Source of the DNA: Candidatus Niyogibacteria bacterium CG10_big_fil_rev_8_21_14_0_10_46_36
GTDB lineage: Bacteria; Patescibacteriota; Minisyncoccia; 1-14-0-10-42-19
Assembly (NCBI GenBank): GCA_002772995.1
Contig: PFCO01000001.1
Coordinates: 64,244 to 128,243, forward strand
Reading direction: 5' to 3'
Length of the DNA: 64,000 nt
In this document: one piece after another, positions 1 through 64,000 of the stretch
How the letters are laid out: each line of letters opens with the position of its first letter
How positions within the stretch are numbered: the first letter of the stretch is position 1
Program-made: the position numbers and the translations under genes
Notes under the pieces: model-generated
Told to the model about the DNA's origin: nothing
Database searches by the model: none
Seen by the model: the letters and a program-made list of their open reading frames with translations, nothing else

Positions 1-794
1 CGTTTTAAAAACGCGTGCCTTTGCACGTGCACTTTGATATACAGGTCTCCCGGAGCGCCATTCGCAATTGCTTCGCCTTGTCCTGTCATCCGTATCATCT
101 CACCATGCTCAATGCCGGGCGGAACGACAACGGTAATCTCTTCTTCGCGCTTTTCAATACCTACGCCTCCGCAGGTTTTACACTTTTTATCGGGGATAGC
201 TCCTTTTCCTTGGCACTCTTTACATTCCTGAAGCATATGCACAGCGCCAAAAAAGGTCTGGCGCTGTTCGCGCACCGACCCTGATCCGTTGCAGGTTTTG
301 CATTGTTCTGTTTTTGAGCCTTCTTCGGCACCCGAACCCTTGCAGATTTTGCATGCGCCGGTCTTGCGGAGTACTATCGTGCGCGTAGCCCCGAATATTG
401 AATCTTCAAACGGGAGCTCAATATCTATTGAAATATCGTGGCCACGCTTCTGGCGCTTGCGCGCTCCGCCCCCAAAACCGAACATACCCTCAAAAATATC
501 TGAAAATCCACCGAAGTCCTGTCCGCCAAAGTCAGCATTCTGCCAGAAATTCGGGTCAAATCCCTGCGAACCCCTGCCCGCGCCGCTAAATGCACGCCCG
601 TACTGGTCGTATTGCGTTCGACGTGTATCATCCGAGAGCACATAGTAGGCTTCGCTTATTTCTTTGAATTTTTTCTCATCCCCCCCCTGTTTGTCCGGGT
701 GGTATTTATGAGCAAGCTTCCGATACGCCTTTTTGATGTCGTCTTTGGAGGCGCCCTTTTCTATGCCGAGAACCTGATAATAATCAACGCTCAT
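1..794 (-). CDS. dnaJ: Chaperone DnaJ (partial; C-terminus runs off window start)
   Basis: Manual translation of minus strand from ATG at 794: [38 protein letters not shown]... (J-domain with HPD motif), Gly/Phe-rich linker, four CxxCxGxG zinc-finger repeats ([32 protein letters not shown]). No stop before position 1. Not in ORF track because it lacks an in-window stop. Confidence 0.9.
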
Positions 795-796
795 AC

Positions 797-2704
797 TTAT
801 TTTTGTTCGTCTTTTTTATCGACATCCTCATGCTCCACATCATGCGTTTTTACGCCTCCCTCGCTCGCCGTATCCGCATTACCGTCTTTCTCTTTTTCCT
901 GGGCCTGCTTGTAAAGTACTTCACCAATTTTAGCAAGTGCTTGAGAGAGTTCTTTTGACGCGTTTTCTATCTCCTCCTTAGAGCCGGATTCTTTGAGTTT
1001 CTTTAGTGTTTCTATCTTTGCATTCACATCGTCCCGCACGCCTGCTTCTACCTTATCCCCCGCATCACGCAGTGATTTCTCCGCAGAATAAACAAGGGTA
1101 TCAGCAGCATTTTTGACATCAATGGACTCGCGCTTTTTCTTGTCTTCTTCAGCATGTGCTTCCGCGTCCTTCTTCATCTTTTCTACTTCTTCTTTTGAAA
1201 GCCCGCTTGAGCCCTCGATGCGCACGGATTGAGTTTTACCGGTCGCTTTATCTTTTGCAGACACGCTCAAAATACCGTTTGCATCAATGTCGAATTTTAC
1301 TTCAACCTGCGGGATGCCGCGGGGCGACGGCGGAATGCCGTCTAATATAAACCGTCCGAGCGTTTTGTTGTCACCTGCCATCTCACGCTCTCCCTGGAGC
1401 ACATGAATCTCAACCGATGTCTGATTATCAGCTGCAGTAGAAAATACTTGTGTACGCTCCACCGGCACGGTAGTATTTTTTTCAATAAGCCGCGTCATAA
1501 CGCCCCCGAGCGTTTCAAGCCCCAATGATAAAGGCGTCACATCAAGCAACAGCACATCTTTTACATCTCCCTGTAAAATCCCCGCTTGCACCGCAGCACC
1601 ATCCGCAACCACCTCATCAGGATTAATGGTCTTATTTGGCTCTTTGCCGAATAATTCCTTTACGGCCCTCTGAATAGCAGGCATCCGTGTCTGTCCGCCG
1701 ACAAGAATAATTTCGTCAATTTGGGAAATCTCAAAGCCCGCTTCTTTCACTGCGCGCTTCGTAATCTCAATTGAGCGCGAAATATATTCGCCCACAAGGT
1801 CTTCAAATTTTGCACGGGAAAGTTTTACAAGCAAATGCTTAGGACCGGATGCATCTGATGTAATAAACGGAATATTTATTTCAGTTTCCGGCGTTGAAGA
1901 CAATTCGTGTTTTGCTTTTTCTGCAGCATCCTTTAGCCGCTGGAGCGCAAGGGTATCTTTAGAAATATCAATACCCGAATCCTTTTTGAATTCATCTACA
2001 AGCCATTCAATTATCGTCTGGTCAAAATCATCACCTCCGAGATGTGTATCACCGTCGGTTGATTTTACTTCTATTGTGTCGTTTGAAACCTCAAGCACCG
2101 ATACATCAAATGTCCCTCCCCCAAAGTCATATACTACAATCTGCTCATCATTTTTCTTGTTAAATCCATACGCAAGAGCGGCCGCTGTCGGTTCGTTCAG
2201 AATACGACGGACTTTCAGCCCTGCAATTTCGCCCGCATCTTTTGTAGCTTTGCGCTGTGAATCGTCAAAATACGCAGGCACCGTGATGATTGCTTCTTCT
2301 ATCTTTTCTCCAAGTTTCGCTTCAGCGTCATGCTTGAGCTTCTGGAGTATCATTGCCGACATCTCTTCCGGGCGGTACCACTTTTCGCCCATCTTTACCT
2401 CCACCCCTCCCGCGCTTGATTCGCGCATTTCATACGGCATGAGTTTTTTATCTTTTTGCACCTCCGGGTCAGAAAACTTCCGCCCAATAAAGCGTTTTAC
2501 CGAATATACTGTATTCTGCGGGTTGGTTACTGCTTGGCGCTTCGCAAGAAGTCCTGCGAGCCGTTCGTTTGATTTTGAAAGTGCGACCATAGACGGCGTG
2601 GTACGCGCGCCTTCGGTGCTTTCTAATATTTTGGGCTCTCCTCCCTCAACCACTGCCATTGCGGAGTTGGTTGTCCCAAGGTCAATTCCTAATATCTTTG
2701 CCAT
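797..2704 (-). CDS. dnaK: Chaperone DnaK (Hsp70), 635 aa
   Basis: N-terminus [22 protein letters not shown]..., [10 protein letters not shown], canonical Hsp70 motifs throughout; stop 3 nt upstream of dnaJ start. Confidence 0.97.
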
Positions 2705-2734
2705 AGTATTGTGATAAATATATTAATGTAATAA

Positions 2735-3265
2735 TTATTCTTTTGAGAGCTTTACGCGTGATGCACGGATGACTTTTCCATGCATGCGGTAGCCTCGTTG
2801 TGTCTCTTCGGCGACCGTGCCCGGCGGGGCGTCTGATTCGGTCTCGCCTACGCTTTCGTGTATCATCATATCAAATGGGTCTCCTGCGCGTACTGGAATT
2901 ACTTCTGCTCCCTTCCGGCGCAACACATCTTCAAGCTGGCTCCGTATCATTAAAATTCCCTTTTCTATGTCGCTCCCTTCCGCATGTTTGAGTGCAAGAT
3001 CAAAACTATCAAGTACGGGGAGGATATCATGTACCATGCCTTCCGTTGCAAAGCGTGCGAGCGCCTGTTTCCGTTCTGCTTCGTCCTTCTTGTGATTGAT
3101 AAGGTCGGCTTTTGCGCGCTGCCATCCTTCCAGATACTCTTGTTTTTCCTTTCTGCATGCCGCGAGATCCGTGCGCAGCTTGTCTATCCGTCCTTCTGCC
3201 CTGTCTTCGCCTTCTTCTACGATCTCAATGTCGTCGTCTTCTTTTTTGTGTTTTGCTCGTGTCAT
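2735..3265 (-). CDS. grpE: Nucleotide exchange factor GrpE, 176 aa
   Basis: Coiled-coil N-term, then GrpE core (RAKADLINHKKDEAER..., GTVAEETQRGYRMHGKVIRASRVKL); sits between hrcA and dnaK. Confidence 0.9.
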   Translation of the reverse strand: MTRAKHKKEDDDIEIVEEGEDRAEGRIDKLRTDLAACRKEKQEYLEGWQRAKADLINHKKDEAERKQALARFATEGMVHDILPVLDSFDLALKHAEGSDIEKGILMIRSQLEDVLRRKGAEVIPVRAGDPFDMMIHESVGETESDAPPGTVAEETQRGYRMHGKVIRASRVKLSKE

Positions 3266-3948
3266 ATTGATTGTAAAAATCTTCGTATAACATCAGTCGC
3301 CCGTTCGTAATCCATGCGTTTCGGGCCGATAGAAATAATAATGCTTGAGCGCGTCGGCCGCCCTACAACTGAACTAAAATGCGAGCCGTCCGGAAACGGA
3401 TTTTCTTTCCCAATAAATACCTGCGGCGCGCTACTCTCATACTGATAAAAATATTTCATACGGTCATGTGCTTCTTCTACGAACGATGCAAACGCGCGCG
3501 CTACATCATATTCGCGGAATTCCGGCTCATCAAAGAGCTCGTCCATCCCCGCCCACAACACAGAATTTTTATCCAAACTCATCATAGTAAAGAGGCCGGT
3601 CTCTTCCGCAAGCTCGTGGACAAACCGATGAAGCGCGGGGACGCTTTCCGGAAGGCGCTCCTCTTTTTGACGCATTCTCGATTCTTCTGCAAGTATCGTG
3701 TCTACAAAATACCGGTATGCCTTATCTGTAGGAACACGCCCCGCAGAAGTGTGCGGCTGTTCTAAGTACCCCTCGTCATCAAGCCGCATCATTATATTGC
3801 GGACTGTTGCGGGGCTTGCCTTGTAGCGGATGTTCCGCGCAATACGAGCAGAAGACACCGGCTCTGCGGTGTGGATATAGTCCCGGATAACATGTTCCAG
3901 AATTGAAAAATCACGGTCTGTTGCTTCCATTGTTTCCATCATAGACAA
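3262..3948 (-). CDS. hrcA: Heat-inducible transcription repressor HrcA (short form, ~226 aa)
   Basis: N-terminal winged-helix region (RDYIHTAEPVSSARIARNIRYKASPATVRNIMMRLDDEGYLEQPHTSAGRVPT). 4-nt overlap with grpE. CIRCE operator immediately upstream. Track start is TTG at 3948; in-frame ATGs at 3940/3937 are the more likely starts. Confidence 0.8.
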   Translation of the reverse strand: MSMMETMEATDRDFSILEHVIRDYIHTAEPVSSARIARNIRYKASPATVRNIMMRLDDEGYLEQPHTSAGRVPTDKAYRYFVDTILAEESRMRQKEERLPESVPALHRFVHELAEETGLFTMMSLDKNSVLWAGMDELFDEPEFREYDVARAFASFVEEAHDRMKYFYQYESSAPQVFIGKENPFPDGSHFSSVVGRPTRSSIIISIGPKRMDYERATDVIRRFLQSI

Positions 3949-3949
3949 A

Positions 3950-3976
3950 TTAGCACTCCCATGTCAAGAGTGCTAA
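3950..3976. promoter_or_regulatory. CIRCE operator (HrcA binding site), perfect consensus
   Basis: TTAGCACTC-ccatgtcaa-GAGTGCTAA read directly at 3950-3976, abutting the hrcA start. Confidence 0.92.
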
Positions 3977-4081
3977 TTTGTATTTTGTACAAACAAAAAG
4001 AGGGATGCTTTGAGCTTCCCTCTTTTAAGTGATTTTTTATATTTCGTTACAAATTTTTCCCTTTACGATACGGAGCCTCTG

Positions 4082-4675
4082 CTACCTTCTCCCTCGTTGT
4101 CTTCCATGCTGGCGCCTTTGTGAAGCCGAGCCTTTATTCCATGCGCTACTTCTTCCTCGTTCCATCTTACCGTTCTGATACCGCTTTCCTTGGGAGTACC
4201 CCTGGTATTGATGGTGCTTATTACGATTGATGCGCTTATCACGAACCGGCGCTGGAGCTGGGGTGGCAGCAGGCCTAGAATGATCTTTGTGCATTCTTTC
4301 TCTGTATTTTACAGGAAGCCCGTGAGAGTGTTGATGGCTCTTATGATGCCCCTTCCGGCCATGGTGCTTATCATGATGATCTGGCTTCTTGTCTGGGGTA
4401 GTGACAGGCGGCCTTGAGGGACGCTCTCCATGATCTTTGTCTTTCTTATGGTCTTTGTGTTTCTTGCAGTCTTTTTTGGGGTGCTTTTTATGTTTTGGCT
4501 TCTTGTTGGGCGGTGGCACTGGGTCCCCTTTACCTAACTGATGGAGCCACTCCCATGTCAGCATCGTTCCCCCTGTTTCCGTCTGATACGCATTTGCGCC
4601 AAACGAAAATGTGAGAGCAAGCATAAAAACCAACAGAAAAAACTGAATACTTCTCTTAGCAAACTCATACACCAT
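4082..4675 (-). CDS. Secreted histidine/lysine-rich low-complexity protein (hypothetical), 197 aa
   Basis: N-terminal signal peptide (MVYEFAKRSIQFFLLVFMLALTFSFGANA), then HKKHPKKDCKKHKDHKKDKDH... and DHHDKHHGRKGHHKSHQHSHG repeats. Strong SD (GGAGGAGG) 6 nt upstream of ATG. Confidence 0.6.
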   Translation of the reverse strand: MVYEFAKRSIQFFLLVFMLALTFSFGANAYQTETGGTMLTWEWLHQLGKGDPVPPPNKKPKHKKHPKKDCKKHKDHKKDKDHGERPSRPPVTTPDKKPDHHDKHHGRKGHHKSHQHSHGLPVKYRERMHKDHSRPAATPAPAPVRDKRINRNKHHQYQGYSQGKRYQNGKMERGRSSAWNKGSASQRRQHGRQRGRR

Positions 4676-4726
4676 AATAACCTCCTCCGTACTCTGTATT
4701 TTTTAATGCACAAATGTATAGTGCGA

Positions 4727-4770
4727 ATTATATAGTATATATAAAAAAATGTCAAGAGTATGCGCTCTTG
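4727..4770 (-). promoter_or_regulatory. Sigma70-like promoter (TTGACA-17-TATAAT) with overlapping inverted repeat CAAGAG-N6-CTCTTG
   Basis: Minus-strand -10 TATAAT (plus 4727-4732), 17-nt spacer, -35 TTGACA (plus 4750-4755). Palindrome 4753-4770 overlaps the -35 element. Confidence 0.6.
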
Positions 4771-4799
4771 GCTCTATTCATAGAAATGTGCGCATACAT

Positions 4800-4836
4800 A
4801 AACGGCTCACACCCCCGTGTGAGCCGTTTATTTTTC
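4800..4836. terminator. Intrinsic terminator-like hairpin downstream of rpsI
   Basis: aaacggctcacac-cccc-gtgtgagccgttt followed by TTTATTTTT. Perfect 13-bp stem. Confidence 0.6.
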
Positions 4837-4852
4837 CTCCAAGTGCGCTAGA

Positions 4853-5269
4853 CTACCGCTTGCTCCACTGTGGAGCTTTTCTTGCCTTTTTCAGTCCAAA
4901 TTTTCTTCGTTCTTTCACTCGCGGGTCGCGCTTTAAAAATCCAGGCCGCTTGAGTTTTTTACGGATACTTTCGTCTTCTTTTACAAGAGCACGCGCAATC
5001 GCATGGCGGATGGCTTCTGCCTGCCCCCGTATGCCGCCTCCCTGTACTTTTATCGTAATGCGGTACCCGCTTGTTTTTTTGAGCTTTTCTAACGGCTCAA
5101 ACACCGCCCGCTGTAATTCATCAATTGAAAAGAATTTTTCTACCGGCTTGTCGTTAATGGTGATGTGTACTTTTTTTTGCTTATCGTCGGCAAAAACGCG
5201 AGCGCGTGCACTTGCGGTCTTCCGCCGTCCTACGGTTTCGATGTATGTTTCTTTTACTGCTGTAGGCAT
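4853..5269 (-). CDS. rpsI: 30S ribosomal protein S9
   Basis: [19 protein letters not shown]..., C-terminal [12 protein letters not shown]. Confidence 0.93.
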
Positions 5270-5273
5270 ACTA

Positions 5274-5642
5274 TTATTTTTCTATCGTAAGATATTTAAT
5301 AAATTGCTTTCTCAGTTTGTTTTTCGGGAGCATGCCCCATACGGCAGTACGGATAATTTCGGTAGGGTCTTTTTCAAGTTGTTCCTCGTATGTGCGCTTT
5401 TTGAGCCCTGACGGATACCCGGTGAAACGGGTGTATATTTTTTGCTTTTGCTTCTGACCCGAAACTTTTACCTTTGAAGCATTCGTGATTTTTACCGGTA
5501 CCGGCTTTAATTCGTGGCGTTCATAGGATGGCTTATCCTTGCCCATGAGGGTATACGCGATACGCGTCGCAAGACGGCCCAAAATCTGGCCTTCGGCATC
5601 AATGATTATTTCTTCCTGTTTTGTCGGTGTGTCTGTTTTCAT
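5274..5642 (-). CDS. rplM: 50S ribosomal protein L13
   Basis: [38 protein letters not shown]... Start chosen at the internal ATG (MKTDT) to avoid overlap with rplQ; track ORF extends to 5678. Confidence 0.9.
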
Positions 5643-5646
5643 ATGA

Positions 5647-5994
5647 TTATACAAGCTCAATGACCGCCATTCGGGCACTGTCCCCCTTGCGCGGATTTGC
5701 TTTCATGATGCGGGTATACCCGCCGTTCCGCTCTTTGTAGCGGGGACCTACGACTTCAAATAATTGCTTAACCGCGCGGTTATCAAGCGACTCTGCTGCG
5801 CGCCGCCGTGCAACGACAGAACCGGTCCGCGCCTTTGTTATCATCTTTTCGGCATCTATCCGCAGCACCTTTGCCTTTGCCTCGGTGGTCTTTATCTTGC
5901 CCGAAAGAATAAGTGAGCGAAGCAAACTCCGGCGGAGAGCATTCCGCGAATTTCGTTTTCTTCCTAAAATTTTTCCCTTCTTTCGGTGTCGCAT
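5647..5994 (-). CDS. rplQ: 50S ribosomal protein L17
   Basis: MRHRKKGKILGRKRNSRNALRRSL... typical L17. Confidence 0.93.
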   Translation of the reverse strand: MRHRKKGKILGRKRNSRNALRRSLLRSLILSGKIKTTEAKAKVLRIDAEKMITKARTGSVVARRRAAESLDNRAVKQLFEVVGPRYKERNGGYTRIMKANPRKGDSARMAVIELV

Positions 5995-5999
5995 AATAA

Positions 6000-6980
6000 T
6001 TATTCCCTCAATGTAAGACCCATGCCGTCAAGAACCTGCTTGATATCCTCTACCGCCTTCTCTCCGATACCTTCGAGCTTCATGAGGTCCTCAGGGGTCT
6101 TTTTTACCAAACCGCCGACGGTACGGATGCCTGCGTGCGAAAGCGCATTCAATACGCGTCCTGAAAAGTTCAGCTCTTCAATGCGCACTTTCAATACATC
6201 AGACAAATCGCCTTCTTGGCCCGCACCCTCGTCTTTATCTTCTTCCTTGCTGTCTATTTTTTCTTCAATAATTGGCGTTTCTTCCTCCTCAACAAATCCG
6301 ATAATTGCCTTTAGCTGCTCTATCATGATGGTAATTGATTTTTCGAGCGCTTCGCGCGGGGTGAGTGTGCCGTCAGTCTCAATGGTTATACGGAGCCGGT
6401 TAAAGTCTGTCCGGTCGCCCACACGCATGTTCTCTACTTCGTAACGGACACGCCGTATCGGAGTGAACACCGCATCAAGCATCATGGAGCCGATGTCCAT
6501 CTTTTTCTTTTGCTGTGCCGCGTCATGCGCGCGGTACCCGAGTCCCTTTTCTACAGTTACTTCCATAGAGATAGAACTTTCCTTATCCGTAAGAGTTGCA
6601 ATCATGAGTTCCGGATTTGCGAGCTCAAGCTGAGTCGGGACCTTAAAGTCTTTTGCCGTAATCTCCTTCGCACCCTTTACCTGAAGGGTAAGTTTTTGCG
6701 GCTCATCTGAATGCGCTTTCACGCGGAGCTGTTTTAGGTTCAGGAGAATAGTAACAACATCTTCTTTTACGCCGTCGATTGTTGAGAACATGTGCTTTAC
6801 TCCTTCTATTTTTACTTCAGTCGCGGCAGCGCCCGGCAAAGATGACAACAGAATGCGGCGTAACGCATTGCCAAATGTGTGGCCATACCCGGGATACAAG
6901 CCGTCTATTTCGTACACCCCTGTCATTTTCTCTTCGGAAATAACGCGGGGTTTTGATGGCAGTATGATTGATTTATCCAT
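6000..6980 (-). CDS. rpoA: DNA-directed RNA polymerase subunit alpha
   Basis: NTD motifs (GYGHTFGNALRRILLSSLPGAA) and CTD (LNFSGRVLNALSHAGIRTVGGLV). Confidence 0.95.
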   Translation of the reverse strand: MDKSIILPSKPRVISEEKMTGVYEIDGLYPGYGHTFGNALRRILLSSLPGAAATEVKIEGVKHMFSTIDGVKEDVVTILLNLKQLRVKAHSDEPQKLTLQVKGAKEITAKDFKVPTQLELANPELMIATLTDKESSISMEVTVEKGLGYRAHDAAQQKKKMDIGSMMLDAVFTPIRRVRYEVENMRVGDRTDFNRLRITIETDGTLTPREALEKSITIMIEQLKAIIGFVEEEETPIIEEKIDSKEEDKDEGAGQEGDLSDVLKVRIEELNFSGRVLNALSHAGIRTVGGLVKKTPEDLMKLEGIGEKAVEDIKQVLDGMGLTLRE

Positions 6981-7017
6981 ATATGAAAAACTCTGAATGA
7001 TAATACATTATTAAAAA

Positions 7018-7638
7018 TTAACGCGAATAAAATTCCATGACATTGTTCAGGTTCGCCGGAATATCGAAGACATCAATATGCGGCATCCCTTTGACTGTTC
7101 CGGTGAATGTCTTTTTGTCCAACAAAAGCCACCCTGCAACGGCATGATTTTTTAAGCGGATTTCAAGATCAGCAAACAATCCCTTCCCTTGGCTTTGCGG
7201 ACGCAACGATACCACATCGCCTTCCCGTACCTGGAATGACGGGATATTCACCCGTCTGCCGTTTACATGGATATGTCCATGCGAAACAATCTGGCGTGCC
7301 TGTGAGCGCGATGTTGCCAACCCCAAGCGGTACACGACATTATCCAGCCGCTTTTCTAAAAAGGCTACCAAGCGGTTTGAACTCATGCCATCTTTTACCA
7401 CCATTGCTTTCATGACATAGTTACGGAATTGTCGCTCCCGAAGCCCATACGAAAACTTCACCACCTGCTTTTCTTTGAGCTGGGTTCCGTACTCGGATAA
7501 TCCGCGGCGCCGTCCTCCTCTGCCTCGTCCCGGAGCGGTTCCCGGCGGATAGGGCTTTCGCTTCACGGCACAGCGTTCGCGGCCGCATACCGAAACTCCT
7601 AATCGTCTGCATTTTTTACATGTAATGATGGTTGCCAT
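7018..7638 (-). CDS. rpsD: 30S ribosomal protein S4
   Basis: N-terminal Cys zinc-ribbon ([17 protein letters not shown]), S4 domain, [33 protein letters not shown]. Confidence 0.93.
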
Positions 7639-7652
7639 ACAAATATAAATTA

Positions 7653-8087
7653 TTATACGCGGCGCGGCTTTGGCGCTTTCGGTCCGTTGTGCGGGATTGG
7701 CGTTACATCGCGTATTGCGTCAACGCCTATACCGGAACCAATAAGCGTACGGATTGCTGACTCGCGTCCCGCGCCCACTCCTTTTACAAAAATATCAATA
7801 TGGGAAACCCCCACCATTTTCGCCTTCTCAACAATAAGCTCAACTACTTTTGATGCCGCGTACGGCGTGCCTTTGCGTGCGCCCTTAAACCCCATAGCGC
7901 CCGCAGTTGACCAGATGAGCATGTTGCCCTTTTCATCAGAAAATCCGACCATCGTATTGTTATACGTAGCCTGGATATGCACATGCCCCTTTTCGAGCTT
8001 GCGCTTTGGGAGCCTGCTCAACGCGCGGGATTTTAAATCCGCGTTCACGCCGCTTCCTGATTTTCTTGCTATACGCTTTTTACCCAT
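7653..8087 (-). CDS. rpsK: 30S ribosomal protein S11
   Basis: [42 protein letters not shown]... Confidence 0.93.
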
Positions 8088-8088
8088 A

Positions 8089-8475
8089 TTACTTCTTCTC
8101 TAATTTTCGCTTACCGGAACCCATGGTCTGGCGGACATTTCCTCTGCGGGTCCGTGAATTTGTTTTTGTACGCTGTCCGTGCACGGGCAGATTTCTCATG
8201 TGGCGAGTGCCCCGATATGCTTTAATGTCTTTTAATCGCTTTATGTTCGTACGAATGTCGCGGCGCAAGTCTCCTTCTATCGTCATCTGTCCCTCAATAA
8301 TCGCACGGAGGCGATTTACTTCATCAGGAGTTAATTCAGAGACTTTCTTATCCACACCTATCTTTGCCGATTCCGCAATACGACGCGCCAAAGAACGCCC
8401 AATGCCATAAATGGAAGGTAGCGCAAATTCTATTCTTTTATTTTCAGGAATTTCTACTCCTGCAATGCGTGGCAT
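8089..8475 (-). CDS. rpsM: 30S ribosomal protein S13
   Basis: MPRIAGVEIPENKRIEFALPSIYGIGRSLARRI... KAYRGTRHMRNLPVHGQRTKTNSRTRRG. Confidence 0.95.
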   Translation of the reverse strand: MPRIAGVEIPENKRIEFALPSIYGIGRSLARRIAESAKIGVDKKVSELTPDEVNRLRAIIEGQMTIEGDLRRDIRTNIKRLKDIKAYRGTRHMRNLPVHGQRTKTNSRTRRGNVRQTMGSGKRKLEKK

Positions 8476-8486
8476 ATGTGTTTTAT

Positions 8487-8600
8487 TTATCCTTGCCGTT
8501 GTTTATGTTTTGGATTTTTGCAAATAACACGCACTCTTCCCTTGCGTCGTATAACTTTACAATCACTACAAATTTTCTTTACTGATGCGCGTACTTTCAT
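8487..8600 (-). CDS. rpmJ: 50S ribosomal protein L36 (37 aa); absent from ORF track because it is short
   Basis: Manual translation: [37 protein letters not shown], a canonical L36 with CxxC...C zinc ribbon; lies between rpsM and infA as in the conserved alpha-operon neighbourhood. Confidence 0.9.
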
Positions 8601-8606
8601 ATGTTT

Positions 8607-8834
8607 TTACATTCGCTGAATGATTCTCCCCTTTGCAGAGTCGTAATCGTCCATTTCCATCTTTACCTTATCGCCAACCAATACCTTAATGCGATACATC
8701 CGCATCTTCCCCGACAAATGAGCAAAAACAAGGCCTTCGCCGCCTTCTACATCAACACGGAATGTAGCATTTGGCAAGGCCTCAACAACAACTCCTGTCT
8801 TTATTTCCTTCTCTTTTCTTCCTTCTTTTGTCAT
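8607..8834 (-). CDS. infA: Translation initiation factor IF-1
   Basis: S1-like fold sequence [46 protein letters not shown]. Confidence 0.93.
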
Positions 8835-8991
8835 TCAATGAATAAGAATAGTGTAGATAAAATGATAAATAAAGTCAATAACCACGCTCTCCGTGGCCAA
8901 AAAGCCTTATTTTCTATGCTTTTATGCTATCACGCCAAAATATAATACAAAAGAAGCCCACAGGCTCCTCCCTTCTGCTGCCGAAAGCATA

Positions 8992-10461
8992 CTAAGGGGA
9001 ATCAAACAGCCGCCGCTCAATGATAATTTTATCGGTGTTATTTGGGAATACTCGCCACCATGACGGGAAAAACGAGATTGCCGCTTCTTCTATAGATGCG
9101 TACTGTGAAAATATACGCACCTGTTTTCGGTAATCAGCATGCGCCAAGGCGGAGGTAAGGCCGTCATAGTCAATATGCCACGCAACATGCGCAAGACCCT
9201 GAATGCGAAGCGTCATGGTTCCTGCGTCAAAATCAACATCTTCGGTACTATATGACAGGTCATGGACGTTTACGATATCAAATGCCTCCGGATCGGTATC
9301 ATCTTTCGCAAGATACTTATTGATTATCTCTGCTTCTATTGTTTCAAAAGAGACCGCAAGGCCGTCTAGCCGAAGCGACATGTTAAGCGTGAGCTGGTCT
9401 GCAGGCTTGCCAATATCGGCAGAAAAATCTTTCGCAATGGTTGTGATTCGGGATGCGCCTGCCGGGATCAAAAGACCCTCGGGAAGCTCGTTTGTCGCCT
9501 GCCGTTTCAGTTCTTCGGATAGCTGAGTCTGGAGCGATGAAGAAAGATCCGCCGCATCTTTTTCTGTTACTACGCGCGTTTTTCCTTTAAACCCGCCGGT
9601 CATGCCGGCAAATGAACGCGCATAGAATTTATCAAACCGCGGAGAGCCTTTAAATCCGGGGATAGTGAATTCGGCGGGACCAATATTATATTCTTCGCCC
9701 GGCTCGTCGGCGTACACTATCACTTCAATAGAGGACGCCTCTATCGTCCCATCTTTTACATTGGCGCCGGGCACAGTTACTTGTTCAGCAATACGGTATA
9801 TCTTTCCATCTTCCGTTTCAAACCGCGTACGCCTAACAAGCACCTGCGGGTCAGAGCTGAATTCGTTGTAGATGGTCAGCTTGCCCGAAGCCTTTTCCTC
9901 CACATCTTTTTCTCCCTGCGTTTCTGCCCTTCCCTCTATCGTTTCTTCAAGATGGACTGTCTCCACTCGCGCCCCCGTGCTCTCGCTTGCAGAAAACTTT
10001 ACCAAGGTATCAATATTAAAAAACTCCTGATGAGGCGTTACCGCAACCGTCACGCCGGACATCATATCAACAATAAGCAAAAACAGCGTGAACGCAAGAA
10101 CGCCGTATAAAATAAAAAATGGACGCGTACCATACCATCGGCGAGTGCCGTTTCCTTGCGGCTCTGAACGCTTCCGCTTTGTTGTTTTCGGCTTGAATGA
10201 TTTTTGTGTATGCGCAGGCTTCATCTTTGCAAAGAAAGAATCCGCCTTTACGGTATGCGCCTCTGTTTTAACCACGGATACCGGCGCAGAAAAATCTTCT
10301 TGTTTTTCTGCAAAAGAAACCTTTGGCTCTTCTTCTTTTTTCGGTGCTACCCGCCGTATCGGAATATGCGCGCCCGGTTTTGATACGCCCGAAGAAGCCG
10401 TTTTTTTAACGACCATATCGTGCATGAGGGGCTTTTTGTTGTTATGAGGAGATGGTGTCAT
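8992..10461 (-). CDS. Hypothetical bitopic membrane protein, 489 aa
   Basis: ~110-aa K/P-rich disordered N-terminal region, one TM helix (FFILYGVLAFTLFLLIV), large extracytoplasmic domain. No recognisable family. Confidence 0.5.
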   Translation of the reverse strand: MTPSPHNNKKPLMHDMVVKKTASSGVSKPGAHIPIRRVAPKKEEEPKVSFAEKQEDFSAPVSVVKTEAHTVKADSFFAKMKPAHTQKSFKPKTTKRKRSEPQGNGTRRWYGTRPFFILYGVLAFTLFLLIVDMMSGVTVAVTPHQEFFNIDTLVKFSASESTGARVETVHLEETIEGRAETQGEKDVEEKASGKLTIYNEFSSDPQVLVRRTRFETEDGKIYRIAEQVTVPGANVKDGTIEASSIEVIVYADEPGEEYNIGPAEFTIPGFKGSPRFDKFYARSFAGMTGGFKGKTRVVTEKDAADLSSSLQTQLSEELKRQATNELPEGLLIPAGASRITTIAKDFSADIGKPADQLTLNMSLRLDGLAVSFETIEAEIINKYLAKDDTDPEAFDIVNVHDLSYSTEDVDFDAGTMTLRIQGLAHVAWHIDYDGLTSALAHADYRKQVRIFSQYASIEEAAISFFPSWWRVFPNNTDKIIIERRLFDSP

Positions 10462-10493
10462 ATGCCAAAAATGAGGGGCTTTTTTTAATAGTA

Positions 10494-11711
10494 CTAATCT
10501 ATGCTATTTAATTCAACCGGGAGCGCCAGCATATACAAGAATGCCGCCTCCACTCCTCCAATAAACGCAGAGGTCGGCCCGTCAAACGCCGTGCGGAAAA
10601 ATGAAGGCGTAAAGAGATGAATATCAAACGGCTTGTCTTGAAGGACATATTCTTTGAACGATTCGTCAGAGAATGCTTTCACAAATCCGTCATATACTGC
10701 GCCTTCGCCCAAAAATGCAACCGTCTTGGGAAGTAACGCGCGGGAAGACGCATCTTTCAGCACCTTTTCCAAAAGAGATTTCCACTCTCCGATACCTTCT
10801 TCGATAATTGATGCTATCTTTTTTTCTTTTGACGCTTCAACTTTTCCCTGCGCCCACGCATGGAAAAGCGATATGGCATCTTTTGGCGGAACGCCTAAGG
10901 CGCTTGCAAGCCTGCGGATAATAAAGTGAAGCCCTTTGCCGAATGAAAATGTCTCTTCAATGATGCCCTTCCGAATAACCGTTACATCGGTTATCTCCCC
11001 TCCTATCTCTACCGCGAGCACCCCCGCGTCGATATTAAATGCCACCTTGCCTTCTTCATCTTCCCATAATTGTTTGAGTGTCCGAAAAAATATAAACGGA
11101 CTTGTATAAAATGTTATGTCTTCGGGAGCAAAATGAGTCTCAAGCACATGCGTCAAGTGGTCAATAAAACTCTTGAGACTCAAGCTCATATACATATCAA
11201 GCGATACCTCGTGCGCCTTTTTATTCAAAAAATCATTTACTTCGTAGCCATTCATGAGAATCTTCATAAATGACATTTCGATAATCGCGTAATCCTCTGC
11301 TGGAAAAGAAAACTGTTTGCGCGCATCCTGTATAAACCGCTCTTTTTCCTCATTAATATTCTCTTTTAAAAACGATTTTTCGGCTACGAACGGCTCTTTG
11401 TTGCTTATGTTTACAATCCGGGTCTGTGAAAAGTACCACGGCGAAGACAAAAGCACATGCACATCATGGATGCGCTCGCCATGCAAGACATCAGCAAAGT
11501 CTTTTTTCACCTCACCAAACTCGTGTTTTACAAATTGCTCAAGCGCCTTAAAGTCAGGCTGCGGCATGACGGAATGCGGACGCAAAACGCTTTTAATAAT
11601 ACGCGGCTTTGCTCCATTCCTGACGCCATAGATAATTGCGTTGACACTCCCCGTGCCTATCGCAATACCAATATTAATCTTTTCGTTATGAGATCGTCTG
11701 AGTGCAGACAT
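10494..11711 (-). CDS. Putative actin-fold (ASKHA) ATPase, PilM/FtsA-like, 405 aa
   Basis: Phosphate-1-like IGIAIGTGSVNAII near N-terminus and phosphate-2-like NIDAGVLAVEIGGEITDVTV; weak family assignment. Confidence 0.4.
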   Translation of the reverse strand: MSALRRSHNEKINIGIAIGTGSVNAIIYGVRNGAKPRIIKSVLRPHSVMPQPDFKALEQFVKHEFGEVKKDFADVLHGERIHDVHVLLSSPWYFSQTRIVNISNKEPFVAEKSFLKENINEEKERFIQDARKQFSFPAEDYAIIEMSFMKILMNGYEVNDFLNKKAHEVSLDMYMSLSLKSFIDHLTHVLETHFAPEDITFYTSPFIFFRTLKQLWEDEEGKVAFNIDAGVLAVEIGGEITDVTVIRKGIIEETFSFGKGLHFIIRRLASALGVPPKDAISLFHAWAQGKVEASKEKKIASIIEEGIGEWKSLLEKVLKDASSRALLPKTVAFLGEGAVYDGFVKAFSDESFKEYVLQDKPFDIHLFTPSFFRTAFDGPTSAFIGGVEAAFLYMLALPVELNSID

Positions 11712-11732
11712 AATTCCATCTGAAACCCCTAA

Positions 11733-13445
11733 TTAGGGCTCTATGATGGCCCGGATGCGCCGGACACCTGCTGAAGAAGATTCTTCTTTGGTGATAGTTA
11801 TCTTCCCTATCTCTCCGGTGTGCCGTACATGCGGCCCTCCGCAGAGTTCGCGGGAAAACACTTCGCCGTCTTTTACAACACTATAGACGGAAACGCGCTC
11901 CGGATATTTTTCTTTAAAGAATGCGAGCGCCCCGTTCCGTATTGCATCCTCATATGCCATCTCTTCCATTATAACATCAAAATCGCCCTCAACCACTTTG
12001 TTTGCCATGTCTTCTATCTGCTGGAGCTCATCCTGAGTAACCTTGCGCGGGAAGGTAAAATCAAAACGCGTGCGTTCCGCGGTGATATCGGAACCTGCCT
12101 GCTGTACATCGCCCCCCAATACCTTGCGGAGAGATGCCTGGAGCAGATGCGTTGCGGTGTGCAGGCGGGTTACTTTTTTGACCTCTTCGTCGTTTGCCGC
12201 CTTTAATTCTCCGGTGTTCAAAATAAGTCCGTGCCCGCCGAATTTTTTCTCTTGGCCTTTGCGCGATGCTTCTTGATGGCGCTCAAATTCCTTATCAAAG
12301 TTTTCTCGTTTTAATGCTGAGGCATGCTCTCCCCCCTCTTCTTTTATAATTTCGTACGGAATCCCGTAGCTTTCGTACAACATAAATGCGGACTCCGCAG
12401 TAATCATGTCTTGCTTGTGTAATTCCCGCAATCCTCGGCGAAGCGTTTTTGAAAATTTTTGGTATTCTTCATCAAACACGCCCTCGATAACAGCATAGGT
12501 AAGATTTTTGTAAAACGAGCTATACTCCCGAACAATATGCTCAAATGCTTTTTTGATGTTAATCCCCTTTTCGCCATACACAATGATGCGACGCATGAGC
12601 CTGCGCAGCACATACCCGGAATCTTTATTGGAAGGACGCACGCTATCTGCAATCAAAAACGCAACTCCACGGACATGATCAGCAAAAATTCTTTTTCTAC
12701 GGATATCCATTGCTTCAGGGAGAAGCGCCATAACAGACCTAAATAAATCCGTATCAAAAATAGTCGGCACGCCCTGCGAAACCATTGCGAGCCGTTCAAG
12801 CCCCATGCCTGTATCCACGCCGGGTGTTTCGAGCTTGCGAAGTGTTTTATCGGGGTTGCAATAAAATTCGTTAAACACAATATTCCAGACTTCTATATCT
12901 TTCCCTCCGGCGCTTTTTACATATATTTCCGTTGTCGGCCCGCATGGCCCCTCGCTCCCGGTGGGACCCCAGAAGTTATCTTCGCGGCCTAATTTTTTTA
13001 TGTTTGTAACGCCGAGCGCTTTCCATATCTCTTCAGACTCGGTGTCGGCGGGCACTTCGCTATCGCCCTCAAACACGCTTACATATTCTATCGGCAAGCC
13101 GATTTCTCTCGTAATAAAATCATATCCATATTGGATTGCCTCCTTTTTAAAATACCCGCCAAACGAAAAATTTCCGAGCATTTCAAAAAATGTCAGATGC
13201 GACTCGTCTCCCACTTCGTCAATATCAGAAGTACGAAACGATTTTTGCACAGAAGCCGTATTCTTGCTCCCAAAATCGCGCACCGGATCCGCCCTACCAA
13301 TAAAGTAAGGTTTAAATTGCTGCATCCCCGCGGTCGTTAACAACACCGACGGGTCATCAGGAATAAGAGAAGACGACGGGACGACCGCATGGCCCCGTTC
13401 CTTAAAAAAATCAAGAAATTTTTCACGGAGTTCGTTTGAATTCAT
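11733..13445 (-). CDS. alaS: Alanine--tRNA ligase, short form (570 aa) lacking the C-terminal C-Ala domain
   Basis: MNSNELREKFLDFFKERGHAVVPSSSLIPDDPSVLLTTAGMQQFKPYF (class II aminoacylation domain); HTATHLL and CGGPHV editing-domain motifs. Confidence 0.85.
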   Translation of the reverse strand: MNSNELREKFLDFFKERGHAVVPSSSLIPDDPSVLLTTAGMQQFKPYFIGRADPVRDFGSKNTASVQKSFRTSDIDEVGDESHLTFFEMLGNFSFGGYFKKEAIQYGYDFITREIGLPIEYVSVFEGDSEVPADTESEEIWKALGVTNIKKLGREDNFWGPTGSEGPCGPTTEIYVKSAGGKDIEVWNIVFNEFYCNPDKTLRKLETPGVDTGMGLERLAMVSQGVPTIFDTDLFRSVMALLPEAMDIRRKRIFADHVRGVAFLIADSVRPSNKDSGYVLRRLMRRIIVYGEKGINIKKAFEHIVREYSSFYKNLTYAVIEGVFDEEYQKFSKTLRRGLRELHKQDMITAESAFMLYESYGIPYEIIKEEGGEHASALKRENFDKEFERHQEASRKGQEKKFGGHGLILNTGELKAANDEEVKKVTRLHTATHLLQASLRKVLGGDVQQAGSDITAERTRFDFTFPRKVTQDELQQIEDMANKVVEGDFDVIMEEMAYEDAIRNGALAFFKEKYPERVSVYSVVKDGEVFSRELCGGPHVRHTGEIGKITITKEESSSAGVRRIRAIIEP

Positions 13446-13486
13446 CTTTCCTTATTAAACCAGATTTTTATACTCCCGCAAATGAA

Positions 13487-13517
13487 TATTGACAAGAAGC
13501 AAAATATAATATATAAT
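13487..13517 (+). promoter_or_regulatory. Sigma70-like promoter TTGACA-17-TATAAT
   Basis: ttgaca-agaagcaaaatataata-tataat directly read; followed by SD aagggggaa and ATG at 13560. Confidence 0.6.
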
Positions 13518-13559
13518 TTTTTAAAATCCTGGTTGGATATTTAAAAAGGGGGAAATTCC

Positions 13560-13907
13560 ATGGACCTAAAAAAGATACACCCTGATGCAATAACATTTGG
13601 CGCTGTCGCATGCTGCGCGCTTGCGAATCTTCAATCTGATGCATCTGAAATACAAGAAGCATACAGAACCCGCGTCCCCCGCAAAGAATGGGTGGCTGGG
13701 TTCCTTAGTATATTTAGAGACACAACGCAGCTTATCTTTATCCCGACGGAGACACACAAAGACTTTTATATGGAAGTTATTGAAAAAGAATTTGAAGCGC
13801 TGAAGACCACAAAAGAAGACGCGCTCGTATGCGGACATACTCCTTCCGAGCACATAGAAGCGCTTTGCAAGGTGCTTCATGCATTCAATCGCGGAGAAAT
13901 CCATTAA
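13560..13907 (+). CDS. Hypothetical protein, 115 aa (lone plus-strand gene)
   Basis: Own promoter and SD upstream, intrinsic terminator immediately downstream. Preferred over the antisense ORF 13566..13910 because of these signals. Confidence 0.5.
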   Translation: MDLKKIHPDAITFGAVACCALANLQSDASEIQEAYRTRVPRKEWVAGFLSIFRDTTQLIFIPTETHKDFYMEVIEKEFEALKTTKEDALVCGHTPSEHIEALCKVLHAFNRGEIH

Positions 13908-13911
13908 CAAA

Positions 13912-13938
13912 AAGCGGCCCGACGGCCGCTTTTTTTAT
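13912..13938. terminator. Bidirectional intrinsic terminator
   Basis: aaaaa-gcggccc-gac-gggccgc-ttttttt between the convergent hypothetical gene and secF. Confidence 0.7.
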
Positions 13939-14841
13939 TTATTTTCGAGAAGAGAATTGTTGCCAGGTTACGATAAGCGGGCTTGCAAGAAAGATAGATG
14001 AGTAGGTTCCCGCAACAACTCCCACCAAAAGAGTAAGGGAGAAGAATGTCGTTGATGATTCGCCGAAAAGAAAGAGGAGGAAGAGCACAACAAAGAGTGT
14101 AAAAGATGTTGCAATAGAGCGCCCCATAACTTCGCTTAAGCTCTTTCCTACGACTTCCTCAAAAGGAATAGTAGAACCGATGCGCGTAATATTCTCGCGG
14201 ATGCGGTCGAATACAATTATAGTGTCATGGACCGAAAACCCAAGAATGGTCAAAAGAGCAGTCACAAAGAGCGTTCCCACTTCAACATGATAAAACTGAC
14301 CTAAAAGCGAAAAGAGTCCCACCGGAATAATAACATCATGAGCAAGAGCAATCAGCGCCACTAGCCCATACTTCCATGACGCAACCGGACGCGACACCTT
14401 ACGAAAACTCCATGTGATAAAAATAAGTATCATCAAGAGCACCAGCAAAAGTGCCGTAAATGATTTTCGCCGCAATTCATTCCCGATAACCGGACCAATG
14501 GAATCAAAACGCAACTCCTCAAGCACCACTGCGGGCTCTGTGTCCCCGGCAAGTGCCTGAAGAATGATTTGGTGTTCGGTTTCTGTTATATCACGGGTGC
14601 GTATTAAAAGATTGCTCTCCTCCGAAGGTTGTAATACCGCCGAACCAAACTTCACATTATTCAGACGTTCTTGCAATATTGGGATTTCCGGACGCACATC
14701 AGTAAAGCGCACTTCTAAAAGCGACCCTCCCGTAAAATCAATACCAAACTGCAGTCCCCACACAGCAAGAAACACAATGCTCGCGCATACAAGCACCCCT
14801 GAAAATATATAAAATAGTTTTCTATGCGTTACGATGAACAT
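13939..14841 (-). CDS. secF: Protein translocase subunit SecF
   Basis: 6-TM SecF architecture; IDFTGGSLLEVRF motif; adjacent to secD. Confidence 0.9.
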   Translation of the reverse strand: MFIVTHRKLFYIFSGVLVCASIVFLAVWGLQFGIDFTGGSLLEVRFTDVRPEIPILQERLNNVKFGSAVLQPSEESNLLIRTRDITETEHQIILQALAGDTEPAVVLEELRFDSIGPVIGNELRRKSFTALLLVLLMILIFITWSFRKVSRPVASWKYGLVALIALAHDVIIPVGLFSLLGQFYHVEVGTLFVTALLTILGFSVHDTIIVFDRIRENITRIGSTIPFEEVVGKSLSEVMGRSIATSFTLFVVLFLLFLFGESSTTFFSLTLLVGVVAGTYSSIFLASPLIVTWQQFSSRK

Positions 14842-14846
14842 ATTTT

Positions 14847-16208
14847 TTATTTAATGCCGCTTCCATACAGAAACGAACTTATCGCTTTGTTGCGGAATCC
14901 CACCGCAAGTAAAAATGTGCGAGTCACCAAAAATGCGGATGTTAAGCTCGCGAACACTCCAATACCAAGGGTTAACGCAAACCCCTTTATAATACTTGTC
15001 CCAAACCAGAACAAGATGGTTGAAGTAATAAGCGTAGAAATGTTTGCGTCTCTGATAGACGGCCACGCGCGCCAAAATCCTTCTTTTACACCAATGTCCA
15101 GCTGCTGTCCGCGGCGGACTTCCTCCTTGATGCGCTCAAAAATAAGAATATTTGCATCCACCGCCATACCGACCGAAAGAATAAATCCTGCGATGCCCGC
15201 GGTTGTAAGTGTAACGCCAAACAGCTTAAACAAAAAAAGCAGGACAATGGTATAGAATGCGATCGAAAAAATACCGATGAGCCCGGGGAGCCGGTACCAT
15301 AAGAGCAGGAACAACGCAACCGCAATGAGCGCATACGCGCCCGCATTCACTCCTTTTGCAAGAGCTGAAGCGCCAAGCGACGGCCCGACATTCTGCTGTG
15401 ATATCAATTCAATAGGAAGCGGGAGCGCCCCCGAATTTAAATTACGCACTAAATCACGCACTTCTTCCGCGGTAAAGTTTCCGGTAATCTGCGCTTGTCC
15501 CCCCGATATTTCCCCCTGCACAACCGGCGTACTTATAGGAACGCCGTCCAAATAAATGGCTATGGTTTTCCCGACATTATCGCGGGTAAGCTGCCGGAAA
15601 ATTTCCGCCCCGTCATCATTGAATTGGAGCCCCACACTCGGCCCCAAACTGCTCTGTCCGTCTCCAAACAATATAGTTGCTTCTTTTAAATATCTCCCGG
15701 TAAGGTCAGTATGCAAATAAAAAAGATCGTCAGGAATTGCCGTACCTGCAGGTATCGGCTCACCTTCTTGAATGCCTAAGTCCGCAAGCATCTGTTTTGC
15801 TTCTTCTTCAGGGCGTTCGGTACGAAATTCCAAAAACGGGGTTTGGCCGATTATCTGGATTGCCTGTCCTATGTCAAAGACGCCCGCAAGCTCTACGATA
15901 AGACGCTGCTCGTCGCCTGACTGCTGAACCTGCACCAACGGTTCGGTAACGCCAAAAAAGTTTACACGCCGTTCAACAACATCTCGGAGACCTGCCATCG
16001 CTTCGTCTATGTTGCGCCCGCCCAAAACGGATGTATCAGCGCGATACACTAAATGCGTTCCTCCCTGCAAATCAAGACCGAGCTTGAATGGGACAACGTC
16101 TTGAAATGCTCCACCGATAAATGGAGAAATATTGATATAGCCCAAACATACCCCTAACAAGAGGAGGATAACGGCTCCTATGCGTATTGCTAATTGAGAT
16201 TTCATCAT
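14847..16208 (-). CDS. secD: Protein translocase subunit SecD
   Basis: LGLDLQGGTHLVY motif, periplasmic domain then C-terminal TM bundle. Confidence 0.9.
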   Translation of the reverse strand: MMKSQLAIRIGAVILLLLGVCLGYINISPFIGGAFQDVVPFKLGLDLQGGTHLVYRADTSVLGGRNIDEAMAGLRDVVERRVNFFGVTEPLVQVQQSGDEQRLIVELAGVFDIGQAIQIIGQTPFLEFRTERPEEEAKQMLADLGIQEGEPIPAGTAIPDDLFYLHTDLTGRYLKEATILFGDGQSSLGPSVGLQFNDDGAEIFRQLTRDNVGKTIAIYLDGVPISTPVVQGEISGGQAQITGNFTAEEVRDLVRNLNSGALPLPIELISQQNVGPSLGASALAKGVNAGAYALIAVALFLLLWYRLPGLIGIFSIAFYTIVLLFLFKLFGVTLTTAGIAGFILSVGMAVDANILIFERIKEEVRRGQQLDIGVKEGFWRAWPSIRDANISTLITSTILFWFGTSIIKGFALTLGIGVFASLTSAFLVTRTFLLAVGFRNKAISSFLYGSGIK

Positions 16209-16212
16209 ACGA

Positions 16213-17658
16213 TCAATGCTCTTCTTCCAGAATAATCTCCGAGGGAGATGCCTTAAAATGTTTTTTTAATATAGCGATTATAGCATCTTTCCCCTGTTCG
16301 TATTCCTCAGGCGGGATGAAGATATCTCCCATACTAATATCTTGGTGATAATGTTTCAAGATGAACGAAGAATCCTCCATACTAAGAGCAGTTCGGATGC
16401 CAAATTGCTTACGGATAATCATAAGGGGGGTCATGGAAAGCGCGGAAAAAAGAGAACGTGTTTTTTCGTGTTCTTTTTTGGACGAAATGCCTTCTTCATA
16501 GTCTAAAAACTTGCTCTGAGAAAATACCAGGAACGGGTGCACCGATATTTTCTGGAAATCCCGCCGCATGTTCTTAAACAATGTTTCAGCTCCTGAATTT
16601 TTCCCCCATATGCGCACCACGCGCTTGGCGGGTTTACGCGCAATCAGCCTGCCTGACCACGAAAATGGATGTGTTTCCGCATACTGATACAACAATTCAA
16701 AAAAAGTCGTATCTTGGAGCATAACATATTCTTCAAGATCGCTCGGGATAGGATAGTCTATTTCGCGGGTAGAAAATGCTTCTTTCAGATAATATTCAAA
16801 GCAACGCACTGTCTTGTGAAAATACACCTGCGTGAACATGTTGTAGCGCGCGAGCAAATAATATTCAAACGAGTGAACGCCCGCTTCAAAAATAGATGTT
16901 ATATATTCCCCCTTTCGCTCTATGACGCCGAACGAATTGATAAGCCAATATGCGTCGTAGTTGCCGTACGGAACGCCGGTAAAATATGAATCGCGTAACA
17001 GATAATCCATCCGGTCGATGTCGATATCGCCGGATATCCACGAACGGATAAGCGCATGAAGTGCTTTTGTGTTGATGTCTGAAGAAAATTGCTTGTGCCA
17101 TGAATCAGGAATACGGATGTGTTTATGGATGAGAGACGCTATAATCTCCGCTTCGGTTTCTGACAAAACCGCCTTATATTTCCGTCCGCGGAAAAGCACA
17201 TCTTTTGCAAGCGCGTATATGATAAGGACGCTGTAATCTTCGTGTTTCGCGCGCCGAGCCTGCTTTTCTTTAAAACGGGATTGTGGGATAGCAAGGTCTT
17301 TCAAATCGGGCATATGATACTCTGTTGCGTGAGAGAACGGCGCATGTCCGATATCATGCAAGAGTCCCGAAAGCTTCATCATAAGCATTAGGAATTCTTT
17401 TTCTTTTTTCTTGAGAACCCGCGCAAGCACAGAATATTCTTTGTTGTAAAAAAATTGCCGGCCGATGAGAGACGCCATATGCATCGCACCCAATGAATGC
17501 GAAAAACGGTCGTGTACCGCGCCAGGAAATACAAAATGCACAAGCGCTAACTGCTTAATGTGGCGCAAACGCTGAAAGTACGGATGGTCAATGACTGTTT
17601 TTTCCCGCTCGCCATACGGAATAATCCGGTGGATAGTATCATTAATCTTGTAGCGCAT
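16213..17658 (-). CDS. HD-domain dNTP triphosphohydrolase (dGTPase-like), 481 aa
   Basis: HDRFSHSLGAMHMAS ... LLHDIGHAPFSH motif pair typical of the Dgt/SAMHD1 family. Confidence 0.75.
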   Translation of the reverse strand: MRYKINDTIHRIIPYGEREKTVIDHPYFQRLRHIKQLALVHFVFPGAVHDRFSHSLGAMHMASLIGRQFFYNKEYSVLARVLKKKEKEFLMLMMKLSGLLHDIGHAPFSHATEYHMPDLKDLAIPQSRFKEKQARRAKHEDYSVLIIYALAKDVLFRGRKYKAVLSETEAEIIASLIHKHIRIPDSWHKQFSSDINTKALHALIRSWISGDIDIDRMDYLLRDSYFTGVPYGNYDAYWLINSFGVIERKGEYITSIFEAGVHSFEYYLLARYNMFTQVYFHKTVRCFEYYLKEAFSTREIDYPIPSDLEEYVMLQDTTFFELLYQYAETHPFSWSGRLIARKPAKRVVRIWGKNSGAETLFKNMRRDFQKISVHPFLVFSQSKFLDYEEGISSKKEHEKTRSLFSALSMTPLMIIRKQFGIRTALSMEDSSFILKHYHQDISMGDIFIPPEEYEQGKDAIIAILKKHFKASPSEIILEEEH

Positions 17659-17667
17659 AATTCCAGC

Positions 17668-17700
17668 ATACCATAGAAAAAGCCCCGCTCTTACTGACGG
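17668..17700 (-). terminator. Intrinsic terminator downstream of folA fusion gene
   Basis: Minus strand: gccccgtcagtaagagcggggc followed by TTTTTCT. Confidence 0.6.
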
Positions 17701-17710
17701 GGCTTACGGG

Positions 17711-18484
17711 TTACATAACCTGTATTGCATAATATTCGATAATAGAATTTGCAAGAAGTTTTTGGCACATTGACTCAACGCTCTTGCGGATGCTTGCCGA
17801 GCTTGTCCCGCGCATTTCAAGCTGTATGCGCTTTCCAATCCGTACGCGATTCACATGAGTAAACCCGAGCGTGTGAAGTCCCTTCATAATAGCAGCCCCT
17901 TCCGGATCAAGAATAGAATCCTTCGGCATGATTTCAACGACGACATGGAATGCCCGCTCGAGGACACTCCGTTCTTTTTCGGTCAACTTTGCGTAGGTGA
18001 CATACGCGTGGCGATGCATGTTCTCTTCATCAGGCAATGCTTCAATGCGGGATATTTCTTTCCACCATGAGGAATCAATATCCGGGAAGAACGCGTCTCC
18101 CTCGCACTCATAATCAATTTCGGTGATATAAAGCCGTTCGGTATATCTCAATCCCTCCTTATACACCACTGAACCGCCAATAATAAATATCTCTTCTGCG
18201 TGAGGAGATATTTGGGCATAAAAAAGCCCCTCACCTAATGAATGCGCGACAAGACACCCCGGAGCCGCGTATACATCACGCTTTGTGATAACAATATTAG
18301 TCCTTTGCGGAAGGGGCTTTTTTCCAATTGACTCAAATGTCTTTCGTCCCATGATAACCGGATGCCCTTTTGTCATACTCGCAAAGTACGCCATATCCTT
18401 CGGTAAATGCCAGGGCAACTTTCCCCTATGTCCGATAACATTGTTTTTTGCCATAGCCGCAATCATTGATACCGCCATAATCAT
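17711..18484 (-). CDS. folA: Dihydrofolate reductase fused to a C-terminal PurS domain, 257 aa
   Basis: N-terminal ~175 aa is DHFR (IGHRGKLPWHLPKDMAYFASMTKGHPVIMGRKTFESIG, IIGGSVVY). C-terminal ~80 aa matches PurS closely (ILDPEGAAIMKGLHTLGFTHVNRVRIGKRIQLEM...SMCQKLLANSIIEYYAIQV versus the PurS VLDPQG...LGF...VRIGK...MCEKLLANTVIEDY pattern). Confidence 0.85.
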   Translation of the reverse strand: MIMAVSMIAAMAKNNVIGHRGKLPWHLPKDMAYFASMTKGHPVIMGRKTFESIGKKPLPQRTNIVITKRDVYAAPGCLVAHSLGEGLFYAQISPHAEEIFIIGGSVVYKEGLRYTERLYITEIDYECEGDAFFPDIDSSWWKEISRIEALPDEENMHRHAYVTYAKLTEKERSVLERAFHVVVEIMPKDSILDPEGAAIMKGLHTLGFTHVNRVRIGKRIQLEMRGTSSASIRKSVESMCQKLLANSIIEYYAIQVM

Positions 18485-18490
18485 CTCTCC

Positions 18491-19426
18491 TTACACCGCG
18501 ATGGGCGCTTTTATCGCCGGATACGGTTCATAGTTGAGTAATGCAATATCGCTGTACGAAAAATCAAATATCGAATCAATAGATGCATTAAGCTTAACAA
18601 CCGGTAACGGCTTGGGAGCGCGTTCAAGCTGTTCGTTCACTTGTTCTATGTGATTTCTGTAAATATGAACATCGCCGAATGTGTGCACGAATTCATGCGG
18701 CTTGAGCCCGGTTACACGCGCAATCATGCATGTAAGCAGGGCGTAGGAAGCGATATTGAAAGGAACGCCCAAAAATACATCAGCACTTCGCTGGTACATG
18801 TGGCACGAAAGGTTGCCGTCTGCGACATAGAACTGGAAAAAACAATGACATGGTGGAAGCGCCATCTTGCTGATATATGAAACATTCCAAGCGCTTACGA
18901 TAAGACGCCTGCTATCAGGGTTCTTTTGTATCTGGGACACGACATCCGCTATCTGGTCTATCGGCTTTCCGTCCAGTCCTGGCCATGCGCGCCATTGTTT
19001 TCCGTACACGGGCCCAAGATCCCCCCACCGGAGCGCAAAGAGATTGTCCGTCCGTATTTTTTCTGCAAATTCTTGAGCGGACTCGCCTGCATATTCCTCG
19101 CTTTTCTTATACGCCGCAAACGGCCAATCGTCCCAAATGTGTACTTTTTTTTCAACAAGAGATTGGATGTTTGTTTCTCCGCGCAAAAGCCACAGCAGCT
19201 CCTCAACAACCAAACGAAACGGCATTCTTTTTGTTGTAAGCAGCGGGAATCCTTTTTTGAGATCAAAACGGAGCTGGCGGCCAAACACGCTTTTTGTACC
19301 CACGCCCGTTCTGTCTTCTTTTTCATTTCCGTTGTCTCTGATGTCACGCAATAAGTCTAGATACGCCTGCATGCATATTCTCCCTGTAAAAGAATTTTCT
19401 TTATTTTGCCACCAAAAAAACCGCAC
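18491..19426 (-). CDS. thyA: Thymidylate synthase (ThyA type)
   Basis: [47 protein letters not shown]. Confidence 0.95.
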
Positions 19427-19450
19427 GGCAAGCCGTGCGGATTGGTATAT

Positions 19451-20095
19451 TTAAATCTGTATACCAAATCTTCTTAAGAAAAATGCATCAATACATTTTT
19501 TTGTTTTCTTCCAAACATCTTCCACGGAGCGTGAGGCGTCGATGATGTTCCATCTGTTTATGTCTTCTTCCGCCTGCTCTAAGAAGCTTTTGCGGACGCG
19601 CCGTTGGTAATCCATATCCTTTTTTTCAAACGATGTTTCGGCCCTTGCTCGTGTGAATGCCTTTTCCGGGTCTACATCATACAGCAGTATCATGTCAGGC
19701 CACGTGCCGCTTCGGGCTTTGCCGCTTTGTTCTCTGATACGATTGACGGGCATGCCTCCACCTGCACCCTGATATGCGATACTTGAGGGTTCGAATCTGT
19801 CGCAAAGCACTATTTTCTTTTCTTTGAGCGCAGGAAGGATCTTTTGTTCTACATGTATCCGCCTGTCTTCGCAAAAAAGCGCCAATTGCTCCTCTGCGGT
19901 CAATGATTCGTCAGAGAGCACCTTTTCACGGATTGCAATATCACCGCCCCCCGGCTCTTTCGTCCGCAGTACAGGATATCCTTTGCTTTCCAAATACCGC
20001 TCTGCCATTTCTAGCTGAGTGGTTTTTCCTACCTTGTCGCCTCCTTCAAATAAAATAAAAATGCCCCTCGGCAATGCTTTCATATACATATACAC
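19451..20095 (-). CDS. tmk: Thymidylate kinase
   Basis: P-loop ILFEGGDKVGKTTQ, LID region; real start probably MKALPRG a few codons inside. Confidence 0.9.
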   Translation of the reverse strand: MYMYMKALPRGIFILFEGGDKVGKTTQLEMAERYLESKGYPVLRTKEPGGGDIAIREKVLSDESLTAEEQLALFCEDRRIHVEQKILPALKEKKIVLCDRFEPSSIAYQGAGGGMPVNRIREQSGKARSGTWPDMILLYDVDPEKAFTRARAETSFEKKDMDYQRRVRKSFLEQAEEDINRWNIIDASRSVEDVWKKTKKCIDAFFLRRFGIQI

Positions 20096-20098
20096 TCC

Positions 20099-20629
20099 TT
20101 AATCATATCGTTTTTTTGACTGTTCAAAAAATTTTTTTTGAAAATATGCAGCGACCTCCTCTTGATTGAATTCTTTCGTAATGCGCTTTGCTTTTGCTAT
20201 ATCGGCATACGGAACGCCGCGGATATAACTCATGAGCATATACTTCGTCATTGAGAACATCGGGCTCGGCAGCTCATCTACGGGAAACCAGCTCCATGCC
20301 TCGCACTTTTCCGGTTCCATTACGCAAGGCTCGCCCCCCTCCCAGTCCGCGACATACCCTAAATGCGTGTATTGCTTCGTCGGATCCTCATGGACATAGT
20401 GCGCTTCGTGCGCAAGACAAAAATAACACAAATGCCCTATCCGTAACGCATCTCCTGTTTCCTCTTTTAATTCGCGCGACACTGCATCTTCCCAAGATTC
20501 TCCCAGCTCAACCAAACCTCCCGGGAACGCCCATTCTCCCGCCCCGTGTGATCCTTTCCGCTTCCCCAAAAGAATGAGATCGCTTTTGAATATCATCACT
20601 CCGATACCGGTATATGGACCTCTCTGCAT
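20099..20629 (-). CDS. Nudix hydrolase
   Basis: Nudix box GGLVELGESWEDAVSRELKEETG. Confidence 0.85.
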   Translation of the reverse strand: MQRGPYTGIGVMIFKSDLILLGKRKGSHGAGEWAFPGGLVELGESWEDAVSRELKEETGDALRIGHLCYFCLAHEAHYVHEDPTKQYTHLGYVADWEGGEPCVMEPEKCEAWSWFPVDELPSPMFSMTKYMLMSYIRGVPYADIAKAKRITKEFNQEEVAAYFQKKFFEQSKKRYD

Positions 20630-20798
20630 AACTCTATGCCTCCTTGTAAATGAACATTTTATTGTAGAAAAAGTATACCCCGCTGGCAGTCTGATTGTCT
20701 AGTGGAAAAACTTTTATTGAAATAGATGCCCGCGATTGCGCGATTCTTTGTTTTTTCTGTACAAAATTTCGGCCGGGGTATATCATAAACCGTATATT

Positions 20799-21233
20799 AT
20801 GAAAGTACGAATCAAAAGGATTGATAAAACGCTCCCACTCCCTGTATACCAAACGACGGGAGCAGCTGCATTTGATCTCTACGCGCGCACTGATACCGTC
20901 GTGGAGCCGCAGTCTCTTGCGTATATTCCCACCAATCTGATCATCGAATCACCTCAAAATCATGTTCTTATTCTTGCCTCTCGGAGCAGCTCTCCCAAAA
21001 AGGGACTTTTGATACCGCACGGCATCGGTGTCATTGACTCCGACTATTGCGGAGATAGCGATGAGATCCTTTTCCAAGTGCTTAACTTTACCGATGCACC
21101 TGTCACCATACAACGCGGAGACCGTATCGGCCAGGGAATGTTCGTGAGGCTTTCGCGTGCGCTTTCGTGGGATGAGCAAGAATCCATGGATAAAAAAAGC
21201 AGGGGCGGATTTGGCAGCACCGGAACAGCATAA
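20799..21233 (+). CDS. dut: dUTP diphosphatase (dUTPase)
   Basis: MKVRIKRIDKTLPLPVYQTTGAAAFDLYA..., GIGVIDSDYCGD, C-terminal RGGFGSTG motif. Start placed at the internal ATG (20799). Confidence 0.9.
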   Translation: MKVRIKRIDKTLPLPVYQTTGAAAFDLYARTDTVVEPQSLAYIPTNLIIESPQNHVLILASRSSSPKKGLLIPHGIGVIDSDYCGDSDEILFQVLNFTDAPVTIQRGDRIGQGMFVRLSRALSWDEQESMDKKSRGGFGSTGTA

Positions 21234-21235
21234 AA

Positions 21236-21262
21236 ACCGATGCGTATGCATCGGTTTTTTCG
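21236..21262. terminator. Bidirectional intrinsic terminator between convergent dut and dCMP deaminase
   Basis: aaaaccgatgcgtatgcatcggtttttt. Confidence 0.7.
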
Positions 21263-21264
21263 TA

Positions 21265-21849
21265 TTATGTTTTTTTTGTGCGCAGTCCCGCGTCCCTCTT
21301 TGGCAAAGCGCCGTCAAGCGGCACTTTGGTCACTTTGAGCCGGTAATTTTCTCTATGTAATATGCCGCCCTTGTTTGTCATATCATCAAATAACTGCTGG
21401 AAGAGTTGCTGATAATCGACATAGCGCTGCTCAAAGACAATATCTTTTCTTTTCAGCTCACTCATGAACTCTTTTCCTTTCGCGTTGTCATACTCGCCGT
21501 AACAAATAATCTTTTTTATTCCTACCGAAATAAGTGTCCGTAAGCATCGGATGCATGGCGTACCTACTATCATAACCGTTGCCCCTTCAAGCTGTTTCGG
21601 GTCGGTATTGAACACAGCATTCTCTTCGCTATGGTTGGTGCGCTCACAATGACCGTCAATCATAAGATGGCCCGCTTCGTCACAATGCGGCTCTCCGGGA
21701 AGCGACCCATTGTACCCAACTCCGACGATACGCTTGTTTTTTATTATGCCGCTTGCAATATGGAACCGATCGCAAGTCGACATAGGAGTATGGCATAAAA
21801 TAGAACACAAAAATACCCGCTCACGCTTTTCATCCCGTTCCTTGCTCAT
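21265..21849 (-). CDS. dCMP deaminase (cytidine/deoxycytidylate deaminase family)
   Basis: HSEENA (H[AS]E) and PCIRC (PCxxC) zinc-binding motifs. Start placed at MSKERDEK; track ORF extends to 21912. Confidence 0.8.
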   Translation of the reverse strand: MSKERDEKRERVFLCSILCHTPMSTCDRFHIASGIIKNKRIVGVGYNGSLPGEPHCDEAGHLMIDGHCERTNHSEENAVFNTDPKQLEGATVMIVGTPCIRCLRTLISVGIKKIICYGEYDNAKGKEFMSELKRKDIVFEQRYVDYQQLFQQLFDDMTNKGGILHRENYRLKVTKVPLDGALPKRDAGLRTKKT

Positions 21850-21902
21850 GATATATGTCTCCTTTTGAATGTACTGCACCGTTATTGTATGTATTTCGGA
21901 AC

Positions 21903-21932
21903 AAAAAAACAACCCCGCCGTAAGCGGGGTTG
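21903..21932 (-). terminator. Intrinsic terminator downstream of rplK
   Basis: Minus strand: caaccccgc-ttacg-gcggggttg followed by TTTTTTT. Confidence 0.7.
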
Positions 21933-21953
21933 TCCAATGTAATAGAACGTTGA

Positions 21954-22379
21954 TTACTTTACCTCTATGCCCATGGAACGCGCTGTGCCTTCTATGATTT
22001 TTGCCGCCTCGTCTACATCGTAAGCATTCAGGTCTTCCATTTTTGTTTCTGCAATTTCGCGCGCTTGTGCTTTGGTTATTTTCCCCACTTTTGTAGTAAG
22101 CGGGTTTGCCGCTCCCTTTTCAACACCTGCTGCTTTTTTGATAAGAAATGCTGCAGGCGATGTTTTTAGCTTAAAGTCAAAGCTGCGGTCTTCGTAAATA
22201 GTGAGCTCCGCCGGGATGATATCTCCAGCCCGGTCCTTGGTTGCATCATTGAACTTTGAACAAAATTCTCCGATGTTTATTCCATGCGGACCAAGCGCCG
22301 TTCCTACCGGAGGCGCAGGCGTAGCTTTCCCCGCGGGAAGCTGCAATTTTACGATGGATTTTATCTTTTTTGTTGCCAT
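21954..22379 (-). CDS. rplK: 50S ribosomal protein L11
   Basis: [44 protein letters not shown]... Confidence 0.95.
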
Positions 22380-22392
22380 AATAATATTGAAA

Positions 22393-22938
22393 TTATAGTT
22401 TCTTCATCTGAAGAATGTCAATCTCTACCGGTGTTTCGCGCCCGAACATACCAACAAGCACTTTTACCTTACCCCGCTCCTCATCAATTTCTGAAATTTT
22501 CCCTTCAAATTCTTTGAACGGACCGTCGGTAATACGGACTGGGTCACCGATAGAAACATCAATCTTAAATTTCGGTTCCTCAACGCCCATGCGCTTAAAG
22601 AGACCGTCTACTTCGTTCTTTGAAAGCGGTGTCGGCGTTGTGCCTGACCCGACGAACCCCGTCACGCGGGGAGTGTTCCGTACCACGTACCACGAATCAT
22701 CCGTTACCACCATTTCTACAAGAACATACCCGGGATATATTTTTTCTTCAACAATATGACGCTTACCGCCTTTTATTTTTATCTTTTTTTCCGTCGGGAC
22801 AAGAACGCTGAAGATTTTATCTTCCATGCCGAGCGACTCAATGCGCTGCTTGAGATTCCGAACAACCGCAGCTTCATATCCGGAATATGTATGAATTGCG
22901 TACCAATTCCTTCCCTGTTCTAACTGCTGTTTTCCCAT
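22393..22938 (-). CDS. nusG: Transcription termination/antitermination factor NusG
   Basis: NGN domain [11 protein letters not shown]..., KOW motif [22 protein letters not shown]. Confidence 0.95.
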
Positions 22939-22941
22939 ATG

Positions 22942-23124
22942 TTACAAAAGCACCTCAAGGATAGATGTAAACGCAAAGTCCAGCACGCCCAAGAAAAGCG
23001 CAATCGCAATAGAAATGCCAATCACAAGAATAGTGTACCGGGTGGTCTCTGCGCGCGTCGGCCAAGTGACCTGCTTTAATTCAAGACGCGAACCTTTTAC
23101 GTAATCAACAAGTTTTTGAATCAT
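22942..23124 (-). CDS. secE: Preprotein translocase subunit SecE (60 aa)
   Basis: Single C-terminal TM helix; conserved position upstream of nusG. Confidence 0.85.
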   Translation of the reverse strand: MIQKLVDYVKGSRLELKQVTWPTRAETTRYTILVIGISIAIALFLGVLDFAFTSILEVLL

Positions 23125-23137
23125 AATGTCATCTATC

Positions 23138-23163
23138 TTAAAAAGCCCCGCAGGGGCTTTTTA
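23138..23163. terminator. Intrinsic terminator downstream of gyrB
   Basis: aaaaa-gcccc-gca-ggggc-ttttt. Confidence 0.65.
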
Positions 23164-23215
23164 TGTTCAATAATATCTACAGTATAAAGAAAAGGATGAA
23201 TTCTGTCAACGAACA

Positions 23216-26511
<3,296 letters not shown>

Positions 26512-26574
26512 GATACGCTAAGTATAGCCGAAAACAGGCCACTTGGAAAGCCTAAAAGGTGGAAAAATATATCA

Positions 26575-26604
26575 AAAAAAGGGCCTTACTAAGCCCTTTT
26601 TATA
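26575..26604. terminator. Terminator-like hairpin downstream of pyrH
   Basis: aaaaaaa-gggccttactaagccc-ttttt (stem with one bulge). Confidence 0.45.
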
Positions 26605-26611
26605 GTCATTG

Positions 26612-27433
26612 TTAGAAAATTATCCGCGAGCCTATCTTCTCCCCCAAGAGAAGCCGTTTAAGATTGCCTTGCGTAAAAATATTAAAGACATGCGCAGGCT
26701 TCTTGAAACGGTTTAAAGAAAGCATCACTTCTTCAACTATCTCAAGCTCCTTATTCTTAACATCACGATAATCTATCTCCGGAAAGAAATGTGCGTCTTT
26801 ATGAAGTACCGGATCGCTATCGTAAATACCATCCACCTTAGTCCCCTTCAGTATGGCATCTGCCTTAATATCAACCGCGAGAAGCATCGCCGTTGAATCG
26901 GTAGTGAAGTTGGGACGCCCGCTTCCCCCGACCTGTATCACTATACGCCCTTTTTCAAGGTGGCGACGCGCCCGCTTATGGAAATACGGCTCCGCAATAT
27001 TTTTTGCCTCTATCGCACTCATAAGCCGCGGCGTTAAGCCGTACCCCTCCAACACATCGCCGAGCAGCACTCCGTTCATTATTGTCGCAAGCATGCCGAT
27101 ATAATCAGCGCTTGCATGGTCAAGGAAACGATCGTTCTCGCGTGAACGCCCTCTTAGTATATTGCCGCCGCCGAGCACAACCCCAATCTCTACCCCTAAG
27201 TCATGCGCTTCTTTTATTTCTTGCGCCGCAATTTCTGCGCGCGTTTCGCTTAAATTGCTTTCATCGTCACGGAATATCTCGCCTGTTAGCTTCAAAATAA
27301 TCCGTTTGTATATCGGCTCGCTTTTCAATATGCTCCCTCCTTGTGTAAAAATATCTCTGCCAACGATATGAAAAACCAACTCACTTGTCAAATAAAAACC
27401 CCGCACACAGCGAGGCTTTTTATTTGGGTCCAA
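26612..27433 (-). CDS. pyrH: UMP kinase
   Basis: KRIILKLTGEIF, GVVLGGGNILRG. Confidence 0.9.
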   Translation of the reverse strand: MDPNKKPRCVRGFYLTSELVFHIVGRDIFTQGGSILKSEPIYKRIILKLTGEIFRDDESNLSETRAEIAAQEIKEAHDLGVEIGVVLGGGNILRGRSRENDRFLDHASADYIGMLATIMNGVLLGDVLEGYGLTPRLMSAIEAKNIAEPYFHKRARRHLEKGRIVIQVGGSGRPNFTTDSTAMLLAVDIKADAILKGTKVDGIYDSDPVLHKDAHFFPEIDYRDVKNKELEIVEEVMLSLNRFKKPAHVFNIFTQGNLKRLLLGEKIGSRIIF

Positions 27434-27440
27434 ATGTATG

Positions 27441-28967
27441 TTATCGCTTTACTAGCGTAACTTTTACCGAAACGGTCGGACTAACATTATCTCGAAAACG
27501 CATATTTGCGGGTAAAATAAGCCGTGAAGAGAATGTTTTTGTCGCATCGAGCCCGTCTACGCTGATAGGCTGAGTAATAATGAATTCAGGGGGCACTATG
27601 CCCTCAGGGACTAACACGCCTACGCGGTCAGGCGTTATGGTTATTGAACTTATACGGTAACCGCTTGCTACAGTACCTTGGGTGTCTGTGCGCACCGAAA
27701 CATCAAAAGAATTGAATTTTTTCACCTGGACGGTTATCTGCGAAGGAACTACCTCAACCACCGAAAAGCTCGCTGGATGGATAATCATATCTTCGCTTAA
27801 CACAATAACATTACGCCCCTCCGAAAAATTTTTTGCGTCGACTGCAATCTCTATAAGCCGTTCGTCAATGCGCTCAAACGCAAGCTGGCCACGGCTTACA
27901 AAAGTAACAGTGACTTCGCGCGGTTCGGACTCCTGAATAAAGAGACGCTCCGGCAAATTACGGTACACGATGGGCAACGAGAAACTCCGCTGAACCGTTT
28001 CTGCCTGGAAAGAAAAGAAGAACCATATAACAAGCGCGCTCCCCACTGCAAGCAATTTAAGATACGAGTTGTGTTTTATAAAATCAGTCCACATAGAACC
28101 TACCGGACCTTGCGCCATATCTTTATAAAATTTTTTCAAAGATGATTCGAGTTCCTCAACGCTGCCAAGCTCCTTTAGTTTTCCGTTATGCGCAACGGAT
28201 ATCGTTCCGCGTTCCTCTGAAACAGATACCGCCAGAGCGTCCGTATGTTCGGCAATACCCAATGCTGCACTATGACGAGTCCCCCGCTTTCCTATCTGCT
28301 TAAAATTTGACGAGAGCGGCAAGTGTGCGCCAAGCCGTGCAATACGGTTTTTGCTAATAATTACCGCACCATCATGCCCGATAGAATGCGGATCAAAAAT
28401 GCTCTCTAAAAGCTCTTCGGAAATAAGACCGTCAATGCGCTTCCCTCCATCAAGAAAACGCTCGATATTTTCATTCCCCGGGAATACAATGAGCGCTCCC
28501 CGTTTTTCTTTTGCAAGCTTTGCCACGGCCTGCAATATTTCATTAACATCAAATGGGAAGATGGAGGTTTCCTGTTTGAGCTTAAACTGCCGCGTATTCC
28601 AGAAAGAAATGAACTCAAAAAATCGCCGGAGCTCCTGATTGAAAATAATGACAAGCACAACAATAAACACCGCAAAGAATGATTGCAGCACCAGCGAAGT
28701 GAGATACAGATGGAACGCCTGGGCAAGCGAATAAATGATAACCAAAATACCGATGCCGGCAAGAATTGGCCAAGAGTGCGTCCGCTTAAATAAGATGATT
28801 ATAATGTACAAAAAAAGCGCGATTATGAGCACGTCAAAAACATCAACAATACGGACATTGCTAAAAAATCCGTCTATTGAATACAAAGTAGCGAGTAATT
28901 CCTGCATATATGTATCATAACAAAAAGCCTGAAAGAGAAAAAATCCGCTCTTCACGGATTCTCCCAA
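27441..28967 (-). CDS. cdaA: Diadenylate cyclase CdaA fused to CdaR/YbbR-domain regulator, 508 aa
   Basis: Three N-terminal TM helices; DAC-domain motifs HDGAVIIS, GTRHSAALG, SEERGTIS; then a fourth TM segment and ~230 aa resembling YbbR-type beta-rich repeats. Confidence 0.8.
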   Translation of the reverse strand: MGESVKSGFFLFQAFCYDTYMQELLATLYSIDGFFSNVRIVDVFDVLIIALFLYIIIILFKRTHSWPILAGIGILVIIYSLAQAFHLYLTSLVLQSFFAVFIVVLVIIFNQELRRFFEFISFWNTRQFKLKQETSIFPFDVNEILQAVAKLAKEKRGALIVFPGNENIERFLDGGKRIDGLISEELLESIFDPHSIGHDGAVIISKNRIARLGAHLPLSSNFKQIGKRGTRHSAALGIAEHTDALAVSVSEERGTISVAHNGKLKELGSVEELESSLKKFYKDMAQGPVGSMWTDFIKHNSYLKLLAVGSALVIWFFFSFQAETVQRSFSLPIVYRNLPERLFIQESEPREVTVTFVSRGQLAFERIDERLIEIAVDAKNFSEGRNVIVLSEDMIIHPASFSVVEVVPSQITVQVKKFNSFDVSVRTDTQGTVASGYRISSITITPDRVGVLVPEGIVPPEFIITQPISVDGLDATKTFSSRLILPANMRFRDNVSPTVSVKVTLVKR

Positions 28968-28990
28968 AACCCTTCCGATGTTTATCTCCC

Positions 28991-29377
28991 TTATGGAGTA
29001 GCAAGCTGGCCGTCTATCTGTTCGAGCATTGCCTTTAGGTCGACATCAGCTTTTATAATGTACCCCCTTGCTCCCAGCGCCAGAGCTTCCGCAATTTTTT
29101 CCATATCTGACATCTGAGATAAAATAATCACCGACAAAGCACTCAGCTCCGGGTCTTGTTTCATCTTTTGCATAACGCCAACACCGGACAAATCCGGCAT
29201 CATGAGGTCAAGCAGAATGAGGTCGGGCTTTAGCTCCTTCGCTTTCGTGATACCTTTCTCCCCACTTGACGCAAGCTCTACCTGATAGGATGCATTGTGT
29301 TCTTTTAGAGCATCTGCAAGAACACGGCTCAGCGCTATATCGTCATCTATAATAAGAATTTTCTTTTGATACTCCAT
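28991..29377 (-). CDS. Stand-alone response-regulator receiver protein (CheY-like), 128 aa
   Basis: DDD acidic pocket (IIDDDIA), phospho-acceptor Asp in LILLDLMMPD, Lys in GARGYIIKAD. Confidence 0.85.
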   Translation of the reverse strand: MEYQKKILIIDDDIALSRVLADALKEHNASYQVELASSGEKGITKAKELKPDLILLDLMMPDLSGVGVMQKMKQDPELSALSVIILSQMSDMEKIAEALALGARGYIIKADVDLKAMLEQIDGQLATP

Positions 29378-29387
29378 AATGGCATTA

Positions 29388-29753
29388 TTACGTTACTATT
29401 TTTTTGATACGCTCGGTCAGCGATTCTAAATTAAAATTCGCTTTTACTAAATAATCCTCAGCACCTATACGCTTCGCTTTTTCAATATGATCCCCCTCTC
29501 CGAACTGTGAAAGCATAAACACAGGAATGTCCTTTGTTTTGGGATCTTCTTTAATATGCGTTAAAAGCTCAAGACCATTCATCGGCTGCATCATAAAATC
29601 AAGAACAACTACATCAACATGCGTTTTTGCCAGATACTCAAGCGCCGCGGCACCACTTGTGCGCGTCACCACCTCAAAACCGCGTCCCTCAAACCAATCG
29701 GAGAGCACAGCTAAAAATGTTTTGTCATCATCAACGAGAAGAATTTTCGCCAT
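29388..29753 (-). CDS. Stand-alone response-regulator receiver protein, 121 aa
   Basis: LLVDDDK, VVVLDFMMQP, GAEDYLVKAN. Confidence 0.85.
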   Translation of the reverse strand: MAKILLVDDDKTFLAVLSDWFEGRGFEVVTRTSGAAALEYLAKTHVDVVVLDFMMQPMNGLELLTHIKEDPKTKDIPVFMLSQFGEGDHIEKAKRIGAEDYLVKANFNLESLTERIKKIVT

Positions 29754-29756
29754 AGA

Positions 29757-30155
29757 CTATGATTTCTTTTCTCCCTCCGAAAGAATCGTTTCTATCTGGC
29801 TTATCATGCTCTCGAGACTAAAATCAGATTTTACCAGATACCCCTTAATACCGAGGCTCATTGTTTCAGATATCTTTTCGTAATCCGAAAGCTGGGAAAC
29901 AATAAGCACCGCCGTTGCTTTTATATCTTCGTGCTCCCGAAGCTTCTTTAAAAAATCTTCTCCCCGCATTTTGGGAAGTACGAGATCAAGCAAAATAAGG
30001 TCGGGTTTTTCTTGAGTCGCTTTTGTGAGCCCCTCTTCGCCGTCAACAGCAGTTATGATTTGGGTGAACCCATGTTGTGACAATCCGTCTTCAAGCACCT
30101 TTACAAAATTTGCATCATCTTCTACGATAAGGATCCTTTTTGTGTTCTTGTCCAT
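29757..30155 (-). CDS. Stand-alone response-regulator receiver protein, 132 aa
   Basis: LIVEDDA, LILLDLVLP, GIKGYLVKSD. Confidence 0.85.
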   Translation of the reverse strand: MDKNTKRILIVEDDANFVKVLEDGLSQHGFTQIITAVDGEEGLTKATQEKPDLILLDLVLPKMRGEDFLKKLREHEDIKATAVLIVSQLSDYEKISETMSLGIKGYLVKSDFSLESMISQIETILSEGEKKS

Positions 30156-30175
30156 ATCCCATCACTATATCATTA

Positions 30176-31048
30176 TTAAAACGGAACGGTAAAGAAAAAT
30201 GTCGTCCCTTTATTTTCTTCGGAGCCCGCTCCAATAGTCCCTCCTGTATGGCGCACTAAATGGCGCGCTATCAAAAGGCTGATGCCATGTGCTCTTTTTA
30301 TTTTTTCAAGAAATGTCTCTCCCATTCCCTCATATTTCTTAAAAAGCAGCGGGAGGGTCTCCGTGGGTATGCCGACATCGCTATGCGTGATCACAACAAC
30401 CACTGCGTCGGCGTCTTCTCCTCCCTCGCTATACGTCGGCGGATACCATGTTATATTGTTGCGCTTCGCCTCCTTTGTTATGTCACCTCCCTTCGTGTGA
30501 CGAAACACATTTAGGACAATCTTCCCTCCTGGTTCATTAAACTTTATCGCGTTGGAAAGAAGAATGTTGATTGTGTCTGACACAACCCTTCCATCAAATG
30601 CAATGGAGGCAGGGACTTCTTTCCCAAAAGACATACGCACAGTAAGTCCTGCGTTCTTTATCGCAAGCGAAAAAAATGAAAGACGATCTTTGATAAGCTG
30701 TGTAATATCGCCATCTATTTTTTTGACCACCAATGTCCCCGCACCCAGCTTTGCCGCGTCAGAAATATTATTTATCAATACAAGCATTGCTAATGCGCTG
30801 TCGTGGATAAGCCCGGTGTACTGTGTCTTGCGCTCCTCTGTCATGGTACGAGAAGAAAGCATCAGCTCGCTCATCTTCTGTACATTGTCCAGTGGTCCCC
30901 TCAAATCATGCACCAAGAGAGATACGAGCTCCTGAAGAACTTTTTTGCTTCTTTCAGAAACAGCGCTTGCTTTTCTGCGCCAATACCATGCAGATATAAC
31001 AAGAAGAATGATGCATGCTATGAGAATGCCGTATACGAAAAAATCCAT
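30176..31048 (-). CDS. Sensor histidine kinase (single TM, HisKA + HATPase_c), 290 aa
   Basis: H-box LVHDLRGPL, N-box ILLSNAIKFNEPGG, G-boxes; one N-terminal TM helix and no sizeable sensor domain. Confidence 0.85.
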   Translation of the reverse strand: MDFFVYGILIACIILLVISAWYWRRKASAVSERSKKVLQELVSLLVHDLRGPLDNVQKMSELMLSSRTMTEERKTQYTGLIHDSALAMLVLINNISDAAKLGAGTLVVKKIDGDITQLIKDRLSFFSLAIKNAGLTVRMSFGKEVPASIAFDGRVVSDTINILLSNAIKFNEPGGKIVLNVFRHTKGGDITKEAKRNNITWYPPTYSEGGEDADAVVVVITHSDVGIPTETLPLLFKKYEGMGETFLEKIKRAHGISLLIARHLVRHTGGTIGAGSEENKGTTFFFTVPF

Positions 31049-31093
31049 GCGTTTAGTATAGCACTTTTTGTATCTAAGGAATGTGGAAAAACA

Positions 31094-31127
31094 AACAAAC
31101 CGCCGGTACGGCGGTTTGTTTGTTTTA
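31094..31127. terminator. Intrinsic terminator downstream of the tRNA pair
   Basis: aaacaaaccgccg-gtac-ggcggtttgtttgtttt. Confidence 0.65.
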
Positions 31128-31131
31128 TGAG

Positions 31132-31206
31132 CGGGCGCGACCGGATTTGAACCGGCGATCTTCTCCGTGACAGGGAGACGTGTTAACCGGGCTACACCAC
31201 GCGCCC
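31132..31206 (-). tRNA. tRNA-Asp (anticodon GTC)
   Basis: Manual fold: acceptor GGGCGCG/CGCGCCC, D-arm, anticodon stem TCTCC/GGAGA with loop cTGTCac, T-arm GCCGG-TTCAAAT-CCGGT. CCA not encoded. Confidence 0.85.
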
Positions 31207-31234
31207 ATATATAGATGCAAGCTATGCACCATTG

Positions 31235-31308
31235 TGCCGGGGGTGGGATTCGAACCCACGACCTAGGGCTTATGAGTCCCTCGCTCTAACCAACTGAGCC
31301 ACCCCGAC
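31235..31308 (-). tRNA. tRNA with CAT anticodon (elongator Met or Ile2-lysidine type)
   Basis: Acceptor GTCGGGG/CCCCGGC (G1-C72 paired, so not initiator), T-arm GTGGG-TTCGAAT-CCCAC, anticodon loop cTCATaa. A31:G39 mismatch in the anticodon stem. Confidence 0.8.
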
Positions 31309-31402
31309 AATACACAAAACACTAGTCTATTGTTAAAAATATACCCTGTTTTTTATTTTTTTTCAAGAAGGGCGGGGCGCATGCGCAATCTTTTTTAGAG
31401 CG

Positions 31403-32323
31403 TCAAAGCCAGCGCTTATATACAAAAATACCGAAGAGACAAGCCGATATTACGCTTGTGATACTAACAATTATCCAAAATGCATGGTCCGACGCAGCAA
31501 GCGGAAGGCGGACATTCATACCATAAAAGCTGGCGATGATCATGGGCACGGTAAGGACAATGGTGAGCACGGTCAGCACTTTTATAATACGGTTCAGATT
31601 GTTCGTCATAATAGTAGAATAAGCACCCCGGATATTTACTATCAATTTTATGTTTGACGAACAGAGCTTTACCAGCTGATCATTGCTCAGCATAAAGTCT
31701 TCTATCAAGTCCTTATCTTCTTCATATAATGTAAGCGACTTCCCATGAAGCAAGGTGCGCAGACTGTCATTGATCGGGACAAGAGCCGATATAAAATCAT
31801 TCAAGATGTGCTCAAATGTCACAAATTGGATAATATCTTTGTTGTCTATCCGGTCAATGCTCACGCTCGTCCCCCGTATTTTTCTGCTGATATTATTCAA
31901 AAAACGATGATAAGCGTTGTTCACTTCAGATAATATCTGGAGCACTAATTTTGTTTTTTGGGTTGTGGAGAACTCTATTCTTTCATCTCTAAACTTCTCA
32001 AAAATGGGCAGATATTGCTCTGCAAGCGTGAGCACAAAATCTGTTCCAATCGCGATAAGAAGCGGCGCGGTGCTCGCTCTCCCTTCTACTTCATATGGTA
32101 CACGGATAAAAATATAGATTATAGAATCTTCAATCTCTAAACGAGGTACCTCATACGGATCCATGGCATCCTGCAAAAGCCCGATATCAAACGCATACGC
32201 GTCCGCAAGACGCTCCAGCTCTTCAGAAGTCGGCTTTTCTGCGTACAGCCAGGAACCCGCTCTGAATTCGTTGAGCGCTTTTATACTCTTATCTTTGAGT
32301 GCTTTGTGGTATATCGTAACCAT
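31403..32323 (-). CDS. corA: CorA-family Mg2+/Co2+ transporter
   Basis: C-terminal two TM helices with signature YGMNVRLP (GMN motif). Confidence 0.85.
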   Translation of the reverse strand: MVTIYHKALKDKSIKALNEFRAGSWLYAEKPTSEELERLADAYAFDIGLLQDAMDPYEVPRLEIEDSIIYIFIRVPYEVEGRASTAPLLIAIGTDFVLTLAEQYLPIFEKFRDERIEFSTTQKTKLVLQILSEVNNAYHRFLNNISRKIRGTSVSIDRIDNKDIIQFVTFEHILNDFISALVPINDSLRTLLHGKSLTLYEEDKDLIEDFMLSNDQLVKLCSSNIKLIVNIRGAYSTIMTNNLNRIIKVLTVLTIVLTVPMIIASFYGMNVRLPLAASDHAFWIIVSITSVISACLFGIFVYKRWL

Positions 32324-32347
32324 GTGTATCTATGATACCGTTATTTG

Positions 32348-33880
32348 TTATTCATATTCAATCGTCGCAGGCGGCTTTTGAGTGATATCGTAGAGTACCC
32401 GGTTTACTCCTTTTACTTCCCGGACTATGCGGTTTGAAATGCGCTCAAGCAAACTGTGGTTCATTTTATACCAGTCGGCAGTCATCCCATCTACAGAGTG
32501 CACCGCGCGGAGCGCAATAATGTGCTCATATGTCCGCGCATCTCCCATTACTCCCACTGTGCGTAATGGCAAAAGAACTGCAAACGCCTGCCATATCTTT
32601 CCGTATTCCCCCGCCCTCCGCAATTCTTCTATATAAATAGCGTCTGCTTCACGCACCATATGCAACCGCTCTTCGGTAACTTCTCCCACAACGCGGATAG
32701 AAAGACCGGGCCCCGGAAACGGGTGGCGCCAAAGCACTTTTTTGGGCAAGCGTAACTCTTCTCCGAGCCTCCGGACTTCATCCTTATACAGATCGGCAAG
32801 CGGTTCGAGGATGTGGAACCCAAACCGTTCCGGCAATGTGAGATTGTGGTGGCTTTTTATTTTTTCTGCCACATGCGAACCATACGCGGACTCTATCCTG
32901 TCCGGATAAATGGTGCCCTGCGCTAGAAACCGTACGGGGTATTTTTTAAAATCATATGCAATCATCCGTTCAAATACATGGATAAATGTATGCCCGATAA
33001 TCTTCCTTTTCTTTTCCGGATCCTCTATTCCCTTCAGCCGTTCAAGAAAATTCTTACGCGCATCCACGGTACGTATGTCATGGAGGCCTTGCGCGGTGAT
33101 TGCTTTTCCCACCGCCCCGACTTCGTCTTTGCGCAATAATCCATTATCAACAAATACGCCGTGTAGTTGTCTGCCGATTGCACGATGAAGCAGCGTTGCC
33201 GCAACAAGAGAATCAACACCCCCTGAAAGCGCGATGACAACATGCGCGTCCCCCACCATTTCTCGCATAGAAGCAATAATCTCATCTTTCAATATGGGCA
33301 TACTCCAATTCTTCTTGGCGCCGCATACAGAAAAGACAAAATTGGCAATAATGTCCTTTCCCCGTTTTGTATACGCGACTTCGGGATGAAACTGCACTCC
33401 AAACCACGGTTTTTTCTCATGAGCAAACGCAGCATGAGCGCAGGCTTCAGTTGAAGCAATCGCCTGGAACCCCTGCGGAAGCATATACACATAATCTCCA
33501 TGAGAAAACCACACAGGTTCTTTTTTTGTGAGCCCTTTAAAGAGCGGGTTGCGCGAGGTACATGATATTTTTTCTTTTCCGTATTCGCGGACTTCTCCCG
33601 TCCGCACAACCCCCCCGAAAAATTTTGCCATGACCTGCGCACCGTAACAAATGCCGAATACCGGTATACCTAATTCAAAAATCTCTTTTTGCGGACGCGG
33701 ATATCCGTTCTCTAGCACAGACCGCGGACCGCCCGAAAGAATAATACCCACAGGATGGAATGCCCGTATCTCTTCTATCGATGCCTGAAAATGCAAAATC
33801 TCGGCACGCACGCCGAGATCCCGTATTCTCCTTGCTATAAGATGAGCGAATTGTGAACCGAAGTTCAATATTACAATCAT
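32348..33880 (-). CDS. guaA: GMP synthase (glutamine-hydrolysing)
   Basis: GATase N-term (FGICYGAQ), ATP-PPase SGGVDS motif, C-terminal dimerisation domain. Confidence 0.95.
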   Translation of the reverse strand: MIVILNFGSQFAHLIARRIRDLGVRAEILHFQASIEEIRAFHPVGIILSGGPRSVLENGYPRPQKEIFELGIPVFGICYGAQVMAKFFGGVVRTGEVREYGKEKISCTSRNPLFKGLTKKEPVWFSHGDYVYMLPQGFQAIASTEACAHAAFAHEKKPWFGVQFHPEVAYTKRGKDIIANFVFSVCGAKKNWSMPILKDEIIASMREMVGDAHVVIALSGGVDSLVAATLLHRAIGRQLHGVFVDNGLLRKDEVGAVGKAITAQGLHDIRTVDARKNFLERLKGIEDPEKKRKIIGHTFIHVFERMIAYDFKKYPVRFLAQGTIYPDRIESAYGSHVAEKIKSHHNLTLPERFGFHILEPLADLYKDEVRRLGEELRLPKKVLWRHPFPGPGLSIRVVGEVTEERLHMVREADAIYIEELRRAGEYGKIWQAFAVLLPLRTVGVMGDARTYEHIIALRAVHSVDGMTADWYKMNHSLLERISNRIVREVKGVNRVLYDITQKPPATIEYE

Positions 33881-33910
33881 ACCTATAGTATATCATTCGC
33901 CCCCCTTTCA

Positions 33911-34435
33911 TCAAATTTTTTTTCTCCGTGACAGATCTTTGAGTATCTTTACATATCCTCTCCGCTCTGCGTTCTTCCAATCAAGACCAAGGATAGAGAC
34001 AAGCTCATCAATGTTTTTTTTTGTTGATTCTATCTCCACAAAATGCAACCGCCCCACCCTATCAAGCTCTATAAATGCGTCTCCCAGTTTCCAATGTTCC
34101 CGGTATTTCTCATACGAAAAATCTTCTACAAAGCCAAGTGCCCGTATCATCTTTTCCGCTTTTTGGAAATTATCCGCCTCGGTCTCAAATTCTTCTTTTA
34201 TCTTGTATTTTTTGCTGTTCTGTTTTGAGGGGGTTTTTACTGCCATGTAGACGCCGTGGTCATCCCATTCCCGCAGCCGAAAAATAGTATTCTTTTTGTG
34301 AAGATCCCGGCGCCTAGTGTCAAAAAAAATGCTTCTTTCCATCCCTTTCCATATCATATGCGCGCCTCTCTGTTCAAGAATTTTTCTGGCAGAAGAAAAG
34401 TCACGCACCTTAAATTTTACTTCTATTTCCTGCAT
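33911..34435 (-). CDS. CYTH-domain protein (triphosphate tunnel metalloenzyme / class IV adenylate cyclase-like), 174 aa
   Basis: N-terminal EIEVKFKV signature (ExExK) and spaced acidic/basic residues typical of CYTH. Confidence 0.7.
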   Translation of the reverse strand: MQEIEVKFKVRDFSSARKILEQRGAHMIWKGMERSIFFDTRRRDLHKKNTIFRLREWDDHGVYMAVKTPSKQNSKKYKIKEEFETEADNFQKAEKMIRALGFVEDFSYEKYREHWKLGDAFIELDRVGRLHFVEIESTKKNIDELVSILGLDWKNAERRGYVKILKDLSRRKKI

Positions 34436-34493
34436 GCAATATTTACAAAATAATAACAGGTAGTATCATATATTCACGATAGCATTATTATCG

Positions 34494-35150
34494 ATGAAAG
34501 AATCTGAAAACACAACAATGGTACCCATAGCAACAACAAAGCGTGCATTTGACATACTGAGCGCAAGTTTTTTTATTATGCTCCTTTCCCCGATATTCCT
34601 TCTTATAAGTATATGCATATATATTGAAGGCGTTTTCAATAAAAAAAATAGGGGGCCTGTTTTTTACACGGAAACGCGCATGTCGCAAGGAAAACCATTC
34701 ACACTCCGCAAGTTCCGCATTTTTAAGGTGGCAAGTTACCAGTCTATCCGTGATCGGGGTGAAATCGTGAGCACAAAGATGCTTGAACGAAAGCCGGGAA
34801 CCATGACTAGGACGGGAAATATATTAAAAAAATTCTATCTCGATGAATTACCACAGCTGTTCAGCGTGCTTCGGGGAGATATGAGCATGGTGGGAACACG
34901 TCCCTGGACTCCCCCTGATTACAAAAAAGAAATCGCAAAGGGAATATACCGGAAGAAAGCTATCAAGGCGGGTATTACCGGCCCAGTACAAATTCATAAA
35001 CACGACGCAAAAGCGGTGGGAGGCGAACATATGCTTGATGACCGCTATGTCTCTTACCAACGCGCGCACAGAGGTATGCGTATAGTTTTTTACGATATAA
35101 AAATCCTTCTGCTCTCCTTGTGGTTTATGGTGAAGGGGCAGGGACTTTAG
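34494..35150 (+). CDS. Phosphoglycosyl transferase (bacterial sugar transferase family, small PglC/WbaP-C-like)
   Basis: One N-terminal hydrophobic helix; KFRIF; conserved DELPQLFSVLRGDMSMVGTRP motif. Confidence 0.85.
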   Translation: MKESENTTMVPIATTKRAFDILSASFFIMLLSPIFLLISICIYIEGVFNKKNRGPVFYTETRMSQGKPFTLRKFRIFKVASYQSIRDRGEIVSTKMLERKPGTMTRTGNILKKFYLDELPQLFSVLRGDMSMVGTRPWTPPDYKKEIAKGIYRKKAIKAGITGPVQIHKHDAKAVGGEHMLDDRYVSYQRAHRGMRIVFYDIKILLLSLWFMVKGQGL

Positions 35151-35593
35151 AGCGACCGCTGATATCTTTTCACCAGAGAGGAGCTGGACTGAATCTTGCC
35201 TCCTTTTCCTGTGTTAAATGCCATTTTGCATTTGATAATTTTGCATACTTCCTTCTCACGGGCATTTTTTTGTGTCACATCCCCGCCGTTCGCAAAAATA
35301 TGCGGACGGATACGCATAAGCGCATCAGTAACGCTCATGTCTTTGGGGTTTTTCGGATGACCCGTTACTACTACCTTGTCTACAAACGAAAGCGCTTCAA
35401 TAATCTCTTTACGCTCCCGTTCGGGCATAAACACATATCCCTTTTTCGCACGGAGCCAGTGGTCATTATTCAGAACAACAATCAGCCTATCCCCTAGTGT
35501 TTTTGCTTCCTTAAAAAGACGGATATGCCCGATATGAATCGGGTCAAATCCTCCGGATACCGCGACAATGATAGGTGAGACACTCTTCCTCAT
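35147..35593 (-). CDS. Cytidylyltransferase-superfamily nucleotidyltransferase (TagD / HldE-domain-II-like)
   Basis: IVAVSGGFDPIHIGHIRLF (HxGH) and GDRLIVVLNND... GGD motifs. Start placed at MRKSV; track ORF begins 12 codons earlier. Confidence 0.7.
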   Translation of the reverse strand: MRKSVSPIIVAVSGGFDPIHIGHIRLFKEAKTLGDRLIVVLNNDHWLRAKKGYVFMPERERKEIIEALSFVDKVVVTGHPKNPKDMSVTDALMRIRPHIFANGGDVTQKNAREKEVCKIIKCKMAFNTGKGGKIQSSSSLVKRYQRSL

Positions 35594-35795
35594 AATCTTC
35601 TTTTTGCGTTTAAACTTCTTTAAGGTCATAGTTCAGAATAGCATCCGTATCGCCAAAAAGAAACTTCCCGGAAAACGACTTTCCTGAGAAAAAAGCGGCA
35701 GCCAATGCTTGTCATCGGGCCACATGTCCCGAAGCGGTATTTCATTAACCAAGAACCACTGCGACTTCATTTCATCACCTTACACATACAAAAAT

Positions 35796-35830
35796 ATTGA
35801 CAAAATATAAATATAATGATATAATCTCAA
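35796..35830 (+). promoter_or_regulatory. Sigma70-like promoter TTGACA-17-TATAAT
   Basis: ttgaca-aaatataaatataatga-tataat; strong SD (ggagg) 8 nt before the ATG at 35868. Confidence 0.55.
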
Positions 35831-35867
35831 AAAGTTAGTATTTCATAAAAAAATACGGAGGTTAAGA

Positions 35868-36080
35868 ATGGCAAAAATAGATAGTCCCAACTGGACGGAA
35901 CACGGATGCGAAAAACACCGCCTTCCCGAAGTCCCCTGTCCCCAATGTTTTGCCGAAGAGGACGCTGATATTGAGGTTCAAATCACTGAAACGGAAGTAA
36001 GGGAGCTTGATTTCAGCCCTGAGCTCTCGGTCCGAGACCTATTACCCCTTGGCTGGCTTGCCGACCGCATAATTGGCTAA
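35868..36080 (+). CDS. Small acidic Cys-containing hypothetical protein, 70 aa
   Basis: Own promoter plus SD; HGCEKH...CPQC possible zinc-binding cluster; lone plus-strand gene. Confidence 0.5.
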   Translation: MAKIDSPNWTEHGCEKHRLPEVPCPQCFAEEDADIEVQITETEVRELDFSPELSVRDLLPLGWLADRIIG

Positions 36081-36117
36081 CCAACATAGTGCTAAGCATC
36101 ACTCTAAACTGCTTTTT

Positions 36118-38796
36118 TTATTTGCCATGGCACTTTTTATACTTCTTGCCCGAACCACAGGGACAGAGGTCATTCCGTCCTACTTTTTCCCCTTCCGGCG
36201 TTTTAGGTGCTGACTGCGCTTTCGGTGCGGCATGCACGTGCGTGCTTTCCATTGAAAGCGGGCTTTGAGCCGAAGCATGCGACGCATGCATTTCTGTCTG
36301 CTTAATAGGCGGATTTGAACCAACACGGAATACAATATGAGAAAGATGCGCCCGGATTGCCGCTTGCATTTCTTTGAACATGCGCGAGCCTTCATTTTTA
36401 TACTCAATAAGCGGGTCCCGCTGGCCATACGCACGAAGACGGACAGAGGAGCGCATATACTCCATCGCCTCCAAATGATTCGCCCAGCTAAGATCAACTA
36501 TCTGGAGGGTGTACGCTCGCAATAGATTCGCGAACGCCTGCTCCCCGAGCCCTGTTTTTCGATTATCAAACATGCCACGCCACACATTGTGAACATACAT
36601 ATGCATTTCGTTGCGTATCTCTTCAGCACCCCCCTTCCCTTTTTTTATCTCAAGCAAGCGGCTATGCACATCAGACGCAACACCGAGACGCGCGTGAAGA
36701 TTTTCGTATATTTCTTCTATATTCCATTCATCAATAAAATTATGCTGGGTATGAAACGCGAGTATGCTGTCTATTTCTTCTTCTATCATCTCTCCTGCTT
36801 TTTCAAATATTTTTTCCGGCTCCGAAAAAAGAAAATCCTTGCGTGTTGTATACAATGACATGCGTTGCCTGTTTAATACATCATCATATTCGAGCAAGTG
36901 CTTGCGCGCATCAAAATTAAATCCTTCTATTTTCTCTTGCGCGGACGAAAGTGCGCGCGACACCATATTATGTTCAATAGGAACATCTTCGGGTATGCCG
37001 AAGCGCCCCATCATATTTTTTATACGGTCAGGACCAAAGATGCGCATCAGGTCATCTTCAAGCGAAACATAAAATTGCGTCTCCCCCGGGTCGCCTTGGC
37101 GTCCCGCACGGCCCCGAAGCTGGTTATCAATGCGGCGTGCTTCGTGCCGTTCGGTTCCTAATACAAAAAGTCCTCCGAGTTCCTTTACCCGTTTCGCTTC
37201 TTCAACGCTTTGCGGGTTGCCCCCCAAAATAATGTCTACACCGCGTCCTGCCATATTAGTTGCAACAGTAACCGCGCCGGGGCGGCCTGCCTGCGCAATA
37301 ACTTGCGCTTCATGTTCGTGATTCTTTGCGTTCAGCATCTCGTGTGGAATGCCTTCTTTTTTTAATAACGCTGAGAGATACTCATTCTTTTCTATAGATG
37401 TAGTCCCCAGCAATATCGGCTGACCCTTTGTGTGCCGTTCTTTAATCTCACGAACAACCGCCTTCCACTTTCCTCCGGTCGTCTGGAAAATCCTGTCTGG
37501 AAGATCTTTTCTCATAAGCTGCTTGTTTGTGGGAATAATAAGAACATCCAAATCATACACCCTGCTAAATTCCTCCGCTGATGTTGCTGCGGTCCCTGTC
37601 ATGCCGGAAAGTTTGTCATACATCCGAAATAAATTCTGGAATGTAATAGATGCCATGGTGCGGGATTCGCGCTGGACGACAACCCCTTCTTTTGCTTCAA
37701 CCGCCTGATGCAGCCCGTCCGACCACCTACGCCCTGGCATGAGCCTCCCGGTAAACTCATCCACAATAATAATGTCTCCGTCTTTAACTACATAGTCTTT
37801 ATCTTTATGGAAAAGCGCTTGCGCGCGGAGTGCCTGCTCTAGATGATGCACATATCGGATACCTCCCTCAGAATACATATCTTGAATGCCTAAAAGCTTC
37901 TCAACGCGGTCGATGCCTTCTTCCGTTATAGTTACCGCTTTCATTTTTTCATCAATATTGTAGTCCCGCCCTTCTTCTAATTGCGGGGTAAGGCGCGAAA
38001 ATGTCCGGTACAGTGCCCCTGATTCTTGGTCGGGTGCGGAAATAATAAGCGGCGTACGCGCCTCATCAATTAAAATGGAATCTATTTCATCGATAACCGC
38101 AAAAAATGGCTCACGCTGAACTAATGCGTCAGGAGTTGATGCAAGATTATCCCGCAAATAATCAAATCCAAATTCATTATTTGTTCCGTAGGTAATATCT
38201 GCCTCGTATGCTTCTTTGCGCGATACCGGACGCCAATGGTTGAGACGGTCATCTCCGTGGTCATGCTGGTCAGTATAAGCCGGGTCATATACCGCGGAAA
38301 AGTCGTGCGTAATAACACCGACCGAAACGCCAAGTGTATGGTACACGGGAGCCATCCATCCGCCTCCAACACGGGCAAGATATTCGTTCGGGGTTATCAA
38401 GTGGCATCCTTTGCCGAGCAAGCTATTTAAATAGAGAGGGAGTGTCGCAACAAGCGTCTTTCCTTCACCGGTCCGCATCTCAGCAATCCCTCCCTGATGC
38501 AACACCATGCCTCCGATAAGCTGCACGTCAAAATGGCGCAGTCCTATGGAACGACGAGACGCTTCCCGCACCAATGCAAACGCCTCGGGAAGTATTTCAT
38601 TCAGCATGTTTTTCTGCTCGTCAAAAGAAGCGCCTTCTTGCAGGCGCTTCTTTAACTGTTGTGTCCGTTCTTTAAGAGCGTCGTCGGAATATGATTGTAT
38701 TTTTTCTTCCGCATTGTTGATGTCTGGAATAGCTGCGGACAATTTTTCTATTGCGCGCTTATGCGGATCGCCAAATATTTTTTTAAATAGAGACAT
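36118..38796 (-). CDS. secA: Protein translocase ATPase SecA, 892 aa
   Basis: DEAD-like motor motifs (GEGKTLVATLP, DEIDSILIDEARTPLIIS), C-terminal zinc-binding tail CPCGSGKKYKKCHGK. Confidence 0.97.
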   Translation of the reverse strand: MSLFKKIFGDPHKRAIEKLSAAIPDINNAEEKIQSYSDDALKERTQQLKKRLQEGASFDEQKNMLNEILPEAFALVREASRRSIGLRHFDVQLIGGMVLHQGGIAEMRTGEGKTLVATLPLYLNSLLGKGCHLITPNEYLARVGGGWMAPVYHTLGVSVGVITHDFSAVYDPAYTDQHDHGDDRLNHWRPVSRKEAYEADITYGTNNEFGFDYLRDNLASTPDALVQREPFFAVIDEIDSILIDEARTPLIISAPDQESGALYRTFSRLTPQLEEGRDYNIDEKMKAVTITEEGIDRVEKLLGIQDMYSEGGIRYVHHLEQALRAQALFHKDKDYVVKDGDIIIVDEFTGRLMPGRRWSDGLHQAVEAKEGVVVQRESRTMASITFQNLFRMYDKLSGMTGTAATSAEEFSRVYDLDVLIIPTNKQLMRKDLPDRIFQTTGGKWKAVVREIKERHTKGQPILLGTTSIEKNEYLSALLKKEGIPHEMLNAKNHEHEAQVIAQAGRPGAVTVATNMAGRGVDIILGGNPQSVEEAKRVKELGGLFVLGTERHEARRIDNQLRGRAGRQGDPGETQFYVSLEDDLMRIFGPDRIKNMMGRFGIPEDVPIEHNMVSRALSSAQEKIEGFNFDARKHLLEYDDVLNRQRMSLYTTRKDFLFSEPEKIFEKAGEMIEEEIDSILAFHTQHNFIDEWNIEEIYENLHARLGVASDVHSRLLEIKKGKGGAEEIRNEMHMYVHNVWRGMFDNRKTGLGEQAFANLLRAYTLQIVDLSWANHLEAMEYMRSSVRLRAYGQRDPLIEYKNEGSRMFKEMQAAIRAHLSHIVFRVGSNPPIKQTEMHASHASAQSPLSMESTHVHAAPKAQSAPKTPEGEKVGRNDLCPCGSGKKYKKCHGK

Positions 38797-38799
38797 GTA

Positions 38800-39174
38800 T
38801 TATTGATTACTTTTGAGCACTTCTTTTGCTTGTCTCGCGCCGCGTCGCGAACGAGATTCTTTCTTCCCCTTAAAGCTTTTGATACGCCGCTCAATTCCGT
38901 CTTTTGCTTCGTTCACCGCCGCCTCAAGCGATGCCGCAACCGCGCTCATGCGGAGAGGAAGGCGTCTCCCAGGAACCACGACTTGTGCTTCACAAAACCA
39001 CTGCGTGCTGGCATTGCGCACACTTCGCTTGCGTATCTCTATATCGCACTGGGCGTTCATTTTTTTGTCTATTTTGGGAAGCAGCCGCTTAATAGGAACA
39101 GCAAGCTTAGTATTGACTAACACTTCAATAGATTTTGTAATTTCAAGATTTTTGCTATATATGCGTATTTTCAT
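38800..39174 (-). CDS. hpf: Ribosome hibernation promoting factor (HPF/RaiA family)
   Basis: MKIRIYSKNLEITKSIEVLVNTKL... beta-alpha-beta-beta-beta-alpha pattern of the HPF/YfiA family; stop 3 nt from secA start. Confidence 0.7.
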   Translation of the reverse strand: MKIRIYSKNLEITKSIEVLVNTKLAVPIKRLLPKIDKKMNAQCDIEIRKRSVRNASTQWFCEAQVVVPGRRLPLRMSAVAASLEAAVNEAKDGIERRIKSFKGKKESRSRRGARQAKEVLKSNQ

Positions 39175-39235
39175 AGGGTCAGTATATCAAAAAAGAAGCG
39201 CCCCGTAAATCAGGACGCTTCTCGAGAGATCAAAA

Positions 39236-39361
39236 TTATCTCCTCTTGCGGCGTGAGCTCTTTTTGGTGCTCTTCTTTGCTGCCTTTCTTCGCTTCGTTG
39301 TCTTTCGTTTCGTAGTCTTGCGTGAGCTCTTTTTCGCTGCTTTCTTTCTTTTTTTTGCCAT
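39236..39361 (-). CDS. Candidate very basic K/R-rich small protein, 41 aa (low confidence)
   Basis: MAKKRKKAAKKSSRKTTKRKTTKRRKAAKKSTKKSSRRKRR from ATG at 39361; no clear SD; could be non-coding low-complexity DNA. Confidence 0.25.
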   Translation of the reverse strand: MAKKRKKAAKKSSRKTTKRKTTKRRKAAKKSTKKSSRRKRR

Positions 39362-39631
39362 AAAAAATGCGAAAAAAATTCTACCCAACAAACATCGACC
39401 GCGAGCTGTTTGTTGTTCCAACTCATACTACAATAAAATTGTAATACGAGTTGGAATAGAGTGTAAAAATTTTTTATAAAATTTTCTTGAAAGTACTTCT
39501 ATATATATTATCAAATGATTTATTGACAAAAACAATAAAAAATTTCTAAACCTGTGGATAAATATTTTAAAAAAATATTATACATATGCGCGTTATGCAA
39601 TAAAAAAATATTACATCACGCAAAAAAAATA

Positions 39632-39657
39632 AAAAACTTTTCTCTAGAAAAGTTTTT
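39632..39657. repeat. Perfect 11-bp-arm AT-rich inverted repeat (aaaaacttttc-tcta-gaaaagttttt), flanked by a T-run on the minus strand
   Basis: Read directly; terminator-like on the minus strand (weak, only 2 GC pairs) or a protein-binding palindrome. Confidence 0.5.
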
Positions 39658-39670
39658 ACATGCATTCTTT

Positions 39671-39742
39671 TCCCTGAAAGTCAGGGGGAGGTTTGACTCC
39701 ATCATACATCATGTGTGAGTGCGCTCACCCCTGACCGTCAGG
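39671..39742. other. Candidate structured element: two copies of a CCTGA/TCAGG hairpin flanking the 14-bp perfect palindrome GTGAGTGCGCTCAC
   Basis: cCCTGAaagTCAGGg ... GTGAGTGCGCTCAC c CCTGAccgTCAGG read directly in a 500-bp AT-rich non-coding region. Confidence 0.45.
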
Positions 39743-39810
39743 AAAAAGAATATTCTCTTCCATAATACTACCACCACATGTACGAAAATGAAAGACTCAT
39801 AAAGACCCAT

Positions 39811-39839
39811 AAAAAACGAAAAATCCCGGCAGAGCCGGG
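39811..39839 (-). terminator. Intrinsic terminator (minus strand)
   Basis: Minus strand: cccggctctgccggg followed by ATTTTTCGTTTTTT. Confidence 0.65.
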
Positions 39840-39893
39840 AACTTTCGTGATGATGATGAAATGTGTCAAAAATTGGCACACTCACTTATTAGG

Positions 39894-39922
39894 AGTATAG
39901 CAAATTGCTTAACATATGTCAA
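39894..39922 (-). promoter_or_regulatory. Sigma70-like promoter TTGACA-17-TATACT on minus strand, ~45 nt upstream of the 39811-39839 terminator
   Basis: Minus strand ttgaca-tatgttaagcaatttgc-tatact, read directly as plus 39894-39922. Confidence 0.5.
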
Positions 39923-39942
39923 TAAGTATGCTTTTGGGAAGT

Positions 39943-40863
39943 CTACTCTTCCAGACCATAGAGCTTTTTCAGTTCTAAAATGCCTTCTTTAAAATCTACG
40001 CGAGGCTCCCATCCCAATAGCTCCTTTGCTTTCGAAATGCCGGCGAGCGTATGCTTCGGTTCAAGTCGCGGTTCAATAAACTCATACGGACCTCCTATCA
40101 GTTCTGCTATTTCTAAAACTGTTTTATTGTTTCCTCCGCCTGTATTTATCACTTCTCCCCTTCCTACTTTTTCAGATTCCGCGGCAAGAATATTTGCACG
40201 CACAATATCATAGACATGCGTAAAATCACGCGACTGTTTTCCATCCGGAACAACGGTAAGCTTTTCTCCCTTTTTTCTTTGCTCCAAAAATCTTCCTATA
40301 ACTAAAGCGTATGCGCCTTCCGTATTCGCTCCAGGACCATACACATTAAAATACCGCAAAGAAACCGTTGGGAGACTATAAATGCCGCTGAATAGTTTGC
40401 ACAACATTTCTCCCTGCAATTTTTGCAACGCATACGGACTCAACGGGCGCGGTTCCATTTCTTCTTGCAGCGGGAGTTCTTCTTGATTGCCGTATGCCGA
40501 AGAAGACGCGGAATACACGACTCGCTTTACTTTTGCATCACGCGCGGCAAGCAATACATTCAGCGTGCCGGTAACATTAATATCGTGAGTTGTCCGCGGG
40601 TCTTGTATGGATGGCTGCACACGCGGGAGAGCCGCAATATGGAATACAATATCCGCTCCGGAAAACAAGGGTGCTATATCTTCAAATGAGCGGATATCCT
40701 TTTCTTGAAAATCCGCCTGCGGGTGTAGCCGCTCTTTTTTTCCTGTCAATAAATTATCGATAACAGTTACTCTGCATCCGCGCAAAAGAAGCTCACGCAC
40801 CACATGAGAACCGATAAATCCCGCGCCTCCCGTAACGATTACTTTTTTACCACTGATGTCCAT
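39943..40863 (-). CDS. NAD-dependent epimerase/dehydratase (GalE/UDP-sugar 4-epimerase family)
   Basis: Rossmann VIVTGGAGFIGSH, catalytic YALQK (YxxxK). Confidence 0.8.
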   Translation of the reverse strand: MDISGKKVIVTGGAGFIGSHVVRELLLRGCRVTVIDNLLTGKKERLHPQADFQEKDIRSFEDIAPLFSGADIVFHIAALPRVQPSIQDPRTTHDINVTGTLNVLLAARDAKVKRVVYSASSSAYGNQEELPLQEEMEPRPLSPYALQKLQGEMLCKLFSGIYSLPTVSLRYFNVYGPGANTEGAYALVIGRFLEQRKKGEKLTVVPDGKQSRDFTHVYDIVRANILAAESEKVGRGEVINTGGGNNKTVLEIAELIGGPYEFIEPRLEPKHTLAGISKAKELLGWEPRVDFKEGILELKKLYGLEE

Positions 40864-42016
40864 GAATAAGTTCTTTAAATATGATCTTCATCTTCCCGGC
40901 TATGCTTGTATCCCAATTATACCTCTCCTCCACCATACGCTTGGCATTTTGAATAATGCTATCGCGTAATGCATTATCGCGCATAAGTCTCTCCGCCTGC
41001 ATCGCAATACTTTTTGGATTGCGGACATTGCAAAAGAGACCCGTCACTCCGTCAGTTAAAAAATCAGGGATGCCGCCCACCGGAGTTGCAATAACCGGCA
41101 CCTCTGCCGCCATTGCCTCCAAAAAAGAATTCCCGAGACCCTCAGAAAGCGAAGGCCGTATGTATATATCAGCAATGCGCAAATATTTGGGCATATCCGC
41201 GTGGCTAATCTCGCCAAGAAAAAAAACTCTTTCGGCAACATGCAGATTTGTTGCAAGCTTTTTTAAATCGCGCTCAAGCGGACCCTTGCCAAGCACTAAA
41301 AATTTAACCCGATGAGGAAGACGTTCTAAGGCTCTTATACCATCGTCAACAGCATTTTTCAACACTAATCGCGAAGTGGTGATAACATACACATCCTCTT
41401 TACCCTTTCCTAGTGCGCGCTTTAACGCATCTAATTCTTGGGGGGCGTACTGCCGAGAAAAATGCGTATACGCGACCCCATTTGGCACCACATCAATCGG
41501 AACACGAGCTCCCCTTTTCTCTGCAAGTGATTTTAAATAATTACTGATAACCTGAATTCTGTCTGCCAAACGCAATGCCATCTTCCACATTAAAAACATA
41601 AGTCCTCCATACCGGTATGTCAGATGTGCTTCCGAATCGCCTTCTTGCAGTGTCAGCAGCACCGGCGTTTTTCTATGCAAACCGAGTACTTTCAAAAGAA
41701 ATGGCGACATGCTCGTAAACGATACCATCATGCTCCAAAAAAGAGAGAACGGCTGCTCTTTCACGAGAGACCGCGCCCGCAAGGCGCCGAGTACCGGGGA
41801 GCATAATTTATCAAAAAACGGCAACACTCCCCAACCAACACGATATACCTCTATGCTTCCCACGCGTTCGTGTTTTTTGTGCGCCCGCGAAAATCGGGTA
41901 GTAATCATAAAAAAATCGTATTCCGGCATACGATCAGTAATCTCTTTTATTGCGAGTTCCGCTCCTCCCACAAGCGGAAGGTACGCCGTTGAAAAAATAA
42001 GAACGCGCTGTTTCAT
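40847..42016 (-). CDS. Glycosyltransferase family 4 (GT-B)
   Basis: EGLGNSFLEAMAAEVPVIATPVGG (E-X7-E motif region). Confidence 0.85.
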   Translation of the reverse strand: MKQRVLIFSTAYLPLVGGAELAIKEITDRMPEYDFFMITTRFSRAHKKHERVGSIEVYRVGWGVLPFFDKLCSPVLGALRARSLVKEQPFSLFWSMMVSFTSMSPFLLKVLGLHRKTPVLLTLQEGDSEAHLTYRYGGLMFLMWKMALRLADRIQVISNYLKSLAEKRGARVPIDVVPNGVAYTHFSRQYAPQELDALKRALGKGKEDVYVITTSRLVLKNAVDDGIRALERLPHRVKFLVLGKGPLERDLKKLATNLHVAERVFFLGEISHADMPKYLRIADIYIRPSLSEGLGNSFLEAMAAEVPVIATPVGGIPDFLTDGVTGLFCNVRNPKSIAMQAERLMRDNALRDSIIQNAKRMVEERYNWDTSIAGKMKIIFKELIHGHQW

Positions 42017-42891
42017 ACGACTTGTGTACGCGAACGAACAATGCTTGCGATATAATCTCTAATACTATGCTCAGCTTTCCAGCCAAGCGCCCGTGCGGTA
42101 GTCGTATCAATCGATGAATCAATGCGGTTGCCGGGACGATTCGGTATCATTTCAATTTCGCTCTCAAACATATTTGCTATATCAAGAATGGAATGCGATT
42201 CCTCTGACCCAAGCCCGTATTCCTCTCTTTCTCCTTTTTCTCCAATAAGAATAAGGCCTTGCACAATATCGTTCACATGAGTAAAATTCCGGCGCTGATT
42301 CCCGGGCATGCGCACGGTCAGCGGTCCTCCTTTTATATACTGCTCCTTAAATATTTGAATCACTGAACCATATTCTCCCGAACGTTCACGCGGACCATAC
42401 ACATTATAGAAGTACGCAATAGAATACGGCAGGCCATACCAATCGCCATAATTTTTCACCAAGTCAGAATTTGTCGCCTTCGTCCACGCATACGGGCTTT
42501 GATGCCTGCCGAACCCGTTGTCCGCGAATTTCGTACTTGACCCCGCATATATAAGCTTGCATCCCTGCTGCCTGCAAAATTCTATTACGGCAAATGTCCC
42601 CATGCTATTGTATTCCCATACTTGCCGCACATCTTGAAAACTTTGTTCAACGCGCGGGTATTCTCCCAAATGATACACTATGGAAACCGGTTCTGTGATG
42701 TGGGAAAATATATCTTTTGTATCGCCTTCGATATACGTAGCACCCTCAATATGATTTTCTTTGAGTCCAGTGAAATAATTATCAAGCGAAACAACGCGGA
42801 TATGCGAATCCGCAGCAAGCCGCTCTATAAGGTTAGTGCCGATAAATCCTGCTCCTCCGGTAACTAATACCGTTTTTTGATGAGTAGCCAT
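42013..42891 (-). CDS. NAD-dependent epimerase/dehydratase (second GalE-family paralog)
   Basis: VLVTGGAGFIGTN, YAWTK (YxxxK). Confidence 0.8.
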   Translation of the reverse strand: MATHQKTVLVTGGAGFIGTNLIERLAADSHIRVVSLDNYFTGLKENHIEGATYIEGDTKDIFSHITEPVSIVYHLGEYPRVEQSFQDVRQVWEYNSMGTFAVIEFCRQQGCKLIYAGSSTKFADNGFGRHQSPYAWTKATNSDLVKNYGDWYGLPYSIAYFYNVYGPRERSGEYGSVIQIFKEQYIKGGPLTVRMPGNQRRNFTHVNDIVQGLILIGEKGEREEYGLGSEESHSILDIANMFESEIEMIPNRPGNRIDSSIDTTTARALGWKAEHSIRDYIASIVRSRTQVV

Positions 42892-42896
42892 AGAAT

Positions 42897-43904
42897 CTAT
42901 TTTTTTTCTTTTTTCTTTGGAGATGCTTTCTTGTTTGTTTTTTCTTTTAAAAACGCCGCGACCTCATGGTCATGCCCCGTCGCTTTATCAAACGGAATAC
43001 CTTGCACTTCAAGAAGCGTGTTATTGTAATCCCGGACTGCCTCAAGAATCCGCACACCACGGTCAAGCAGCAAGCGATTTTCTGACTTGGGGGGTAACTG
43101 CTTCTCAAGCGTACGGGCAGTAAAAATAATTGCATCAAGATCCTTTGGCAAACAATATCCGCCGAAGCCCCGGTATGTTCCGTGATGCACATCAAGCCAC
43201 GCGTCTCCAATCCGCCGGTCATGAGCAACCATTTTCCGAACATTATTATAGTCAACGGGCGCTTTTATTCCTTCTTTTTTAAAAACATATTCAATGGCAT
43301 TGCAGATATCTGCGAATATATTACCGAACGCGACCTTCACCGCCCCGAATGAATTCCCTGCGTATTTCCCAAGTTCAGCCTCTGTCGCATTAATCCGCGT
43401 AAAGTTATACGCTCCGAGCGTCCCCGGAGAAGTAAAAAATGCGCGAGGAAGGAGATTGAGTATTTCTGAGGTGTGCTCCTTTGCTGATACGGTATGCCCG
43501 ACGACCTGCCGGTCGGGATTTATCATATCTTCCCATGCGCGCGATTCGGTCAAAAATTCCGGGTTAAACAAAACTTTTACTTTATACTTTTTAGCAATCC
43601 GTTCCGCCGTACCCGGTTCAACCGTAGACTTAATCACAAATGCCTTTTTCTTGTCGGCATACTCTTGAATCACGCTTTCTACAATCTTTACATTGCAGCT
43701 TCCGTCGGGATTCCGGGGTGTCGGCACCGTAACAAAAATAATATCTGCCTTTCTCACATTATCAGAGTATTGCTTCTTTGGATCAGTATCATAACAAAAT
43801 AGGTTCTTCCCGCGCACAAACCCTTCCAGCTCAAAATACCGTTTGAGCGGCTCGCCCACCATCCCCAATCCCACTATTCCTATGTTCGGTTTTTCTGTTG
43901 CCAT
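42897..43904 (-). CDS. Nucleotide-sugar dehydrogenase (UDP-glucose/UDP-ManNAc 6-dehydrogenase family)
   Basis: N-terminal IGIVGLGMVG Rossmann, catalytic GGYCLPKD. K-rich C-terminal tail. Start placed at the internal ATG (MATEKPN). Confidence 0.8.
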   Translation of the reverse strand: MATEKPNIGIVGLGMVGEPLKRYFELEGFVRGKNLFCYDTDPKKQYSDNVRKADIIFVTVPTPRNPDGSCNVKIVESVIQEYADKKKAFVIKSTVEPGTAERIAKKYKVKVLFNPEFLTESRAWEDMINPDRQVVGHTVSAKEHTSEILNLLPRAFFTSPGTLGAYNFTRINATEAELGKYAGNSFGAVKVAFGNIFADICNAIEYVFKKEGIKAPVDYNNVRKMVAHDRRIGDAWLDVHHGTYRGFGGYCLPKDLDAIIFTARTLEKQLPPKSENRLLLDRGVRILEAVRDYNNTLLEVQGIPFDKATGHDHEVAAFLKEKTNKKASPKKKEKK

Positions 43905-43932
43905 AAAATATAGAGTATGACTAAATGCTCTA

Positions 43933-46209
43933 TCATTCAAGCGCGTCGAGACTCGCTAAAAAATTGTTAATTTCTTCCGCCAATGAAGGATCTTTCTCAA
44001 GAACCTCGCCGACAACCCGCCGCGCATCGGCATATCTTCCTTCATCCGCATATATCTCTGCGAGCAAAAGGCCCGCACGAGTTACCCGAGGATCCAAATT
44101 ATACACATCTTCAATGAACTTCCGTCCCCCCGGAGAATTATTCCCCTGCGCGACATCCAAGATAACATTCATCTTGGTTGTGTCGATATCGTTCAAATTA
44201 CCGCCGAGCCAAATCTTAAGTCTTTGCGTCTCTACCAATGCGGTGTCATAGCGCTCCGCGATAACATTGATGAAAGGCAAGTTATAAGACACCTCATAGC
44301 TGAATTTGTTATGCAATGCCAATTTTTTCTCCGCCTCACGAATAAGATCAAGCGCTATATCGTATTGACGCAACTTCGTATAAAAATTCGCGACAAACGG
44401 ATATAAAGGAATATAGTTCGGGGCGAACGCAATCGCGTCCTCGTGTATCTGGATTGATCGTCTTAGCAAATCCTCATCATCTTTTACAATTCCCAATACT
44501 CCATATAAACGTCCGAGCATGATAGAAAAACGGATATTGGGATGCGTTGTTCCGTAACTCGCGACTTCTTTTTCTAGCTCATCCTGTGCGCGAGTGGCTA
44601 TCGCCTGAATTTGAGCATTTTGCAAAAGACCAGGACTCCCCGAAAGTCCATCTGATACTAAACGCGCAAGCTGTTCCCGGACCTCCGGCTCTCCTATAGT
44701 CCCATGAGACGATGCGAGCGCCTCATTAAAATAACTAAGCACGGCATCGTTTTTCCCTTCTCCAACTGCACGGAACGCATCAATAAGAGCAGTGGATGCG
44801 CGATGCGGTTTTATTGTAGCAATGTACATAAACGCAAACGAGGCAAAAAACACTGCTATCACACCAAAGATATGTATGCCGGATATCGCCCGACTACTCA
44901 TGCTCTGGTATTTCTGCTCCCATGTCTCTTTTGAGACGGTCATCAAAACCGCGAGAAAAGCAACGACAATCGTAAGCATCATGTGTGTTGCGAGCACATC
45001 AAATACGAAAAGTGTCTGGAAAAGATATGTGATGACCATTCCAAATAATATGAGTGCGTCACGCGGTTTTAAAATGCCCCGCTTTGCGGCCTTCCGTAAA
45101 GAAAAGAGTATTGCGGCAATCAATAATAAATATGCGAAAAAACCAATGATACCAGTAGATACCAGCCACTCAAGCGGAACATTGTGCGTTCTATCAAACC
45201 ACGGTTCATTGCCGAATAACGCGGGGTTATAATGCTCTCCAAAAGGAATAATAAAATTATTCAATCCCCACCCAAGTACCGGCCTATCTAAAAATGCATC
45301 AACTGCCATTCCCCAAATAATAAAGCGGGAAGATACGGTAGTATCGGTTATCGAGATGCGCGAGAAGCGCGCAAGGACGCTGTTATTTTTTACGAACGAA
45401 ACGTCTTCAAGCATCCCGAGACCAAGGGGGGCAAGCGCGAGCGTGATAAGAATCAATCCTATGATCAGTTTTTTCTTTTTTTCTTTCACCATGAACATAG
45501 ACACAAAGACCATCGCTCCCAAGCCGGCAACAATACCTACAAGCGCTCCGCGCGAACCGGTCAAGAAAAATATAACGAGCTCAAAAAACGCGAGCGCCGC
45601 AAAAAGCACGCGAAGATACGTATTTCTGACATAAAAGAAAAAATACCCCAAAAGGAAGATGTGAAAAGTTAAATACGCGGCAACATATAACGGATTTCCC
45701 AGGGTTGAAATAACCCGGTCGCTATCGGCGAATGTTGTCACCGCCCCCGCGTATTCAAGCAGCCCATAAAATGACAAGAGAACACTTGCGGCAATAGACA
45801 TCCCGAAAAGGACAAACCAATCTCTCCGCTTCTGAAACACGCCTACAAGTACCAACAACAAGAGAAGTAAATGGAAATACGCGATGAATCCTTCCATGCG
45901 CTCAAAATTTGACCAAAAACTGTACGACGGATCAGTACTAAAAACGCTTGCAAGAAATGCCACCCCTATCAATAAAGAAAAAGCGATTATGATAAAGCTT
46001 TTTTTGGGCCAATAGTGCTTAAAATTGAGTATAAGCAGGCCGATCCAGCCGGCGGCAACAACATCAACAATCCCCCGAAAAAGAAAATTTTTAGTGGTAA
46101 TATACGGAAAAAACGCGCTCTTTGAAACGATTAACAATGTGAACGGCAACGCATAAATGCCGATACGCACTACCCATAACAATATTTTTTCTAATTCTCT
46201 TGATTGCAT
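43933..46209 (-). CDS. O-antigen ligase/polymerase-family membrane protein with C-terminal TPR-like domain, 758 aa
   Basis: ~12 TM helices with Wzy_C-like FLTGSRGALVG region; ~300-aa soluble alpha-helical repeat C-terminus. Confidence 0.7.
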   Translation of the reverse strand: MQSRELEKILLWVVRIGIYALPFTLLIVSKSAFFPYITTKNFLFRGIVDVVAAGWIGLLILNFKHYWPKKSFIIIAFSLLIGVAFLASVFSTDPSYSFWSNFERMEGFIAYFHLLLLLLVLVGVFQKRRDWFVLFGMSIAASVLLSFYGLLEYAGAVTTFADSDRVISTLGNPLYVAAYLTFHIFLLGYFFFYVRNTYLRVLFAALAFFELVIFFLTGSRGALVGIVAGLGAMVFVSMFMVKEKKKKLIIGLILITLALAPLGLGMLEDVSFVKNNSVLARFSRISITDTTVSSRFIIWGMAVDAFLDRPVLGWGLNNFIIPFGEHYNPALFGNEPWFDRTHNVPLEWLVSTGIIGFFAYLLLIAAILFSLRKAAKRGILKPRDALILFGMVITYLFQTLFVFDVLATHMMLTIVVAFLAVLMTVSKETWEQKYQSMSSRAISGIHIFGVIAVFFASFAFMYIATIKPHRASTALIDAFRAVGEGKNDAVLSYFNEALASSHGTIGEPEVREQLARLVSDGLSGSPGLLQNAQIQAIATRAQDELEKEVASYGTTHPNIRFSIMLGRLYGVLGIVKDDEDLLRRSIQIHEDAIAFAPNYIPLYPFVANFYTKLRQYDIALDLIREAEKKLALHNKFSYEVSYNLPFINVIAERYDTALVETQRLKIWLGGNLNDIDTTKMNVILDVAQGNNSPGGRKFIEDVYNLDPRVTRAGLLLAEIYADEGRYADARRVVGEVLEKDPSLAEEINNFLASLDALE

Positions 46210-46255
46210 AAGTAATTAAAGACTATCACAGTCCCCTATAAAAATAAATGCGCTA

Positions 46256-47284
46256 TTATTGTAAACGTTTTTTGACGATATCCGCGATAAAATCTTCTGT
46301 TATCTGCACCGCTTCGTGCGTAGCGCCTCCTATGTGCGGAACGATAATGAGCCTGCCCATCTTCTCAAAATCTTCAAAAGAAACGCATGCATGATTATAT
46401 AACTCATTCCCGCTTAAGTGCTTGCCGCCTCCCATATCCTCGCGCGCCATAACATCAAGCGCCGCGCCTTTTATCCATCCTTCTTTCAAGGCGCACAACA
46501 ACGCTTCTTCATCAACAAGTTCTCCGCGCGCCGTATTTACAACATAGGGCGTTTTTTCTTTCATCAATGCAAAATGTCTCCGCTGCAAAATAACTTCCGG
46601 CCTCTCCTGGTCATATGACGCATGCATGGATATAATATCTGCCCTTTTGCATAATTCTTCTAATGACAATGCTTTTTTTGCCGACCGTGCTGTTTTTTTG
46701 TACGGATCATAAAATAATACATTCATCCGAAACGCCTTTGCATATTGCGCGACAATTTTTCCTAAACGTCCGAACCCTATGATGCCGAGCGTCTTCCCCG
46801 CAAGCTGGTTGCCTTTGAAGGCATCTCGGTTCCATCTTTCGGAAGCGCTGCCAACACCTCTGCTGTTACCGTATCCGGTAACGGTGCCATACGCCCAAGG
46901 AATATTTCGAGCTAATGCCAATATAAGCCCCCACGTCATCTCCGCGGTTGAGGGGATATGTTTTAAAAATCCTGTGCGCCCCTTCAGAGAAATGATTTTT
47001 ATTTTTCTCTTCTTGGCTTCTCTCGTATCAATGTGATTCAGCCCTGTTGTATTTGTCGCAATTATTTTGAGATTTGGCATCTTATCCATCCACAAAAAGT
47101 CTATTTTATGCCTAAGACGCACCACGAGAACATTCGTATGCGCAAGGAAATCTTTTCTCTCATCGTCACTCGTCACTGACAGCGCAAGATCATCCTCCCA
47201 AAACCGGACATTACCAAGAGCGCGATAGATGGTAACCGCATTTGGAGAATAATCATGTTTTCCTTCTAAAATAAGTATGTTCAT
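46256..47284 (-). CDS. D-isomer-specific 2-hydroxyacid dehydrogenase (NAD-binding)
   Basis: GKTLGIIGFGRLGKIVAQYAKAFRMNV NAD-binding fingerprint, catalytic His near the C-terminus (IVPHIGGAT). Confidence 0.8.
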   Translation of the reverse strand: MNILILEGKHDYSPNAVTIYRALGNVRFWEDDLALSVTSDDERKDFLAHTNVLVVRLRHKIDFLWMDKMPNLKIIATNTTGLNHIDTREAKKRKIKIISLKGRTGFLKHIPSTAEMTWGLILALARNIPWAYGTVTGYGNSRGVGSASERWNRDAFKGNQLAGKTLGIIGFGRLGKIVAQYAKAFRMNVLFYDPYKKTARSAKKALSLEELCKRADIISMHASYDQERPEVILQRRHFALMKEKTPYVVNTARGELVDEEALLCALKEGWIKGAALDVMAREDMGGGKHLSGNELYNHACVSFEDFEKMGRLIIVPHIGGATHEAVQITEDFIADIVKKRLQ

Positions 47285-48012
47285 ACTCCTTTTTCCAACC
47301 GTATTAATGCTTTTTCGGCGACCTCCCAATCTTCGGGCTCATCAATGTCAACTATGTATTTTGTTTCTATTGTATATGGGGCAACCCGCTTCCCATAAAA
47401 ATGAGGGTCCTTTCCCTCAAATAAAAGATCTGTCTTAAAAAGATAGATCGCGCCAACGCTCCAATATGCATCTTTAAGGTCCTGCCGCCGTATCGCGCGG
47501 TTGCGCACCGGATCACCGTTTATCAACTCCATAAAACCGTCATCCCGTATGACCATGCCCTTATACGGGCTGAATTGCTTCGGTATCTTTGAAACGCTCA
47601 ACACAGTGTCTGCGCCGGCATCAAGAAGAGCAACGGCGTCCTTGATATGAAAAGGCTGACGCAACGGCGAAGTCGGCTGTAATATCATCACATAATCAGG
47701 TTTATATCCTTCCCGCTCCTTGAGCCACTCTACCGCATGCCGAATGACCGGTAAATGCGCCGTATTGTCTTTCGCTAATTCTTTCGGCCGTATGAACGGA
47801 ACTTCGCATCCATAGCGTTTCGCGACTTCCGCTATGTCTGCGTCATCGGTTGAAAGAATAAGACGGTCAAATACCTCGGATCTTTGCGCAGCAGCGATCG
47901 TATAAAAAATAAGCGGCTTTCCCAAAAGCGGCTTTACATTTTTGCCCGGAATTCCTTTCGAACCTCCACGCGCAGTAACAATGCCTAATATTTTTTTATG
48001 GCTCTTGCTCAT
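47281..48012 (-). CDS. neuA: Acylneuraminate (CMP-nonulosonate) cytidylyltransferase
   Basis: ILGIVTARGGSKGIPGKNVKPLLGKPLIFYTI signature of CMP-NeuAc/CMP-Kdo synthetase family. Start placed at MSKSHKK; track ORF has a long upstream extension. Confidence 0.8.
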   Translation of the reverse strand: MSKSHKKILGIVTARGGSKGIPGKNVKPLLGKPLIFYTIAAAQRSEVFDRLILSTDDADIAEVAKRYGCEVPFIRPKELAKDNTAHLPVIRHAVEWLKEREGYKPDYVMILQPTSPLRQPFHIKDAVALLDAGADTVLSVSKIPKQFSPYKGMVIRDDGFMELINGDPVRNRAIRRQDLKDAYWSVGAIYLFKTDLLFEGKDPHFYGKRVAPYTIETKYIVDIDEPEDWEVAEKALIRLEKGV

Positions 48013-49171
48013 GGAATGTTTTTTGAATATACAGAGGAACTGTCGCAAGTGTTTCCGCGATACGCTCTGCGGTGTTTTCTCCATGGTACATGCTTGACGC
48101 CGGATACCGCCCATGCGTCATCTGCTTTTGTATCGCCTTTTTTATGTCTTCTTTTGTGTCAGAAACCTCTACGACATTTTCTGAACGCAATCGTCCGTTT
48201 TGCCGCGTGCCTGTCATAACAACAGGAACTCCCAAGTACGAACACTCTTTTATGCCCGCTGAAGAATTCCCGATAAGCATTTTAGTGTTTTTCAGCAACG
48301 CAAGAAAAACTTTCGGCGGCAAATACCGCGTGAATCTGATGGTATGACCCTCTGCCGTATCACGAAATCTGCGGAGCTCGTGCGAGATTTCTTCAGCACC
48401 TGCGTCAAAATTCGGCCAAAACCATAACGCGGGCATCCCTGTTTCATGTACCGCCTCCAAAAGCATCCGTGTTTTTTCTCCCAATGTTCCTACCTCAGTG
48501 CTTACGGGATGATACATCACCATCAAAAAATCATTATTGAATGCGATGCGCGCGCCACTCCCCGTTTCATCAAAATCTATAACGTCTGCCGAGTCGGTGG
48601 CGGCTTTGTGCACCAGCTCAACATCGGGACTGCCGAAATTAAATACATATTCCGGCCGCTCTCCCATGCAGATGACCCGCTTACGCGCATCTTCATTCGT
48701 CGTAAAGTGGATGTGCGCAAGCTTGGTAATCGCATGCCTTACTGATTCGTCGAGTGTCCCCGAAACATCTCCTCCTTCAATGTGCGCAACAGGGATATTC
48801 ATGTACGCCGCTGCAGTTGCCGCCGCAAGTACTTCAAACCGGTCCCCGCGCACAAGCACAAGATCAGGCTGTATTGCTCCGAAAATCGTCGAGAACTCTA
48901 TTGTTCCAAGTCCCGCGGTTTTTGCTTTTGTGATGCCGTCACTGCCTTCCAAATTGAAATATGCATCATGAATATGAGTAAATCCTCCGCGCCGCAATTC
49001 TTCCTTTATGTTTGTAAACTTGGAAAGATACTTTGGAAGAAGAGCAGCTCCCCCGACAATAATGTGCAGCTCCGTATCATCACGCCTGCGGAGCTCTTCA
49101 AGTATCAAAAAATTCCTGCTGTAATGAATAAAGCTCGTAATTACAAAACAAATTTTTCTTTTCTTATTCAT
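47996..49171 (-). CDS. neuC: UDP-N-acetylglucosamine 2-epimerase (hydrolysing, NeuC-like)
   Basis: GT-B-like epimerase_2 fold; genomic context between neuA and neuB. Confidence 0.7.
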   Translation of the reverse strand: MNKKRKICFVITSFIHYSRNFLILEELRRRDDTELHIIVGGAALLPKYLSKFTNIKEELRRGGFTHIHDAYFNLEGSDGITKAKTAGLGTIEFSTIFGAIQPDLVLVRGDRFEVLAAATAAAYMNIPVAHIEGGDVSGTLDESVRHAITKLAHIHFTTNEDARKRVICMGERPEYVFNFGSPDVELVHKAATDSADVIDFDETGSGARIAFNNDFLMVMYHPVSTEVGTLGEKTRMLLEAVHETGMPALWFWPNFDAGAEEISHELRRFRDTAEGHTIRFTRYLPPKVFLALLKNTKMLIGNSSAGIKECSYLGVPVVMTGTRQNGRLRSENVVEVSDTKEDIKKAIQKQMTHGRYPASSMYHGENTAERIAETLATVPLYIQKTFHEQEP

Positions 49172-49360
49172 ATGTCGTCTGTCTTTTTTCTATAAAAATA
49201 ATTGACGAAATAATATATATGTATTGTAGTATGGTTTTTGCTACCTGTCTCCCTAAGTAGCCCGTTCTTCGTGCGTCCCTCTCATTTCTCTCCCCTGAGA
49301 TACAATAATATGGCATTATAATACAATTTATCACCCCACCTAGTCTAGACTTGACAGTAA

Positions 49361-49394
49361 TAAAAAAGAGTGGAATTTTAATTCCACTCTTTTG
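49361..49394. terminator. Intrinsic terminator downstream of neuB
   Basis: aaaaa-agagtggaat-ttta-attccactct-ttt. Confidence 0.65.
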
Positions 49395-49405
49395 CTCAAA
49401 AACCC

Positions 49406-50518
49406 CTACACAATGATGTCTTTAGTGATGGGATCGTATTTTTTTAAAGCTTTCGTTATCGTCTTTCCCAATACAGATTCATACTCTTCTGAGGGCAGCC
49501 CGCCGGCATATTGCTGGGGTCGCATGGCATAAAGCACATCTTTTGTGAGAACAGTGCCTACAGACATGTCATGACCCGCCATAAGCGATTTTCTGAATAA
49601 TGGACGGAAAGCCGACTCTCCTTCTTGGAGACACTTTTCTCTGGGTGCTGTCTGCGCTCTCTTTGCAAAATCACTCGCCAGCACTGCTTTTTTTCTGGAG
49701 CCGCTCTCATATGCCGCATGCGCGCGATCCACTAATTCTTTAAATTCGCCAGGTGTAAATGACACCTTATGGTCAGCGCCATACAACTCGCGGTCCATAG
49801 AAAAATGTTTTTCTATAATCGTTGCGCCCAAAGCTACCGCCGTCTCTACCGAATCAAATGAAAGAGAATGATCCGAAAATCCTATCGGCATCTGAAATAT
49901 CTCTTTATATAGCTCTATTGTTGGGAGACGAAGCTCCTCTGGCGGGCAAGGATATTGCGACACGCAATGCAAAAGTGCAACCTTATCATTCTTCTCCCGC
50001 AAAAAGGCAACTGCTCTTTTTACTTCTTCAAGGGTGCTCATCCCCGAAGAAATAATAATTGGCTTGCCGCTCTCACGCATATAATCGAGCATAACAAAAT
50101 CCAAAATATCACCCGAACCGATTTTCCAAAATTGCATGCCTACAGAATCCAGCATTTTTGCAGCACCCCGGCTCATTGGCGTAGAAAGAAAATATATCCC
50201 CTTTTTATCACAATACGCCTTTAAGGGCTTCCAAAAAGCTTCAAACGGAGTGGCGTTTGTATTACGCGTTACCCAAGAATATCGATCGCTCCCTTTAAAG
50301 TGAGGCGCTGTTACATCAATATCAAGCTGCTCGTCTTCAACATTATGTGTCTGCCATTTTACGGCATCAACACCTGCTGCGGCCGCTTCGTCAACGAGCT
50401 GTTTTGCATTCGCCAAATATTCCTCTACCGAGCGATCTTCTTCCGTTTGGATGAAGTTCTTTCCTGCTTCGGCGATAATAAAAAGGTCCGTGCTTAGCTT
50501 TTCCCAGATCATATCCAT
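49406..50518 (-). CDS. neuB: N-acetylneuraminate (nonulosonate) synthase NeuB family with C-terminal SAF domain
   Basis: IIAEAGKNF, GVDAVKWQTH, IGSGD, IISSGMST, LLHCVSQYP, GFSDHS, GATIIEKHFS, then SAF-like C-terminus. Track ORF extends 26 codons further upstream. Confidence 0.85.
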   Translation of the reverse strand: MDMIWEKLSTDLFIIAEAGKNFIQTEEDRSVEEYLANAKQLVDEAAAAGVDAVKWQTHNVEDEQLDIDVTAPHFKGSDRYSWVTRNTNATPFEAFWKPLKAYCDKKGIYFLSTPMSRGAAKMLDSVGMQFWKIGSGDILDFVMLDYMRESGKPIIISSGMSTLEEVKRAVAFLREKNDKVALLHCVSQYPCPPEELRLPTIELYKEIFQMPIGFSDHSLSFDSVETAVALGATIIEKHFSMDRELYGADHKVSFTPGEFKELVDRAHAAYESGSRKKAVLASDFAKRAQTAPREKCLQEGESAFRPLFRKSLMAGHDMSVGTVLTKDVLYAMRPQQYAGGLPSEEYESVLGKTITKALKKYDPITKDIIV

Positions 50519-50657
50519 GCCTCCTCTTTGTTTGTGAATGTTCATGCCAAAAGAATATAAAACACATACCAAAATGTCAACCAGATGTATTGTCACCCTT
50601 CGGCAAGTTTAGAATAAGCTCAAGGCAAGCTACCAAGAATACCCATAAATAGAATAT

Positions 50658-50690
50658 AAAAAAAGCGGGCACATGAGGCCCGCCCGCAAA
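50658..50690 (-). terminator. Intrinsic terminator downstream of the DUF4956 gene
   Basis: Minus strand: gcgggcctcatgtgcccgc followed by TTTTTTT. Confidence 0.65.
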
Positions 50691-50706
50691 AACTAATAAG
50701 CTAGAT

Positions 50707-51387
50707 CTAATATTCCACATCATCCTTATACGCGATAACTTTTACATGAGAAACGCCCGCGCGCCCGGAAAGCTCCCGCACAAATTCATCAATACGAAGG
50801 GTGTCAATAAACTTTACATGATACACCATCTCGGACGCAGTACCTCCCTCTCGTGCGTTAATGTTCAAAAGCATGCTATTTTTTATGTATTTCTGAAACA
50901 ACTCCTCAAATGAGTGGGACCCGCCGTCCTTACTGTCCACAATAAACGAAAGCAGATGTTCGTGCGAATGGAATGAACCGAAATTAATCTTTGTAAGAAA
51001 AAAGATTATCGCTAATATCAGCGCTGTCGAAACAAGCGCAATCGCGTAATTTCCGGTACCAACTGCCATACCCACACCCAACGCAAAGAAAATAAATCCT
51101 ACATCTTTCGTATCTTTGACCGGCGTCCTGAACCGGATAATGGAAAAAGCGCCCAAGAGAGCAAATGCCCGCGCAACGCTGCTCCCGATGACCATCATCA
51201 CCATTGCAACGATAACCGATACCAATACAAGCGTGAATACAAAGGACTGCGAATACGACACCCCGCGATGGGTTTTTTTATACACATACGCAATCAAAAA
51301 AGACAACCCAAATGTGAGCAGGATATTGAACGCAATATACGGAATGGAGAAAGACGCCCCCGCGCCTTCCGAAAATAAACTTTCCAT
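50707..51387 (-). CDS. DUF4956-family membrane protein, 226 aa
   Basis: 4 TM helices then soluble C-terminal domain; pattern recalled as matching DUF4956 proteins that accompany VTC-domain genes. Confidence 0.6.
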   Translation of the reverse strand: MESLFSEGAGASFSIPYIAFNILLTFGLSFLIAYVYKKTHRGVSYSQSFVFTLVLVSVIVAMVMMVIGSSVARAFALLGAFSIIRFRTPVKDTKDVGFIFFALGVGMAVGTGNYAIALVSTALILAIIFFLTKINFGSFHSHEHLLSFIVDSKDGGSHSFEELFQKYIKNSMLLNINAREGGTASEMVYHVKFIDTLRIDEFVRELSGRAGVSHVKVIAYKDDVEY

Positions 51388-51392
51388 ATGGA

Positions 51393-52139
51393 TTATATAA
51401 TACCGTCCCGTAAAGAAAATGCAATAGAGTCTTTCCGGGATGCATCAAGGCTCTCACAATACTTAGAATACGACATGCGGTGCAAATTGAATTCCCGGAT
51501 AACCTCATGCAGATAGAACGGGAGCTTGCCGTTGAATTTTACCTCCATAACGGTCTTGTCTTGCAGCACCGGAACAAAATCCTCTCCTTCATATATAAGC
51601 GAATTGTGTTTTCGTGCGCGTATGTTCCGGTCAAAGGTTATCCGCACATTTTCATTTAACGAGCCGACGAACGGTTCCCGCTCATACACAACCAGCACCT
51701 CAGGCGCAATAGACCGCAATAACTTCTCCGACAAGAATTCTTGGATAACGTTGTCTTTTTTTTCGGAAAGGGTGTCTTCTTCCCGGCCGGCGAATAGCGC
51801 ATACTCCTTTTTTGAAACATATATTCTATCTTTTAAGATAATAGCGTCATCTTTCCGCTTTATCTCAAAGAATATGTTCTCTGAGAAGACGCCGTTTTGC
51901 TTGTACGCCCGCCATCGTATCTTTTTTCGCTTTCTTACGCCGTCTTTTTTTTCATGGTAATAGAAATAGCGAGGACTATCATAATACAAGCTCCATATTT
52001 CATATGACCCGGTTTGTGATTCTGCAGCACGCGGATCACGAGACATAAATGGCTTAATGCGCTTCTTTATCAAAAATTCTTGCTGCGGAGAGAGCAGATA
52101 TTTAAATTCAAATCGCTGAAAATGAAGCTTGGGAAGCAT
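51393..52139 (-). CDS. VTC-domain protein (polyphosphate-polymerase-like triphosphate tunnel), 248 aa
   Basis: HFQRFEFKYLL start and spaced R/K/E residues typical of the bacterial VTC (CYTH-like) domain. Confidence 0.65.
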   Translation of the reverse strand: MLPKLHFQRFEFKYLLSPQQEFLIKKRIKPFMSRDPRAAESQTGSYEIWSLYYDSPRYFYYHEKKDGVRKRKKIRWRAYKQNGVFSENIFFEIKRKDDAIILKDRIYVSKKEYALFAGREEDTLSEKKDNVIQEFLSEKLLRSIAPEVLVVYEREPFVGSLNENVRITFDRNIRARKHNSLIYEGEDFVPVLQDKTVMEVKFNGKLPFYLHEVIREFNLHRMSYSKYCESLDASRKDSIAFSLRDGII

Positions 52140-52144
52140 AATGG

Positions 52145-54844
52145 TTAAGGATTAAAGATGATGCTTGAATACTCATCGCTTTGCGTATCGATGCCGTTTT
52201 TTTGGAAGATATTGCCATGCAGCTCCGGCATGCCCCCGCCGAATATTTCTTTTTTGCGGTACGCATGCACTCCTATATTATTGCCCGTGATCTCATTGTT
52301 GCTAATAACCGGAGTAGAAAGGTCTTTTACTTCAATGCCGATATTGCAGCCGGTCAAGATATTGCTTGAAATACTATTGCCCTCTGACTTCTCTCCCACG
52401 CTAATGCACTTATCACCAGAGCGCGAGATGGTATTGTTGCGTATCACCAGGCCGCTTCCTGCCCCCGAAAGGTCAATGCCGTCATTTCCGTTCTCTACAA
52501 ATGTGTTCCCGGAAACAATGCCGTGCTTAATATAATCAAGATCAAGCGCATCTGCGCTATTGTGCTCAAATATATTGTTTATGATATCTACTGTCCCATA
52601 CTTCACATTGAGCCCGTCATCCGCATATGCTCCGGCAACAGCGTTATGAGAAAATACAACATCAGCATTATATACAGAAAGCATCCCCGAAAAAAATATC
52701 CCATTTATATTGGCCTCACTTCCGCCACGCATATCAACATATTCAAACACATTCTTAGCATCTCCAGTATTTGCAACCCCAAACACTCCCCAAGCCACGC
52801 CTTCCCGCAATGGACGGAAAGAAATACGCGCAAACTCGCTCCCGCGCGCTTCAACCGGACTATATGATACAAGCGAGGCTCCTTCCTGGAACAAAAGCGT
52901 CGCTCCGGGAGAGACGATAAATGTTGTCCCTACGGGTATCACGGTGATGCCGCTCATAATATGCGTGCCGGAAGAAAGTACAATACTCCCGTTCCGTAAG
53001 AAAAAACCGGCGCGCGAAGACACAAACTCCTGCGGAGACATTGCTATGTCCTTAAAATGATGGAAGGTTGTCTTATCTATGAATCGGGTTTCGGTAAAAT
53101 CAAATTCTTCATGCGTAATTAAGTTCACAAACAAAATATGAACATCCTGCCACGCAAAAGGCATACCTTGCCCAAATGGCTCAAATGTCACGAATATCGT
53201 TTTTGTATCCTTTTTCTCCGGCGATGGAGAAAAATGAAGCGGAATACCCGGAAAGACGACACTATTTTTGCCCGAAATAAATTCCTGGGACAGAAGCGCG
53301 TCTCCCGCATCATGTATGTTATTCTTGTTAGAATCTTCAAATACACGCGCGTTCCCTATTGCTTCTCCAGCAAAGGGAATAGTGAGTGTTTTAACCGCGC
53401 TATCTCCCAATCCCTCTACCGCTATATCTATTTGCAATTCATGCGCCAATGCATCAAGCGAGATAACCCCATTTGCTTGCGTGTCCTGTAGCTGGCCGCG
53501 GAGCAAAAAAAAGCTATCCTGAAAGTCGCTTCTGTTTTGTCTGACTTTAGCGTCAAATGTTCTATTACTATCGTATTTTGCAAAATCACGATAAAAATGG
53601 GGGCGTAAATCGTGATACACCTGATCGAAAAACGCAATGTCGTCTTCTATATTACGGTCATCAGACACATACGCCCAGAGTACTTCTTTTTGGCGAAAGG
53701 AAAATTCGGGATACGCAAGCACCCGATCCACCAGCTTATCATTGCATGCGACAAAATCATTGAACGAAGCACAGCCATCCTCCCCCAAAAAAGGCAAGCT
53801 GATATCCGAACTTATACCGACATCCCAGGGTATAGTCTCAAATTTTCCGCTGCTTGGGTTAGCATACAAACGAACATTCCCGCTTTGACTTTGATGTTTA
53901 CTCCCCGCAAGAAGCGACATGGCGTTCCACGCATAAAATTTTTCCAAATCAAGTATATTGCCGATGTCACGCTGGAATGCGTCGTCAGGCTCTTTTAAAA
54001 CCCACAACAGCGTATCAAGGTCAGCCCTATTCTCAAAATTAAACCGCCCATCATCTGTCTGCTTGTCCCAAAAGGAGATACCATCATACGCAGAAAGGCC
54101 ATCTCCTTCGGAGAGAGATATGTCTTCGGTAATATACAAATTAGCATCGGACGGCAATTCGGAGCGTTCCAAGAATTCTTTTGACCAGTCTTCTATCTGG
54201 TAGTACACTCCCATATCTTTTCCGTTAACACGCAATGTCACATATTTTGCGTCGGGCACAGCAAGGCCAAACTTCTGGGCGCGGTAATCATTCAAGTATT
54301 TTACAAAATACTCGCGGTCGCTTGGAATGATTAATTTTATCACCTCTATACCTCCAAACAAATCTTCTTTTTTAAAATCTACTTGCCAAGATCGTTTTGT
54401 GCGCACCCAATGGTTCGGGTTATCGCCGCGATATCTGACTTTTACCTCATGCTCTCTTCCATTAAAAAAGAAACGCGCCGGCACTTCTTTTTTGAATTCA
54501 TCGCTCAGCCACGCTTCCCCCCGGAGCACCGCATCAGAAAACGGATCCGGAAGATTTGCGTTGAGCGCGCGGAGGTCCTCGCTATCAATTTCAAGGTCGT
54601 ACGAAAGAATATCTGCGCCTCCAAACATATATGGAATATATGCGAGGTTCGAGATATTTACCCCAAGCTCACGGAGCCCCCGATATGTCGGCAATATTTT
54701 TTTTACCAACGGATTAAACACAAGCGCATTTTTGTTCTGCTGCAGAAACACAAGGAGAAAAAACGCATCCACAACAAAAAACCCCGCTATGAGAGCAAAG
54801 AGCGCATATCGCATATATCTTTTTCTTCGGGGCGAAAAAAGCAT
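52145..54844 (-). CDS. CotH-like atypical kinase domain protein fused to a C-terminal right-handed parallel beta-helix, 899 aa
   Basis: N-terminal TM anchor, central region with CotH-like pattern (KRSWQVDFKK..., KYLNDYRAQ..., DANLYI), C-terminal ~200 aa of NNxIxxN pectate-lyase-like repeats (NNIFEHN, GNTFVENGNDGIDL, RNNTISRSGDKCISV, SNNEITGNNIGV). Confidence 0.6.
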   Translation of the reverse strand: MLFSPRRKRYMRYALFALIAGFFVVDAFFLLVFLQQNKNALVFNPLVKKILPTYRGLRELGVNISNLAYIPYMFGGADILSYDLEIDSEDLRALNANLPDPFSDAVLRGEAWLSDEFKKEVPARFFFNGREHEVKVRYRGDNPNHWVRTKRSWQVDFKKEDLFGGIEVIKLIIPSDREYFVKYLNDYRAQKFGLAVPDAKYVTLRVNGKDMGVYYQIEDWSKEFLERSELPSDANLYITEDISLSEGDGLSAYDGISFWDKQTDDGRFNFENRADLDTLLWVLKEPDDAFQRDIGNILDLEKFYAWNAMSLLAGSKHQSQSGNVRLYANPSSGKFETIPWDVGISSDISLPFLGEDGCASFNDFVACNDKLVDRVLAYPEFSFRQKEVLWAYVSDDRNIEDDIAFFDQVYHDLRPHFYRDFAKYDSNRTFDAKVRQNRSDFQDSFFLLRGQLQDTQANGVISLDALAHELQIDIAVEGLGDSAVKTLTIPFAGEAIGNARVFEDSNKNNIHDAGDALLSQEFISGKNSVVFPGIPLHFSPSPEKKDTKTIFVTFEPFGQGMPFAWQDVHILFVNLITHEEFDFTETRFIDKTTFHHFKDIAMSPQEFVSSRAGFFLRNGSIVLSSGTHIMSGITVIPVGTTFIVSPGATLLFQEGASLVSYSPVEARGSEFARISFRPLREGVAWGVFGVANTGDAKNVFEYVDMRGGSEANINGIFFSGMLSVYNADVVFSHNAVAGAYADDGLNVKYGTVDIINNIFEHNSADALDLDYIKHGIVSGNTFVENGNDGIDLSGAGSGLVIRNNTISRSGDKCISVGEKSEGNSISSNILTGCNIGIEVKDLSTPVISNNEITGNNIGVHAYRKKEIFGGGMPELHGNIFQKNGIDTQSDEYSSIIFNP

Positions 54845-54851
54845 ATATAGC

Positions 54852-55844
54852 TTAATAACGGATACGGAATAATCTTCTTAGTAACTTTGTCTTTCGGGAA
54901 TAAAATAACGCGTAGTATAAAAACAGACGGAAACGGGAAAGTTGCCTTTGGAGAACGAGTGGGGGCATGCTTACTAATACATCCAGCTCCTCCGGAGCCG
55001 GAATATTCGCCTTTTCGGCGACAATACGGATGTGATGAACCGACAACCCTGACTTAAGTTGATGCGTCCATTCGCTTCTGTTTTTATATTCGTCATTGTC
55101 TTCATACAAAACACGGAACCCCGCCATTTGCAACATAAGACGGAGCGACTCAGGAGTGAACATAAAGGCATGGTCTATCTGAATTGCGGAGACAAGGGAG
55201 CCGCCCCGGCGGGCTTGCGCTCGGAAATTTTTTACCGACAAAATAAGTCGCCCGCCGGGCTCCAGCACACTATGTGCCCAGATAAAAAACCCCTTCGGAT
55301 CAAGCAAATGATTGAGTGTATGAAAACACAAAATATGGGATACGCCTTGCATTTTTTCTTTGGGAAAATCCTCAAAAAGACAATTATATGTTTTAATCCC
55401 CCGGATATTTGCGAATTCCGCATGCGCTTTTGATGGCTCAATGCCCACAAGTTCTAATTTGGGAAATATATTCTTAAACCCCTGAAGCGCGCCCCCGCTA
55501 TTCGAACCTACATCTATCGTTACGCCTTCCGTATGTACATATGTTGAGAGTGCGCGCGCAAGCGCTTCTCCAAAACGCACACTCATCTGAAATCCGTCTT
55601 CAAGAGATTGTTCCTCTTTCTCGCCTTTCGCGTGCGCCCTATCTTCTCTATAAAAGGATCTGTAGTATTCGTCGTATGCCTCTTTCGTCATGCGTGGATT
55701 TAAATATATCAATCCACAGCGCTTACAAAGACATGTTTGTGCTGCATGGCCATTAGAAGCGCTTCTTGCCAAAATAAAAAAATTATCTCCTCCGCACAGA
55801 TTGCACACTATATGTTCTTTTGGCATGTCTTGATACTGAAACAT
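54852..55844 (-). CDS. Class I SAM-dependent methyltransferase with N-terminal Cys4 zinc ribbon
   Basis: CNLCGG...CKRCG, then motif I IDVGSNSGG. Confidence 0.75.
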   Translation of the reverse strand: MFQYQDMPKEHIVCNLCGGDNFFILARSASNGHAAQTCLCKRCGLIYLNPRMTKEAYDEYYRSFYREDRAHAKGEKEEQSLEDGFQMSVRFGEALARALSTYVHTEGVTIDVGSNSGGALQGFKNIFPKLELVGIEPSKAHAEFANIRGIKTYNCLFEDFPKEKMQGVSHILCFHTLNHLLDPKGFFIWAHSVLEPGGRLILSVKNFRAQARRGGSLVSAIQIDHAFMFTPESLRLMLQMAGFRVLYEDNDEYKNRSEWTHQLKSGLSVHHIRIVAEKANIPAPEELDVLVSMPPLVLQRQLSRFRLFLYYALFYSRKTKLLRRLFRIRY

Positions 55845-55853
55845 AAAGCAACG

Positions 55854-56669
55854 CTACTTAAAGCATATTAAAAAATAACCGTGCGAAAAGAACTTATTCG
55901 TTTTCATGGGTTCCTTCGTCCACAAACGGCGGAACCGTAATATCGCCCGATACAGCATAGTTATCGGCCGTTCACATATATAAGGTATCGGCGTCCATAT
56001 GGGGAATGGATTTGCATAAAAATACGAGCACTTCGCAAACCCTGCGGACTGCGCCGCAGTAACATACTGTTTGGGAGTATCGGTATTCCGATAATAATCT
56101 TTCTGCAGTTTCTTTTTTGGCAAAAACGGGCGCAATAAAAACTTGTATACATCATTCAGCGCTTGCAAAGAAAATTTGCGCGGCAAAATAAGTGTCACCA
56201 ACATGCCACCCGGTTTCATAATACGATAAGCCTCCATCAGCACTTTATGGTAATCGGGCACATGCTCTAAAAGCCCTATGGATGTAACAACATCATACGT
56301 GTCTTCAGCAAGGCCGGTATCTGCCGCATCCGCAACAACAAACTCTCCCGCCCCCTCAAACACATGAAAATTCCTTCGGGCAAGCCCAATGGCATCCGTG
56401 GAACTATCAAGAAGCGTTACCTGCATGCGGTCATACGCGTGAAGAAATAACGCAAGCGTCCCTCTGCCGCATCCTATCTCTAACGCTGTGCGATACCCTT
56501 TTCCTTTGACAATCTTATGAATGAGCTGATAGTAATTATATAAATTAAATTGTCGCTGTGTGCGCGGATGTTCCCCAGGCGGCACGAAAAGAGTCCATTC
56601 CATCCCGGACTCTCTTTTCCCTGAAATATCTTTCCATTTGTCTATGAATTCTTTATTGGGGTATTCCAT
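55854..56669 (-). CDS. Class I SAM-dependent methyltransferase
   Basis: Motif I ALEIGCGRGTLALFL, motif post-I LLDSS. Confidence 0.8.
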   Translation of the reverse strand: MEYPNKEFIDKWKDISGKRESGMEWTLFVPPGEHPRTQRQFNLYNYYQLIHKIVKGKGYRTALEIGCGRGTLALFLHAYDRMQVTLLDSSTDAIGLARRNFHVFEGAGEFVVADAADTGLAEDTYDVVTSIGLLEHVPDYHKVLMEAYRIMKPGGMLVTLILPRKFSLQALNDVYKFLLRPFLPKKKLQKDYYRNTDTPKQYVTAAQSAGFAKCSYFYANPFPIWTPIPYICERPITMLYRAILRFRRLWTKEPMKTNKFFSHGYFLICFK

Positions 56670-56676
56670 AATATCT

Positions 56677-58053
56677 CTATTCTTGGCGCATGGCGGAAAA
56701 TATCACATCCGCTATCCGCTCCGCGGCTTTCCCATCAAAACGCCAGCATTGTTCATCGCGCAACCGTAGTCTGCTCTCGTGATCACACTCCGGATGCGAG
56801 AAATACACATTAATCCACTCTATCAATTCATCAGCAGTAGAAACCATGCGGATGCCACCCGTGCGCAACGCCTTTTGATAATGTTCTGTTTCGTAAAAAC
56901 TCGTTGGTCTTTGAGAAAGCGGGATGTTTTTCCTCATCTCAAAATTAATGTTGATTATAGGCTTATCGAGCATCGCCGCATCAAGTATGAGCGTTGATCC
57001 ATAACTTACAAACACATCAGCGTGCGCCACCGTATCCAATAAATGCTGAAGGTCATCTTGGGTCATGTCCCAATCCAATCCGAATCCTCGTTTTTTGGTA
57101 AAACGCACTCCCGGGACATCAAAAATAATGGAGGGGCGTTTTTTGGCCTCGTTTTCGTCTATAAAATCATTCGGAGGGTAGCGTACCAAAACAACGGCGC
57201 TATGCTTTATTTTTCCATCTCTCATACATGATTGCAACAAATCAAGGATGTCCCAATCAGATGCGCTATTTGAGCGGCCCAGGGGAGCATATACCAAAAT
57301 TTTTTTATCGGGCTCAACACCAAGCCGCTTTGTAAATTCGGCACGAGTAGACGGCGTTCCATACGCATAATAGTCAAACGGAAGCGCCCCCACAACAATA
57401 ATGTTTTTTTCATCTATATCTGCGTGCCGTAATGCCTCTTTTTTCTGTATCTCATTAAACACGAGAAGTATATCGGGGAGCAAGCGCATGATTGCACGCC
57501 CCGTTAACTTGTCCCACGAATTTACGATGCCGATTGAACGCACTCCCCTTTTCTTTGCCTCACGCAGCATGCTTGTCTCTATTTCTCCGAATAGATGCGC
57601 CGTCACGATGAGCTGGGGCGAATACCTGTCAAAATATTGAGAAAAGGCATTGTCACGTATGCAATAATAATCAAAAAAGCGGACCACCCTCCTGCAGAGT
57701 CTATTCGCACATGCCCTCGTTAGAATATAACTTGCGACGTACCCGAAGATGCTGCCACCCATATCACGCGCTCTTTTGCGCCGCAAATCAATGGTTGATG
57801 TGCGGAGTAAGCGGAATTTTAGATATTCAAATATTTCACTCCCCCGGGGTCGTTTGTACGCACCGAACACCTCATATAGTACTTGCGGATGAGAAAATTC
57901 TTTTTTATAATATTCCGCCTTTGCTTCACTCGCGACAAAAAAAACAATTCTGATATCCGTATCAGAAAGTAAAAGCTGATATAAGCGGGTCCGCAAAATA
58001 TTTTTTGCTTCTGCTCCTTGCAATATAGGGATAAAAACAATCTTATTGCTCAT
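56677..58053 (-). CDS. TagF-like CDP-glycerol/ribitol glycerophosphotransferase family protein (paralog A), 458 aa
   Basis: VNSWDKLT, ILVYAPLGRS (compare TagF LYAPTxR), VSYGSTLILDAAMLDKPII (compare TagF ITDYSSxxFDxLLLDKPII). Clear paralogy with 58343..59770. Confidence 0.55.
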   Translation of the reverse strand: MSNKIVFIPILQGAEAKNILRTRLYQLLLSDTDIRIVFFVASEAKAEYYKKEFSHPQVLYEVFGAYKRPRGSEIFEYLKFRLLRTSTIDLRRKRARDMGGSIFGYVASYILTRACANRLCRRVVRFFDYYCIRDNAFSQYFDRYSPQLIVTAHLFGEIETSMLREAKKRGVRSIGIVNSWDKLTGRAIMRLLPDILLVFNEIQKKEALRHADIDEKNIIVVGALPFDYYAYGTPSTRAEFTKRLGVEPDKKILVYAPLGRSNSASDWDILDLLQSCMRDGKIKHSAVVLVRYPPNDFIDENEAKKRPSIIFDVPGVRFTKKRGFGLDWDMTQDDLQHLLDTVAHADVFVSYGSTLILDAAMLDKPIININFEMRKNIPLSQRPTSFYETEHYQKALRTGGIRMVSTADELIEWINVYFSHPECDHESRLRLRDEQCWRFDGKAAERIADVIFSAMRQE

Positions 58054-58142
58054 AACGCACGGTTCTCCATGGTAATCATCATTATTGCATAAATCAGCTA
58101 CCTAGAATACTATATAAAAGTTGTTATCATTCTTACACATCC

Positions 58143-58346
58143 ATGCGCGACAGCCATACGCGAAGTGTTTTAAAAGGAATAACGTATCGTATTTTTGCGA
58201 CAATAACTACCGCGCTGTTTGTTTTTTTTATTACAAAAAACATAAAGCTTTCATTGAGTGTTGGCATTTTTGAAATAGCCGCAAAAATTTTACTCTTTTA
58301 TTCACACGAACGGGTATGGCATGGTATTCGTTGGGGTAAGTTTTAG
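58143..58346 (+). CDS. DUF2061-like small membrane protein, 67 aa
   Basis: Two TM helices and YSHERVWHGIRWG (HER.W motif recalled from DUF2061); lone plus-strand gene between the two TagF-like paralogs; 4-nt overlap with the 3' end of paralog B. Confidence 0.45.
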   Translation: MRDSHTRSVLKGITYRIFATITTALFVFFITKNIKLSLSVGIFEIAAKILLFYSHERVWHGIRWGKF

Positions 58347-59770
58347 ATATCTTCTTTGTTCTTGCCCATGCGAATATCAGAAAAAGCATGGAACCCGTTT
58401 TCAAGCAGCTGCAATATGGCGGATGCGACCCGCGCATGCGCTTTACCGTCGTGCTTGCCACATTGACTTTCTAAAAATGCTTTGCGCTCTTCTCTATGCA
58501 AAGCAGGGGTTGCAAGATATGTATTTATCCATGCAATCAACGCTTCCCGCGAAGGAGCTTTTTTGCAGCCCGTATGCCTAAATAAATATTGATAATGATG
58601 GTATTCACCAAAATGGCGAACACTCCGAAAATATGGCGCTCCCTCCCCCCCGTCAAAATCAGGATAAACAACCGGACGATCAAATGCCGCCATATCAATA
58701 CACAATGAGGACCCCGCATTCACTAGTACATCTGCGTAAAACAAAGAATCGGCAAGATGAACCATGTCACCCCTTCCCATCTCATTATCCTTTCTTTTTC
58801 CACTCTGAAATGCTGTTCCGGGCTTATCAAAAAATATCTTCACTTTTTCTGAAAGGCGAAGCGCATCTTTATTAAAATCATCCCCTGGAGGAATCCGAAC
58901 CAAAAGCTGGGGATGTCCGTGAATCTCCCCCGAAAGAATGGCGTCATGCAGCAACTGAAGCATTTGCCAATCGGTTTCTATAAATTTACTCCCCATGGGT
59001 GCAAACATAATCATTCGCCGCTCTGAATCAAATCCAAGCTTTTCAAAAAATGTCTTTCTCCCCGTGGGCTTATATCCGATATAGTAATCAAACTGCGGCA
59101 TGCCGACTGCAGCAATGTCTTTAAAACGCACCTTGTGGAGCCCCACGAGCTCATTTCTTATAAAATCATTATTTGTTAAAAAATGATCCGCAGCTACGGG
59201 AATTAATGATTTGTTCGTAAGATTGTCCCACGAACGGACCATCCCGAGTGTTTTTATGCCGTGCCGTTTTGCCTCCACAAGCATACGAATGTCATCCCAA
59301 TCAAGCATGTCCGTAGAGAATATCAGGTCCGGTTGATACGCTTGAAAAAAACCGCCAAAAATATTTTGGTCATAGAATGATGAAAAAATATTACGGAACA
59401 ATACGGGCGTGTAGTGCAGACGCGCTATAGTATGGTATAAAAAACGGGAAAGAGCGTATGGTATCCTTTTTTTCTCACGCCAATATTTCGCCCTGCTCTT
59501 AAGAGACATGGTGGATGTGGGTAAAAGCAACGCCCCGGCCGTCCGGAGAATCTGCTCTCTCCGAGAAAGAGGGACCTCGGGAATGCCTACAACAATAATC
59601 CCATCTTTTTCAAATTCGCGTTTGAAAAAATCTTTCTTTCGCTGCGGACAAAAAATAACAATATTTACTTTACCATGCAAAAACTCCAGCACTCCCGAAC
59701 GAAGGATATTCCGGGATATAAGCGTATGGAAACTTGAAATAACAATGGTCTTTTTCTGTTCCTTTTGCAT
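58343..59770 (-). CDS. TagF-like CDP-glycerol/ribitol glycerophosphotransferase family protein (paralog B), 475 aa
   Basis: VRSWDNLT, MIMFAPMGSK, VNAGSSLCIDMAAFDRPVV; collinear similarity with paralog A. Confidence 0.55.
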   Translation of the reverse strand: MQKEQKKTIVISSFHTLISRNILRSGVLEFLHGKVNIVIFCPQRKKDFFKREFEKDGIIVVGIPEVPLSRREQILRTAGALLLPTSTMSLKSRAKYWREKKRIPYALSRFLYHTIARLHYTPVLFRNIFSSFYDQNIFGGFFQAYQPDLIFSTDMLDWDDIRMLVEAKRHGIKTLGMVRSWDNLTNKSLIPVAADHFLTNNDFIRNELVGLHKVRFKDIAAVGMPQFDYYIGYKPTGRKTFFEKLGFDSERRMIMFAPMGSKFIETDWQMLQLLHDAILSGEIHGHPQLLVRIPPGDDFNKDALRLSEKVKIFFDKPGTAFQSGKRKDNEMGRGDMVHLADSLFYADVLVNAGSSLCIDMAAFDRPVVYPDFDGGEGAPYFRSVRHFGEYHHYQYLFRHTGCKKAPSREALIAWINTYLATPALHREERKAFLESQCGKHDGKAHARVASAILQLLENGFHAFSDIRMGKNKEDI

Positions 59771-59825
59771 GATAATTACCCCATATTCTCCCGTAAAATA
59801 AGCATTTCGTCAACCTCTCATTACA

Positions 59826-59858
59826 TATATAAAAAAGCCCTCGGATAACCCGAGAGCT
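59826..59858 (-). terminator. Intrinsic terminator downstream of the aldehyde dehydrogenase gene
   Basis: Minus strand: agctctcggg-ttat-ccgagggct followed by TTTTTTAT. Confidence 0.6.
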
Positions 59859-59864
59859 TTTATT

Positions 59865-61310
59865 TTAGACTGTATCTGGAAAGTATTTTATGTACACGCC
59901 CTTAGTTTCTGTGTACACATCAAGCGCTTCGGTGCCCGGTTCGCGGAAACCGTTCCCCGAAACACCCACTCCGCCGAATGGCATGTTTGGCTCGCTGCCA
60001 TATGTAGGACCATTTACCGACACAATACCGCTTCTGCAATCTCGGATAAAGCACTGGATGGCATCCGAGTGCTTGGTATGGATAGCAGCAGTGAGTCCGT
60101 ACGGGGTTCCGTTAACCATTTCGATCATTTCTCTAAATGTATCGAATACATGGATAGAAACAATAGGCCCGAATAATTCATTCTGCGCAAGCAGGGATGT
60201 ATGAAATTCATCATCTATAATAGTTGGCGCCATAAAATATCCGGGTCGCCCCACTCTATAGCCACCTGCTAAAAATGCGATACGCCCCCTCTTCTTCGCA
60301 TCTTCACATTGCGTCAGCATCGCCATAAGTTGTTTTTCGCTGACAACCGGACCGAGATCGTCTTCATCAGCATTACCGAGCCGCAACACATTCGTTCGTG
60401 CAACTAGTTTTTCTTTGAATACATTCGCTATACTGACATCAACAAGAATACGCGAACCCGCAGCACAGCGCTGTCCCGCATTGCTAAATGCAGAAAGCAG
60501 AGCGCACTCGACCGCCCAATCTATGTCTGCGTCTGCGCATACAACAAGCGGGTTTTTCCCACCGAGTTCCAAAGACACTTTCACCGGACGCTCCGAAACT
60601 ATTCTACGTACTGCAAATCCAGTGCGGGCGGAACCGGTAAAACTAACGAGATCAATATCCTGCTCGATAAGAGCACGCCCAGCTTGTCCATCCCCCTGCA
60701 ATACAGAAAACACGCCCGGAGGAAGACCCGCTTCCGCGAGCATCTCCGCAAACATTATCGTCGTATACGGCGTGTATTCGGACGGTTTTATAACAGCGGT
60801 ATTCCCACAAAGAAGCGCAGGAAACATCTTCCATGCTGTGTTCGCAATGGGCGTATTAAATGAGGTGATAAGAGCACATACGCCAACCGGTTCACGAACC
60901 GTATATGCAAATCTGTCTTTCATCCCGCTCGTCATGGTGCGCCCATAGAAACGCTCGCCTTCGCTCGCCCAAAAATACCCCATACGGATAGCCCCGCTCA
61001 CTTCACCAAGCGCGTCTTTCATGGATTTTCCTGTTTCTATGTGGACGATGCGCGCGATATTGTTCTTATTGCGTTCCATTATCTGTGTTGCTTTGAGAAG
61101 TATAGAGGCCCGTTCTAAAATGGGAGTTTTGCGCCATGAAAAAAATTCATTCCTCGCAGAATCTACAAGAGTAGCGGCATCCTCCTCCGTCCCCTGGTGT
61201 ATCTTAGCTATACTTTTCCCGCTACAGGGATCAAATTTTTCTATACATCCATTCAAGGCCCCCACCCATAACCCTCCGTGCCAATGGCCAATCGTATCGG
61301 GATATCTCAT
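59865..61310 (-). CDS. NAD(P)+-dependent aldehyde dehydrogenase
   Basis: ELGGKNP glutamate motif, catalytic Cys in GQRCAAGSR. Confidence 0.88.
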   Translation of the reverse strand: MRYPDTIGHWHGGLWVGALNGCIEKFDPCSGKSIAKIHQGTEEDAATLVDSARNEFFSWRKTPILERASILLKATQIMERNKNNIARIVHIETGKSMKDALGEVSGAIRMGYFWASEGERFYGRTMTSGMKDRFAYTVREPVGVCALITSFNTPIANTAWKMFPALLCGNTAVIKPSEYTPYTTIMFAEMLAEAGLPPGVFSVLQGDGQAGRALIEQDIDLVSFTGSARTGFAVRRIVSERPVKVSLELGGKNPLVVCADADIDWAVECALLSAFSNAGQRCAAGSRILVDVSIANVFKEKLVARTNVLRLGNADEDDLGPVVSEKQLMAMLTQCEDAKKRGRIAFLAGGYRVGRPGYFMAPTIIDDEFHTSLLAQNELFGPIVSIHVFDTFREMIEMVNGTPYGLTAAIHTKHSDAIQCFIRDCRSGIVSVNGPTYGSEPNMPFGGVGVSGNGFREPGTEALDVYTETKGVYIKYFPDTV

Positions 61311-61383
61311 GAGTGCATACCCTCCTTATCAATGTTCAATTGTGCATACCGTACAAGAAATCCGACAAAAAATCAATATATAA

Positions 61384-61412
61384 AAAGCTCCGGAGTTTCT
61401 TCCGGAGCTTTG
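61384..61412. terminator. Intrinsic terminator downstream of the transketolase gene
   Basis: aaaaa-gctccgga-gtttctt-ccggagc-ttt. Confidence 0.6.
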
Positions 61413-61414
61413 CG

Positions 61415-63346
61415 TTACCTTTCCGTATAACGCTTTTTTATTTTTTGAACGATAGAATCTGCATGAAGCCCATGGTAACGTAATGCTTCATCAGCAGTTC
61501 CGCACGCCGGGATATCTTCAATGCCAATCGTATACACTATCGGACACTCAATATTCTTTTGATAGAGACGGGTTATTTCTGCCATAAACCGTTCTCCAAG
61601 ACCGGTATCACAATAATGGTCGTCTATCACAAACACGCAAGAGAAATCTTCAAATGCGACACTACGGAGCCAGTTGCCATCAATGCAATTCAGCCACGGC
61701 ATGTTGAATATCGCAACAGAAATGCGTTCTTCCCGCCATGCCTGCTCTGCTGCTATCCATGCCTCGGTGAGCATCACGGGTCCGTACGCAAGAATTGCAA
61801 CATCATCTCCGCCCTTGAGCATCGCTCCCTTCCCCTTTTCAAGTTCATATGCAGGGGCAAGCTCGTATGGACATTCACACGGGACAGTAACAAGCCTGAT
61901 GTATGTACTTTCATCATTCTTTTCTACCGCCCAACGGATTGCCATGCGTGCTTCTTGTTCATTCGCCGGCTGAATGATTGTCATCCCCGGCATCGTCATA
62001 AGCGGGATATCGCGTACTGATTGGTGCGAATGGCCGGGACCCGCAGGAATGAGCCCCGCGAGCGAACCAGTATAAATTATCTTTGTCCGTTCGGTTGCAT
62101 TGTTGTATATCTGTTCATTCGGCCGGAGTGTTAAAAAACATCCAAACGAATGCACAACCGGCAAAAGCCCCCCCAACGCCATACCTCCCGCACGCGATAC
62201 CATGTCTTGTTCTGCTATGCCGCACTGGAAATACCGTTCTGGGAACTCTTCACGAAACTGCACGAGCCCGCAATCTTTTACCAAGTCTGCGTCAAGTGCA
62301 ACGATATCTCCCCGCTCACGCGCCATAGAAACAAGTTCTTCGCCATACGCAGAAACAAGTTTCTCTTGCTTCTTAGCTGAATTGGAAGTGGCAACAGCTG
62401 CCGTGCGCTTACGCACAGCCACCGGATGCATATTAAGCGCTGCGGTTTTTTGGGTGAGCGCAGAAAACAATTCTGCAAAAGCATGCTCGTACCGTTCCTG
62501 CGTAAGAGCGCCACTATGGTATTGATACCAGCCGTCTTCAGAACTATCTTCCATGAAAGAAACACCCTTGCCCTTAACCGTGTGTGCGATGATAACGCGT
62601 GGATTCCCGGGTTTTCTCTGGTCGTAAAATGCATGCCATAGAACATTTTCTAACGCAGAAATATCATGACCATTTATTTCAAAAGCATTCCATCCGAATG
62701 CTTCAAATTTCGCTTTTATGTTCCCGAGGTCGCTCGTTTCGGAAACCAGTCTGTCAGATTGATACTTGTTATGGTCAATAATAACGGTCAGTTCGCTCAT
62801 CTGCTCTGCTTTTGCCGAAACAAGCGATTCCCAGACCTGTCCTTCCTGCAATTCACCATCTCCGCATATAACATACACATTTCCCAGTTTGCCCTGGAGA
62901 CGCTTTGCGGATACCATGCCTTTTGCTTTTGATATTCCCATGCCAAGCGAGCCGGTGTTGGTTACCATACCCGGTATCATCCTGTCGGGGTGGCCTGGGA
63001 GTCCGCCTATTCTTCGCAATGCATGTATTTTTTCAAACGCAAGACGCTCCATACCGATTAACAACGCGTAGAATGCGGGCGCATCATGCCCCTTGGAGCT
63101 GAATATAATATCACTACTATAATCTGCGTTGTTTGGATTGTGTAAGCGACGCACCCAAATCCATGTCAGCATATCTATAACGCTGAAAGATGTCCCGATG
63201 TGCCCCGATCCCGCATTCTGTATCATGTAGAGTGCGTTTATCCGGAAGATATCGGCGAGAACAGGACACAGTGAAAATGTATCCTTAATGCTCTCTCTCA
63301 TCCGCCGGATCTCATCAAGCGGGATGTAATACATTATTTTTTTCAA
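61415..63346 (-). CDS. Transketolase (TPP-binding N-terminal and pyrimidine-binding/C-terminal modules in one 643-aa polypeptide)
   Basis: GSGHIGTSFS TPP motif, GDGELQEG, C-terminal transketolase Pyr and C domains. Confidence 0.8.
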   Translation of the reverse strand: MKKIMYYIPLDEIRRMRESIKDTFSLCPVLADIFRINALYMIQNAGSGHIGTSFSVIDMLTWIWVRRLHNPNNADYSSDIIFSSKGHDAPAFYALLIGMERLAFEKIHALRRIGGLPGHPDRMIPGMVTNTGSLGMGISKAKGMVSAKRLQGKLGNVYVICGDGELQEGQVWESLVSAKAEQMSELTVIIDHNKYQSDRLVSETSDLGNIKAKFEAFGWNAFEINGHDISALENVLWHAFYDQRKPGNPRVIIAHTVKGKGVSFMEDSSEDGWYQYHSGALTQERYEHAFAELFSALTQKTAALNMHPVAVRKRTAAVATSNSAKKQEKLVSAYGEELVSMARERGDIVALDADLVKDCGLVQFREEFPERYFQCGIAEQDMVSRAGGMALGGLLPVVHSFGCFLTLRPNEQIYNNATERTKIIYTGSLAGLIPAGPGHSHQSVRDIPLMTMPGMTIIQPANEQEARMAIRWAVEKNDESTYIRLVTVPCECPYELAPAYELEKGKGAMLKGGDDVAILAYGPVMLTEAWIAAEQAWREERISVAIFNMPWLNCIDGNWLRSVAFEDFSCVFVIDDHYCDTGLGERFMAEITRLYQKNIECPIVYTIGIEDIPACGTADEALRYHGLHADSIVQKIKKRYTER

Positions 63347-63361
63347 GGCAGTAACCTCCCG

Positions 63362-64000
63362 TTAGTAAGCACTGAAGCCGCCATCGGCAATAAACACCGC
63401 GCCGGTAATATATGAGGATGCTTTCTCGGATGCAAGGAAAAGCATAAGTCCGTTATACTCATCTTCGTTTGCCATACGCCCGAGCATTGTTTTTTTCGAA
63501 TACGCGCGCACGAACGAATCATCTTGCTTCGCATACACACCTCCCAGCACAACGCAATTGACACGAATGGGTAACGACTGTTCTGCGCAGTACCCCGCAA
63601 GCCATCGCGTGAACCCTATCATCCCCGCTTTTGCGGTCGTGTAAGAATCCGGCTTAAAAAACTCAGCTCCATCATTGCGGCGAAAATCATAGAGGGACTG
63701 GTCGGGAGAGACTATCCCGTAGAGTGACGAGACATTGATGATGCTTGATTTCTGTGCTGGTATCTTTCGGCTCAGCGCGCGTATAAAGCTGCGCGACATA
63801 ACCCGGGCGCTCTTTAGATGAGACATAAGAACCTTTTCCCACGCCTCTTCATCAGTATGCTCAAACCGCCCAAAATCTTTCTCAGACGCATTTGGCGGCG
63901 CATCAATTCCGGCATTGTTGACAAGAATACTTGGAACATTCTCATCATATAGAGAGAGAAGCTCCATAAGTGAATAGACTTCTTCTTTGTTCGTTATATC
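63362..64000 (-). CDS. Short-chain dehydrogenase/reductase (SDR), partial: N-terminus beyond window end
   Basis: LVNNAG, catalytic YTTAKAG (YxxxK), IRVNCVVLGG. The reading frame continues open past 63967 to position 64000, so the Rossmann N-terminus is outside the window. Confidence 0.8.
   Translation of the reverse strand, partial: DITNKEEVYSLMELLSLYDENVPSILVNNAGIDAPPNASEKDFGRFEHTDEEAWEKVLMSHLKSARVMSRSFIRALSRKIPAQKSSIINVSSLYGIVSPDQSLYDFRRNDGAEFFKPDSYTTAKAGMIGFTRWLAGYCAEQSLPIRVNCVVLGGVYAKQDDSFVRAYSKKTMLGRMANEDEYNGLMLFLASEKASSYITGAVFIADGGFSAY

Follow-up and report, generated by a model that had tools for sequence, protein, structure and literature searches.

A candidate orphan gene for a predicted Sec-exported polycation at the rpsI–hrcA junction of a Niyogibacteria population

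In a metagenome-assembled genome of Candidatus Niyogibacteria, the ribosomal-protein gene rpsI is separated from the heat-shock operon hrcA-grpE-dnaK-dnaJ, which is under CIRCE control, by a reading frame for a hypothetical protein that is rich in histidine and lysine. This locus raises the question whether the frame is a gene at all, what its product would do, and whether it stands under metal-responsive control, as the initial annotation of this DNA had proposed. Positions refer to the window, the whole stretch of 64,000 nucleotides that was analysed, and are collected in Table 1.

Table 1. Features of the target gene and of its surroundings in the window
Feature	Position	Strand	Remarks
CIRCE operator (TTAGCACTC-N9-GAGTGCTAA) of the hrcA-grpE-dnaK-dnaJ operon	3950..3976	minus	perfect; downstream boundary of the slot, outside the target promoter
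Intrinsic terminator (AAAAGAGGGA...UCCCUCUUUU and U-rich tail)	3996..4026	minus	-16.8 kcal/mol, z = -4.3; closes the unit before hrcA
ORF	4082..4675	minus	197 codons and stop; hypothetical protein COU47_00395 in GenBank
C-terminal tail, residues 144-197	4085..4246	minus	Arg/Gln/Gly/Asn-rich; last residues QRGRR; by sequence inspection
His cluster, residues 99-119 (DHHDKHHGRKGHHKSHQHSHG)	4319..4381	minus	9 His in 21 residues; three HH pairs; HDKHH motif
Lys/His/Asp-rich block, residues 57-83 (NKKPKHKKHPKKDCKKHKDHKKDKDHG)	4427..4507	minus	in-frame 18-nt tandem duplication inside
Early mature region, residues 30-56 (YQTETGGTMLTWEWLHQLGKGDPVPPP)	4508..4588	minus	Trp-containing; almost without basic residues
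Signal peptide, residues 1-29 (MVYEFAKRSIQFFLLVFMLALTFSFGANA)	4589..4675	minus	SPase I cleavage predicted after A29 (ANA29); by sequence inspection
5' leader with ribosome-binding site GGAGGAGG (4688..4681)	4676..4726	minus	5 nt between the site and the ATG at 4675
Sigma-70-type promoter TTGACA-17-TATAAT	4727..4755	minus	12/12 match; -35 at 4755..4750, -10 at 4732..4727
Inverted repeat CAAGAG-CGCATA-CTCTTG	4753..4770	minus	shares 3 nt with the -35
15-bp hairpin 3' of rpsI (rpsI = 4853-5269)	4798..4831	minus	15 pairs; -26 kcal/mol, z = -6.7

An orphan reading frame in a complete transcription unit

The target forms a complete monocistronic unit, in which a sigma-70 promoter, an unstructured leader, a ribosome-binding site, an ATG, the ORF and an intrinsic terminator follow one another. 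The consensus promoter reported in the initial annotation is indeed present, and it is one of just three perfect matches in the window; by a naive uniform-base estimate, about 0.01 would be expected by chance in 128 kb. The strong Shine-Dalgarno sequence that had been described is found as well, and it is notable because AGGAGG precedes just 3 of the 60 long ORFs in the window. The high expression that had been expected is in keeping with a unit that looks self-contained and built for strong expression, and expression from this promoter is probably constitutive and strong. The leader folds no better than its shuffled versions (z = -0.12) and has no match in an Rfam scan of the window, which returned two tRNAs only; a riboswitch or small RNA in the leader was therefore dropped as a candidate. 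The hairpin 3' of rpsI presumably represents the end of the ribosomal-protein operon and, at the same time, the upstream boundary of the slot in which the target lies.

So far, the gene has been seen in a single groundwater population of Niyogibacteria (CPR). It was called independently on six contigs (JGI, ENA, Logan and NCBI), the longest of 459 kb, and the DNA of the five others is 100% identical over about 1 kb (window 3900-4900; 928 nt on L004), so that pN/pS is not estimable. An exhaustive phmmer search of 1.84 billion representative proteins and a word-indexed search through 5.8 billion clusters both had the query itself as their sole match; the protein is thus an orphan in a collection of some 15 billion. 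Pfam gave no match at E <= 1 and the PDB sequences none at E <= 10; the best E values were 0.072 in NCBIfam (12 bits, where the cut-off is 150) and 0.054 in PHROGs. The window holds no paralogue or repeat of the target region elsewhere, and nothing relevant was found in the literature on His-rich proteins in Patescibacteria or Niyogibacteria. As no homologue was found anywhere, evolution offers no evidence that the frame is under selection.

Codon usage differs along the frame. The N-terminal 55 codons, including the signal peptide, are typical of the genome; the synonymous usage of the tail (codons 57-197) deviates from that of the genome (z = -5.2) and is indistinguishable from random choice (z = +1.0 against uniform usage). 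The initial annotation had named a lack of conservation in relatives and codon-usage signs of non-coding DNA as grounds for giving the gene up. Formally, both are present: no homologue was found, and relatives have other genes or nothing at the junction, and the deviating codons are those of the low-complexity tail. Yet, on the other evidence, non-coding DNA is less plausible than a genuine gene that is young or was acquired. The target is probably a real gene, because 197 or more codons without a stop, whatever the frame, came up in 0.16% of the cases when the 700-nt interval from promoter to terminator was simulated with a first-order Markov model (p≈0.002), because the transcription unit is complete, and because the first 19 mature residues contain neither Lys nor Arg, as compared with 26% overall (hypergeometric P = 0.002).

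Predicted export and composition of the product

The signal peptide that had been noted initially does have a Sec-type layout when its regions and the A-x-A cleavage site are read by eye. The n-region holds K7 and R8, the h-region is a 16-residue hydrophobic core (IQFFLLVFMLALTFSF), and the c-region runs G26-A27-N28-A29 and is followed by Y30. A tripartite signal peptide of this kind, with a positively charged n-region, a hydrophobic stretch of 10-20 residues and small residues at -3 and -1, and an early mature region poor in positive charge are what would be expected of a substrate of Sec and SPase I. The peptide YQTETGGTMLTWEWLHQLGK is a semi-tryptic peptide tied to the predicted cleavage after A29. 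AlphaFold2 places a helix at residues 2-27 with a pLDDT of 92-95 and coil elsewhere with a pLDDT of about 45-60; the model is uninformative past the N-terminal helix. On inspection, the protein contains no lipobox (L-x-x-C) and no Cys near the cleavage site, its sole Cys being C70, no LPXTG or other C-terminal anchor (the C-terminus reads ...RRQHGRQRGRR) and no second membrane segment, from which it follows that the product would be released. Sec export of a domain with a net charge of about +30 is energetically demanding and uncommon, and this counts against an exported polycation.

The predicted mature protein of 168 residues is a low-complexity polycation rich in His, Lys and Arg. The richness in His and Lys claimed at the outset stands; the figure of about 30% does not, as the two residues amount to 27.4%. 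Lys, Arg and His together reach 38%, the pI is 10.7, and the nominal net charge goes from +29 at pH 7.5 to +39 at pH 6. The protein has 20 His (11.9%), with a longest run of two, and includes a KKPKHKKHPKK segment; tandem repeats within the ORF are in frame with a period of 18 nt. The mature protein is predicted to be disordered, and its HH pairs and HDKHH motif make metal binding possible. A polyanion-binding surface protein, as suggested in the initial annotation, appears a reasonable reading of so cationic and repetitive a composition.

Several known proteins share part of this profile. The human salivary histatins (histatin-3/5) are, as predicted for the target, secreted, disordered, cationic and His-rich; their charge is tunable by pH and metal and they bind anionic surfaces. 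The histatin stretch HEKHHSHRG aligns with HDKHHGRKG of the target. However, these matches are only compositional (E = 0.012-0.18 in a single pairwise comparison) and do not reflect homology. Histatins are human peptides of 24-38 residues, whereas the target is a bacterial protein of 168; it lacks a histatin-type N-terminal X-X-His copper site, its mature N-terminus being YQT, and the resemblance of HDKHH to the histatin HExxH-type Zn site extends over five residues only and falls short of what defines the family. Lys/His-rich low-complexity stretches also occur in kininogen domain 5 and histidine-rich glycoprotein, where they bind polyanionic surfaces and Zn. These are, unlike the target, domains within large folded vertebrate plasma proteins, and BLASTP against high-molecular-weight kininogen gave E values of at least 1 and nothing meaningful. 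Homology to histatins or kininogen was rejected on account of the purely compositional matches.

Among bacterial proteins, Hpn and Hpn-like of Helicobacter pylori are small, His-rich and of low complexity as well. Hpn is a cytoplasmic nickel-storage protein that is not basic; His makes up about 47% of it, with poly-His in long runs, and it has Cys pairs. The target does not fit this type (cytoplasmic, at least 25% His, poly-His runs): His reaches 12% and stands in runs of two at most, Lys+Arg reach 26%, a signal peptide is present, and there is no sequence match. The mycobacterial adhesin HBHA and other Lys/Pro-rich adhesin tails use a surface-exposed disordered segment to bind polyanionic glycoconjugates by charge, and KKPKHKKHPKK is a segment of that type. 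There is no homology here either; HBHA is a coiled-coil protein without a signal peptide, and its content of His and Arg is far below that of the target. Plant dehydrins, finally, are likewise hydrophilic, disordered and Lys/His-rich, and the target adjoins a heat-shock operon, but it has no Pfam dehydrin match or K-segment, and it possesses a signal peptide and a promoter without CIRCE.

As to what the locus encodes, we give an even chance to a genuine lineage-specific (orphan) gene in a variable slot, whose product is a Sec-exported disordered polycation that binds polyanionic surfaces. The N-terminal 29 residues would act as the Sec signal peptide and would be cut off after Ala-Asn-Ala. The first 20 or so mature residues, free of basic residues, would permit translocation to start, and the other 145 or so would form an intrinsically disordered polycation, its charge rising from about +29 at pH 7.5 to some +39 at pH 6. 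Once released, the protein would adhere electrostatically to extracellular polyanions, be it wall polymers of the cell itself or of a host, or extracellular DNA, and the His cluster would let pH or divalent metals tune its charge. Wall polymer, DNA and host surface are candidate ligands conjectured purely from composition. In relatives, the promoter position that would serve the gene is used for unrelated cargo.

A variable slot between rpsI and hrcA

Relatives, gathered by protein search and contig look-ups, retain the rpsI–hrcA junction, and its contents are either nothing or unrelated genes. In L171 the slot is empty, with 38 nt from rpsI to hrcA and CIRCE directly after rpsI. The other occupants are an unrelated 163-residue protein (L166), acidic CxxC mini-proteins (L167, L169 and L006), a PBP (L170), and PHO4 together with PhoU (L172). 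L166, L167 and L169 have a promoter at the same position behind the rpsI terminator, where it drives different genes; it reads TCTTGACAT-17-TATAAT (TAAACT in L166) and is combined with AAAGGAG-type ribosome-binding sites (AAAGGAGG in L167 and L169, AAAGGAGA in L166). When remnants of the target were sought in L006 and L166-L170 by blastn and tblastn, the matches were confined to the CIRCE/hrcA promoter region and the end of rpsI. In a scan of metagenome contigs with HrcA, none of the matches listed was closer than 38% identity.

An origin of the target promoter as a duplicate of the hrcA/CIRCE promoter, with which it shares ACTCTTGACAT, was considered and rejected, the CIRCE half-site giving 4/9 matches by eye. 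The best match to CIRCE within the target promoter has seven mismatches in 18 positions, and the perfect operator lies beyond the target terminator. Since its promoter has no CIRCE, the target falls outside the HrcA regulon.

Judged from these sequences, the junction behaves like a slot whose content turns over fast and in which a strong promoter is resident. It is a doubtful further step to regard it as a promoter-equipped landing slot for captured or newly born small genes, occupied at present by a new Sec-exported polycation that serves for gluing the cell to the anionic envelope of a host or for capturing extracellular DNA for uptake. If this were true, the target would be a bacterial convergent counterpart of the histatin or kininogen-D5-type His/Lys-rich surface binders.

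Other explanations and biological meaning

The promoter palindrome bears on the proposal of an extracellular or surface protein that binds or buffers Ni, Zn or Cu and whose promoter is repressed by a metal sensor on CAAGAG-N6-CTCTTG. This inverted repeat does overlap the -35, as had been described, and as RNA it would form a weak hairpin that is nevertheless stabler than its shuffles (-6.8 kcal/mol, z = -3.2), followed by ACAUUUUUUU. On the protein side, the 20 His, the three HH pairs and the alignment of HDKHH with histatin HEKHH, which is a Zn site, point in the same direction. Yet His makes up only 12% of the residues, and the dominant Lys and Arg are of no help in binding cations. Furthermore, perfect inverted repeats with 6-bp arms and loops of 3-12 nt number 293 in 64 kb, or 4.6 per kb, so that a repeat touching a given -35 is roughly a 10% event. 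The palindrome has no second copy with up to one mismatch in the 64-kb window and is absent from the equivalent promoters of the relatives. Between 4800 and 4676, consensus boxes for Fur, Zur, NikR, CsoR, CopY and PerR matched no better than shuffles (P = 0.11-1.0). Among the 20 small and medium-sized ORFs scanned in the window, neither a metalloregulator of the Fur/Zur/NikR kind or any other nor a metal transporter was found, and neither lies beside the target. The metal-responsive operator of the initial annotation is thus not borne out. Rather than serving as a repressor operator, the palindrome most likely occurs there incidentally or stops some read-through as a weak terminator, and the metal model as a whole seems unlikely.

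It is somewhat less improbable that the ORF is very young, having arisen de novo or been captured recently. The resident promoter of the slot would provide its transcript, which may be translated, and the tail would not (yet) be selected for any function. The ORF would then be an evolutionary transient, in which purine-rich repeats expanded behind a pre-existing signal-peptide-like start. The orphan status, the random-like codons of the tail behind a typical N-terminal part, the 18-nt tandem duplications, the fast turnover of the slot in relatives and a promoter position that pre-exists whatever the cargo all fit this account. It is at odds with a frame that stays open over 197 codons, with an 8-nt ribosome-binding site at optimal spacing where such sites are rare, with the gene's own strong terminator, with the charge-free early mature region, which looks export-selected, and with the occurrence of the identical sequence in samples of several datasets. 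An attached life on hosts is assumed for CPR bacteria, and a histatin-like cationic effector or antimicrobial, secreted by a presumably episymbiotic cell against the envelope of its host or of competitors, can be imagined. The composition (polycationic, His-rich, disordered) and the short compositional matches to histatin-3 (E = 0.012, single pairwise comparison) are consistent with it, and killing by positively charged peptides through aberrant condensation is described in PMC10028949. Such a role is very unlikely all the same: there is no homology to toxin or bacteriocin families, genes for immunity, transport or processing are absent next to the target, and 168 residues without a predicted amphipathic helix are far more than in typical cationic antimicrobial peptides. 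Finally, the N-terminal helix could be an uncleaved anchor, with the polycationic domain kept in the cytoplasm by the positive-inside rule and serving as a membrane tether for nucleic acid, ribosomes or polyphosphate. So positive a C-terminal domain normally remains cytoplasmic, the Arg/Gly-rich tail is like nucleic-acid-binding disordered regions, ribosomal-protein genes adjoin, and a polyphosphate-type VTC/DUF4956 pair is found at 50707-52139. The charges flanking the helix, however, favour an N-in/C-out orientation, with K7 and R8 before it and, after it, a net charge of -2 and no Lys or Arg for 19 residues, and the sequence G-A-N-A ahead of Y conforms to the canonical site of SPase I; this topology is highly improbable.

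The immediate significance is modest, since a single hypothetical orphan gene is concerned. If it is made and exported, the protein would be a rare bacterial case of a Sec-secreted, highly polycationic, His-rich and disordered protein, and a candidate factor for contact with surfaces, hosts or DNA in an uncultivated CPR bacterium. The attachment biology of CPR bacteria is poorly understood. Perhaps more useful is the comparative result on the slot, which would offer a tractable site at which to follow lineage-specific gene gain in the tiny genomes of these bacteria.

A transcription unit between rpsI and hrcA

All the elements described by the initial annotation are present on the minus strand (see the table), and the observation is confirmed. 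They lie in a typical CPR stretch with ribosomal-protein, rpoA, infA and chaperone genes, where 53 of the 60 long ORFs occupy the minus strand. The consensus promoter claimed for the target ORF is perfect and exceeds chance: the window has three 12/12 matches in all, against an expectation of essentially none. Each of them is intergenic, correctly oriented and located 5' of an ORF with a ribosome-binding site. The small ORFs behind the other two are encoded on the minority strand and have no Pfam match. The strong Shine-Dalgarno sequence is also found as claimed. It is notable because this genome seldom uses one: AGGAGG is present within 25 nt of the start in only 3/60 long ORFs of the window, and dnaK and most ribosomal-protein genes lack it at that distance upstream. 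The ORF is longer than expected by chance. The 700-nt interval from promoter to terminator contains a stop-free run of 206 codons, and first-order Markov simulations of this interval yield a run of at least 197 codons, in any frame, in 0.16% of cases.

Membership of the target in the HrcA regulon was rejected, since its own terminator separates it from hrcA and the target itself has no CIRCE. The short distance between the -10 element of hrcA and ATG 3930 indicates that hrcA is probably leaderless. The same arrangement (TACAAT-7nt-ATG) is found for hrcA in L171, the contig of a relative.

Table. Features of the window, of the predicted protein and of the rpsI-hrcA junction in relatives
Feature	Position	Strand	Remarks
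rpsI	5269..4853	minus	upstream neighbour of target
15-bp hairpin	4831..4798	minus	-26 kcal/mol
Inverted repeat CAAGAG-CGCATA-CTCTTG	4770..4753	minus	overlaps -35
Promoter TTGACA-17-TATAAT	-35 at 4755..4750, -10 at 4732..4727	minus	perfect
Leader, 51 nt	5' of target ORF	minus	folding no better than shuffles
Ribosome-binding site GGAGGAGG	4688..4681	minus	5 nt upstream of ATG 4675
Target ORF, 197 codons	ATG 4675, end 4082	minus
Intrinsic terminator	4026..3996	minus	-16.8 kcal/mol, followed by U-rich tail
CIRCE, perfect, TTAGCACTC-N9-GAGTGCTAA	3976..3950	minus	spacer holds -35 (TTGACA) of hrcA-grpE-dnaK-dnaJ operon
hrcA promoter	3928-3976	minus	-10 TATGAT at 3943..3938, 7 nt, ATG 3930; ORF-finder starts TTG 3948 and ATG 3942 fall within it
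Other 12/12 promoter	13489-13907 (with ORF)	plus	about 44 nt 5' of 115-aa ORF
Other 12/12 promoter	35797-36080 (with ORF)	plus	about 44 nt 5' of 70-aa ORF (35868-36080)
DHFR-PurS ORF	17711-18484	minus	257 aa; complete dihydrofolate reductase domain plus PurS domain in one ORF
Receiver proteins	28991-30155	minus	three successive stand-alone response-regulator receivers (128, 121, 132 aa), no output domain
Small basic ORF	39236-39421	minus	extremely Lys/Arg/Thr/Ser-rich (…MAKKRKKAAKKSSRKTTKRKTTKRRKAAKKSTKKSSRRKRR)
VTC-domain protein adjoining DUF4956/MgtC-like membrane protein	50707-52139	minus	polyphosphate-polymerase-type pair; unusual-looking for a small CPR genome
Lys/His/Asp block	residues 57-83
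Pro-rich linker	between Lys/His/Asp block and His cluster
His cluster	residues 99-119		9 His in 21 residues
Pro/Ala linker	between His cluster and C-terminal tail
Arg/Gln/Gly/Asn tail	residues 144-197
Slot in L171	493-531		HrcA 54%; empty, 38 nt, CIRCE immediately past rpsI stop
Slot in L166	2513-3225		HrcA 69%; unrelated cytosolic protein, 163 aa
Slot in L167, L169, L006	L167 3768-5001; L169 489-2082		HrcA 67-68%; two or three acidic CxxC mini-proteins
Slot in L170	2685-5001	opposite	HrcA 56%; PBP
Slot in L172	2082-4001	opposite	HrcA 47%; PHO4 and PhoU
Repeated ~75-nt element; CIRCE-half and -35 sequences	L006 1600-1680 and 1818-1890; L169 ~1975-2060, 1375-1392 and 1826-1843		repeat ends in CIRCE half-site and TTGAC; CIRCE-half and -35 sequences precede some slot genes in relatives

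The predicted protein and its coding sequence

The protein is His/Lys-rich as claimed; the only numerical correction is that His and Lys make up 27% of the mature protein instead of about 30%. Together with Arg they reach 38%, the pI is 10.7 and the nominal net charge of the mature protein is +29 at pH 7.5 and +39 at pH 6. Residues 1-29 form a canonical signal peptide (K7/R8, hydrophobic core IQFFLLVFMLALTFSF, G-A-N-A before Y30), and the protein has no lipobox, LPXTG motif or second hydrophobic segment. Lys and Arg are absent from the first 19 mature residues, as compared with 26% of the mature protein (P = 0.002). Positive charge directly after the signal peptide blocks Sec translocation, and an exported polycation would therefore need such a start. 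With the single sequence as input, AlphaFold2 predicts a confident helix for residues 2-27 only and coil for the rest (pLDDT ~45-60), which, within the limits of a single-sequence prediction, is consistent with intrinsic disorder. The small basic ORF elsewhere in the window has no His, Pfam match or signal peptide, and may encode a histone-H1-like or ribosome-associated basic protein.

Codon usage was scored against 45 long minus-strand genes. The target scores -0.068, versus 0.107 ± 0.038 for size-matched chunks of real genes, none of which (0/108) scores that low. The value lies 4.5 SD under that of the same protein with genome usage and is indistinguishable from uniform synonymous choice. 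The anomaly is limited to the low-complexity tail (codons 57-197, z = -5.2), codons 2-56 being typical (z = -0.5; training genes, -2.6 to +2.3). The coding region also contains two in-frame 18-nt tandem duplications. The atypical tail speaks for a sequence that is young, acquired or shaped by repeat expansion, and not for a long-resident gene. Codon usage is also atypical in the 70-aa orphan with a consensus promoter (z = -3.4).

An identical protein is present in GenBank (hypothetical protein COU47_00395, Candidatus Niyogibacteria MAG CG10_big_fil_rev_8_21...). The longest contig listed in its record measures 459 kb. Six contigs that carry the target were read, and the five that were retrieved (JGI, ENA and Logan assemblies) do not differ in DNA sequence across the ~1 kb compared. 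No significant match came from Pfam, NCBIfam, PHROGs or PDB sequences. A word-indexed search of 5.8 billion clusters and an exhaustive phmmer search of 1.84 billion representatives (~15 billion proteins) both recovered the query alone.

A variable slot in relatives

Relatives were located via HrcA (percentages in the table are HrcA identities) and their contigs were read. The adjacency of rpsI and hrcA is kept across this clade of Niyogibacteria-like genomes, while the intervening content varies. None of the slot genes of these relatives has a secreted, basic or His-rich product, and no remnant of the target was detected with blastn or tblastn in L006 and L166-L170. The position of the target's promoter is also that from which the first slot gene is driven in L166, L167 and L169. 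There, TCTTGACAT-17-TATAAT (with TAAACT instead in L166) comes after the hairpin and T-run of the rpsI terminator, and the ribosome-binding site is of the AAAGGAG type (AAAGGAGG in L167/L169, AAAGGAGA in L166). The strong promoter and ribosome-binding site thus belong to the slot, and the cargo is lineage-specific. In view of the ~75-nt repeats and the CIRCE-half and -35 sequences, some cargo in relatives may be under HrcA-like control, or the hrcA promoter may have been duplicated.

Regulation and possible function

The palindrome overlaps the -35 as described, but its proposed role as a metal-responsive repressor operator is unsupported. Perfect inverted repeats with 6-bp arms and 3-12-nt loops number 293 in the 64 kb, so that a given -35 would be touched by one in roughly 1 of 10 cases, and the palindrome does not exceed chance. 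The palindrome is missing from the relatives, where GCCAAGAGCGCATAC is replaced by the 3' arm and T-run of the rpsI terminator. The window contains no second copy within one mismatch, and against the consensus boxes of Fur, Zur, NikR, CsoR, CopY, PerR and CIRCE the promoter region scores no better than shuffles do. A Pfam scan of 20 small or medium ORFs revealed no metalloregulator, and none is adjacent to the target. As RNA, the palindrome folds into a hairpin (-6.8 kcal/mol) with ACAUUUUUUU after it; a weak back-up terminator against read-through from rpsI is an equally good, and equally unproven, explanation.

We consider it very probable that the target is a real, monocistronic and strongly expressed gene, because of the complete transcription unit, the ORF length and the export-compatible charge layout, and because the resident promoter drives bona fide genes in relatives. 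An evolutionary transient without a settled function is a serious alternative. The product of the gene is most likely exported and processed; judging from composition, it would then act as a disordered polycation adhering to polyanionic material outside the cell, and the His cluster would provide pH- or metal-dependent modulation. Apart from composition and geometry, nothing supports metal binding as the primary function or metal-responsive repression through the palindrome.

The predicted function of the target is akin to that of His/Lys-rich cationic surface binders, for example histatins, kininogen D5, histidine-rich glycoprotein and the HBHA tail. It belongs to none of these groups: homology was tested and not found, and histatin-3 and the kininogen D5 region, each compared pairwise by BLASTP, gave short compositional matches only. 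It differs from Hpn and similar bacterial His-rich metal proteins by its signal peptide, modest His content and strong net positive charge. The predicted protein is of a known kind, the secreted cationic His-rich disordered proteins. The promoter-equipped, variable slot between rpsI and hrcA is a more reusable observation than the target gene itself.

Follow-up and report, generated by a model that had tools for sequence, protein, structure and literature searches.

We found that a single open reading frame in the 64-kb stretch of DNA analysed here (hereafter the window), from the tiny groundwater bacterium Candidatus Niyogibacteria, encodes a complete dihydrofolate reductase (DHFR) of the FolA type together with a complete PurS, the small subunit of the purine enzyme FGAM synthetase (FGAR amidotransferase), and we confirmed this observation with curated family models and orthologues from other assemblies. 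DHFR-PurS unites known families in a combination for which our literature search gave no published description, and most likely represents two neighbouring genes that fused rather than a new function. Based on the sequence comparisons presented below, we consider it somewhat probable that the product is a bifunctional protein made of DHFR and a canonical PurS, born of a fusion between neighbouring genes; purL and purQ would then lie at other places in the 827-kb genome.

The folA::purS gene and its operon

The open reading frame is single and unbroken on the minus strand (17711..18484) and codes for 257 aa when read from the first ATG, as in the list of open reading frames. In the order of the DNA, the TAA stop codon of thyA is followed by GGAGAG and then by ATG-ATT-ATG, the upstream ATG (18484) standing two codons before a second in-frame ATG at 18478. 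The latter is the start adopted by gene callers and found in all orthologues, and gives a product of 255 aa; residues are numbered here on the 257-aa frame. Both domains exceed the curated cut-offs, in agreement with an earlier note on this DNA, which had read DHFR and PurS in one frame from the letters alone. They are joined by a linker of about 14 residues and have equal GC and GC3 contents. The coordinates of the gene, its domains and its neighbours are collected in Table 1.

Table 1. Features of the folA::purS locus, in window coordinates
Feature	Position	Strand	Details
folA::purS fusion gene	17711..18478	-	255 aa; stop codon 17711..17713; public product PIR69899.1 / UniProt A0A2H0TEC6
DHFR (FolA-type) domain	17987..18472	-	aa 5-166 of the 257-aa ORF; PF00186
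Short charged linker LTEKERSVLERAFH	17945..17986	-	aa 167-180; from the orthologue alignment
PurS domain, full length	17717..17944	-	aa 181-256; PF02700, NF004630, TIGR00302
GGAGAG ribosome-binding site	18485..18490	-	adjoins the thyA stop, ahead of the folA::purS start
thyA	18491..19375	-	293 aa from ATG 19375; PF00303 394.6 bits; TIGR03284 470 bits (cut-off 108)
Terminator-like hairpin	17680..17705	-	9-bp stem, T-rich tail; begins 6 nt past the folA::purS stop
Terminator-like hairpin between tmk and thyA	19421..19440	-	delimits the two-gene thyA-folA::purS unit
tmk (dTMP kinase)	19451..20095	-	PF02223; TIGR00041 142.8 bits (cut-off 83)
HD-domain protein, dNTP-triphosphohydrolase-like, weak match	16213..17658	-	PF01966, PF19276; TIGR01353 26.6 bits

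We also considered an internal start from which PurS would be translated separately, and rejected it: the TTG codon at L167 occurs solely in this sequence, lacks a Shine-Dalgarno sequence and is absent in the orthologues. An AlphaFold model of the fusion, computed from a 5-sequence alignment, was poor (pLDDT 56.6) and was left unused; in a deeper mixed alignment, the rows containing PurS only were split over both domains.

A homologue search covering 5.8 billion proteins recovered the protein itself (PIR69899.1 / UniProt A0A2H0TEC6, assigned to Candidatus Niyogibacteria bacterium CG10_big_fil_rev_8_21_14_0_10) and four more orthologue clusters of 254 aa, 62-65% identical and all with both Pfam domains. 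The identical protein is encoded on 5 independently assembled contigs, and an ENA assembly carries a nucleotide-identical copy of the fusion gene. The gene is seen on contigs of up to 459 kb, the 459-kb one carrying the 257-aa version, and the fusion is also present on contig JAUYHD010000038.1 of assembly GCA_030690215.1. In the four diverged clusters, which come from NCBI, JGI, ENA and Logan assemblies, the frame, the linker length and the synteny are kept; in three DNA-diverged orthologues, the DNA of the junction was examined and is in frame. Because five contigs, the identical ENA assembly and the four diverged clusters agree, we regard as excluded, with a practically negligible residual probability, that a frameshift or a lost stop codon in sequencing or assembly merged two genes, the danger raised in the earlier note. 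The fusion is real and inherited.

An exhaustive HMMER search with the PurS domain as query among 1.84 billion representatives yielded 2192 PurS relatives, in which the DHFR-PurS clade counts for one representative (P0003). Further PurS fusions are found among these relatives, namely PurC-PurS, tandem PurS and PurS with a domain of about 270 aa. The latter is seen in P0180 (360 aa) and P0237 (341 aa), where the conserved domain is fused to the C-terminal side of PurS, lacks any match in Pfam and bears a D[TS]G motif; it constitutes an undescribed PurS architecture. In the library covered by our literature search, no paper mentions PurS alongside DHFR or FolA. The database names cover one half of the protein at most: UniProt A0A2H0TEC6 and NCBI MDP2677078.1 are called "PurS", and PIR69899.1 "hypothetical protein". 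A metagenome scan anchored on the downstream HD gene gave only homologues with at most 36% identity, from which it follows that the clade is absent from the scanned collection.

The earlier note had placed the gene in a thyA-folA context belonging to the dTMP cycle, and this holds: thyA, assigned by TIGR03284 with 470 bits, lies directly upstream. It ends 6-12 nt before folA::purS, with its TAA stop codon at 18491..18493, and its orthologues are likewise 293 aa long. The two genes are co-transcribed. In the established cycle, ThyA makes dihydrofolate, which DHFR reduces back to tetrahydrofolate. Upstream of thyA we observed tmk, a NUDIX gene, a dUTPase gene and a gene of the dCMP-deaminase family, and downstream of the fusion the HD gene; the neighbourhood is a dNTP-metabolism cluster. 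The HD gene is also the syntenic downstream neighbour in the related loci L001-L005, and the order thyA, fusion, HD, secDF recurs in the NCBI, JGI, ENA and Logan assemblies of the relatives.

This arrangement recalls the bifunctional DHFR-TS of protozoa and plants, in which DHFR likewise carries a second domain and is tightly linked to thymidylate synthase. In the present locus, the link is one of operon adjacency, across the gap of 6-12 nt. Unlike in DHFR-TS, DHFR is fused to PurS, ThyA is a polypeptide of its own, its stop codon being followed by the ribosome-binding site and start codon of folA::purS, and nothing in our data shows substrate channelling.

Other variations were seen in the cluster. 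The gene adjoining the dUTPase gene in the window (21265-21912, minus strand) encodes a ComEB-like protein of 215 aa from the dCMP/cytidine-deaminase family, and in relatives the same slot holds a dCTP deaminase, DCD, of 188 aa (L001:6528-7094, L003:6405-6971, L006:3487-4053). This is the second non-orthologous swap in the same dNTP cluster, the other being that of the thymidylate synthases described below. In a group of distant, possibly archaeal loci with an HD gene at 34% identity (L107-L118, e.g. L108:8200-11251), tmk is located 1-2 kb upstream of the HD gene, and the two are separated by a conserved protein of about 175 aa of unknown function and by a tRNA-like sequence. We rejected the idea that a "tmk-slot-HD" order in six distant metagenome loci is the same arrangement as in our clade, the slot being occupied there by the unrelated protein of about 175 aa. 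The pairing of tmk with the HD gene is older than the clade studied here, since it is present in distant HD loci.

Conservation of the DHFR and PurS halves

The N-terminal half matches the Pfam DHFR_1 model over positions 2-159 of 159 (E = 5.8e-56; 189 bits for a cut-off of 25). With the NCBIfam equivalog for type-3 DHFR, NF008037, it reaches 123.5 bits, under the cut-off of 168, which makes it a divergent member of the family. In a pairwise alignment, it is 39% identical to FolA from E. coli over 161 aa. The catalytic and ligand-binding residues of E. coli FolA are W22, D27, F31, R44, T46, R57, G95-G96, Y100 and T113; their equivalents in the fusion are W25, D30, F34, R47, T49, R61, G103-G104, Y108 and T121, and they are invariant in all five orthologues (5/5). 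Since these residues are present and invariant, the DHFR half looks catalytically competent.

The C-terminal half was assigned to PurS with equal completeness, as the earlier note had predicted from its motifs. It matches the Pfam PurS model over positions 2-77 of 77 (E = 1.5e-26; 92.8 bits, cut-off 22.2) and passes both NCBIfam equivalogs, NF004630 with 93.4 bits (cut-off 75) and TIGR00302 with 81.9 bits (cut-off 39). By sequence, it retrieves from the PDB the PurS of M. jannaschii (2YX5) and of B. subtilis (1T4A) at about 1.7e-13, and chain B of the T. maritima PurLQS complex (3D54) at 5e-7; 1T4A and 1TWJ are structures of B. subtilis PurS/YexA. As in these known proteins, the C-terminal 76 residues of the fusion make up a full-length PurS, in which the motifs DPxG, LG[FY], (R)xGK, MCxKLLxN and IExY are kept. 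It differs from them in being covalently joined to DHFR and encoded in a thyA operon, not beside purQ, purL or purC, and in that its partner genes were not found in the roughly 9% of the genome that was read.

PurS is not known to have catalytic residues. We compared the clade with 104 ordinary standalone PurS representatives, among which 32 columns reach a conservation of at least 60%. The PurS domains of the clade, which are 47-61% identical to one another, carry the consensus residue in 153/192 cells (0.80) at these columns; the mean for ordinary PurS is 0.82. Seven residues that are each conserved to at least 95% family-wide (D193, P194, G196, G217, L244, N246 and E250) are invariant in the clade, and the comparison of conserved columns reveals no obvious surface specific to it. 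As judged from these alignments, the clade PurS gives no sign of relaxed or redirected constraint.

Such conservation bears on the possibility that PurS is a non-functional passenger, a remnant of a decayed pur operon left on the end of DHFR. The lack of pur genes nearby and the reduced genomes of CPR bacteria would agree with it. We consider it very improbable because the domain is intact in six lineages diverged to about 50% identity, where it is full length, without stops or indels and with its conserved positions kept, and because the 92.8 bits of the fusion lie near the 85-113 bits of ordinary PurS domains.

Neighbours and partners of PurS

The best standalone match to the PurS half, P0121 (97 aa, 49% identity), comes from a ThyX-type relative (Logan SRR22387992) and is encoded at a locus (L006) with the same syntenic cluster of nusG, L11, dCTP deaminase, dUTPase, NUDIX and tmk genes. 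At this locus, a 568-aa tandem ThyX replaces thyA and folA, and the start of purS overlaps the stop of thyX by 4 nt. The organism belongs to the same clade (NusG 93-95% identical; dCTP deaminase and Tmk 89% and 75% identical to those of L001), and its PurS is 49-61% identical to the fused PurS domains, which are mutually 53-58% identical. The fusion loci all have thyA directly upstream, whereas the slot of the ThyX-type locus is devoid of DHFR. ThyX does not produce dihydrofolate, and DHFR is thus dispensable in that slot. As this sister without DHFR in the slot retains an orthologous standalone PurS, PurS is selected independently of DHFR.

When L006:6298-8294 is set beside 17711-19375 of the window, we see that ThyX has taken the place of ThyA/DHFR at the same site by non-orthologous replacement, or that the exchange went the other way. 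There is a weak resemblance between the first residues of the standalone PurS (MKKLSNRLF...) and the stretch of the fusion where DHFR ends and the linker follows (..KLSEKEY..), and the standalone PurS of the sister may be derived from the fusion.

The sister lineage also speaks to the possibility that PurS is merely a dimerisation or stability scaffold for DHFR, with no partner of its own. This would be in line with the short linker of constant length and with the obligate homodimers that PurS forms in known structures (PMC3815217). The sister without DHFR keeps an intact, equally conserved standalone PurS, and the polar family-invariant residues D193, N246 and E250, which a scaffold would presumably not need, are kept in the clade; we find a scaffold improbable.

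Beyond the clade, the DHFRs closest to ours that are not fused (51-55% identical) belong to thyA-folA pairs, and PurS is absent from their surroundings. The same backbone, pheS-gyrB-nusG-L11-deaminase, occurs in more distant Paceibacteria, whose slot is occupied by a Tmk-ThyX(-dNK) fusion; PurS, DHFR and the HD gene are absent from the slot of those loci examined. The position of PurS beside a thymidylate synthase is therefore a feature of this clade only, as far as the outside loci examined go. A concatenated ThyX+PurS+HD query gave 31 matches, all through the ThyX part except P0314 and none from the clade, and no ThyX-PurS fusion was present among the 31 long-ThyX relatives.

The long form of ThyX in Patescibacteria is usually fused to enzymes of the dTMP pathway (P0284-P0306; L174:10001-12277; L175:10001-13084). 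We observed Tmk-ThyX (up to 1027 aa), Tmk-ThyX-deoxynucleoside kinase, dCTP deaminase-ThyX and one CotH-LTD-ThyX, and these fusions occupy the same syntenic slot, after nusG-L11-deaminase.

Gene fusion is common in this CPR dNTP cluster. Tmk-ThyX, Tmk-ThyX-dNK and DCD-ThyX come from the same fusion-prone cluster and position, in related CPR, as DHFR-PurS; they differ from it in that they join consecutive enzymes of the dTMP pathway, and none of them contains PurS or DHFR.

We then looked at the purine genes. As the earlier note had remarked, no de novo pur genes are visible around the fusion: purL, purQ and the others were not found in the 64-kb window, where guaA (32348..33880) is the sole purine gene. 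The DNA read for this search consisted of the window, extended by 8.7 kb to its left and by 2.9 kb to its right, i.e. about 75.6 kb, or about 9% of the presumed source MAG of 826,912 bp (11 contigs, 915 genes, GC 45.5%). A Paenibacillus operon supplied probes for purQ, L, F, M, N, H and D, and these had no match in the 75.6 kb (~9% of the genome) or in the syntenic loci of the relatives.

As a control set, we used 80 ordinary PurS loci among the matches listed by a GTDB genome scan with the clade PurS alignment, all of them non-CPR. Among these listed matches, 73 of 80 loci contain purQ, which is no more than 300 nt away from purS in 64 of the 80, and 55 of 80 contain purL, whereas neither gene is seen in any clade locus and thymidylate synthase is always adjacent; such adjacency to purQ, purL or purC is typical of the PurS family, not strictly defining.

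A large partner on the N-terminal side is compatible with the canonical role of PurS, because a PurC-PurS fusion (P0124, 347 aa, with a partner of about 260 aa) sits in a full operon, purB-purC::purS-purQ-purL-purF-purM-purN-purH-purD. There, PurS is C-terminal to an enzymatic domain, as it is in DHFR-PurS. Similarly, large PurL has a PurS-like domain at its N-terminus, so that PurS is also known as part of a larger protein of nucleotide metabolism (PMC3261824), although the role of this N-terminal counterpart is not clearly understood (PMC3815217). In PurC-PurS and in large PurL, PurS is joined to purine-pathway proteins whose genes are part of pur operons, whereas DHFR-PurS joins it to a folate enzyme in an operon for dTMP.

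The premise of a genome without purL and purQ, on which the recruitment of PurS proposed in the earlier note depends, is in general not a safe one, because purine modules have been reported in these bacteria: a complete de novo purine module was found in about 32% of CPR MAGs in one study (PMC11608272), and in Paceibacteria IMP is reported to be made from PRPP, in some of them de novo (PMC9166423). On the other side, de novo nucleotide synthesis is absent from many CPR bacteria (PMC8407418; PMC11809585).

In the bifunctional protein that we favour, the DHFR half would reduce the dihydrofolate made by ThyA to tetrahydrofolate, according to the established ThyA/DHFR cycle. The PurS half would dimerise and bridge small PurL and PurQ in an FGAM-synthetase complex of 2 PurS : 1 PurL : 1 PurQ. 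FGAM synthetase catalyses step 4 of de novo purine synthesis. In the ancestor of the Niyogibacteria-like clade, purS would have come to sit just downstream of the thymidylate-synthase slot; the slot then holding thyA-folA, loss of the folA stop codon would have joined two neighbouring genes of nucleotide metabolism. The fusion was presumably tolerated because the N-terminus of PurS accepts large partners, and a gain such as co-expression or a tethering of DHFR to the purine machinery is speculative.

This canonical function is supported by the intact domains, the retained PurS consensus, the PurS of the sister without DHFR, the PurC-PurS operon and the fusion-prone cluster, and also by the reported IMP synthesis in Paceibacteria/CPR and the requirement of small-PurL systems for PurS (PMC3261824; PMC3815217). 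What counts against it is that no pur genes occur in the clade DNA read, that PurS lies beside thymidylate synthase and never beside purQ, that many CPR lack de novo nucleotide synthesis, and that the other fusions of the cluster are confined to a single pathway, which might hint at a role in dTMP synthesis. If true, it would provide a small, clean example of neighbouring genes fusing in streamlined CPR genomes, with folate regeneration physically tethered to the purine FGAM-synthetase complex, and the annotation should read [quoted passage not shown].

As the main rival, PurS could be an orphan in genomes without PurL/PurQ and work in dTMP synthesis as an adaptor or regulator of dimeric form that might, for instance, bring DHFR and thymidylate synthase together, a role that we regard as unlikely. 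It would fit with the fusion of PurS to DHFR inside the thyA operon, with the translational coupling of purS to thyX (4-nt overlap) in the sister lineage and with the fact that clade PurS is never near purQ/purL, unlike PurS in 80-91% of the ordinary loci among the matches listed. The absence of pur genes from the clade DNA read, the joining of same-pathway enzymes in the other fusions of this CPR cluster and the many CPR without de novo nucleotide synthesis (PMC8407418; PMC11809585) point in the same direction.

Against an adaptor stands the conservation of the domain: the conserved positions are unshifted, the family consensus is kept and no obvious clade-specific surface has arisen. Furthermore, dTMP is made without PurS in the syntenic Paceibacteria (Tmk-ThyX) and in the nearest thyA-folA lineages, indicating that its synthesis needs no PurS in these outside lineages, and the 31 long-ThyX relatives contain no ThyX-PurS fusion. 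ThyA and ThyX have unrelated folds, which makes it unlikely that one surface of PurS binds both.

The adaptor is in essence the idea of the earlier note, which had suggested that PurS was recruited to another role. One finding favours this, PurS being beside either type of thymidylate synthase and not beside purQ, which lies within 300 nt in 64/80 of the ordinary loci listed. Against it stand a consensus retained at 80% vs 82%, a sister without DHFR in the slot that keeps PurS and outside lineages that do without it; taken together, the evidence leans against recruitment. That Niyogibacteria-like genomes of about 0.8 Mb lack PurL/PurQ and maintain a strongly selected PurS with a second, undescribed function in the thymidylate/folate cycle is, to our mind, unlikely. 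If PurL/PurQ were absent, no earlier case would match this one of a PurS at work apart from FGAM synthetase, and a second function of PurS, if true, would matter for our view of how minimal cells handle their nucleotides.

Other genes of the window

The rest of the 64-kb window contains CPR housekeeping and glycan genes, some of which have an unusual domain composition. A gene at 25336-26511 (minus strand) encodes a single-chain PheRS-like protein of 391 aa, with a class II catalytic core (tRNA-synt_2d) and, at the C-terminus, an FDX-ACB domain for anticodon binding. The presence of these two domains in one chain is the architecture of the mitochondrial monomeric PheRS. The best NCBIfam models of the protein are "PheS-related mystery ligase SrmL" with 248.6 bits (cut-off 300) and pheS_mito with 234.5 bits (cut-off 258). 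It is also encoded at L001:679-1854, L003:712-1887, L174:1920-3065 and L175:884-2080. No pheT was seen in the 64-kb window, and our literature search found no paper linking monomeric PheRS to CPR.

Bacterial alanyl-tRNA synthetase is normally about 870 aa long. The one of the window (11733-13445, minus strand) has 570 aa, and 610 aa in L001; it comprises the catalytic and tRNA_SAD domains, and the usual C-terminal region is apparently missing. At 27441-28967 (minus strand) we observed a chain of 508 aa in which the N-terminal membrane domain of CdaA is combined with the di-adenylate cyclase domain DAC and with a weak YbbR-like repeat; as a rule, CdaA and the protein that regulates it, CdaR (YbbR), are two distinct chains. 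Finally, genes for a DUF4956 protein, a VTC-domain protein and an 899-aa CotH-kinase / beta-helix protein are clustered at 50707-54844 (minus strand), and this cluster resembles a polyphosphate or spore-coat-kinase-like module, which is unusual for a CPR genome.

Follow-up and report, generated by a model that had tools for sequence, protein, structure and literature searches.

A membrane-anchored HisKA protein and three output-less receivers encoded directly upstream of a fused CdaA-YbbR cyclase in Candidatus Niyogibacteria

In this report, we are analysing a gene set carried by the minus strand of a 64,000-nucleotide stretch of Candidatus Niyogibacteria DNA, the whole of which is called the window below. 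It consists of a gene for a HisKA-family protein (HK), three genes for proteins with a receiver domain alone (REC-only; R1, R2 and R3), cdaA-ybbR and then pyrH. The features are given in the order of transcription; both -10 boxes were read from the sequence.

31131..31308, minus strand: tRNA-Met and tRNA-Asp, adjoining the cassette on its 5' side (ARAGORN, Rfam)
31087..31126, minus strand: strong intrinsic terminator 3' of tRNA-Asp; delimits the unit on its upstream side
31055..31060, minus strand: TATACT -10 box of a leaderless-type promoter, 6 nt 5' of the HK ATG
30176..31048, minus strand: HK, 290 aa, membrane-anchored, sensor-less HisKA family (Pfam HisKA and HATPase_c)
29757..30155, minus strand: R1, CheY-like single-domain receiver, 132 aa (PF00072 only, E = 1.6e-21)
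29388..29753, minus strand: R2, single-domain receiver, 121 aa (PF00072 only, E = 2.1e-25)
28991..29377, minus strand: R3, single-domain receiver, 128 aa (PF00072 only, E = 2.7e-22)
28935..28964, minus strand: weak hairpin with T-run directly 3' of R3 (-14.5 kcal/mol, z = -1.9)
28914..28922, minus strand: TGTTATGAT, extended -10 box, 6 nt 5' of the cdaA ATG
27441..28907, minus strand: 488-aa fusion of CdaA with a YbbR/CdaR-like region (DAC E = 5e-37, CdaA_N E = 1e-7, YbbR weak)
27390..27424, minus strand: strong intrinsic terminator 3' of cdaA; delimits the unit on its downstream side
26612..27328, minus strand: pyrH, UMP kinase (TIGR02075, E = 9e-68)

The genes HK, R1, R2 and R3 are separated by gaps of 20, 3 and 10 nt, respectively. 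In the window the block is bracketed by strong terminators, one 5' of the HK promoter (18-bp perfect stem with T-run, -26.5 kcal/mol, z = -7.5) and one 3' of cdaA (-18.9 kcal/mol, z = -5.2), neither of which was equalled in folding by any of 200 shuffles, and only the weak hairpin lies inside. A strong terminator follows cdaA also in the related locus L004. The TATACT-N6-7-ATG layout recurs in the window at guaA and two further gene starts, and precedes HK in the related loci L084 and L085. The hairpin after R3 could attenuate transcription or terminate it partially; L087, L084 and L085 each have a hairpin with T-run at the matching position, although the stems differ in sequence. The TGTTATGAT box, the layout of which agrees with other gene starts of the genome, is a possible internal leaderless promoter before cdaA, and the pattern TGnTAnnAT is kept at the matching place in the same three loci. 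The original prediction had counted pyrH into the operon. It does lie downstream in the same direction, but it is a separate transcription unit outside the HK-REC-cdaA unit, with the strong terminator and its own promoter (TTGACA-17-TATCGT at 27363-27391, 10/12 matches in a promoter scan) in between; its start reads GGAGGG followed by TTG at 27328, taken directly from the sequence.

The cdaA-ybbR product is composed of three TM helices, the DAC domain, a fourth TM helix and approximately two extracytoplasmic YbbR-like repeats, the sole extracytoplasmic domain encoded in the unit. It scored 185.6 bits against TIGR00159 (cut-off 188.8). Concerning the predicted fusion of CdaA with CdaR, CdaA_N, DAC and the fourth TM helix were recovered, whereas the YbbR match of the window protein (20.6 bits) falls under the Pfam cut-off of 22.3, and this half is backed at the family level only: 21 of 30 relatives match YbbR, and the best PDB match of a profile of the C-terminal half is a YbbR protein (E = 0.0016). 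The fusion has more than 1100 homologs, equal in length and architecture among the matches listed, and as an architecture it is widespread rather than new. The cdaA-cdaR-glmM operon of Bacillus, Listeria and Staphylococcus likewise encodes a membrane CdaA, in which three N-terminal TM helices precede DAC, as well as a YbbR-domain regulator with repeats outside the membrane. In the window, however, CdaR is fused to the CdaA C-terminus and has only about two such repeats, a HisKA protein and receiver-only proteins are co-encoded, and no glmM was found within the 64 kb. According to two reports (PMC12974146, discussion; PMC6368335), CdaA of Firmicutes is regulated via protein-protein contact by co-encoded proteins. 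Two-component control had been called foreign to the textbook CdaA system, and our literature search agrees, as it found no paper describing such control.

HK had been described as a minimal histidine kinase with one TM helix and no sensor, which the domain and TM assignment bears out: a single N-terminal TM helix (about residues 3-22) precedes HisKA (38-104) and HATPase_c (160-289), the domain search found no sensor domain, and only about two residues are left outside the membrane, the TM helix running almost straight into the DHp helix. The name of kinase stands in part. The H-box His47 and the N-box Asn are kept, but an alignment against the closest subfamily shows degeneration of the ATP-binding boxes G1 and G2 (HSDxG in place of DxGxG, AHGISL in place of GTGLGL). 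The loss of the sensor region and the degenerate boxes were seen in all five linked HKs so aligned, and the consensus built from all eight orthologs shows the same; most orthologs have Gly, not Thr, Asn or Ser, at position H+4 of the phosphatase motif. The HK ortholog clusters are only eight in number, at identities of at least 52% (about 51-52% at the lowest), and the next match has 31%. For comparison we used an outsider set of the six loci holding the closest REC relatives (L089, L090, L092, L093, L094 and L096). Canonical G1 and G2 boxes are present in all six outsider HKs; the four closest ones, from L089, L093 and L094, are 32-37% identical to the window HK, measure 405-674 aa and have a CA-domain insert in common with it, and some of them give PAS/GAF matches. 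Because its sensor region is lost and G1/G2 are degenerate, HK may be a pseudokinase, a phosphatase or a phosphotransferase (His-phosphotransferase). It is perhaps unable to bind ATP. Similarly, the Spo0F-Spo0B-Spo0A and CckA-ChpT-CtrA/CpdR relays combine receiver-only proteins with a DHp/CA-like protein in which the His is kept and the ATP motifs are non-canonical, and CpdR is a single-domain receiver working by protein contact. HK of the window differs from Spo0B and ChpT in being membrane-anchored and in retaining the N box, neither an upstream kinase nor a terminal output regulator was found for it, and phosphotransfer by it is putative.

The near absence of HK residues outside the membrane, together with the almost direct joining of its TM helix to DHp, is also what would be expected of a reverse wiring, in which CdaA-CdaR would be an accessory sensor of the single-TM HK via TM-helix contacts and the receivers would signal to targets elsewhere. 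The YbbR part is the one candidate for such sensing outside the membrane in the terminator-bounded unit, and intramembrane-sensing kinases are usually co-encoded with an accessory membrane protein. LiaFSR, BceRS-AB and WalK-YycHI, for instance, pair a small kinase lacking an extracytoplasmic domain with a co-encoded membrane protein as candidate sensor; the window HK, in contrast, has a single TM helix where those kinases have two, as well as degenerate ATP boxes, and comes with no DNA-binding response regulator. We consider the reverse wiring quite improbable, since it is drawn purely from analogy, at least 78 other lineages use the fused cyclase without an HK, and the degenerate ATP-binding boxes speak against classic kinase output.

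The three consecutive REC-only proteins of 132, 121 and 128 aa were found as predicted, with PF00072 as the sole match in each, yet neither their description as tandem paralogs nor the distinctiveness of their C-terminal signature survived. A recent local tandem duplication of the three was considered and ruled out: each receiver is nearer to relatives in other CPR genomes (46-54%) than to its cassette mates (31% for R1-R2 and R2-R3, 43% for R1-R3), and they form no clade among 127 REC-only proteins. R2 is assigned to a different receiver subfamily from R1. The C-terminal motif is present in outsiders as well, as SQYSDMEKIS...LGIKGYLVKAD in L089_REC and LGIKGYLVKSEYSLEEIVEKI in L090_REC. L089_REC, whose gene follows a GAF/PAS HK, is the closest outsider of R1 (54%), and the R2 outsiders (50-52%) are encoded in L093 and L094, 3' of HKs from the subfamily of the window HK. 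Orthologs of R1 (70-77% identical) and R2 (67-79%) occur in 6/6 loci; R3 is limited to the crown sub-clade (window, L087, L084 and L085) and missing from L086 and L004. The phospho-acceptor residues D13, D14, D57, S87, Y106 and K109 are invariant in 13/13 orthologs.

Two or three output-less receivers with intact acceptor sites, beside an HK which has degenerate G1/G2 boxes and a retained His, might work solely as a sink or buffer for phosphate. The receivers would then compete for phosphoryl groups with the degenerate HK as their phosphatase, and would tune another two-component pathway while having no effector of their own. Multi-CheY sinks of Sinorhizobium (CheY1/CheY2) and Rhodobacter offer a precedent with several single-domain receivers per kinase. 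The window, however, lacks CheA, chemotaxis genes and a flagellar motor, and R1 and R2 represent distant subfamilies, not close paralogs. That these subfamilies are ancient and distinct, each kept at 67-79% identity, suggests specific partners for each over redundant sinks, and the Gly at H+4 in most HK orthologs also argues against a sink, which we regard as very improbable.

The predicted HK-REC-REC-REC-cdaA synteny recurs, with two or three RECs, as HK-R1-R2(-R3)-cdaA in 6/6 loci with context (window, L087/L003, L084, L085, L086 and L004), although not outside one narrow clade; HK identity goes down to 51-52% and CdaA identity to 64-68% across them. A freely varying HK neighbourhood with cdaA unlinked was not seen, as all six HK orthologs with context adjoin cdaA. 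The block is intact despite changes in its flanks: in L087 the tRNAs and HK are parted by a 5-kb insertion, the same tRNA pair being found about 5 kb 5' of HK, and L004 is devoid of pyrH between cdaA and pheS. L084 retains a partial tRNA upstream of HK. Between the last REC gene and cdaA there is a 4-nt overlap (ATGA) in L004 and a gap of 18 nt in L086. These two loci, with HKs 51% identical to each other, form a grade, and tight REC-cdaA coupling is therefore the basal state. In the window's sub-clade, as a counterpoint, R3 and cdaA are set apart by the positionally conserved hairpin with T-run and TGnTAnnAT. In L083, the closest cassette-less relative (CdaA 57%), the upstream region is different and cdaA heads the gene row. 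No HK or REC gene adjoins cdaA there or in 78 other fused-cyclase loci (at most 50% identity; 78/80 cdaA-ybbR loci). A REC gene occurs within 8 kb in about 10% of cdaA loci, which we considered compatible with background, and within 1 kb in one only (L021). The linkage is thus narrow but consistent, covering one small Candidatus Niyogibacteria clade, and because the clade is narrow the conserved order may be mere inheritance. We hold it likely that the conserved transcription-level association of the cassette with cdaA is real.

Cassettes of an HK gene and one to three genes for REC-only proteins are generic and common in CPR. Among the outsiders the layout is HK-REC in L089 and L096, HK-REC-REC in L094 and REC-HK-REC..HK-REC in L093, and two of the six are embedded in pilus genes (a minimal HK-REC-PilB..PilC in L090, PilB-REC-PilT-PilC-pilins in L092). 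Their surroundings are pilus genes, unrelated genes or a contig end, with cdaA beside none of the six. Such CPR/Patescibacteria cassettes, including the pilus-linked ones with PilH/PilG-like receivers, have the REC-only family in common with the window (40-54%) as well as the order of HK and then one to three output-less receivers, and four share the HK subfamily with its CA-domain insert; they differ from it in their longer HKs (the four closest), canonical G1/G2 boxes (all six) and in never standing beside cdaA. It is possible, with the odds somewhat against it, that also in the window we are dealing with an independent cassette having targets elsewhere, e.g. the ATPases of type IV pili or other kinases. 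It would have landed by the tRNA pair upstream of cdaA and, the clade being young and its genome compact, would have remained there, the adjacency being historical and co-transcription free of regulatory meaning. This is consistent with the unlinked outsider loci (6/6), with the L089, L093 and L094 HKs of the insert-bearing subfamily, with the 78/80 cdaA-ybbR loci devoid of a cassette, with tRNA genes upstream of HK in the window, L084 and L087, and with the hairpin, T-run and own promoter before cdaA in the three-REC loci. Against it, each HK ortholog with visible context adjoins cdaA despite rearranged flanks on both sides, and basal cdaA is translationally coupled to R2 or 18 nt away, too tight for a promoter of its own. 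Moreover, the sensor and the canonical ATP-binding motifs were lost in exactly the linked lineage, and within the 64-kb window no pilus gene was found.

We are dealing with a lineage-restricted signalling operon, in which a CPR-type HK and REC-only cassette lies directly upstream of the cdaA row, and the window contains no further HK, REC, DNA-binding output or pilus gene. In the reading we prefer, with a probability of about 45%, the cassette would have been inserted upstream of cdaA, giving a tightly packed basal HK-R1-R2-cdaA, with R3, the weak hairpin and the internal leaderless promoter as later additions. The membrane-anchored HisKA protein would serve as a phosphatase or a Spo0B/ChpT-like phosphotransfer hub for two or three receivers instead of a classic sensor kinase. 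Receivers with no output domain would act through protein-protein contact, most likely with the CdaA-CdaR membrane enzyme, which would be either a target with cyclase activity responding to REC~P or an extracytoplasmic sensing partner of HK. Judging from gene order, any functional tie of the cassette to c-di-AMP synthesis stays tentative, at slightly under even odds, and direct regulation of CdaA by a REC protein through contact is unlikely. The concept that receiver phosphorylation sets the rate of cyclic-dinucleotide synthesis is shared with the REC-GGDEF proteins PleD, WspR and Rrp1, the last of which is cited in PMC12974146. Those enzymes make c-di-GMP and have the receiver fused, whereas the window would represent c-di-AMP with separate receivers, and for a receiver-controlled DAC enzyme our literature search found no precedent. 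Downstream of the cassette the conserved row is cdaA(-ybbR)-(pyrH)-pheS-gyrB; unrelated housekeeping genes frequently stand together in the gene rows of CPR, cdaA-pyrH-pheS-gyrB being an example.

The block that runs from the histidine kinase gene (HK) to the fused CdaA-YbbR/CdaR gene (cdaA) is, judging by gene order and RNA signals, a real operon of the Niyogibacteria clade. It is young and lineage-specific, and was put together from a CPR signalling cassette of generic type and a cyclase whose architecture is common; two-component cassettes and CdaA operons are both of known kind, and they are combined here. The window originates from a 459-kb contig of the Candidatus Niyogibacteria MAG CG10_big_fil_rev_8_21, and the HK bears the locus tag COU47_00560. 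An HK-REC-REC-REC-cdaA operon had been proposed in the original prediction, and this part appears to hold: the genes share one strand, are separated by short gaps, are bounded by terminators and keep their order in 6/6 loci, with the reservation that in the loci with three receivers cdaA is preceded by a weak hairpin and by an element that resembles a promoter. The unit and its borders comprise the following features.

31131-31308, minus strand: tRNA-Met and tRNA-Asp, 3' of CorA and 5' of the cassette (ARAGORN, Rfam)
31087-31126, minus strand: very strong upstream terminator (-26.5 kcal/mol, z = -7.5)
6 nt 5' of the HK ATG, minus strand: TATACT box (sequence)
30176-31048, minus strand: HK, HisKA/HATPase_c (PF00512 and PF02518), 290 aa (Pfam)
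29757-30155, minus strand: R1, receiver only (PF00072)
29388-29753, minus strand: R2, receiver only (PF00072)
28991-29377, minus strand: R3, receiver only (PF00072)
27441-28907, minus strand: cdaA, 488 aa, with CdaA_N, DAC, a fourth TM helix and a C-terminal YbbR-like half (domain matches; conserved ATG)
27390-27424, minus strand: strong downstream terminator, 3' of cdaA (-18.9 kcal/mol, z = -5.2)
Between the downstream terminator and pyrH, minus strand: near-consensus promoter TTGACA-17-TATCGT (promoter scan)

HK, R1, R2, R3, cdaA and pyrH are all encoded on the minus strand, and the intergenic gaps from HK through R1, R2 and R3 to cdaA measure 20, 3, 10 and 83 nt. RNA folding placed strong terminators only at the two ends of the HK-to-cdaA block, which looks like one terminator-bounded unit. 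The inclusion of pyrH in this unit had to be abandoned: the strong terminator (z = -5.2) and the TTGACA-17-TATCGT promoter intervene, and pyrH is missing from this place in L004, one of the two cassette loci with two receivers. Rfam searches of the window and four related loci for a riboswitch or leader RNA returned tRNAs only and no ydaO/c-di-AMP riboswitch. As to other partners, the 64-kb window lacks pilus genes and glmM, and its only HK and REC genes are those of the cassette.

Only eight clusters of HK orthologs were recovered from a collection of 5.8 billion proteins, at identities of at least 52% and with the next drop to 31%, and scanning JGI metagenomes with the HK profile yielded generic kinases at 25-28% only and no further cassette members. 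In every ortholog with enough context R1, R2, (R3) and cdaA follow the HK. Three receivers are present in the crown group (window, L087/L003, L084, L085) and two in L086 and L004. The latter two loci are no closer mutually (HK 51%, CdaA 66% identity) than to the crown group, therefore HK-R1-R2-cdaA is taken as the basal state. In these basal loci the last REC gene either overlaps cdaA by 4 nt (ATGA, L004) or is separated from it by 18 nt (L086). The flanks have been altered: in L087 additional genes, 5 kb in all, separate the tRNAs from HK, and in L004 pyrH is absent. The nearest cassette-less relative, L083 (CdaA 57% identity), carries TatD, a small ORF and cdaA-pyrH-pheS, in that order. In the window (31131-31308), L087 (4530-4680) and L084 (1-47) the cassette has tRNA genes on its upstream side, and in L086 the sequence at ~1-50, upstream of HK, looks by eye like an opposite-strand tRNA, with none reported there by ARAGORN; such positions would fit an acquisition of the cassette close to tRNA genes.

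For the synteny search a fused-cyclase profile was run against 185,579 species genomes, and the 80 loci kept were searched by phmmer, for which the HK, the RECs and the genes around them served as queries. The cassette was found in two of them, the two closest relatives, and an HK or REC gene beside cdaA in 0/78 of the others. HK-REC wiring as a general feature of CdaA-CdaR was rejected on this ground, the cassette being limited to the two closest relatives in the 80-locus survey. REC genes occur at a distance of up to 8 kb from cdaA in ~10% of loci, which we consider compatible with background. In an unrelated CPR-like genome labelled 'uncultured Gammaproteobacteria' (L021, 7953-10347) a co-directional gene for a REC-only protein of 127 aa is found 560 nt downstream of the fused cdaA-ybbR; no other REC among the 78 loci comes within 1 kb, and this one is probably a chance occurrence.

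The junction between R3 and cdaA deserves separate consideration. In the crown group a hairpin with a T-run is conserved in position 3' of R3, with differing stems (AATCCG/CGGATT, ATCCGC/GCGGAT and CCGCC/GGCGG). Its folding is weak (z = -1.9 to +0.4, versus -5.2 and -7.5 for the flanking terminators), and for this reason it was rejected as a terminator speaking against co-transcription and is regarded as a possible attenuator at most. In the window, L084 and L085 a TGnTAnnAT element precedes the start codon of cdaA by 6 nt; L087 has kept it, parted from cdaA by an insert of ~190 nt. This insert (L087 12100-12290) bears a long inverted repeat, CCCCGTATGGCAACATCGAA...TTCGATGTAGCCTAACGGGG, and extends the R3-cdaA gap to 240 nt; the 275-nt stretch holding it folds to -76.9 kcal/mol and has no Rfam match, and it may represent either a MITE-like element or a structured leader. 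The layout of the cdaA start in the window, L084 and L085 is the leaderless layout of other genes of the window genome. TATACT followed by 6-7 nt and ATG was noticed on the minus strand at 31046-31060 (HK), 33878-33892, 38262-38277 and 39172-39186, with guaA among the genes concerned, and six matches to TATACT-N6-7-ATG stand against 2.3 expected, which suggests that leaderless or near-leaderless transcripts may be frequent in this genome. The promoter of the HK (TATACT-N6-ATG) is similar to that of cdaA in cassette-less L083. An argument from this for insertion of the cassette between the cdaA promoter and cdaA was considered and dropped, as the identical layout 5' of guaA and other genes makes the resemblance generic.

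R1, R2 and R3 match PF00072 with E = 1e-21 to 1e-25. They are 121-132 aa long, the receiver domain spans the entire protein and there is no output domain. The phospho-acceptor set of a CheY-like receiver, with its acidic pair, acceptor Asp, Thr/Ser, aromatic switch residue and Lys, is complete: among 13 R1/R2/R3 sequences no variation occurs at D13, D14, D57, S87, Y106 and K109. The receivers had been taken for tandem paralogs with a distinctive C-terminal signature, and neither statement survived comparison with outsiders, i.e. loci carrying the closest REC relatives. Identity within the cassette is 31% (R1/R2), 31% (R2/R3) and 43% (R1/R3), versus 48-54%, 50-52% and 46-48% between R1, R2 and R3, respectively, and their closest outsiders; in an NJ tree built from 127 REC-only proteins they stand apart from one another, and their common ancestor spans all 127 sequences. 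The C-terminal motif is present in outsiders too. The parent family of ~125-aa REC-only proteins is very large, with 4649 matches at E ≤ 1e-10 among 8000 scored.

The kinase has a HisKA domain (residues 38-104, E = 4.9e-7, Pfam) with the H-box SLLVH47DLRGPLDN in the DHp domain, and the phospho-accepting His is invariant in 8 orthologs. In HATPase_c kinases the Asn of the N box coordinates Mg-ATP, the G1 box (DxGxG) supplies the adenine-binding Asp and the G2 box, GxGxG(L), forms the ATP lid. The N box of the HK orthologs, SNAIKFN, is invariant and aligns with NAxKF of canonical kinases. The canonical G1 box is lacking, as D-T-G-I-G aligns with H-S-D-V-G (HMMER and MAFFT): His takes the place of Asp, and Asp that of the first Gly, in 5/5 aligned cassette HKs and in 0/6 outsiders. 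The canonical G2 box is lacking likewise, with G-T-G-L-G-L aligned to A-H-G-I-S-L and two of its three Gly residues lost, and the altered sequence is conserved across all HK orthologs. Niyogibacteria HKs read (T/S)H(S/N)DxGIP at G1 and AHG(I/S)SL at G2, while all six outsider HKs aligned have canonical DTGIG and GTGLGL. The nearest HK relatives outside the clade, those of outsider loci L089, L093 and L094 (32-37% identity, E = 1e-45 to 1e-50), are 405-674 aa long, some with recorded PAS/GAF matches; their N-terminal sensor region is missing from Niyogibacteria HKs. A CA-domain insert of ~25 aa (H.KG.DI..EA...GI.WF/YPP.Y.E; residues ~183-215 of the window HK) is common to L089, L093 and L094, and it defines a CPR kinase subfamily that includes the window HK as well as longer canonical kinases from other CPR genomes. 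Since changes of the G1/G2 type usually abolish ATP binding or autokinase activity, we infer that a role as phosphatase or as Spo0B/ChpT-like phosphotransferase is more likely for the HK than that of a classic sensor kinase. With its His kept and G1 and G2 lost, the HK is a candidate for a natural transition from kinase to phosphotransferase or from kinase to phosphatase.

As the gene arrangements of the six outsider loci make clear, the combination of an HK with one, two or three REC-only genes is a cassette standard in CPR: GAF/PAS-HK then REC (L089); PAS-HK then REC, with a convergent ATP synthase operon next (L096); HK-REC-REC, with a convergent gene next (L094); REC-HK-REC ... HK-REC (L093); minimal HK-REC-PilB...PilC (L090); and PilB-REC-PilT-PilC-pilins (L092). 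Adjacency to cdaA was found in 0/6 of them.

The window CdaA contains a three-TM CdaA_N (PF19293, E = 1e-7) followed by DAC (PF02457, E = 5e-37); its TIGR00159 score of 185.6 bits falls just below the cut-off of 188.8. The first DAC motif, HDGA, is present. The second, RHR in its textbook form, is RHS in the window protein (27441-28907) and RH[SA] throughout the fused CdaA-YbbR family. The YbbR match (PF07949) is sub-threshold in the window protein (20.6 bits versus a cut-off of 22.3); 21/30 relatives match this family at E ≤ 0.01, the best at 1.7e-10. When a profile of the C-terminal half was compared with the PDB, the best match was the YbbR protein 2l3u (E = 0.0016), and Listeria CdaR (Lmo2119) was matched weakly (E = 0.14). 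More than 1100 fused-CdaA homologs were obtained at E ≤ 1e-10 among 8000 candidates scored; among the 120 homologs listed nearly all are ~470-515 aa long and contain DAC and CdaA_N, with or without YbbR. They span many CPR lineages, Omnitrophota, Syntrophales, Planctomycetota, Abyssubacteria and others. The CdaA-YbbR fusion is therefore a common architecture and nothing special to the window locus.

Our main reading is that the cassette may be functionally tied in some way to c-di-AMP synthesis, to which we assign a probability of about 0.45. Such a tie is favoured because the association is exclusive and invariant, because cdaA is translationally coupled in the basal members, because the loss of the sensor and of the ATP motifs coincides with linkage, and because CdaA-CdaR holds the only extracytoplasmic domain of the unit. 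It is disfavoured because the clade is narrow, because the same cassette type is found elsewhere without cdaA and sometimes with pilus ATPases, because CPR gene rows mix unrelated functions, and because the crown group appears partly uncoupled in cdaA transcription. That the cassette is an independent module is a serious alternative, which we hold to be quite possible. Direct control of the cyclase by the receivers, as advanced in the original prediction, seems unlikely. We regard as rather improbable a dedicated phosphorelay gating c-di-AMP synthesis by CdaA-CdaR post-translationally in the Niyogibacteria clade. Its hub would be a HisKA protein anchored in the membrane and blind to ATP that works as phosphotransferase or phosphatase, and the cyclase would be contacted by two or three CheY-like receivers. 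If true, two-component input into a diadenylate cyclase would be seen here for the first time, and a minimal genome would have made a relay hub out of a kinase. Our literature search found no description of a two-component, response-regulator or phosphorylation-based input to diadenylate cyclases; the paradigm for the setting of CdaA activity is GlmM/CdaR of Firmicutes. CPR bacteria possess many cassettes of an HK and receiver-only proteins, and a clade with the cassette locked to one identifiable enzyme is a rare handle on the role of such output-less receivers; the practical weight is moderate, because what supports it is the gene order of uncultivated organisms from a narrow clade.

Three further places in the window were noted. 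A 257-aa ORF (17711-18484, minus strand) joins a full dihydrofolate reductase domain (E = 6e-56) to a PurS domain (E = 1.5e-26), an unusual fusion, and adjoins genes for thymidylate synthase and thymidylate kinase. At 50707-54844 (minus strand) a DUF4956/MgtC-like membrane protein, a VTC-domain protein and an 899-aa CotH-kinase and beta-helix protein are encoded inside a larger envelope-glycan region with NeuB, UDP-GlcNAc 2-epimerase, Wzy_C and glycerophosphotransferases. Finally, two adjacent large ORFs of 489 and 405 aa (8992-10461 and 10494-11711, minus strand) are essentially without Pfam match, the 489-aa one showing a weak GlxA beta-barrel match only.

Follow-up and report, generated by a model that had tools for sequence, protein, structure and literature searches.

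CPR genomes are tiny and few recognisable regulators are known from them, and we ask here what is encoded in the longest stretch without a long ORF (39209-39942, 734 nt) in a 64-kb piece of such a genome (the window). The stretch lies upstream of hpf and secA, its GC content falls to 0.26-0.30, and its structures have folding energies well below those of shuffled sequence (z = -6.3 to -7.3). A sequence-only reading had described the island as AT-rich and as the largest non-coding stretch, both of which hold, and had offered as interpretations a small RNA gene, an attenuation leader controlling hpf/secA or a protein-binding module. Features are read on the minus strand throughout, and L-numbers (L001 etc.) label the related Patescibacteria loci or genomes that were compared with the window. 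The small RNA gene finds support, although it understates the case because two such genes are present: judged from its sequence, the AT-rich gap upstream of hpf/secA is occupied by two adjacent small-RNA genes, A and B, predicted to be independently transcribed; both genes have a conserved promoter and a conserved terminator of their own. The remainder of the island we read as the structured 5' UTR of a tiny lysine-rich ORF, together with its promoter, which has a TTATCCACA box. Our main reading, to which we assign a probability of roughly 0.7, is that the island is a two-gene sRNA module in which A is an antisense partner of the apex of B, followed by the promoter and leader of the tiny ORF.

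Two adjacent candidate small-RNA genes

The promoter of RNA A, TTGACA, 17 nt, (TGc)TATACT (39894-39922), had been noticed before and is confirmed by a consensus scan, with 11/12 consensus matches plus the TG; a TTGACW-16/18-TAnnnT promoter stands 5-8 nt before GUGAGUG in 11/11 relatives with a complete region. The predicted transcript, with its 5' end placed by promoter spacing, is about 77 nt long (39811-39887; fold -28.3 kcal/mol, z = -6.5) and consists of a 5' seed, a hairpin, a single-stranded segment and a terminator, an architecture that recurs in 12 other genomes. Its 5'-terminal segment s1 (GUGAGUGUGC, 39876-39885) is complementary to GCGCACUCAC in the apex of B, and the single-stranded segment s2 (UUCAUCAUCAUCAC, 39847-39860), which holds the supposed His codons of the sequence-only reading, is complementary to the loop of B plus GGA(G). 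The GC-stem terminator, also noted earlier, was recovered by a terminator scan (39811-39848) as a stem at 39840-39824 with an A-tract/U-tract extension and a T-run. Its position is conserved, double changes occur in 6/12 pairs, and it probably also ends the epimerase transcript. For both A and B, the transcript ends are deduced from promoter and terminator motifs only.

RNA B (about 39758-39617, length ~100-140 nt) has a putative extended -10 promoter of the form TGnTAnnnT (TGGTAGTAT, 39765-39773), a long hairpin and its own terminator. In 7/13 genomes, the TGnTAnnnT motif ends 5-14 nt before the stalk, and in L062, the eighth, it lies 35 nt upstream. What had been described as a symmetric hairpin-palindrome-hairpin element is instead a single inverted repeat (39664-39751), with 24-nt arms (39751-39728 and 39687-39664) that are 88% complementary and a 40-nt apex between them (39727-39688), which folds as one long hairpin (-46.7 kcal/mol, z = -6.3). 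The central GTGAGTGCGCTCAC, previously taken for a 14-bp perfect palindrome, is self-complementary at 12/14 positions, with T.G at positions 6 and 9, and is not kept as a palindrome in relatives.

The stalk differs in sequence in each lineage and retains its pairing: 83.5% of cells are paired, a level reached by 0/500 shuffles (65.9% after shuffling, and 37-53% for slid controls), and covariation is evident in double compensatory changes at 15/23 pairs. There are ~20 G.U cells compared with ~4 A.C cells, and reverse-strand scores are much lower; together these fix the transcribed strand and speak for a constraint on RNA rather than on DNA. All seven B copies that were folded individually, and also that of L062, form a long hairpin with unrelated stem sequences. 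Covariance model R2 matches the 13 loci included in it, L062, which was not included, and two B copies cut at contig ends. The sequence-only reading had made its case depend on conservation of the promoter and the hairpins, and both are kept in relatives.

The conserved part of the apex is GCACUCAC...UGGAG. The 5' strand of its apical helix P3, X (CGCACUCAC, 39715-39723), can pair with Y (UGGAGU) or, alternatively, with s1 of A. All 11 aligned B sequences share GCACUC and the closing C, L088 alone having a UC insertion within the motif, and UGGAG is likewise invariant in 11/11. The apical loop ACAUGAUGUAUGAU and Y (GGAGU) together form the predicted target of s2 (39696-39714). At the 3' end, the intrinsic terminator of B (39617-39657) is a 12-bp AU-rich stem plus T-run; the AT palindrome and T-run had been seen before, with arms of 11 nt where we find perfect arms of 12 nt (39632-39643 and 39646-39657). 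In L001, L086, L088 and L091 this position holds hairpins of other sequence, again followed by T-runs. There is no ORF common to the B copies: AUG is missing from the apex in L023 and L089, and reading stops immediately in L066 and L079. A leader peptide MMYDGVKPPP... was rejected as not conserved. A repeat or mobile element was also considered and rejected: each arm sequence occurs once in the window, with no repeat copies, and GCACTCAC and CACTCAC are not enriched.

A adjoins B in 13/13 distinct Paceibacteria genomes, as separate, non-overlapping loci 25-135 nt apart; 11 genomes have the two genes in tandem on one strand, and the other two (L079 and L089) have them convergent. Two convergent genes cannot be one transcript, and this arrangement hence rules out a single A-B transcript with an internal attenuator; in L079, the terminator hairpin of A lies between the genes. 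Within 4-5 kb of secA, the module was found in 11 loci among 80 species-level Patescibacteria loci and 6 later contigs; it is present in L001, L002, L004, L023, L062, L066, L076 and L079 of the 80-locus set and in L087, L088, L090 and others of the later contigs. It stands upstream of hpf in the window, L001, L002, L087 and L088, as do the cut copies in L086 and L091, and murB is its nearest gene in L004, L062, L066, L079, L089 and L090; in L023 its neighbour is a small ORF, then a 509-aa ORF. The recurrent murB and hpf/secA neighbourhood suggests a link to cell-envelope or translation housekeeping. A metagenome scan with the exact pattern GATGTATGNTGGAGTCAAAC, which is too strict for distant homologues, returned five stretches, of which L081, L082 and L084 are chance matches and L083 and L085 are near-duplicates of L001 and L002, respectively.

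Bipartite complementarity between A and B

The s1:X duplex is found in 13/13 genomes at 8-12 bp and -11 to -19 kcal/mol, and the intramolecular P3 is weaker (-4 to -10 kcal/mol). In L062, s1, X and Y have all changed in a full compensatory swap (AAGUGGGUU:AACCCACUU), and s1 covariation stems mainly from this one lineage, plus G.U variants elsewhere. The s2:loop duplex comprises 13 bp in the window (-14.4 kcal/mol) and 10-15 bp in the 11 genomes tested, with lineage-specific sequences and matching changes. Cognate s2:loop pairs average -14.7 kcal/mol, compared with -8.3 kcal/mol for non-cognate pairs; in a permutation test, 2/40,320 assignments reach the cognate sum, one of which is the cognate assignment itself, and shuffled tails attain the cognate energy in 0-4 of 500 trials. 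L004 and L062, found later, have ~10-12 complementary s2/loop bases when read by eye. Both s2 and the B loop are unpaired in most single-molecule folds.

At the sequence level, A thus has an unpaired seed whose complementarity to its partner is kept through compensatory change, and its own promoter and intrinsic terminator are conserved across species, as is expected of a trans-encoded sRNA. Target prediction by sliding RNAduplex of A over each locus gave no common target, and long imperfect duplexes dominate its results. The segments follow each other in "parallel" order, 5'-s1...s2-3' in A and 5'-X-loop-Y-3' in B, and formation of both helices at once needs a junction or pseudoknot-like topology that is outside the reach of standard co-folding; therefore, s1:X and s2:loop might form sequentially or singly.

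In the mechanism that we propose, RNA A would be made from a strong sigma-70-type promoter, would start essentially at GUGAGUG (s1), and would carry a short hairpin, the unpaired s2 (CAUCAUCAUCAC in the window genome) and the intrinsic terminator. RNA B, from its own extended -10, would form a 25-30 bp stalk, the sequence of which is free to vary, capped by helix P3 (X = GCACUCAC with Y = UGGAGU) and a 10-16 nt loop. Binding of s2 to the exposed loop and its extension into Y would free X, which would then be taken by s1, so that P3 is unzipped and a four-helix junction of B stalk, s1:X, A hairpin and s2:loop plus Y is formed. Comparative analysis shows here both predicted genes, their promoters and terminators, the structure of B and a co-varying bipartite complementarity; we infer that A and B form a complex in vivo, through which A inactivates, remodels or marks B (e.g. 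for RNase III). Alternatively, A may be titrated by B.

Probable promoter and leader of a tiny ORF

Downstream of the module lies TTATCCACA, a DnaA-box consensus (39553-39561), ~23 nt upstream of the -35 of a probable promoter for the tiny-ORF transcript, TTGTCA, 16 nt, TATATA (39502-39529). This promoter was read from the sequence and is absent from the consensus-scan list because its final -10 base is A; GATAnTAnnnATAGAAGT is alignable in L001, L086, L088 and L091. The position of the box is kept in L001, L002, L086, L088, L091, L066 and L076, and among 837 kb of Patescibacteria loci there are 35 copies compared with ~6.4 expected, mostly just upstream of promoters. The most likely role of the box in the island is that of a site upstream of the tiny-ORF promoter; a search of the literature on TTATCCACA promoter elements in the Candidate Phyla Radiation returned nothing relevant. 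The conserved AT-rich near-palindrome AAATTTTATAAAAAATTTTTACA (39462-39484), identical in L001, with three mismatches in L002 and as close variants in L086, L087, L088 and L091, may serve as an operator or be the element with which the 5' UTR begins. The protein-binding module of the sequence-only reading is plausible for the box and this AT-rich palindrome but not for the hairpins to which it had pointed.

Two 5'-UTR hairpins follow (39386-39456; fold -35.9 kcal/mol, z = -7.3), the first (39456-39416) with a variable stem and the second (39415-39386) with a conserved loop, YCGCGGUCGA (CTCGCGGTCGATGTTT, conserved in L001, L002, L086, L087, L088 and L091), and a C-G to U-A change in the stem in L002 and L087. 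The ORF itself (39236-39361) encodes a Lys/Arg-rich peptide of 41 aa (MAKKRKKAAKK...) and is followed by a terminator found by the terminator scan (39223-39193). ORFs of the form MA(A)KKK..., 12-41 aa long, stand at this position in L001, L002, L066, L076, L086, L087, L088 and L091, and the tiny ORF has no match in Pfam or NCBIfam.

Alternative explanations and comparable systems

The attenuator of the sequence-only reading, in which a leader peptide with four His codons governs terminator read-through into hpf/secA, is barely credible and can be regarded as already refuted by the comparative data. It was suggested by the order of promoter, CAU CAU CAU CAC and terminator within ~80 nt, and the run is indeed present as CAUCAUCAUCAC (39858-39847); its role as leader codons does not stand, given that it is replaced by CAUCUACAUCGC in L001 and L083, by CAUCUGCAUCUC in L088 and by unrelated sequence in other lineages. 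The sole ORF across the run, of 58 aa, begins with a GTG essentially at the RNA 5' end, has no ribosome-binding site and reads through the terminator, the equivalent reading of A in L066 stops after 9 codons, and no leader ORF is conserved in relatives. What follows the terminator is RNA gene B, not hpf, and then the tiny basic ORF, hpf and secA, without his or tRNA-related genes; elsewhere, the module adjoins murB or other genes, and its halves are convergent in two genomes. The CAU run is accounted for as the segment of A that pairs, and co-varies, with the AUGAUGUAUGAUGG loop of B. The case teaches that a run of codons placed between promoter and terminator speaks only weakly for an attenuator.

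We also consider it possible, if unlikely, that B is mainly a cis leader of the downstream gene (an attenuator or a device for RBS sequestration) and that A is a T-box-like RNA switch acting in trans. The gene so controlled would be murB in many lineages and the tiny ORF or hpf in the window. In L004, L062, L066 and L090, B immediately precedes murB on the same strand; in L062 the murB ATG starts on the final base of the modelled stalk, and in L066 the murB start is ~10 nt past the stalk, where a promoter would not fit. L002 and L087 have a U-rich tract immediately after the stalk, and the two-contact "parallel" pairing order is that of T-box and tRNA. However, in the window, L001, L086, L088 and L091, B carries a distinct terminator hairpin plus T-run and the next gene has its own TTATCCACA-box promoter, B is 3' of murB in L079 and divergent from it in L089, and murB is not in the 64-kb window at all. 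B may nevertheless act partly in cis, because it abuts the murB start codon in L062 and L066. An element working at the DNA level, be it a replication origin or a protein-binding cruciform or operator built on a DnaA box, AT-rich DNA and inverted repeats, is highly improbable, despite the perfect TTATCCACA box (39561-39553) that is kept in relatives, the conserved AT-rich palindrome and a GC content of 26-30%. GC skew is negative throughout the 64 kb (-0.07 to -0.17 per 4-kb bin) with no switch, the island has one perfect TTATCCACA box and no cluster, and the window holds 21 DnaA-box matches with at most one mismatch compared with 14 expected; an oriC was rejected on the skew and the box count. 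The B stalk, moreover, bears the signature of an RNA, as it tolerates G.U but not A.C and scores far lower on the opposite strand, and its sequences are unconserved, contrary to what is expected for a protein-binding site.

That A or B is a divergent member of a known family (SRP 4.5S RNA, 6S RNA, raiA-motif RNA or a type I toxin mRNA/antitoxin) is improbable. Like 4.5S RNA, B is a long hairpin of ~100 nt with a promoter of its own. SRP RNAs have a GNRA loop, AGCA/GGA motifs and the symmetric and asymmetric loops of helix 8; the GCACUCAC-loop-UGGAG apex of B has neither the GNRA loop nor the AGCA/GGA motifs, and SRP models give no match at E <= 10 or at gathering score. The models of 6S RNA, which has ~180 nt and a large bubble, do not match either, B being a ~90-nt hairpin without a central bubble. 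The convergent A and B of L079, with a terminator hairpin between them, recall par RNA I/RNA II of pAD1, but no type I toxin ORF is conserved in A or B, the B copies of L023, L089 and L066 having no start codon or an immediate stop. Rfam, which the sequence-only reading had proposed as a check, matched no family: gathering thresholds gave tRNAs only across the whole window and 10 related loci, with no A/B match in those loci, and relaxed filters (E <= 10) over 901 nt gave chance-level hits only (snoRNA, miRNA, CRISPR-DR, PsrR1 with E = 4.8 and rimP with E = 0.57). ARAGORN found 0 tRNA/tmRNA genes in 39000-40100. In Bacillota and Actinomycetota, the raiA-motif RNA (Rfam RF03072), a non-coding RNA, is located upstream of raiA/hpf and close to secA (PMC10861870, PMC5737381), but its motif requires P1-P6, two pseudoknots and 51 conserved positions in ~200 nt (PMC10861870), and its Rfam model gives no match.

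Several known systems bear comparison with A/B. As in CopA/CopT of plasmid R1, a short terminated RNA would contact the apical loop of its target and melt the upper stem, and two intermolecular and flanking intramolecular helices would make a four-helix junction, which for A/B is deduced from the pairing geometry. CopA and CopT are fully complementary because they are encoded on opposite strands of one locus, whereas A and B come from two distinct genes and share only two short complementary segments, which must co-evolve; the pairing segments of A flank its hairpin instead of lying inside it, and A/B is chromosomal, with no replication link. Pairs such as par RNA I/RNA II (Enterococcus pAD1) and other type I systems share with A/B the small adjacent transcripts with several separate complementary segments, and in L079 and L089 also the convergence (in L079 with the terminator hairpin between the genes), but A/B has no conserved toxin ORF and is in tandem in most lineages. 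The T-box leader and tRNA likewise form two short separate helices in equal 5'-to-3' order on both partners, and the recogniser carries an intrinsic terminator like A; unlike in the T-box, no regulated coding gene follows the A terminator, no antiterminator alternative is evident, and the partner is not a tRNA. In Campylobacter CJnc190/CJnc180 (PMC8687705) and sRNA sponges, as here, the main conserved partner of an sRNA is another sRNA, and a long perfect stem is likely to be cut by RNase III. The antagonists in those systems are either encoded in cis or made from other transcripts, and the bipartite "parallel-order" pairing of A/B is unusual. Like A/B in the window, the raiA-motif RNA is an independently transcribed non-coding gene directly upstream of raiA/hpf and near secA, but it is a single RNA of ~200 nt that has at least six helices, two pseudoknots and 51 conserved positions, whereas A and B are two simple RNAs with no match to it in sequence or structure, which in other Paceibacteria lie by murB and not hpf.

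The antisense-type pair A/B is best read as new and as present in no RNA database, and a search of the literature on CPR/Parcubacteria small RNAs found no description of the module. It is a candidate regulatory RNA in a group where such candidates are rare, and, with clean promoters and terminators, strong structural covariation and intermolecular pairing that co-evolves, it is ready for experiment. The two-segment, parallel-order pairing, which would open a hairpin from both strands, could be a compact model of RNA-RNA recognition. It is possible, if unlikely, that A/B is an undescribed two-RNA conformational switch peculiar to Paceibacteria, in which a 5'-seed sRNA unzips the apex of its stalked partner by way of a four-way junction, and that it serves housekeeping at murB and hpf-secA; it could then be a functional counterpart of the raiA-motif RNA; if true, it would play this role in reduced genomes, at the position upstream of hpf-secA that the raiA-motif RNA holds elsewhere. 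Its location by murB, hpf and secA, in the neighbourhood of the raiA-motif RNA, itself unexplained, may offer another way to learn what non-coding RNAs do there.

Two small-RNA genes in the AT-rich island

The minus-strand island upstream of hpf and secA occupies the window's longest section without a long ORF (39209-39942), as the sequence-only reading had noted, and its GC content falls to 0.26-0.30. That reading's option of a small RNA was right but understated, given that the island encodes a pair of adjacent small RNAs, here termed RNA A and RNA B. RNA A spans ~39887-39811 (-), with its 5' end placed by promoter spacing and its 3' end by a terminator. The promoter, TTGACA-17-TATACT at 39922-39894 (-), has 11 of 12 matches and an upstream TG, and the terminator consists of a GC stem at 39840-39824 (-) and a T-run, both as previously described. 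In every relative with a complete region, a promoter of the form TTGACW-16/18-(TGc)TAnnnT sits 5-8 nt upstream of GUGAGUG/GUGGGUG, so A starts essentially at this 5'-terminal segment (s1). It is followed by a short hairpin, a mostly unpaired segment (s2) and the intrinsic terminator, the stem of which covaries. The stop codon of the upstream epimerase gene (39943-39945) lies 20 nt before the -35 of A, and the epimerase mRNA therefore probably ends at the terminator of A.

RNA B corresponds to what had been described as a symmetric element of three hairpins. It is a single inverted repeat (39664-39751, minus strand) whose two 24-nt arms (39664-39687 and 39728-39751) flank a 40-nt apex, and in place of three hairpins the repeat folds into one long hairpin (-46.7 kcal/mol, z = -6.3). 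Its supposedly perfect central palindrome is self-complementary at 12 of 14 positions, and the palindromy is not kept in relatives. The neighbouring AT palindrome with a T-run (39657-39617, minus strand) is present, with perfect 12-nt arms.

The window's SecA has 100% identity to a protein assigned to Candidatus Niyogibacteria bacterium CG10_big_fil_rev, and its close relatives all come from Patescibacteria/Parcubacteria MAGs. Loci for comparison came from species-representative genomes scanned with SecA as the anchor (L001-L080), from metagenomes searched for an exact pattern (L083, L085) and from contigs looked up because they encode SecA homologues (L086-L091). A first covariance model of B, based on the copies of the window, L001 and L002, retrieved more distant copies; a second model, built from 11 sequences, scored true matches at 45-90 bits compared with at most 24 bits for reverse-strand matches and gained L062. 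A short-stalk copy in L004 (Ryanbacteria) was found by pattern search.

Folded singly, seven B copies and that of L062 each form one long hairpin, with sequences of the long-arm helix (stalk) unrelated between lineages. In a MAFFT alignment, double compensatory changes occur in 15 of 23 pairs, and 83.5% of cells pair, compared with 65.9% in shuffles (0 of 500 as high) and 37-53% in a slid-partner control. There are ~20 G.U cells versus ~4 A.C cells, which, together with the poor reverse-strand scores, shows that the constraint acts on a transcript of the window's minus strand. All 11 aligned sequences share the apex motifs GCACUC..AC (X) and UGGAG (Y) without change, and these form a helix of 4-6 bp (P3) that closes a loop of 10-16 nt. 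The end of an extended -10 (TGnTAnnnT) precedes the stalk by 5-14 nt in 7 of 13 genomes; in L062, an eighth, the distance is 35 nt. In the window's lineage a separate AU-rich terminator lies 3' of B, with its position kept and its stem sequence different in L001, L086, L088 and L091; in L002 and L087 a U-rich tract directly follows the stalk.

L089 carries a nested duplication (~1190-1330, minus strand), in which a complete B with long stalk and apex lies within the apex of a short-stalked B, with the insertion point falling exactly between GGCACUCA and the loop; the arrangement reflects either self-insertion or duplication, or else an assembly artefact. Contigs L086 and L091 (1-52 in each, both from run SRR22387992) start at the same base in the B apex (TATGATGGAGTCAAACC...), which points to a break in the assembly where two co-occurring strains share sequence.

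Gene context and the downstream part of the island

The A/B module is followed by a tiny ORF and then hpf-secA in the window, L001, L002, L087 and L088, and in L076 without hpf; the genes downstream of the cut B copies in L086 and L091 are as in the window. In six genomes the module lies beside murB, called by Pfam FAD_binding_4 and MurB_C: B is directly 5' of murB in L004 (2086-), L062 (1622-), L066 (2402-) and L090 (2278-), divergent from it in L089 (1408-) and 3' of it in L079 (-, upstream of B).

Downstream of the B terminator is a DnaA-box consensus, TTATCCACA (39561-39553, minus strand), at a position kept in relatives. Patescibacteria loci totalling 837 kb contain 35 copies of this consensus versus ~6.4 expected (~5.5-fold), mostly just upstream of promoters; further copies include those at window 8348-8356 (+), L045 7258-, L023 2180+, L056 2327+ and L007 2086+. 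It appears to be a site for DnaA or another factor that recurs widely upstream of promoters in these genomes. In the island it precedes a probable minus-strand promoter, TTGTCA-16-TATATA; a conserved AT-rich near-palindrome (39462-39484, minus strand) comes before two 5'-UTR hairpins, the first of variable sequence. The second (39386-39415, minus strand; equivalents in L001, L002, L086, L087, L088 and L091) has a near-invariant loop, YCGCGGUCGA, on a 9-bp covarying stem, in which L002 and L087 have U-A in place of C-G. Separated from the downstream tiny ORF by ~25-45 nt, this hairpin may represent an independent cis-regulatory RNA or an operator.

The tiny Lys/Arg-rich ORF (39236-39361, minus strand; 41 aa, MAKKRKK...) has a probable promoter of its own and a terminator (39193-39223), the stem of which begins 12 nt after the stop codon. 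Its position upstream of hpf/secA is conserved, with counterparts of 12-41 aa (MA(A)KKK...) in L001 (~3227-3335), L002 (~3327-3365), L066, L076, L086, L087, L088 and L091. It has no Pfam or NCBIfam match; it could encode a small basic protein, so far unannotated, that binds ribosomes or nucleic acids, or it could be a regulatory uORF. Its terminator, with a 13-bp stem, shares sequence with a promoter-like TTTACG-17-(TG)TATACT that immediately precedes hpf (39181-39223, minus strand), so read-through and a dedicated promoter may both contribute to hpf expression. The window's second-largest ORF-free gap (35630-36117, 488 nt), just downstream of secA, holds a 70-aa ORF with a Cys-rich N-terminus on the opposite strand (35868-36080).

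Complementarity between RNA A and RNA B

A adjoins B in all 13 distinct genomes, in tandem at a spacing of 25-135 nt in 11; in L079 and L089 the genes are convergent (with a terminator hairpin between them in L079), and they cannot therefore belong to one transcript. A is complementary to the B apex in two segments, s1 to X and s2 to the loop plus GGAG. The s1:X duplex has 8-12 bp and -11 to -19 kcal/mol in 13 of 13 genomes, and the intramolecular P3 is weaker (-4 to -10 kcal/mol). In L062, s1 (AAGUGGGUU), X (AACCCACUU) and Y (UUGGGGUU) have changed jointly, and G.U variants of s1:X occur in L001, L076 and L004. The second duplex has 10-15 bp (-11.7 to -16.4 kcal/mol; 11 genomes tested), and its s2 and loop sequences vary by lineage (CAUCAUCAUC with GAUGUAUGAUG in the window, GCAUACAUCA with UGAUGUAUGU in L002, CUCCAAUUUGUCC with GGACAAAUGUUUGGAG in L090, ACAACAAAUGUC with GAUAUUUGUUG in L076). 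Over eight independent lineages the cognate s2:loop assignment sums to -117.3 kcal/mol, matched by 2 of 40,320 permutations, namely the cognate itself and one other, presumably an exchange between L066 and L076, which are similar. With shuffled tails, 0-4 of 500 trials attain the energy of the cognate pair. The later finds L004 and L062 have ~10-12 complementary s2:loop bases, judged by eye.

This lineage-matched complementarity identifies the window's 'His codons' as s2. The run that had been read as a His attenuator is real (CAUCAUCAUCAC, 39858-39847, minus strand) and the interpretation is wrong: neither the codon run nor a leader ORF is conserved, and the downstream genes are not relevant ones. 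The segment differs already in the closest relatives (L001 CAUCUACAUCGC, L088 CAUCUGCAUCUC), in both of which it still pairs with an unchanged loop, AUGAUGUAUGAUGG. The main rival reading is that B could also act in cis on murB in L062 and L066, where the distance from the stalk to the murB start codon is 0-10 nt: in L062 the final base of the modelled stalk is also the first of that codon, and in L066 ~10 nt separate the two. The 64-kb window has no murB.

Among other identities, a replication origin is rejected (GC skew is negative in 16 of 16 4-kb bins, and the island has a single perfect DnaA box), as are a repeat or mobile element within the window, a tRNA or tmRNA, and a type I toxin mRNA, given that no ORF is common to the B copies. 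An Rfam 15 search, SRP, 6S and raiA included, gave no family match. The raiA-motif RNA of Bacillota and Actinomycetota, which has no known function, is transcribed independently from a gene that typically precedes raiA/hpf and is secA-associated (PMC5737381, PMC10861870), the same neighbourhood as the module in the window. However, it is a single ~200-nt RNA with at least six helices, two pseudoknots and 51 conserved positions (PMC10861870), and its model does not match here, so the likeness to A/B is positional only. The conserved small-RNA pair has no Rfam 15 entry, and literature searches found no description of it.

For pairing between A and B, the segment order is parallel (5'-s1-hairpin-s2-3' in A, 5'-X-loop-Y-3' in B), which argues against a continuous antisense duplex. 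Because the stalk joins the 5' end of X to the 3' end of Y, the A:B complex would be a regular four-way junction of s1:X, s2 with loop and Y, the internal hairpin of A and the B stalk. In the proposed path, s2 would nucleate at the exposed B loop, its pairing would spread into Y, and the freed X would be captured by s1 as P3 is unzipped. A need for X to pair with both Y and s1 would be sufficient to explain why these three are near-invariant, whereas s2 and the loop drift. Judged from the sequences compared, co-evolution of the A/B pairing extends over several Paceibacteria lineages of candidate-phylum rank, among them Niyogibacteria, Ryanbacteria and Giovannonibacteria.
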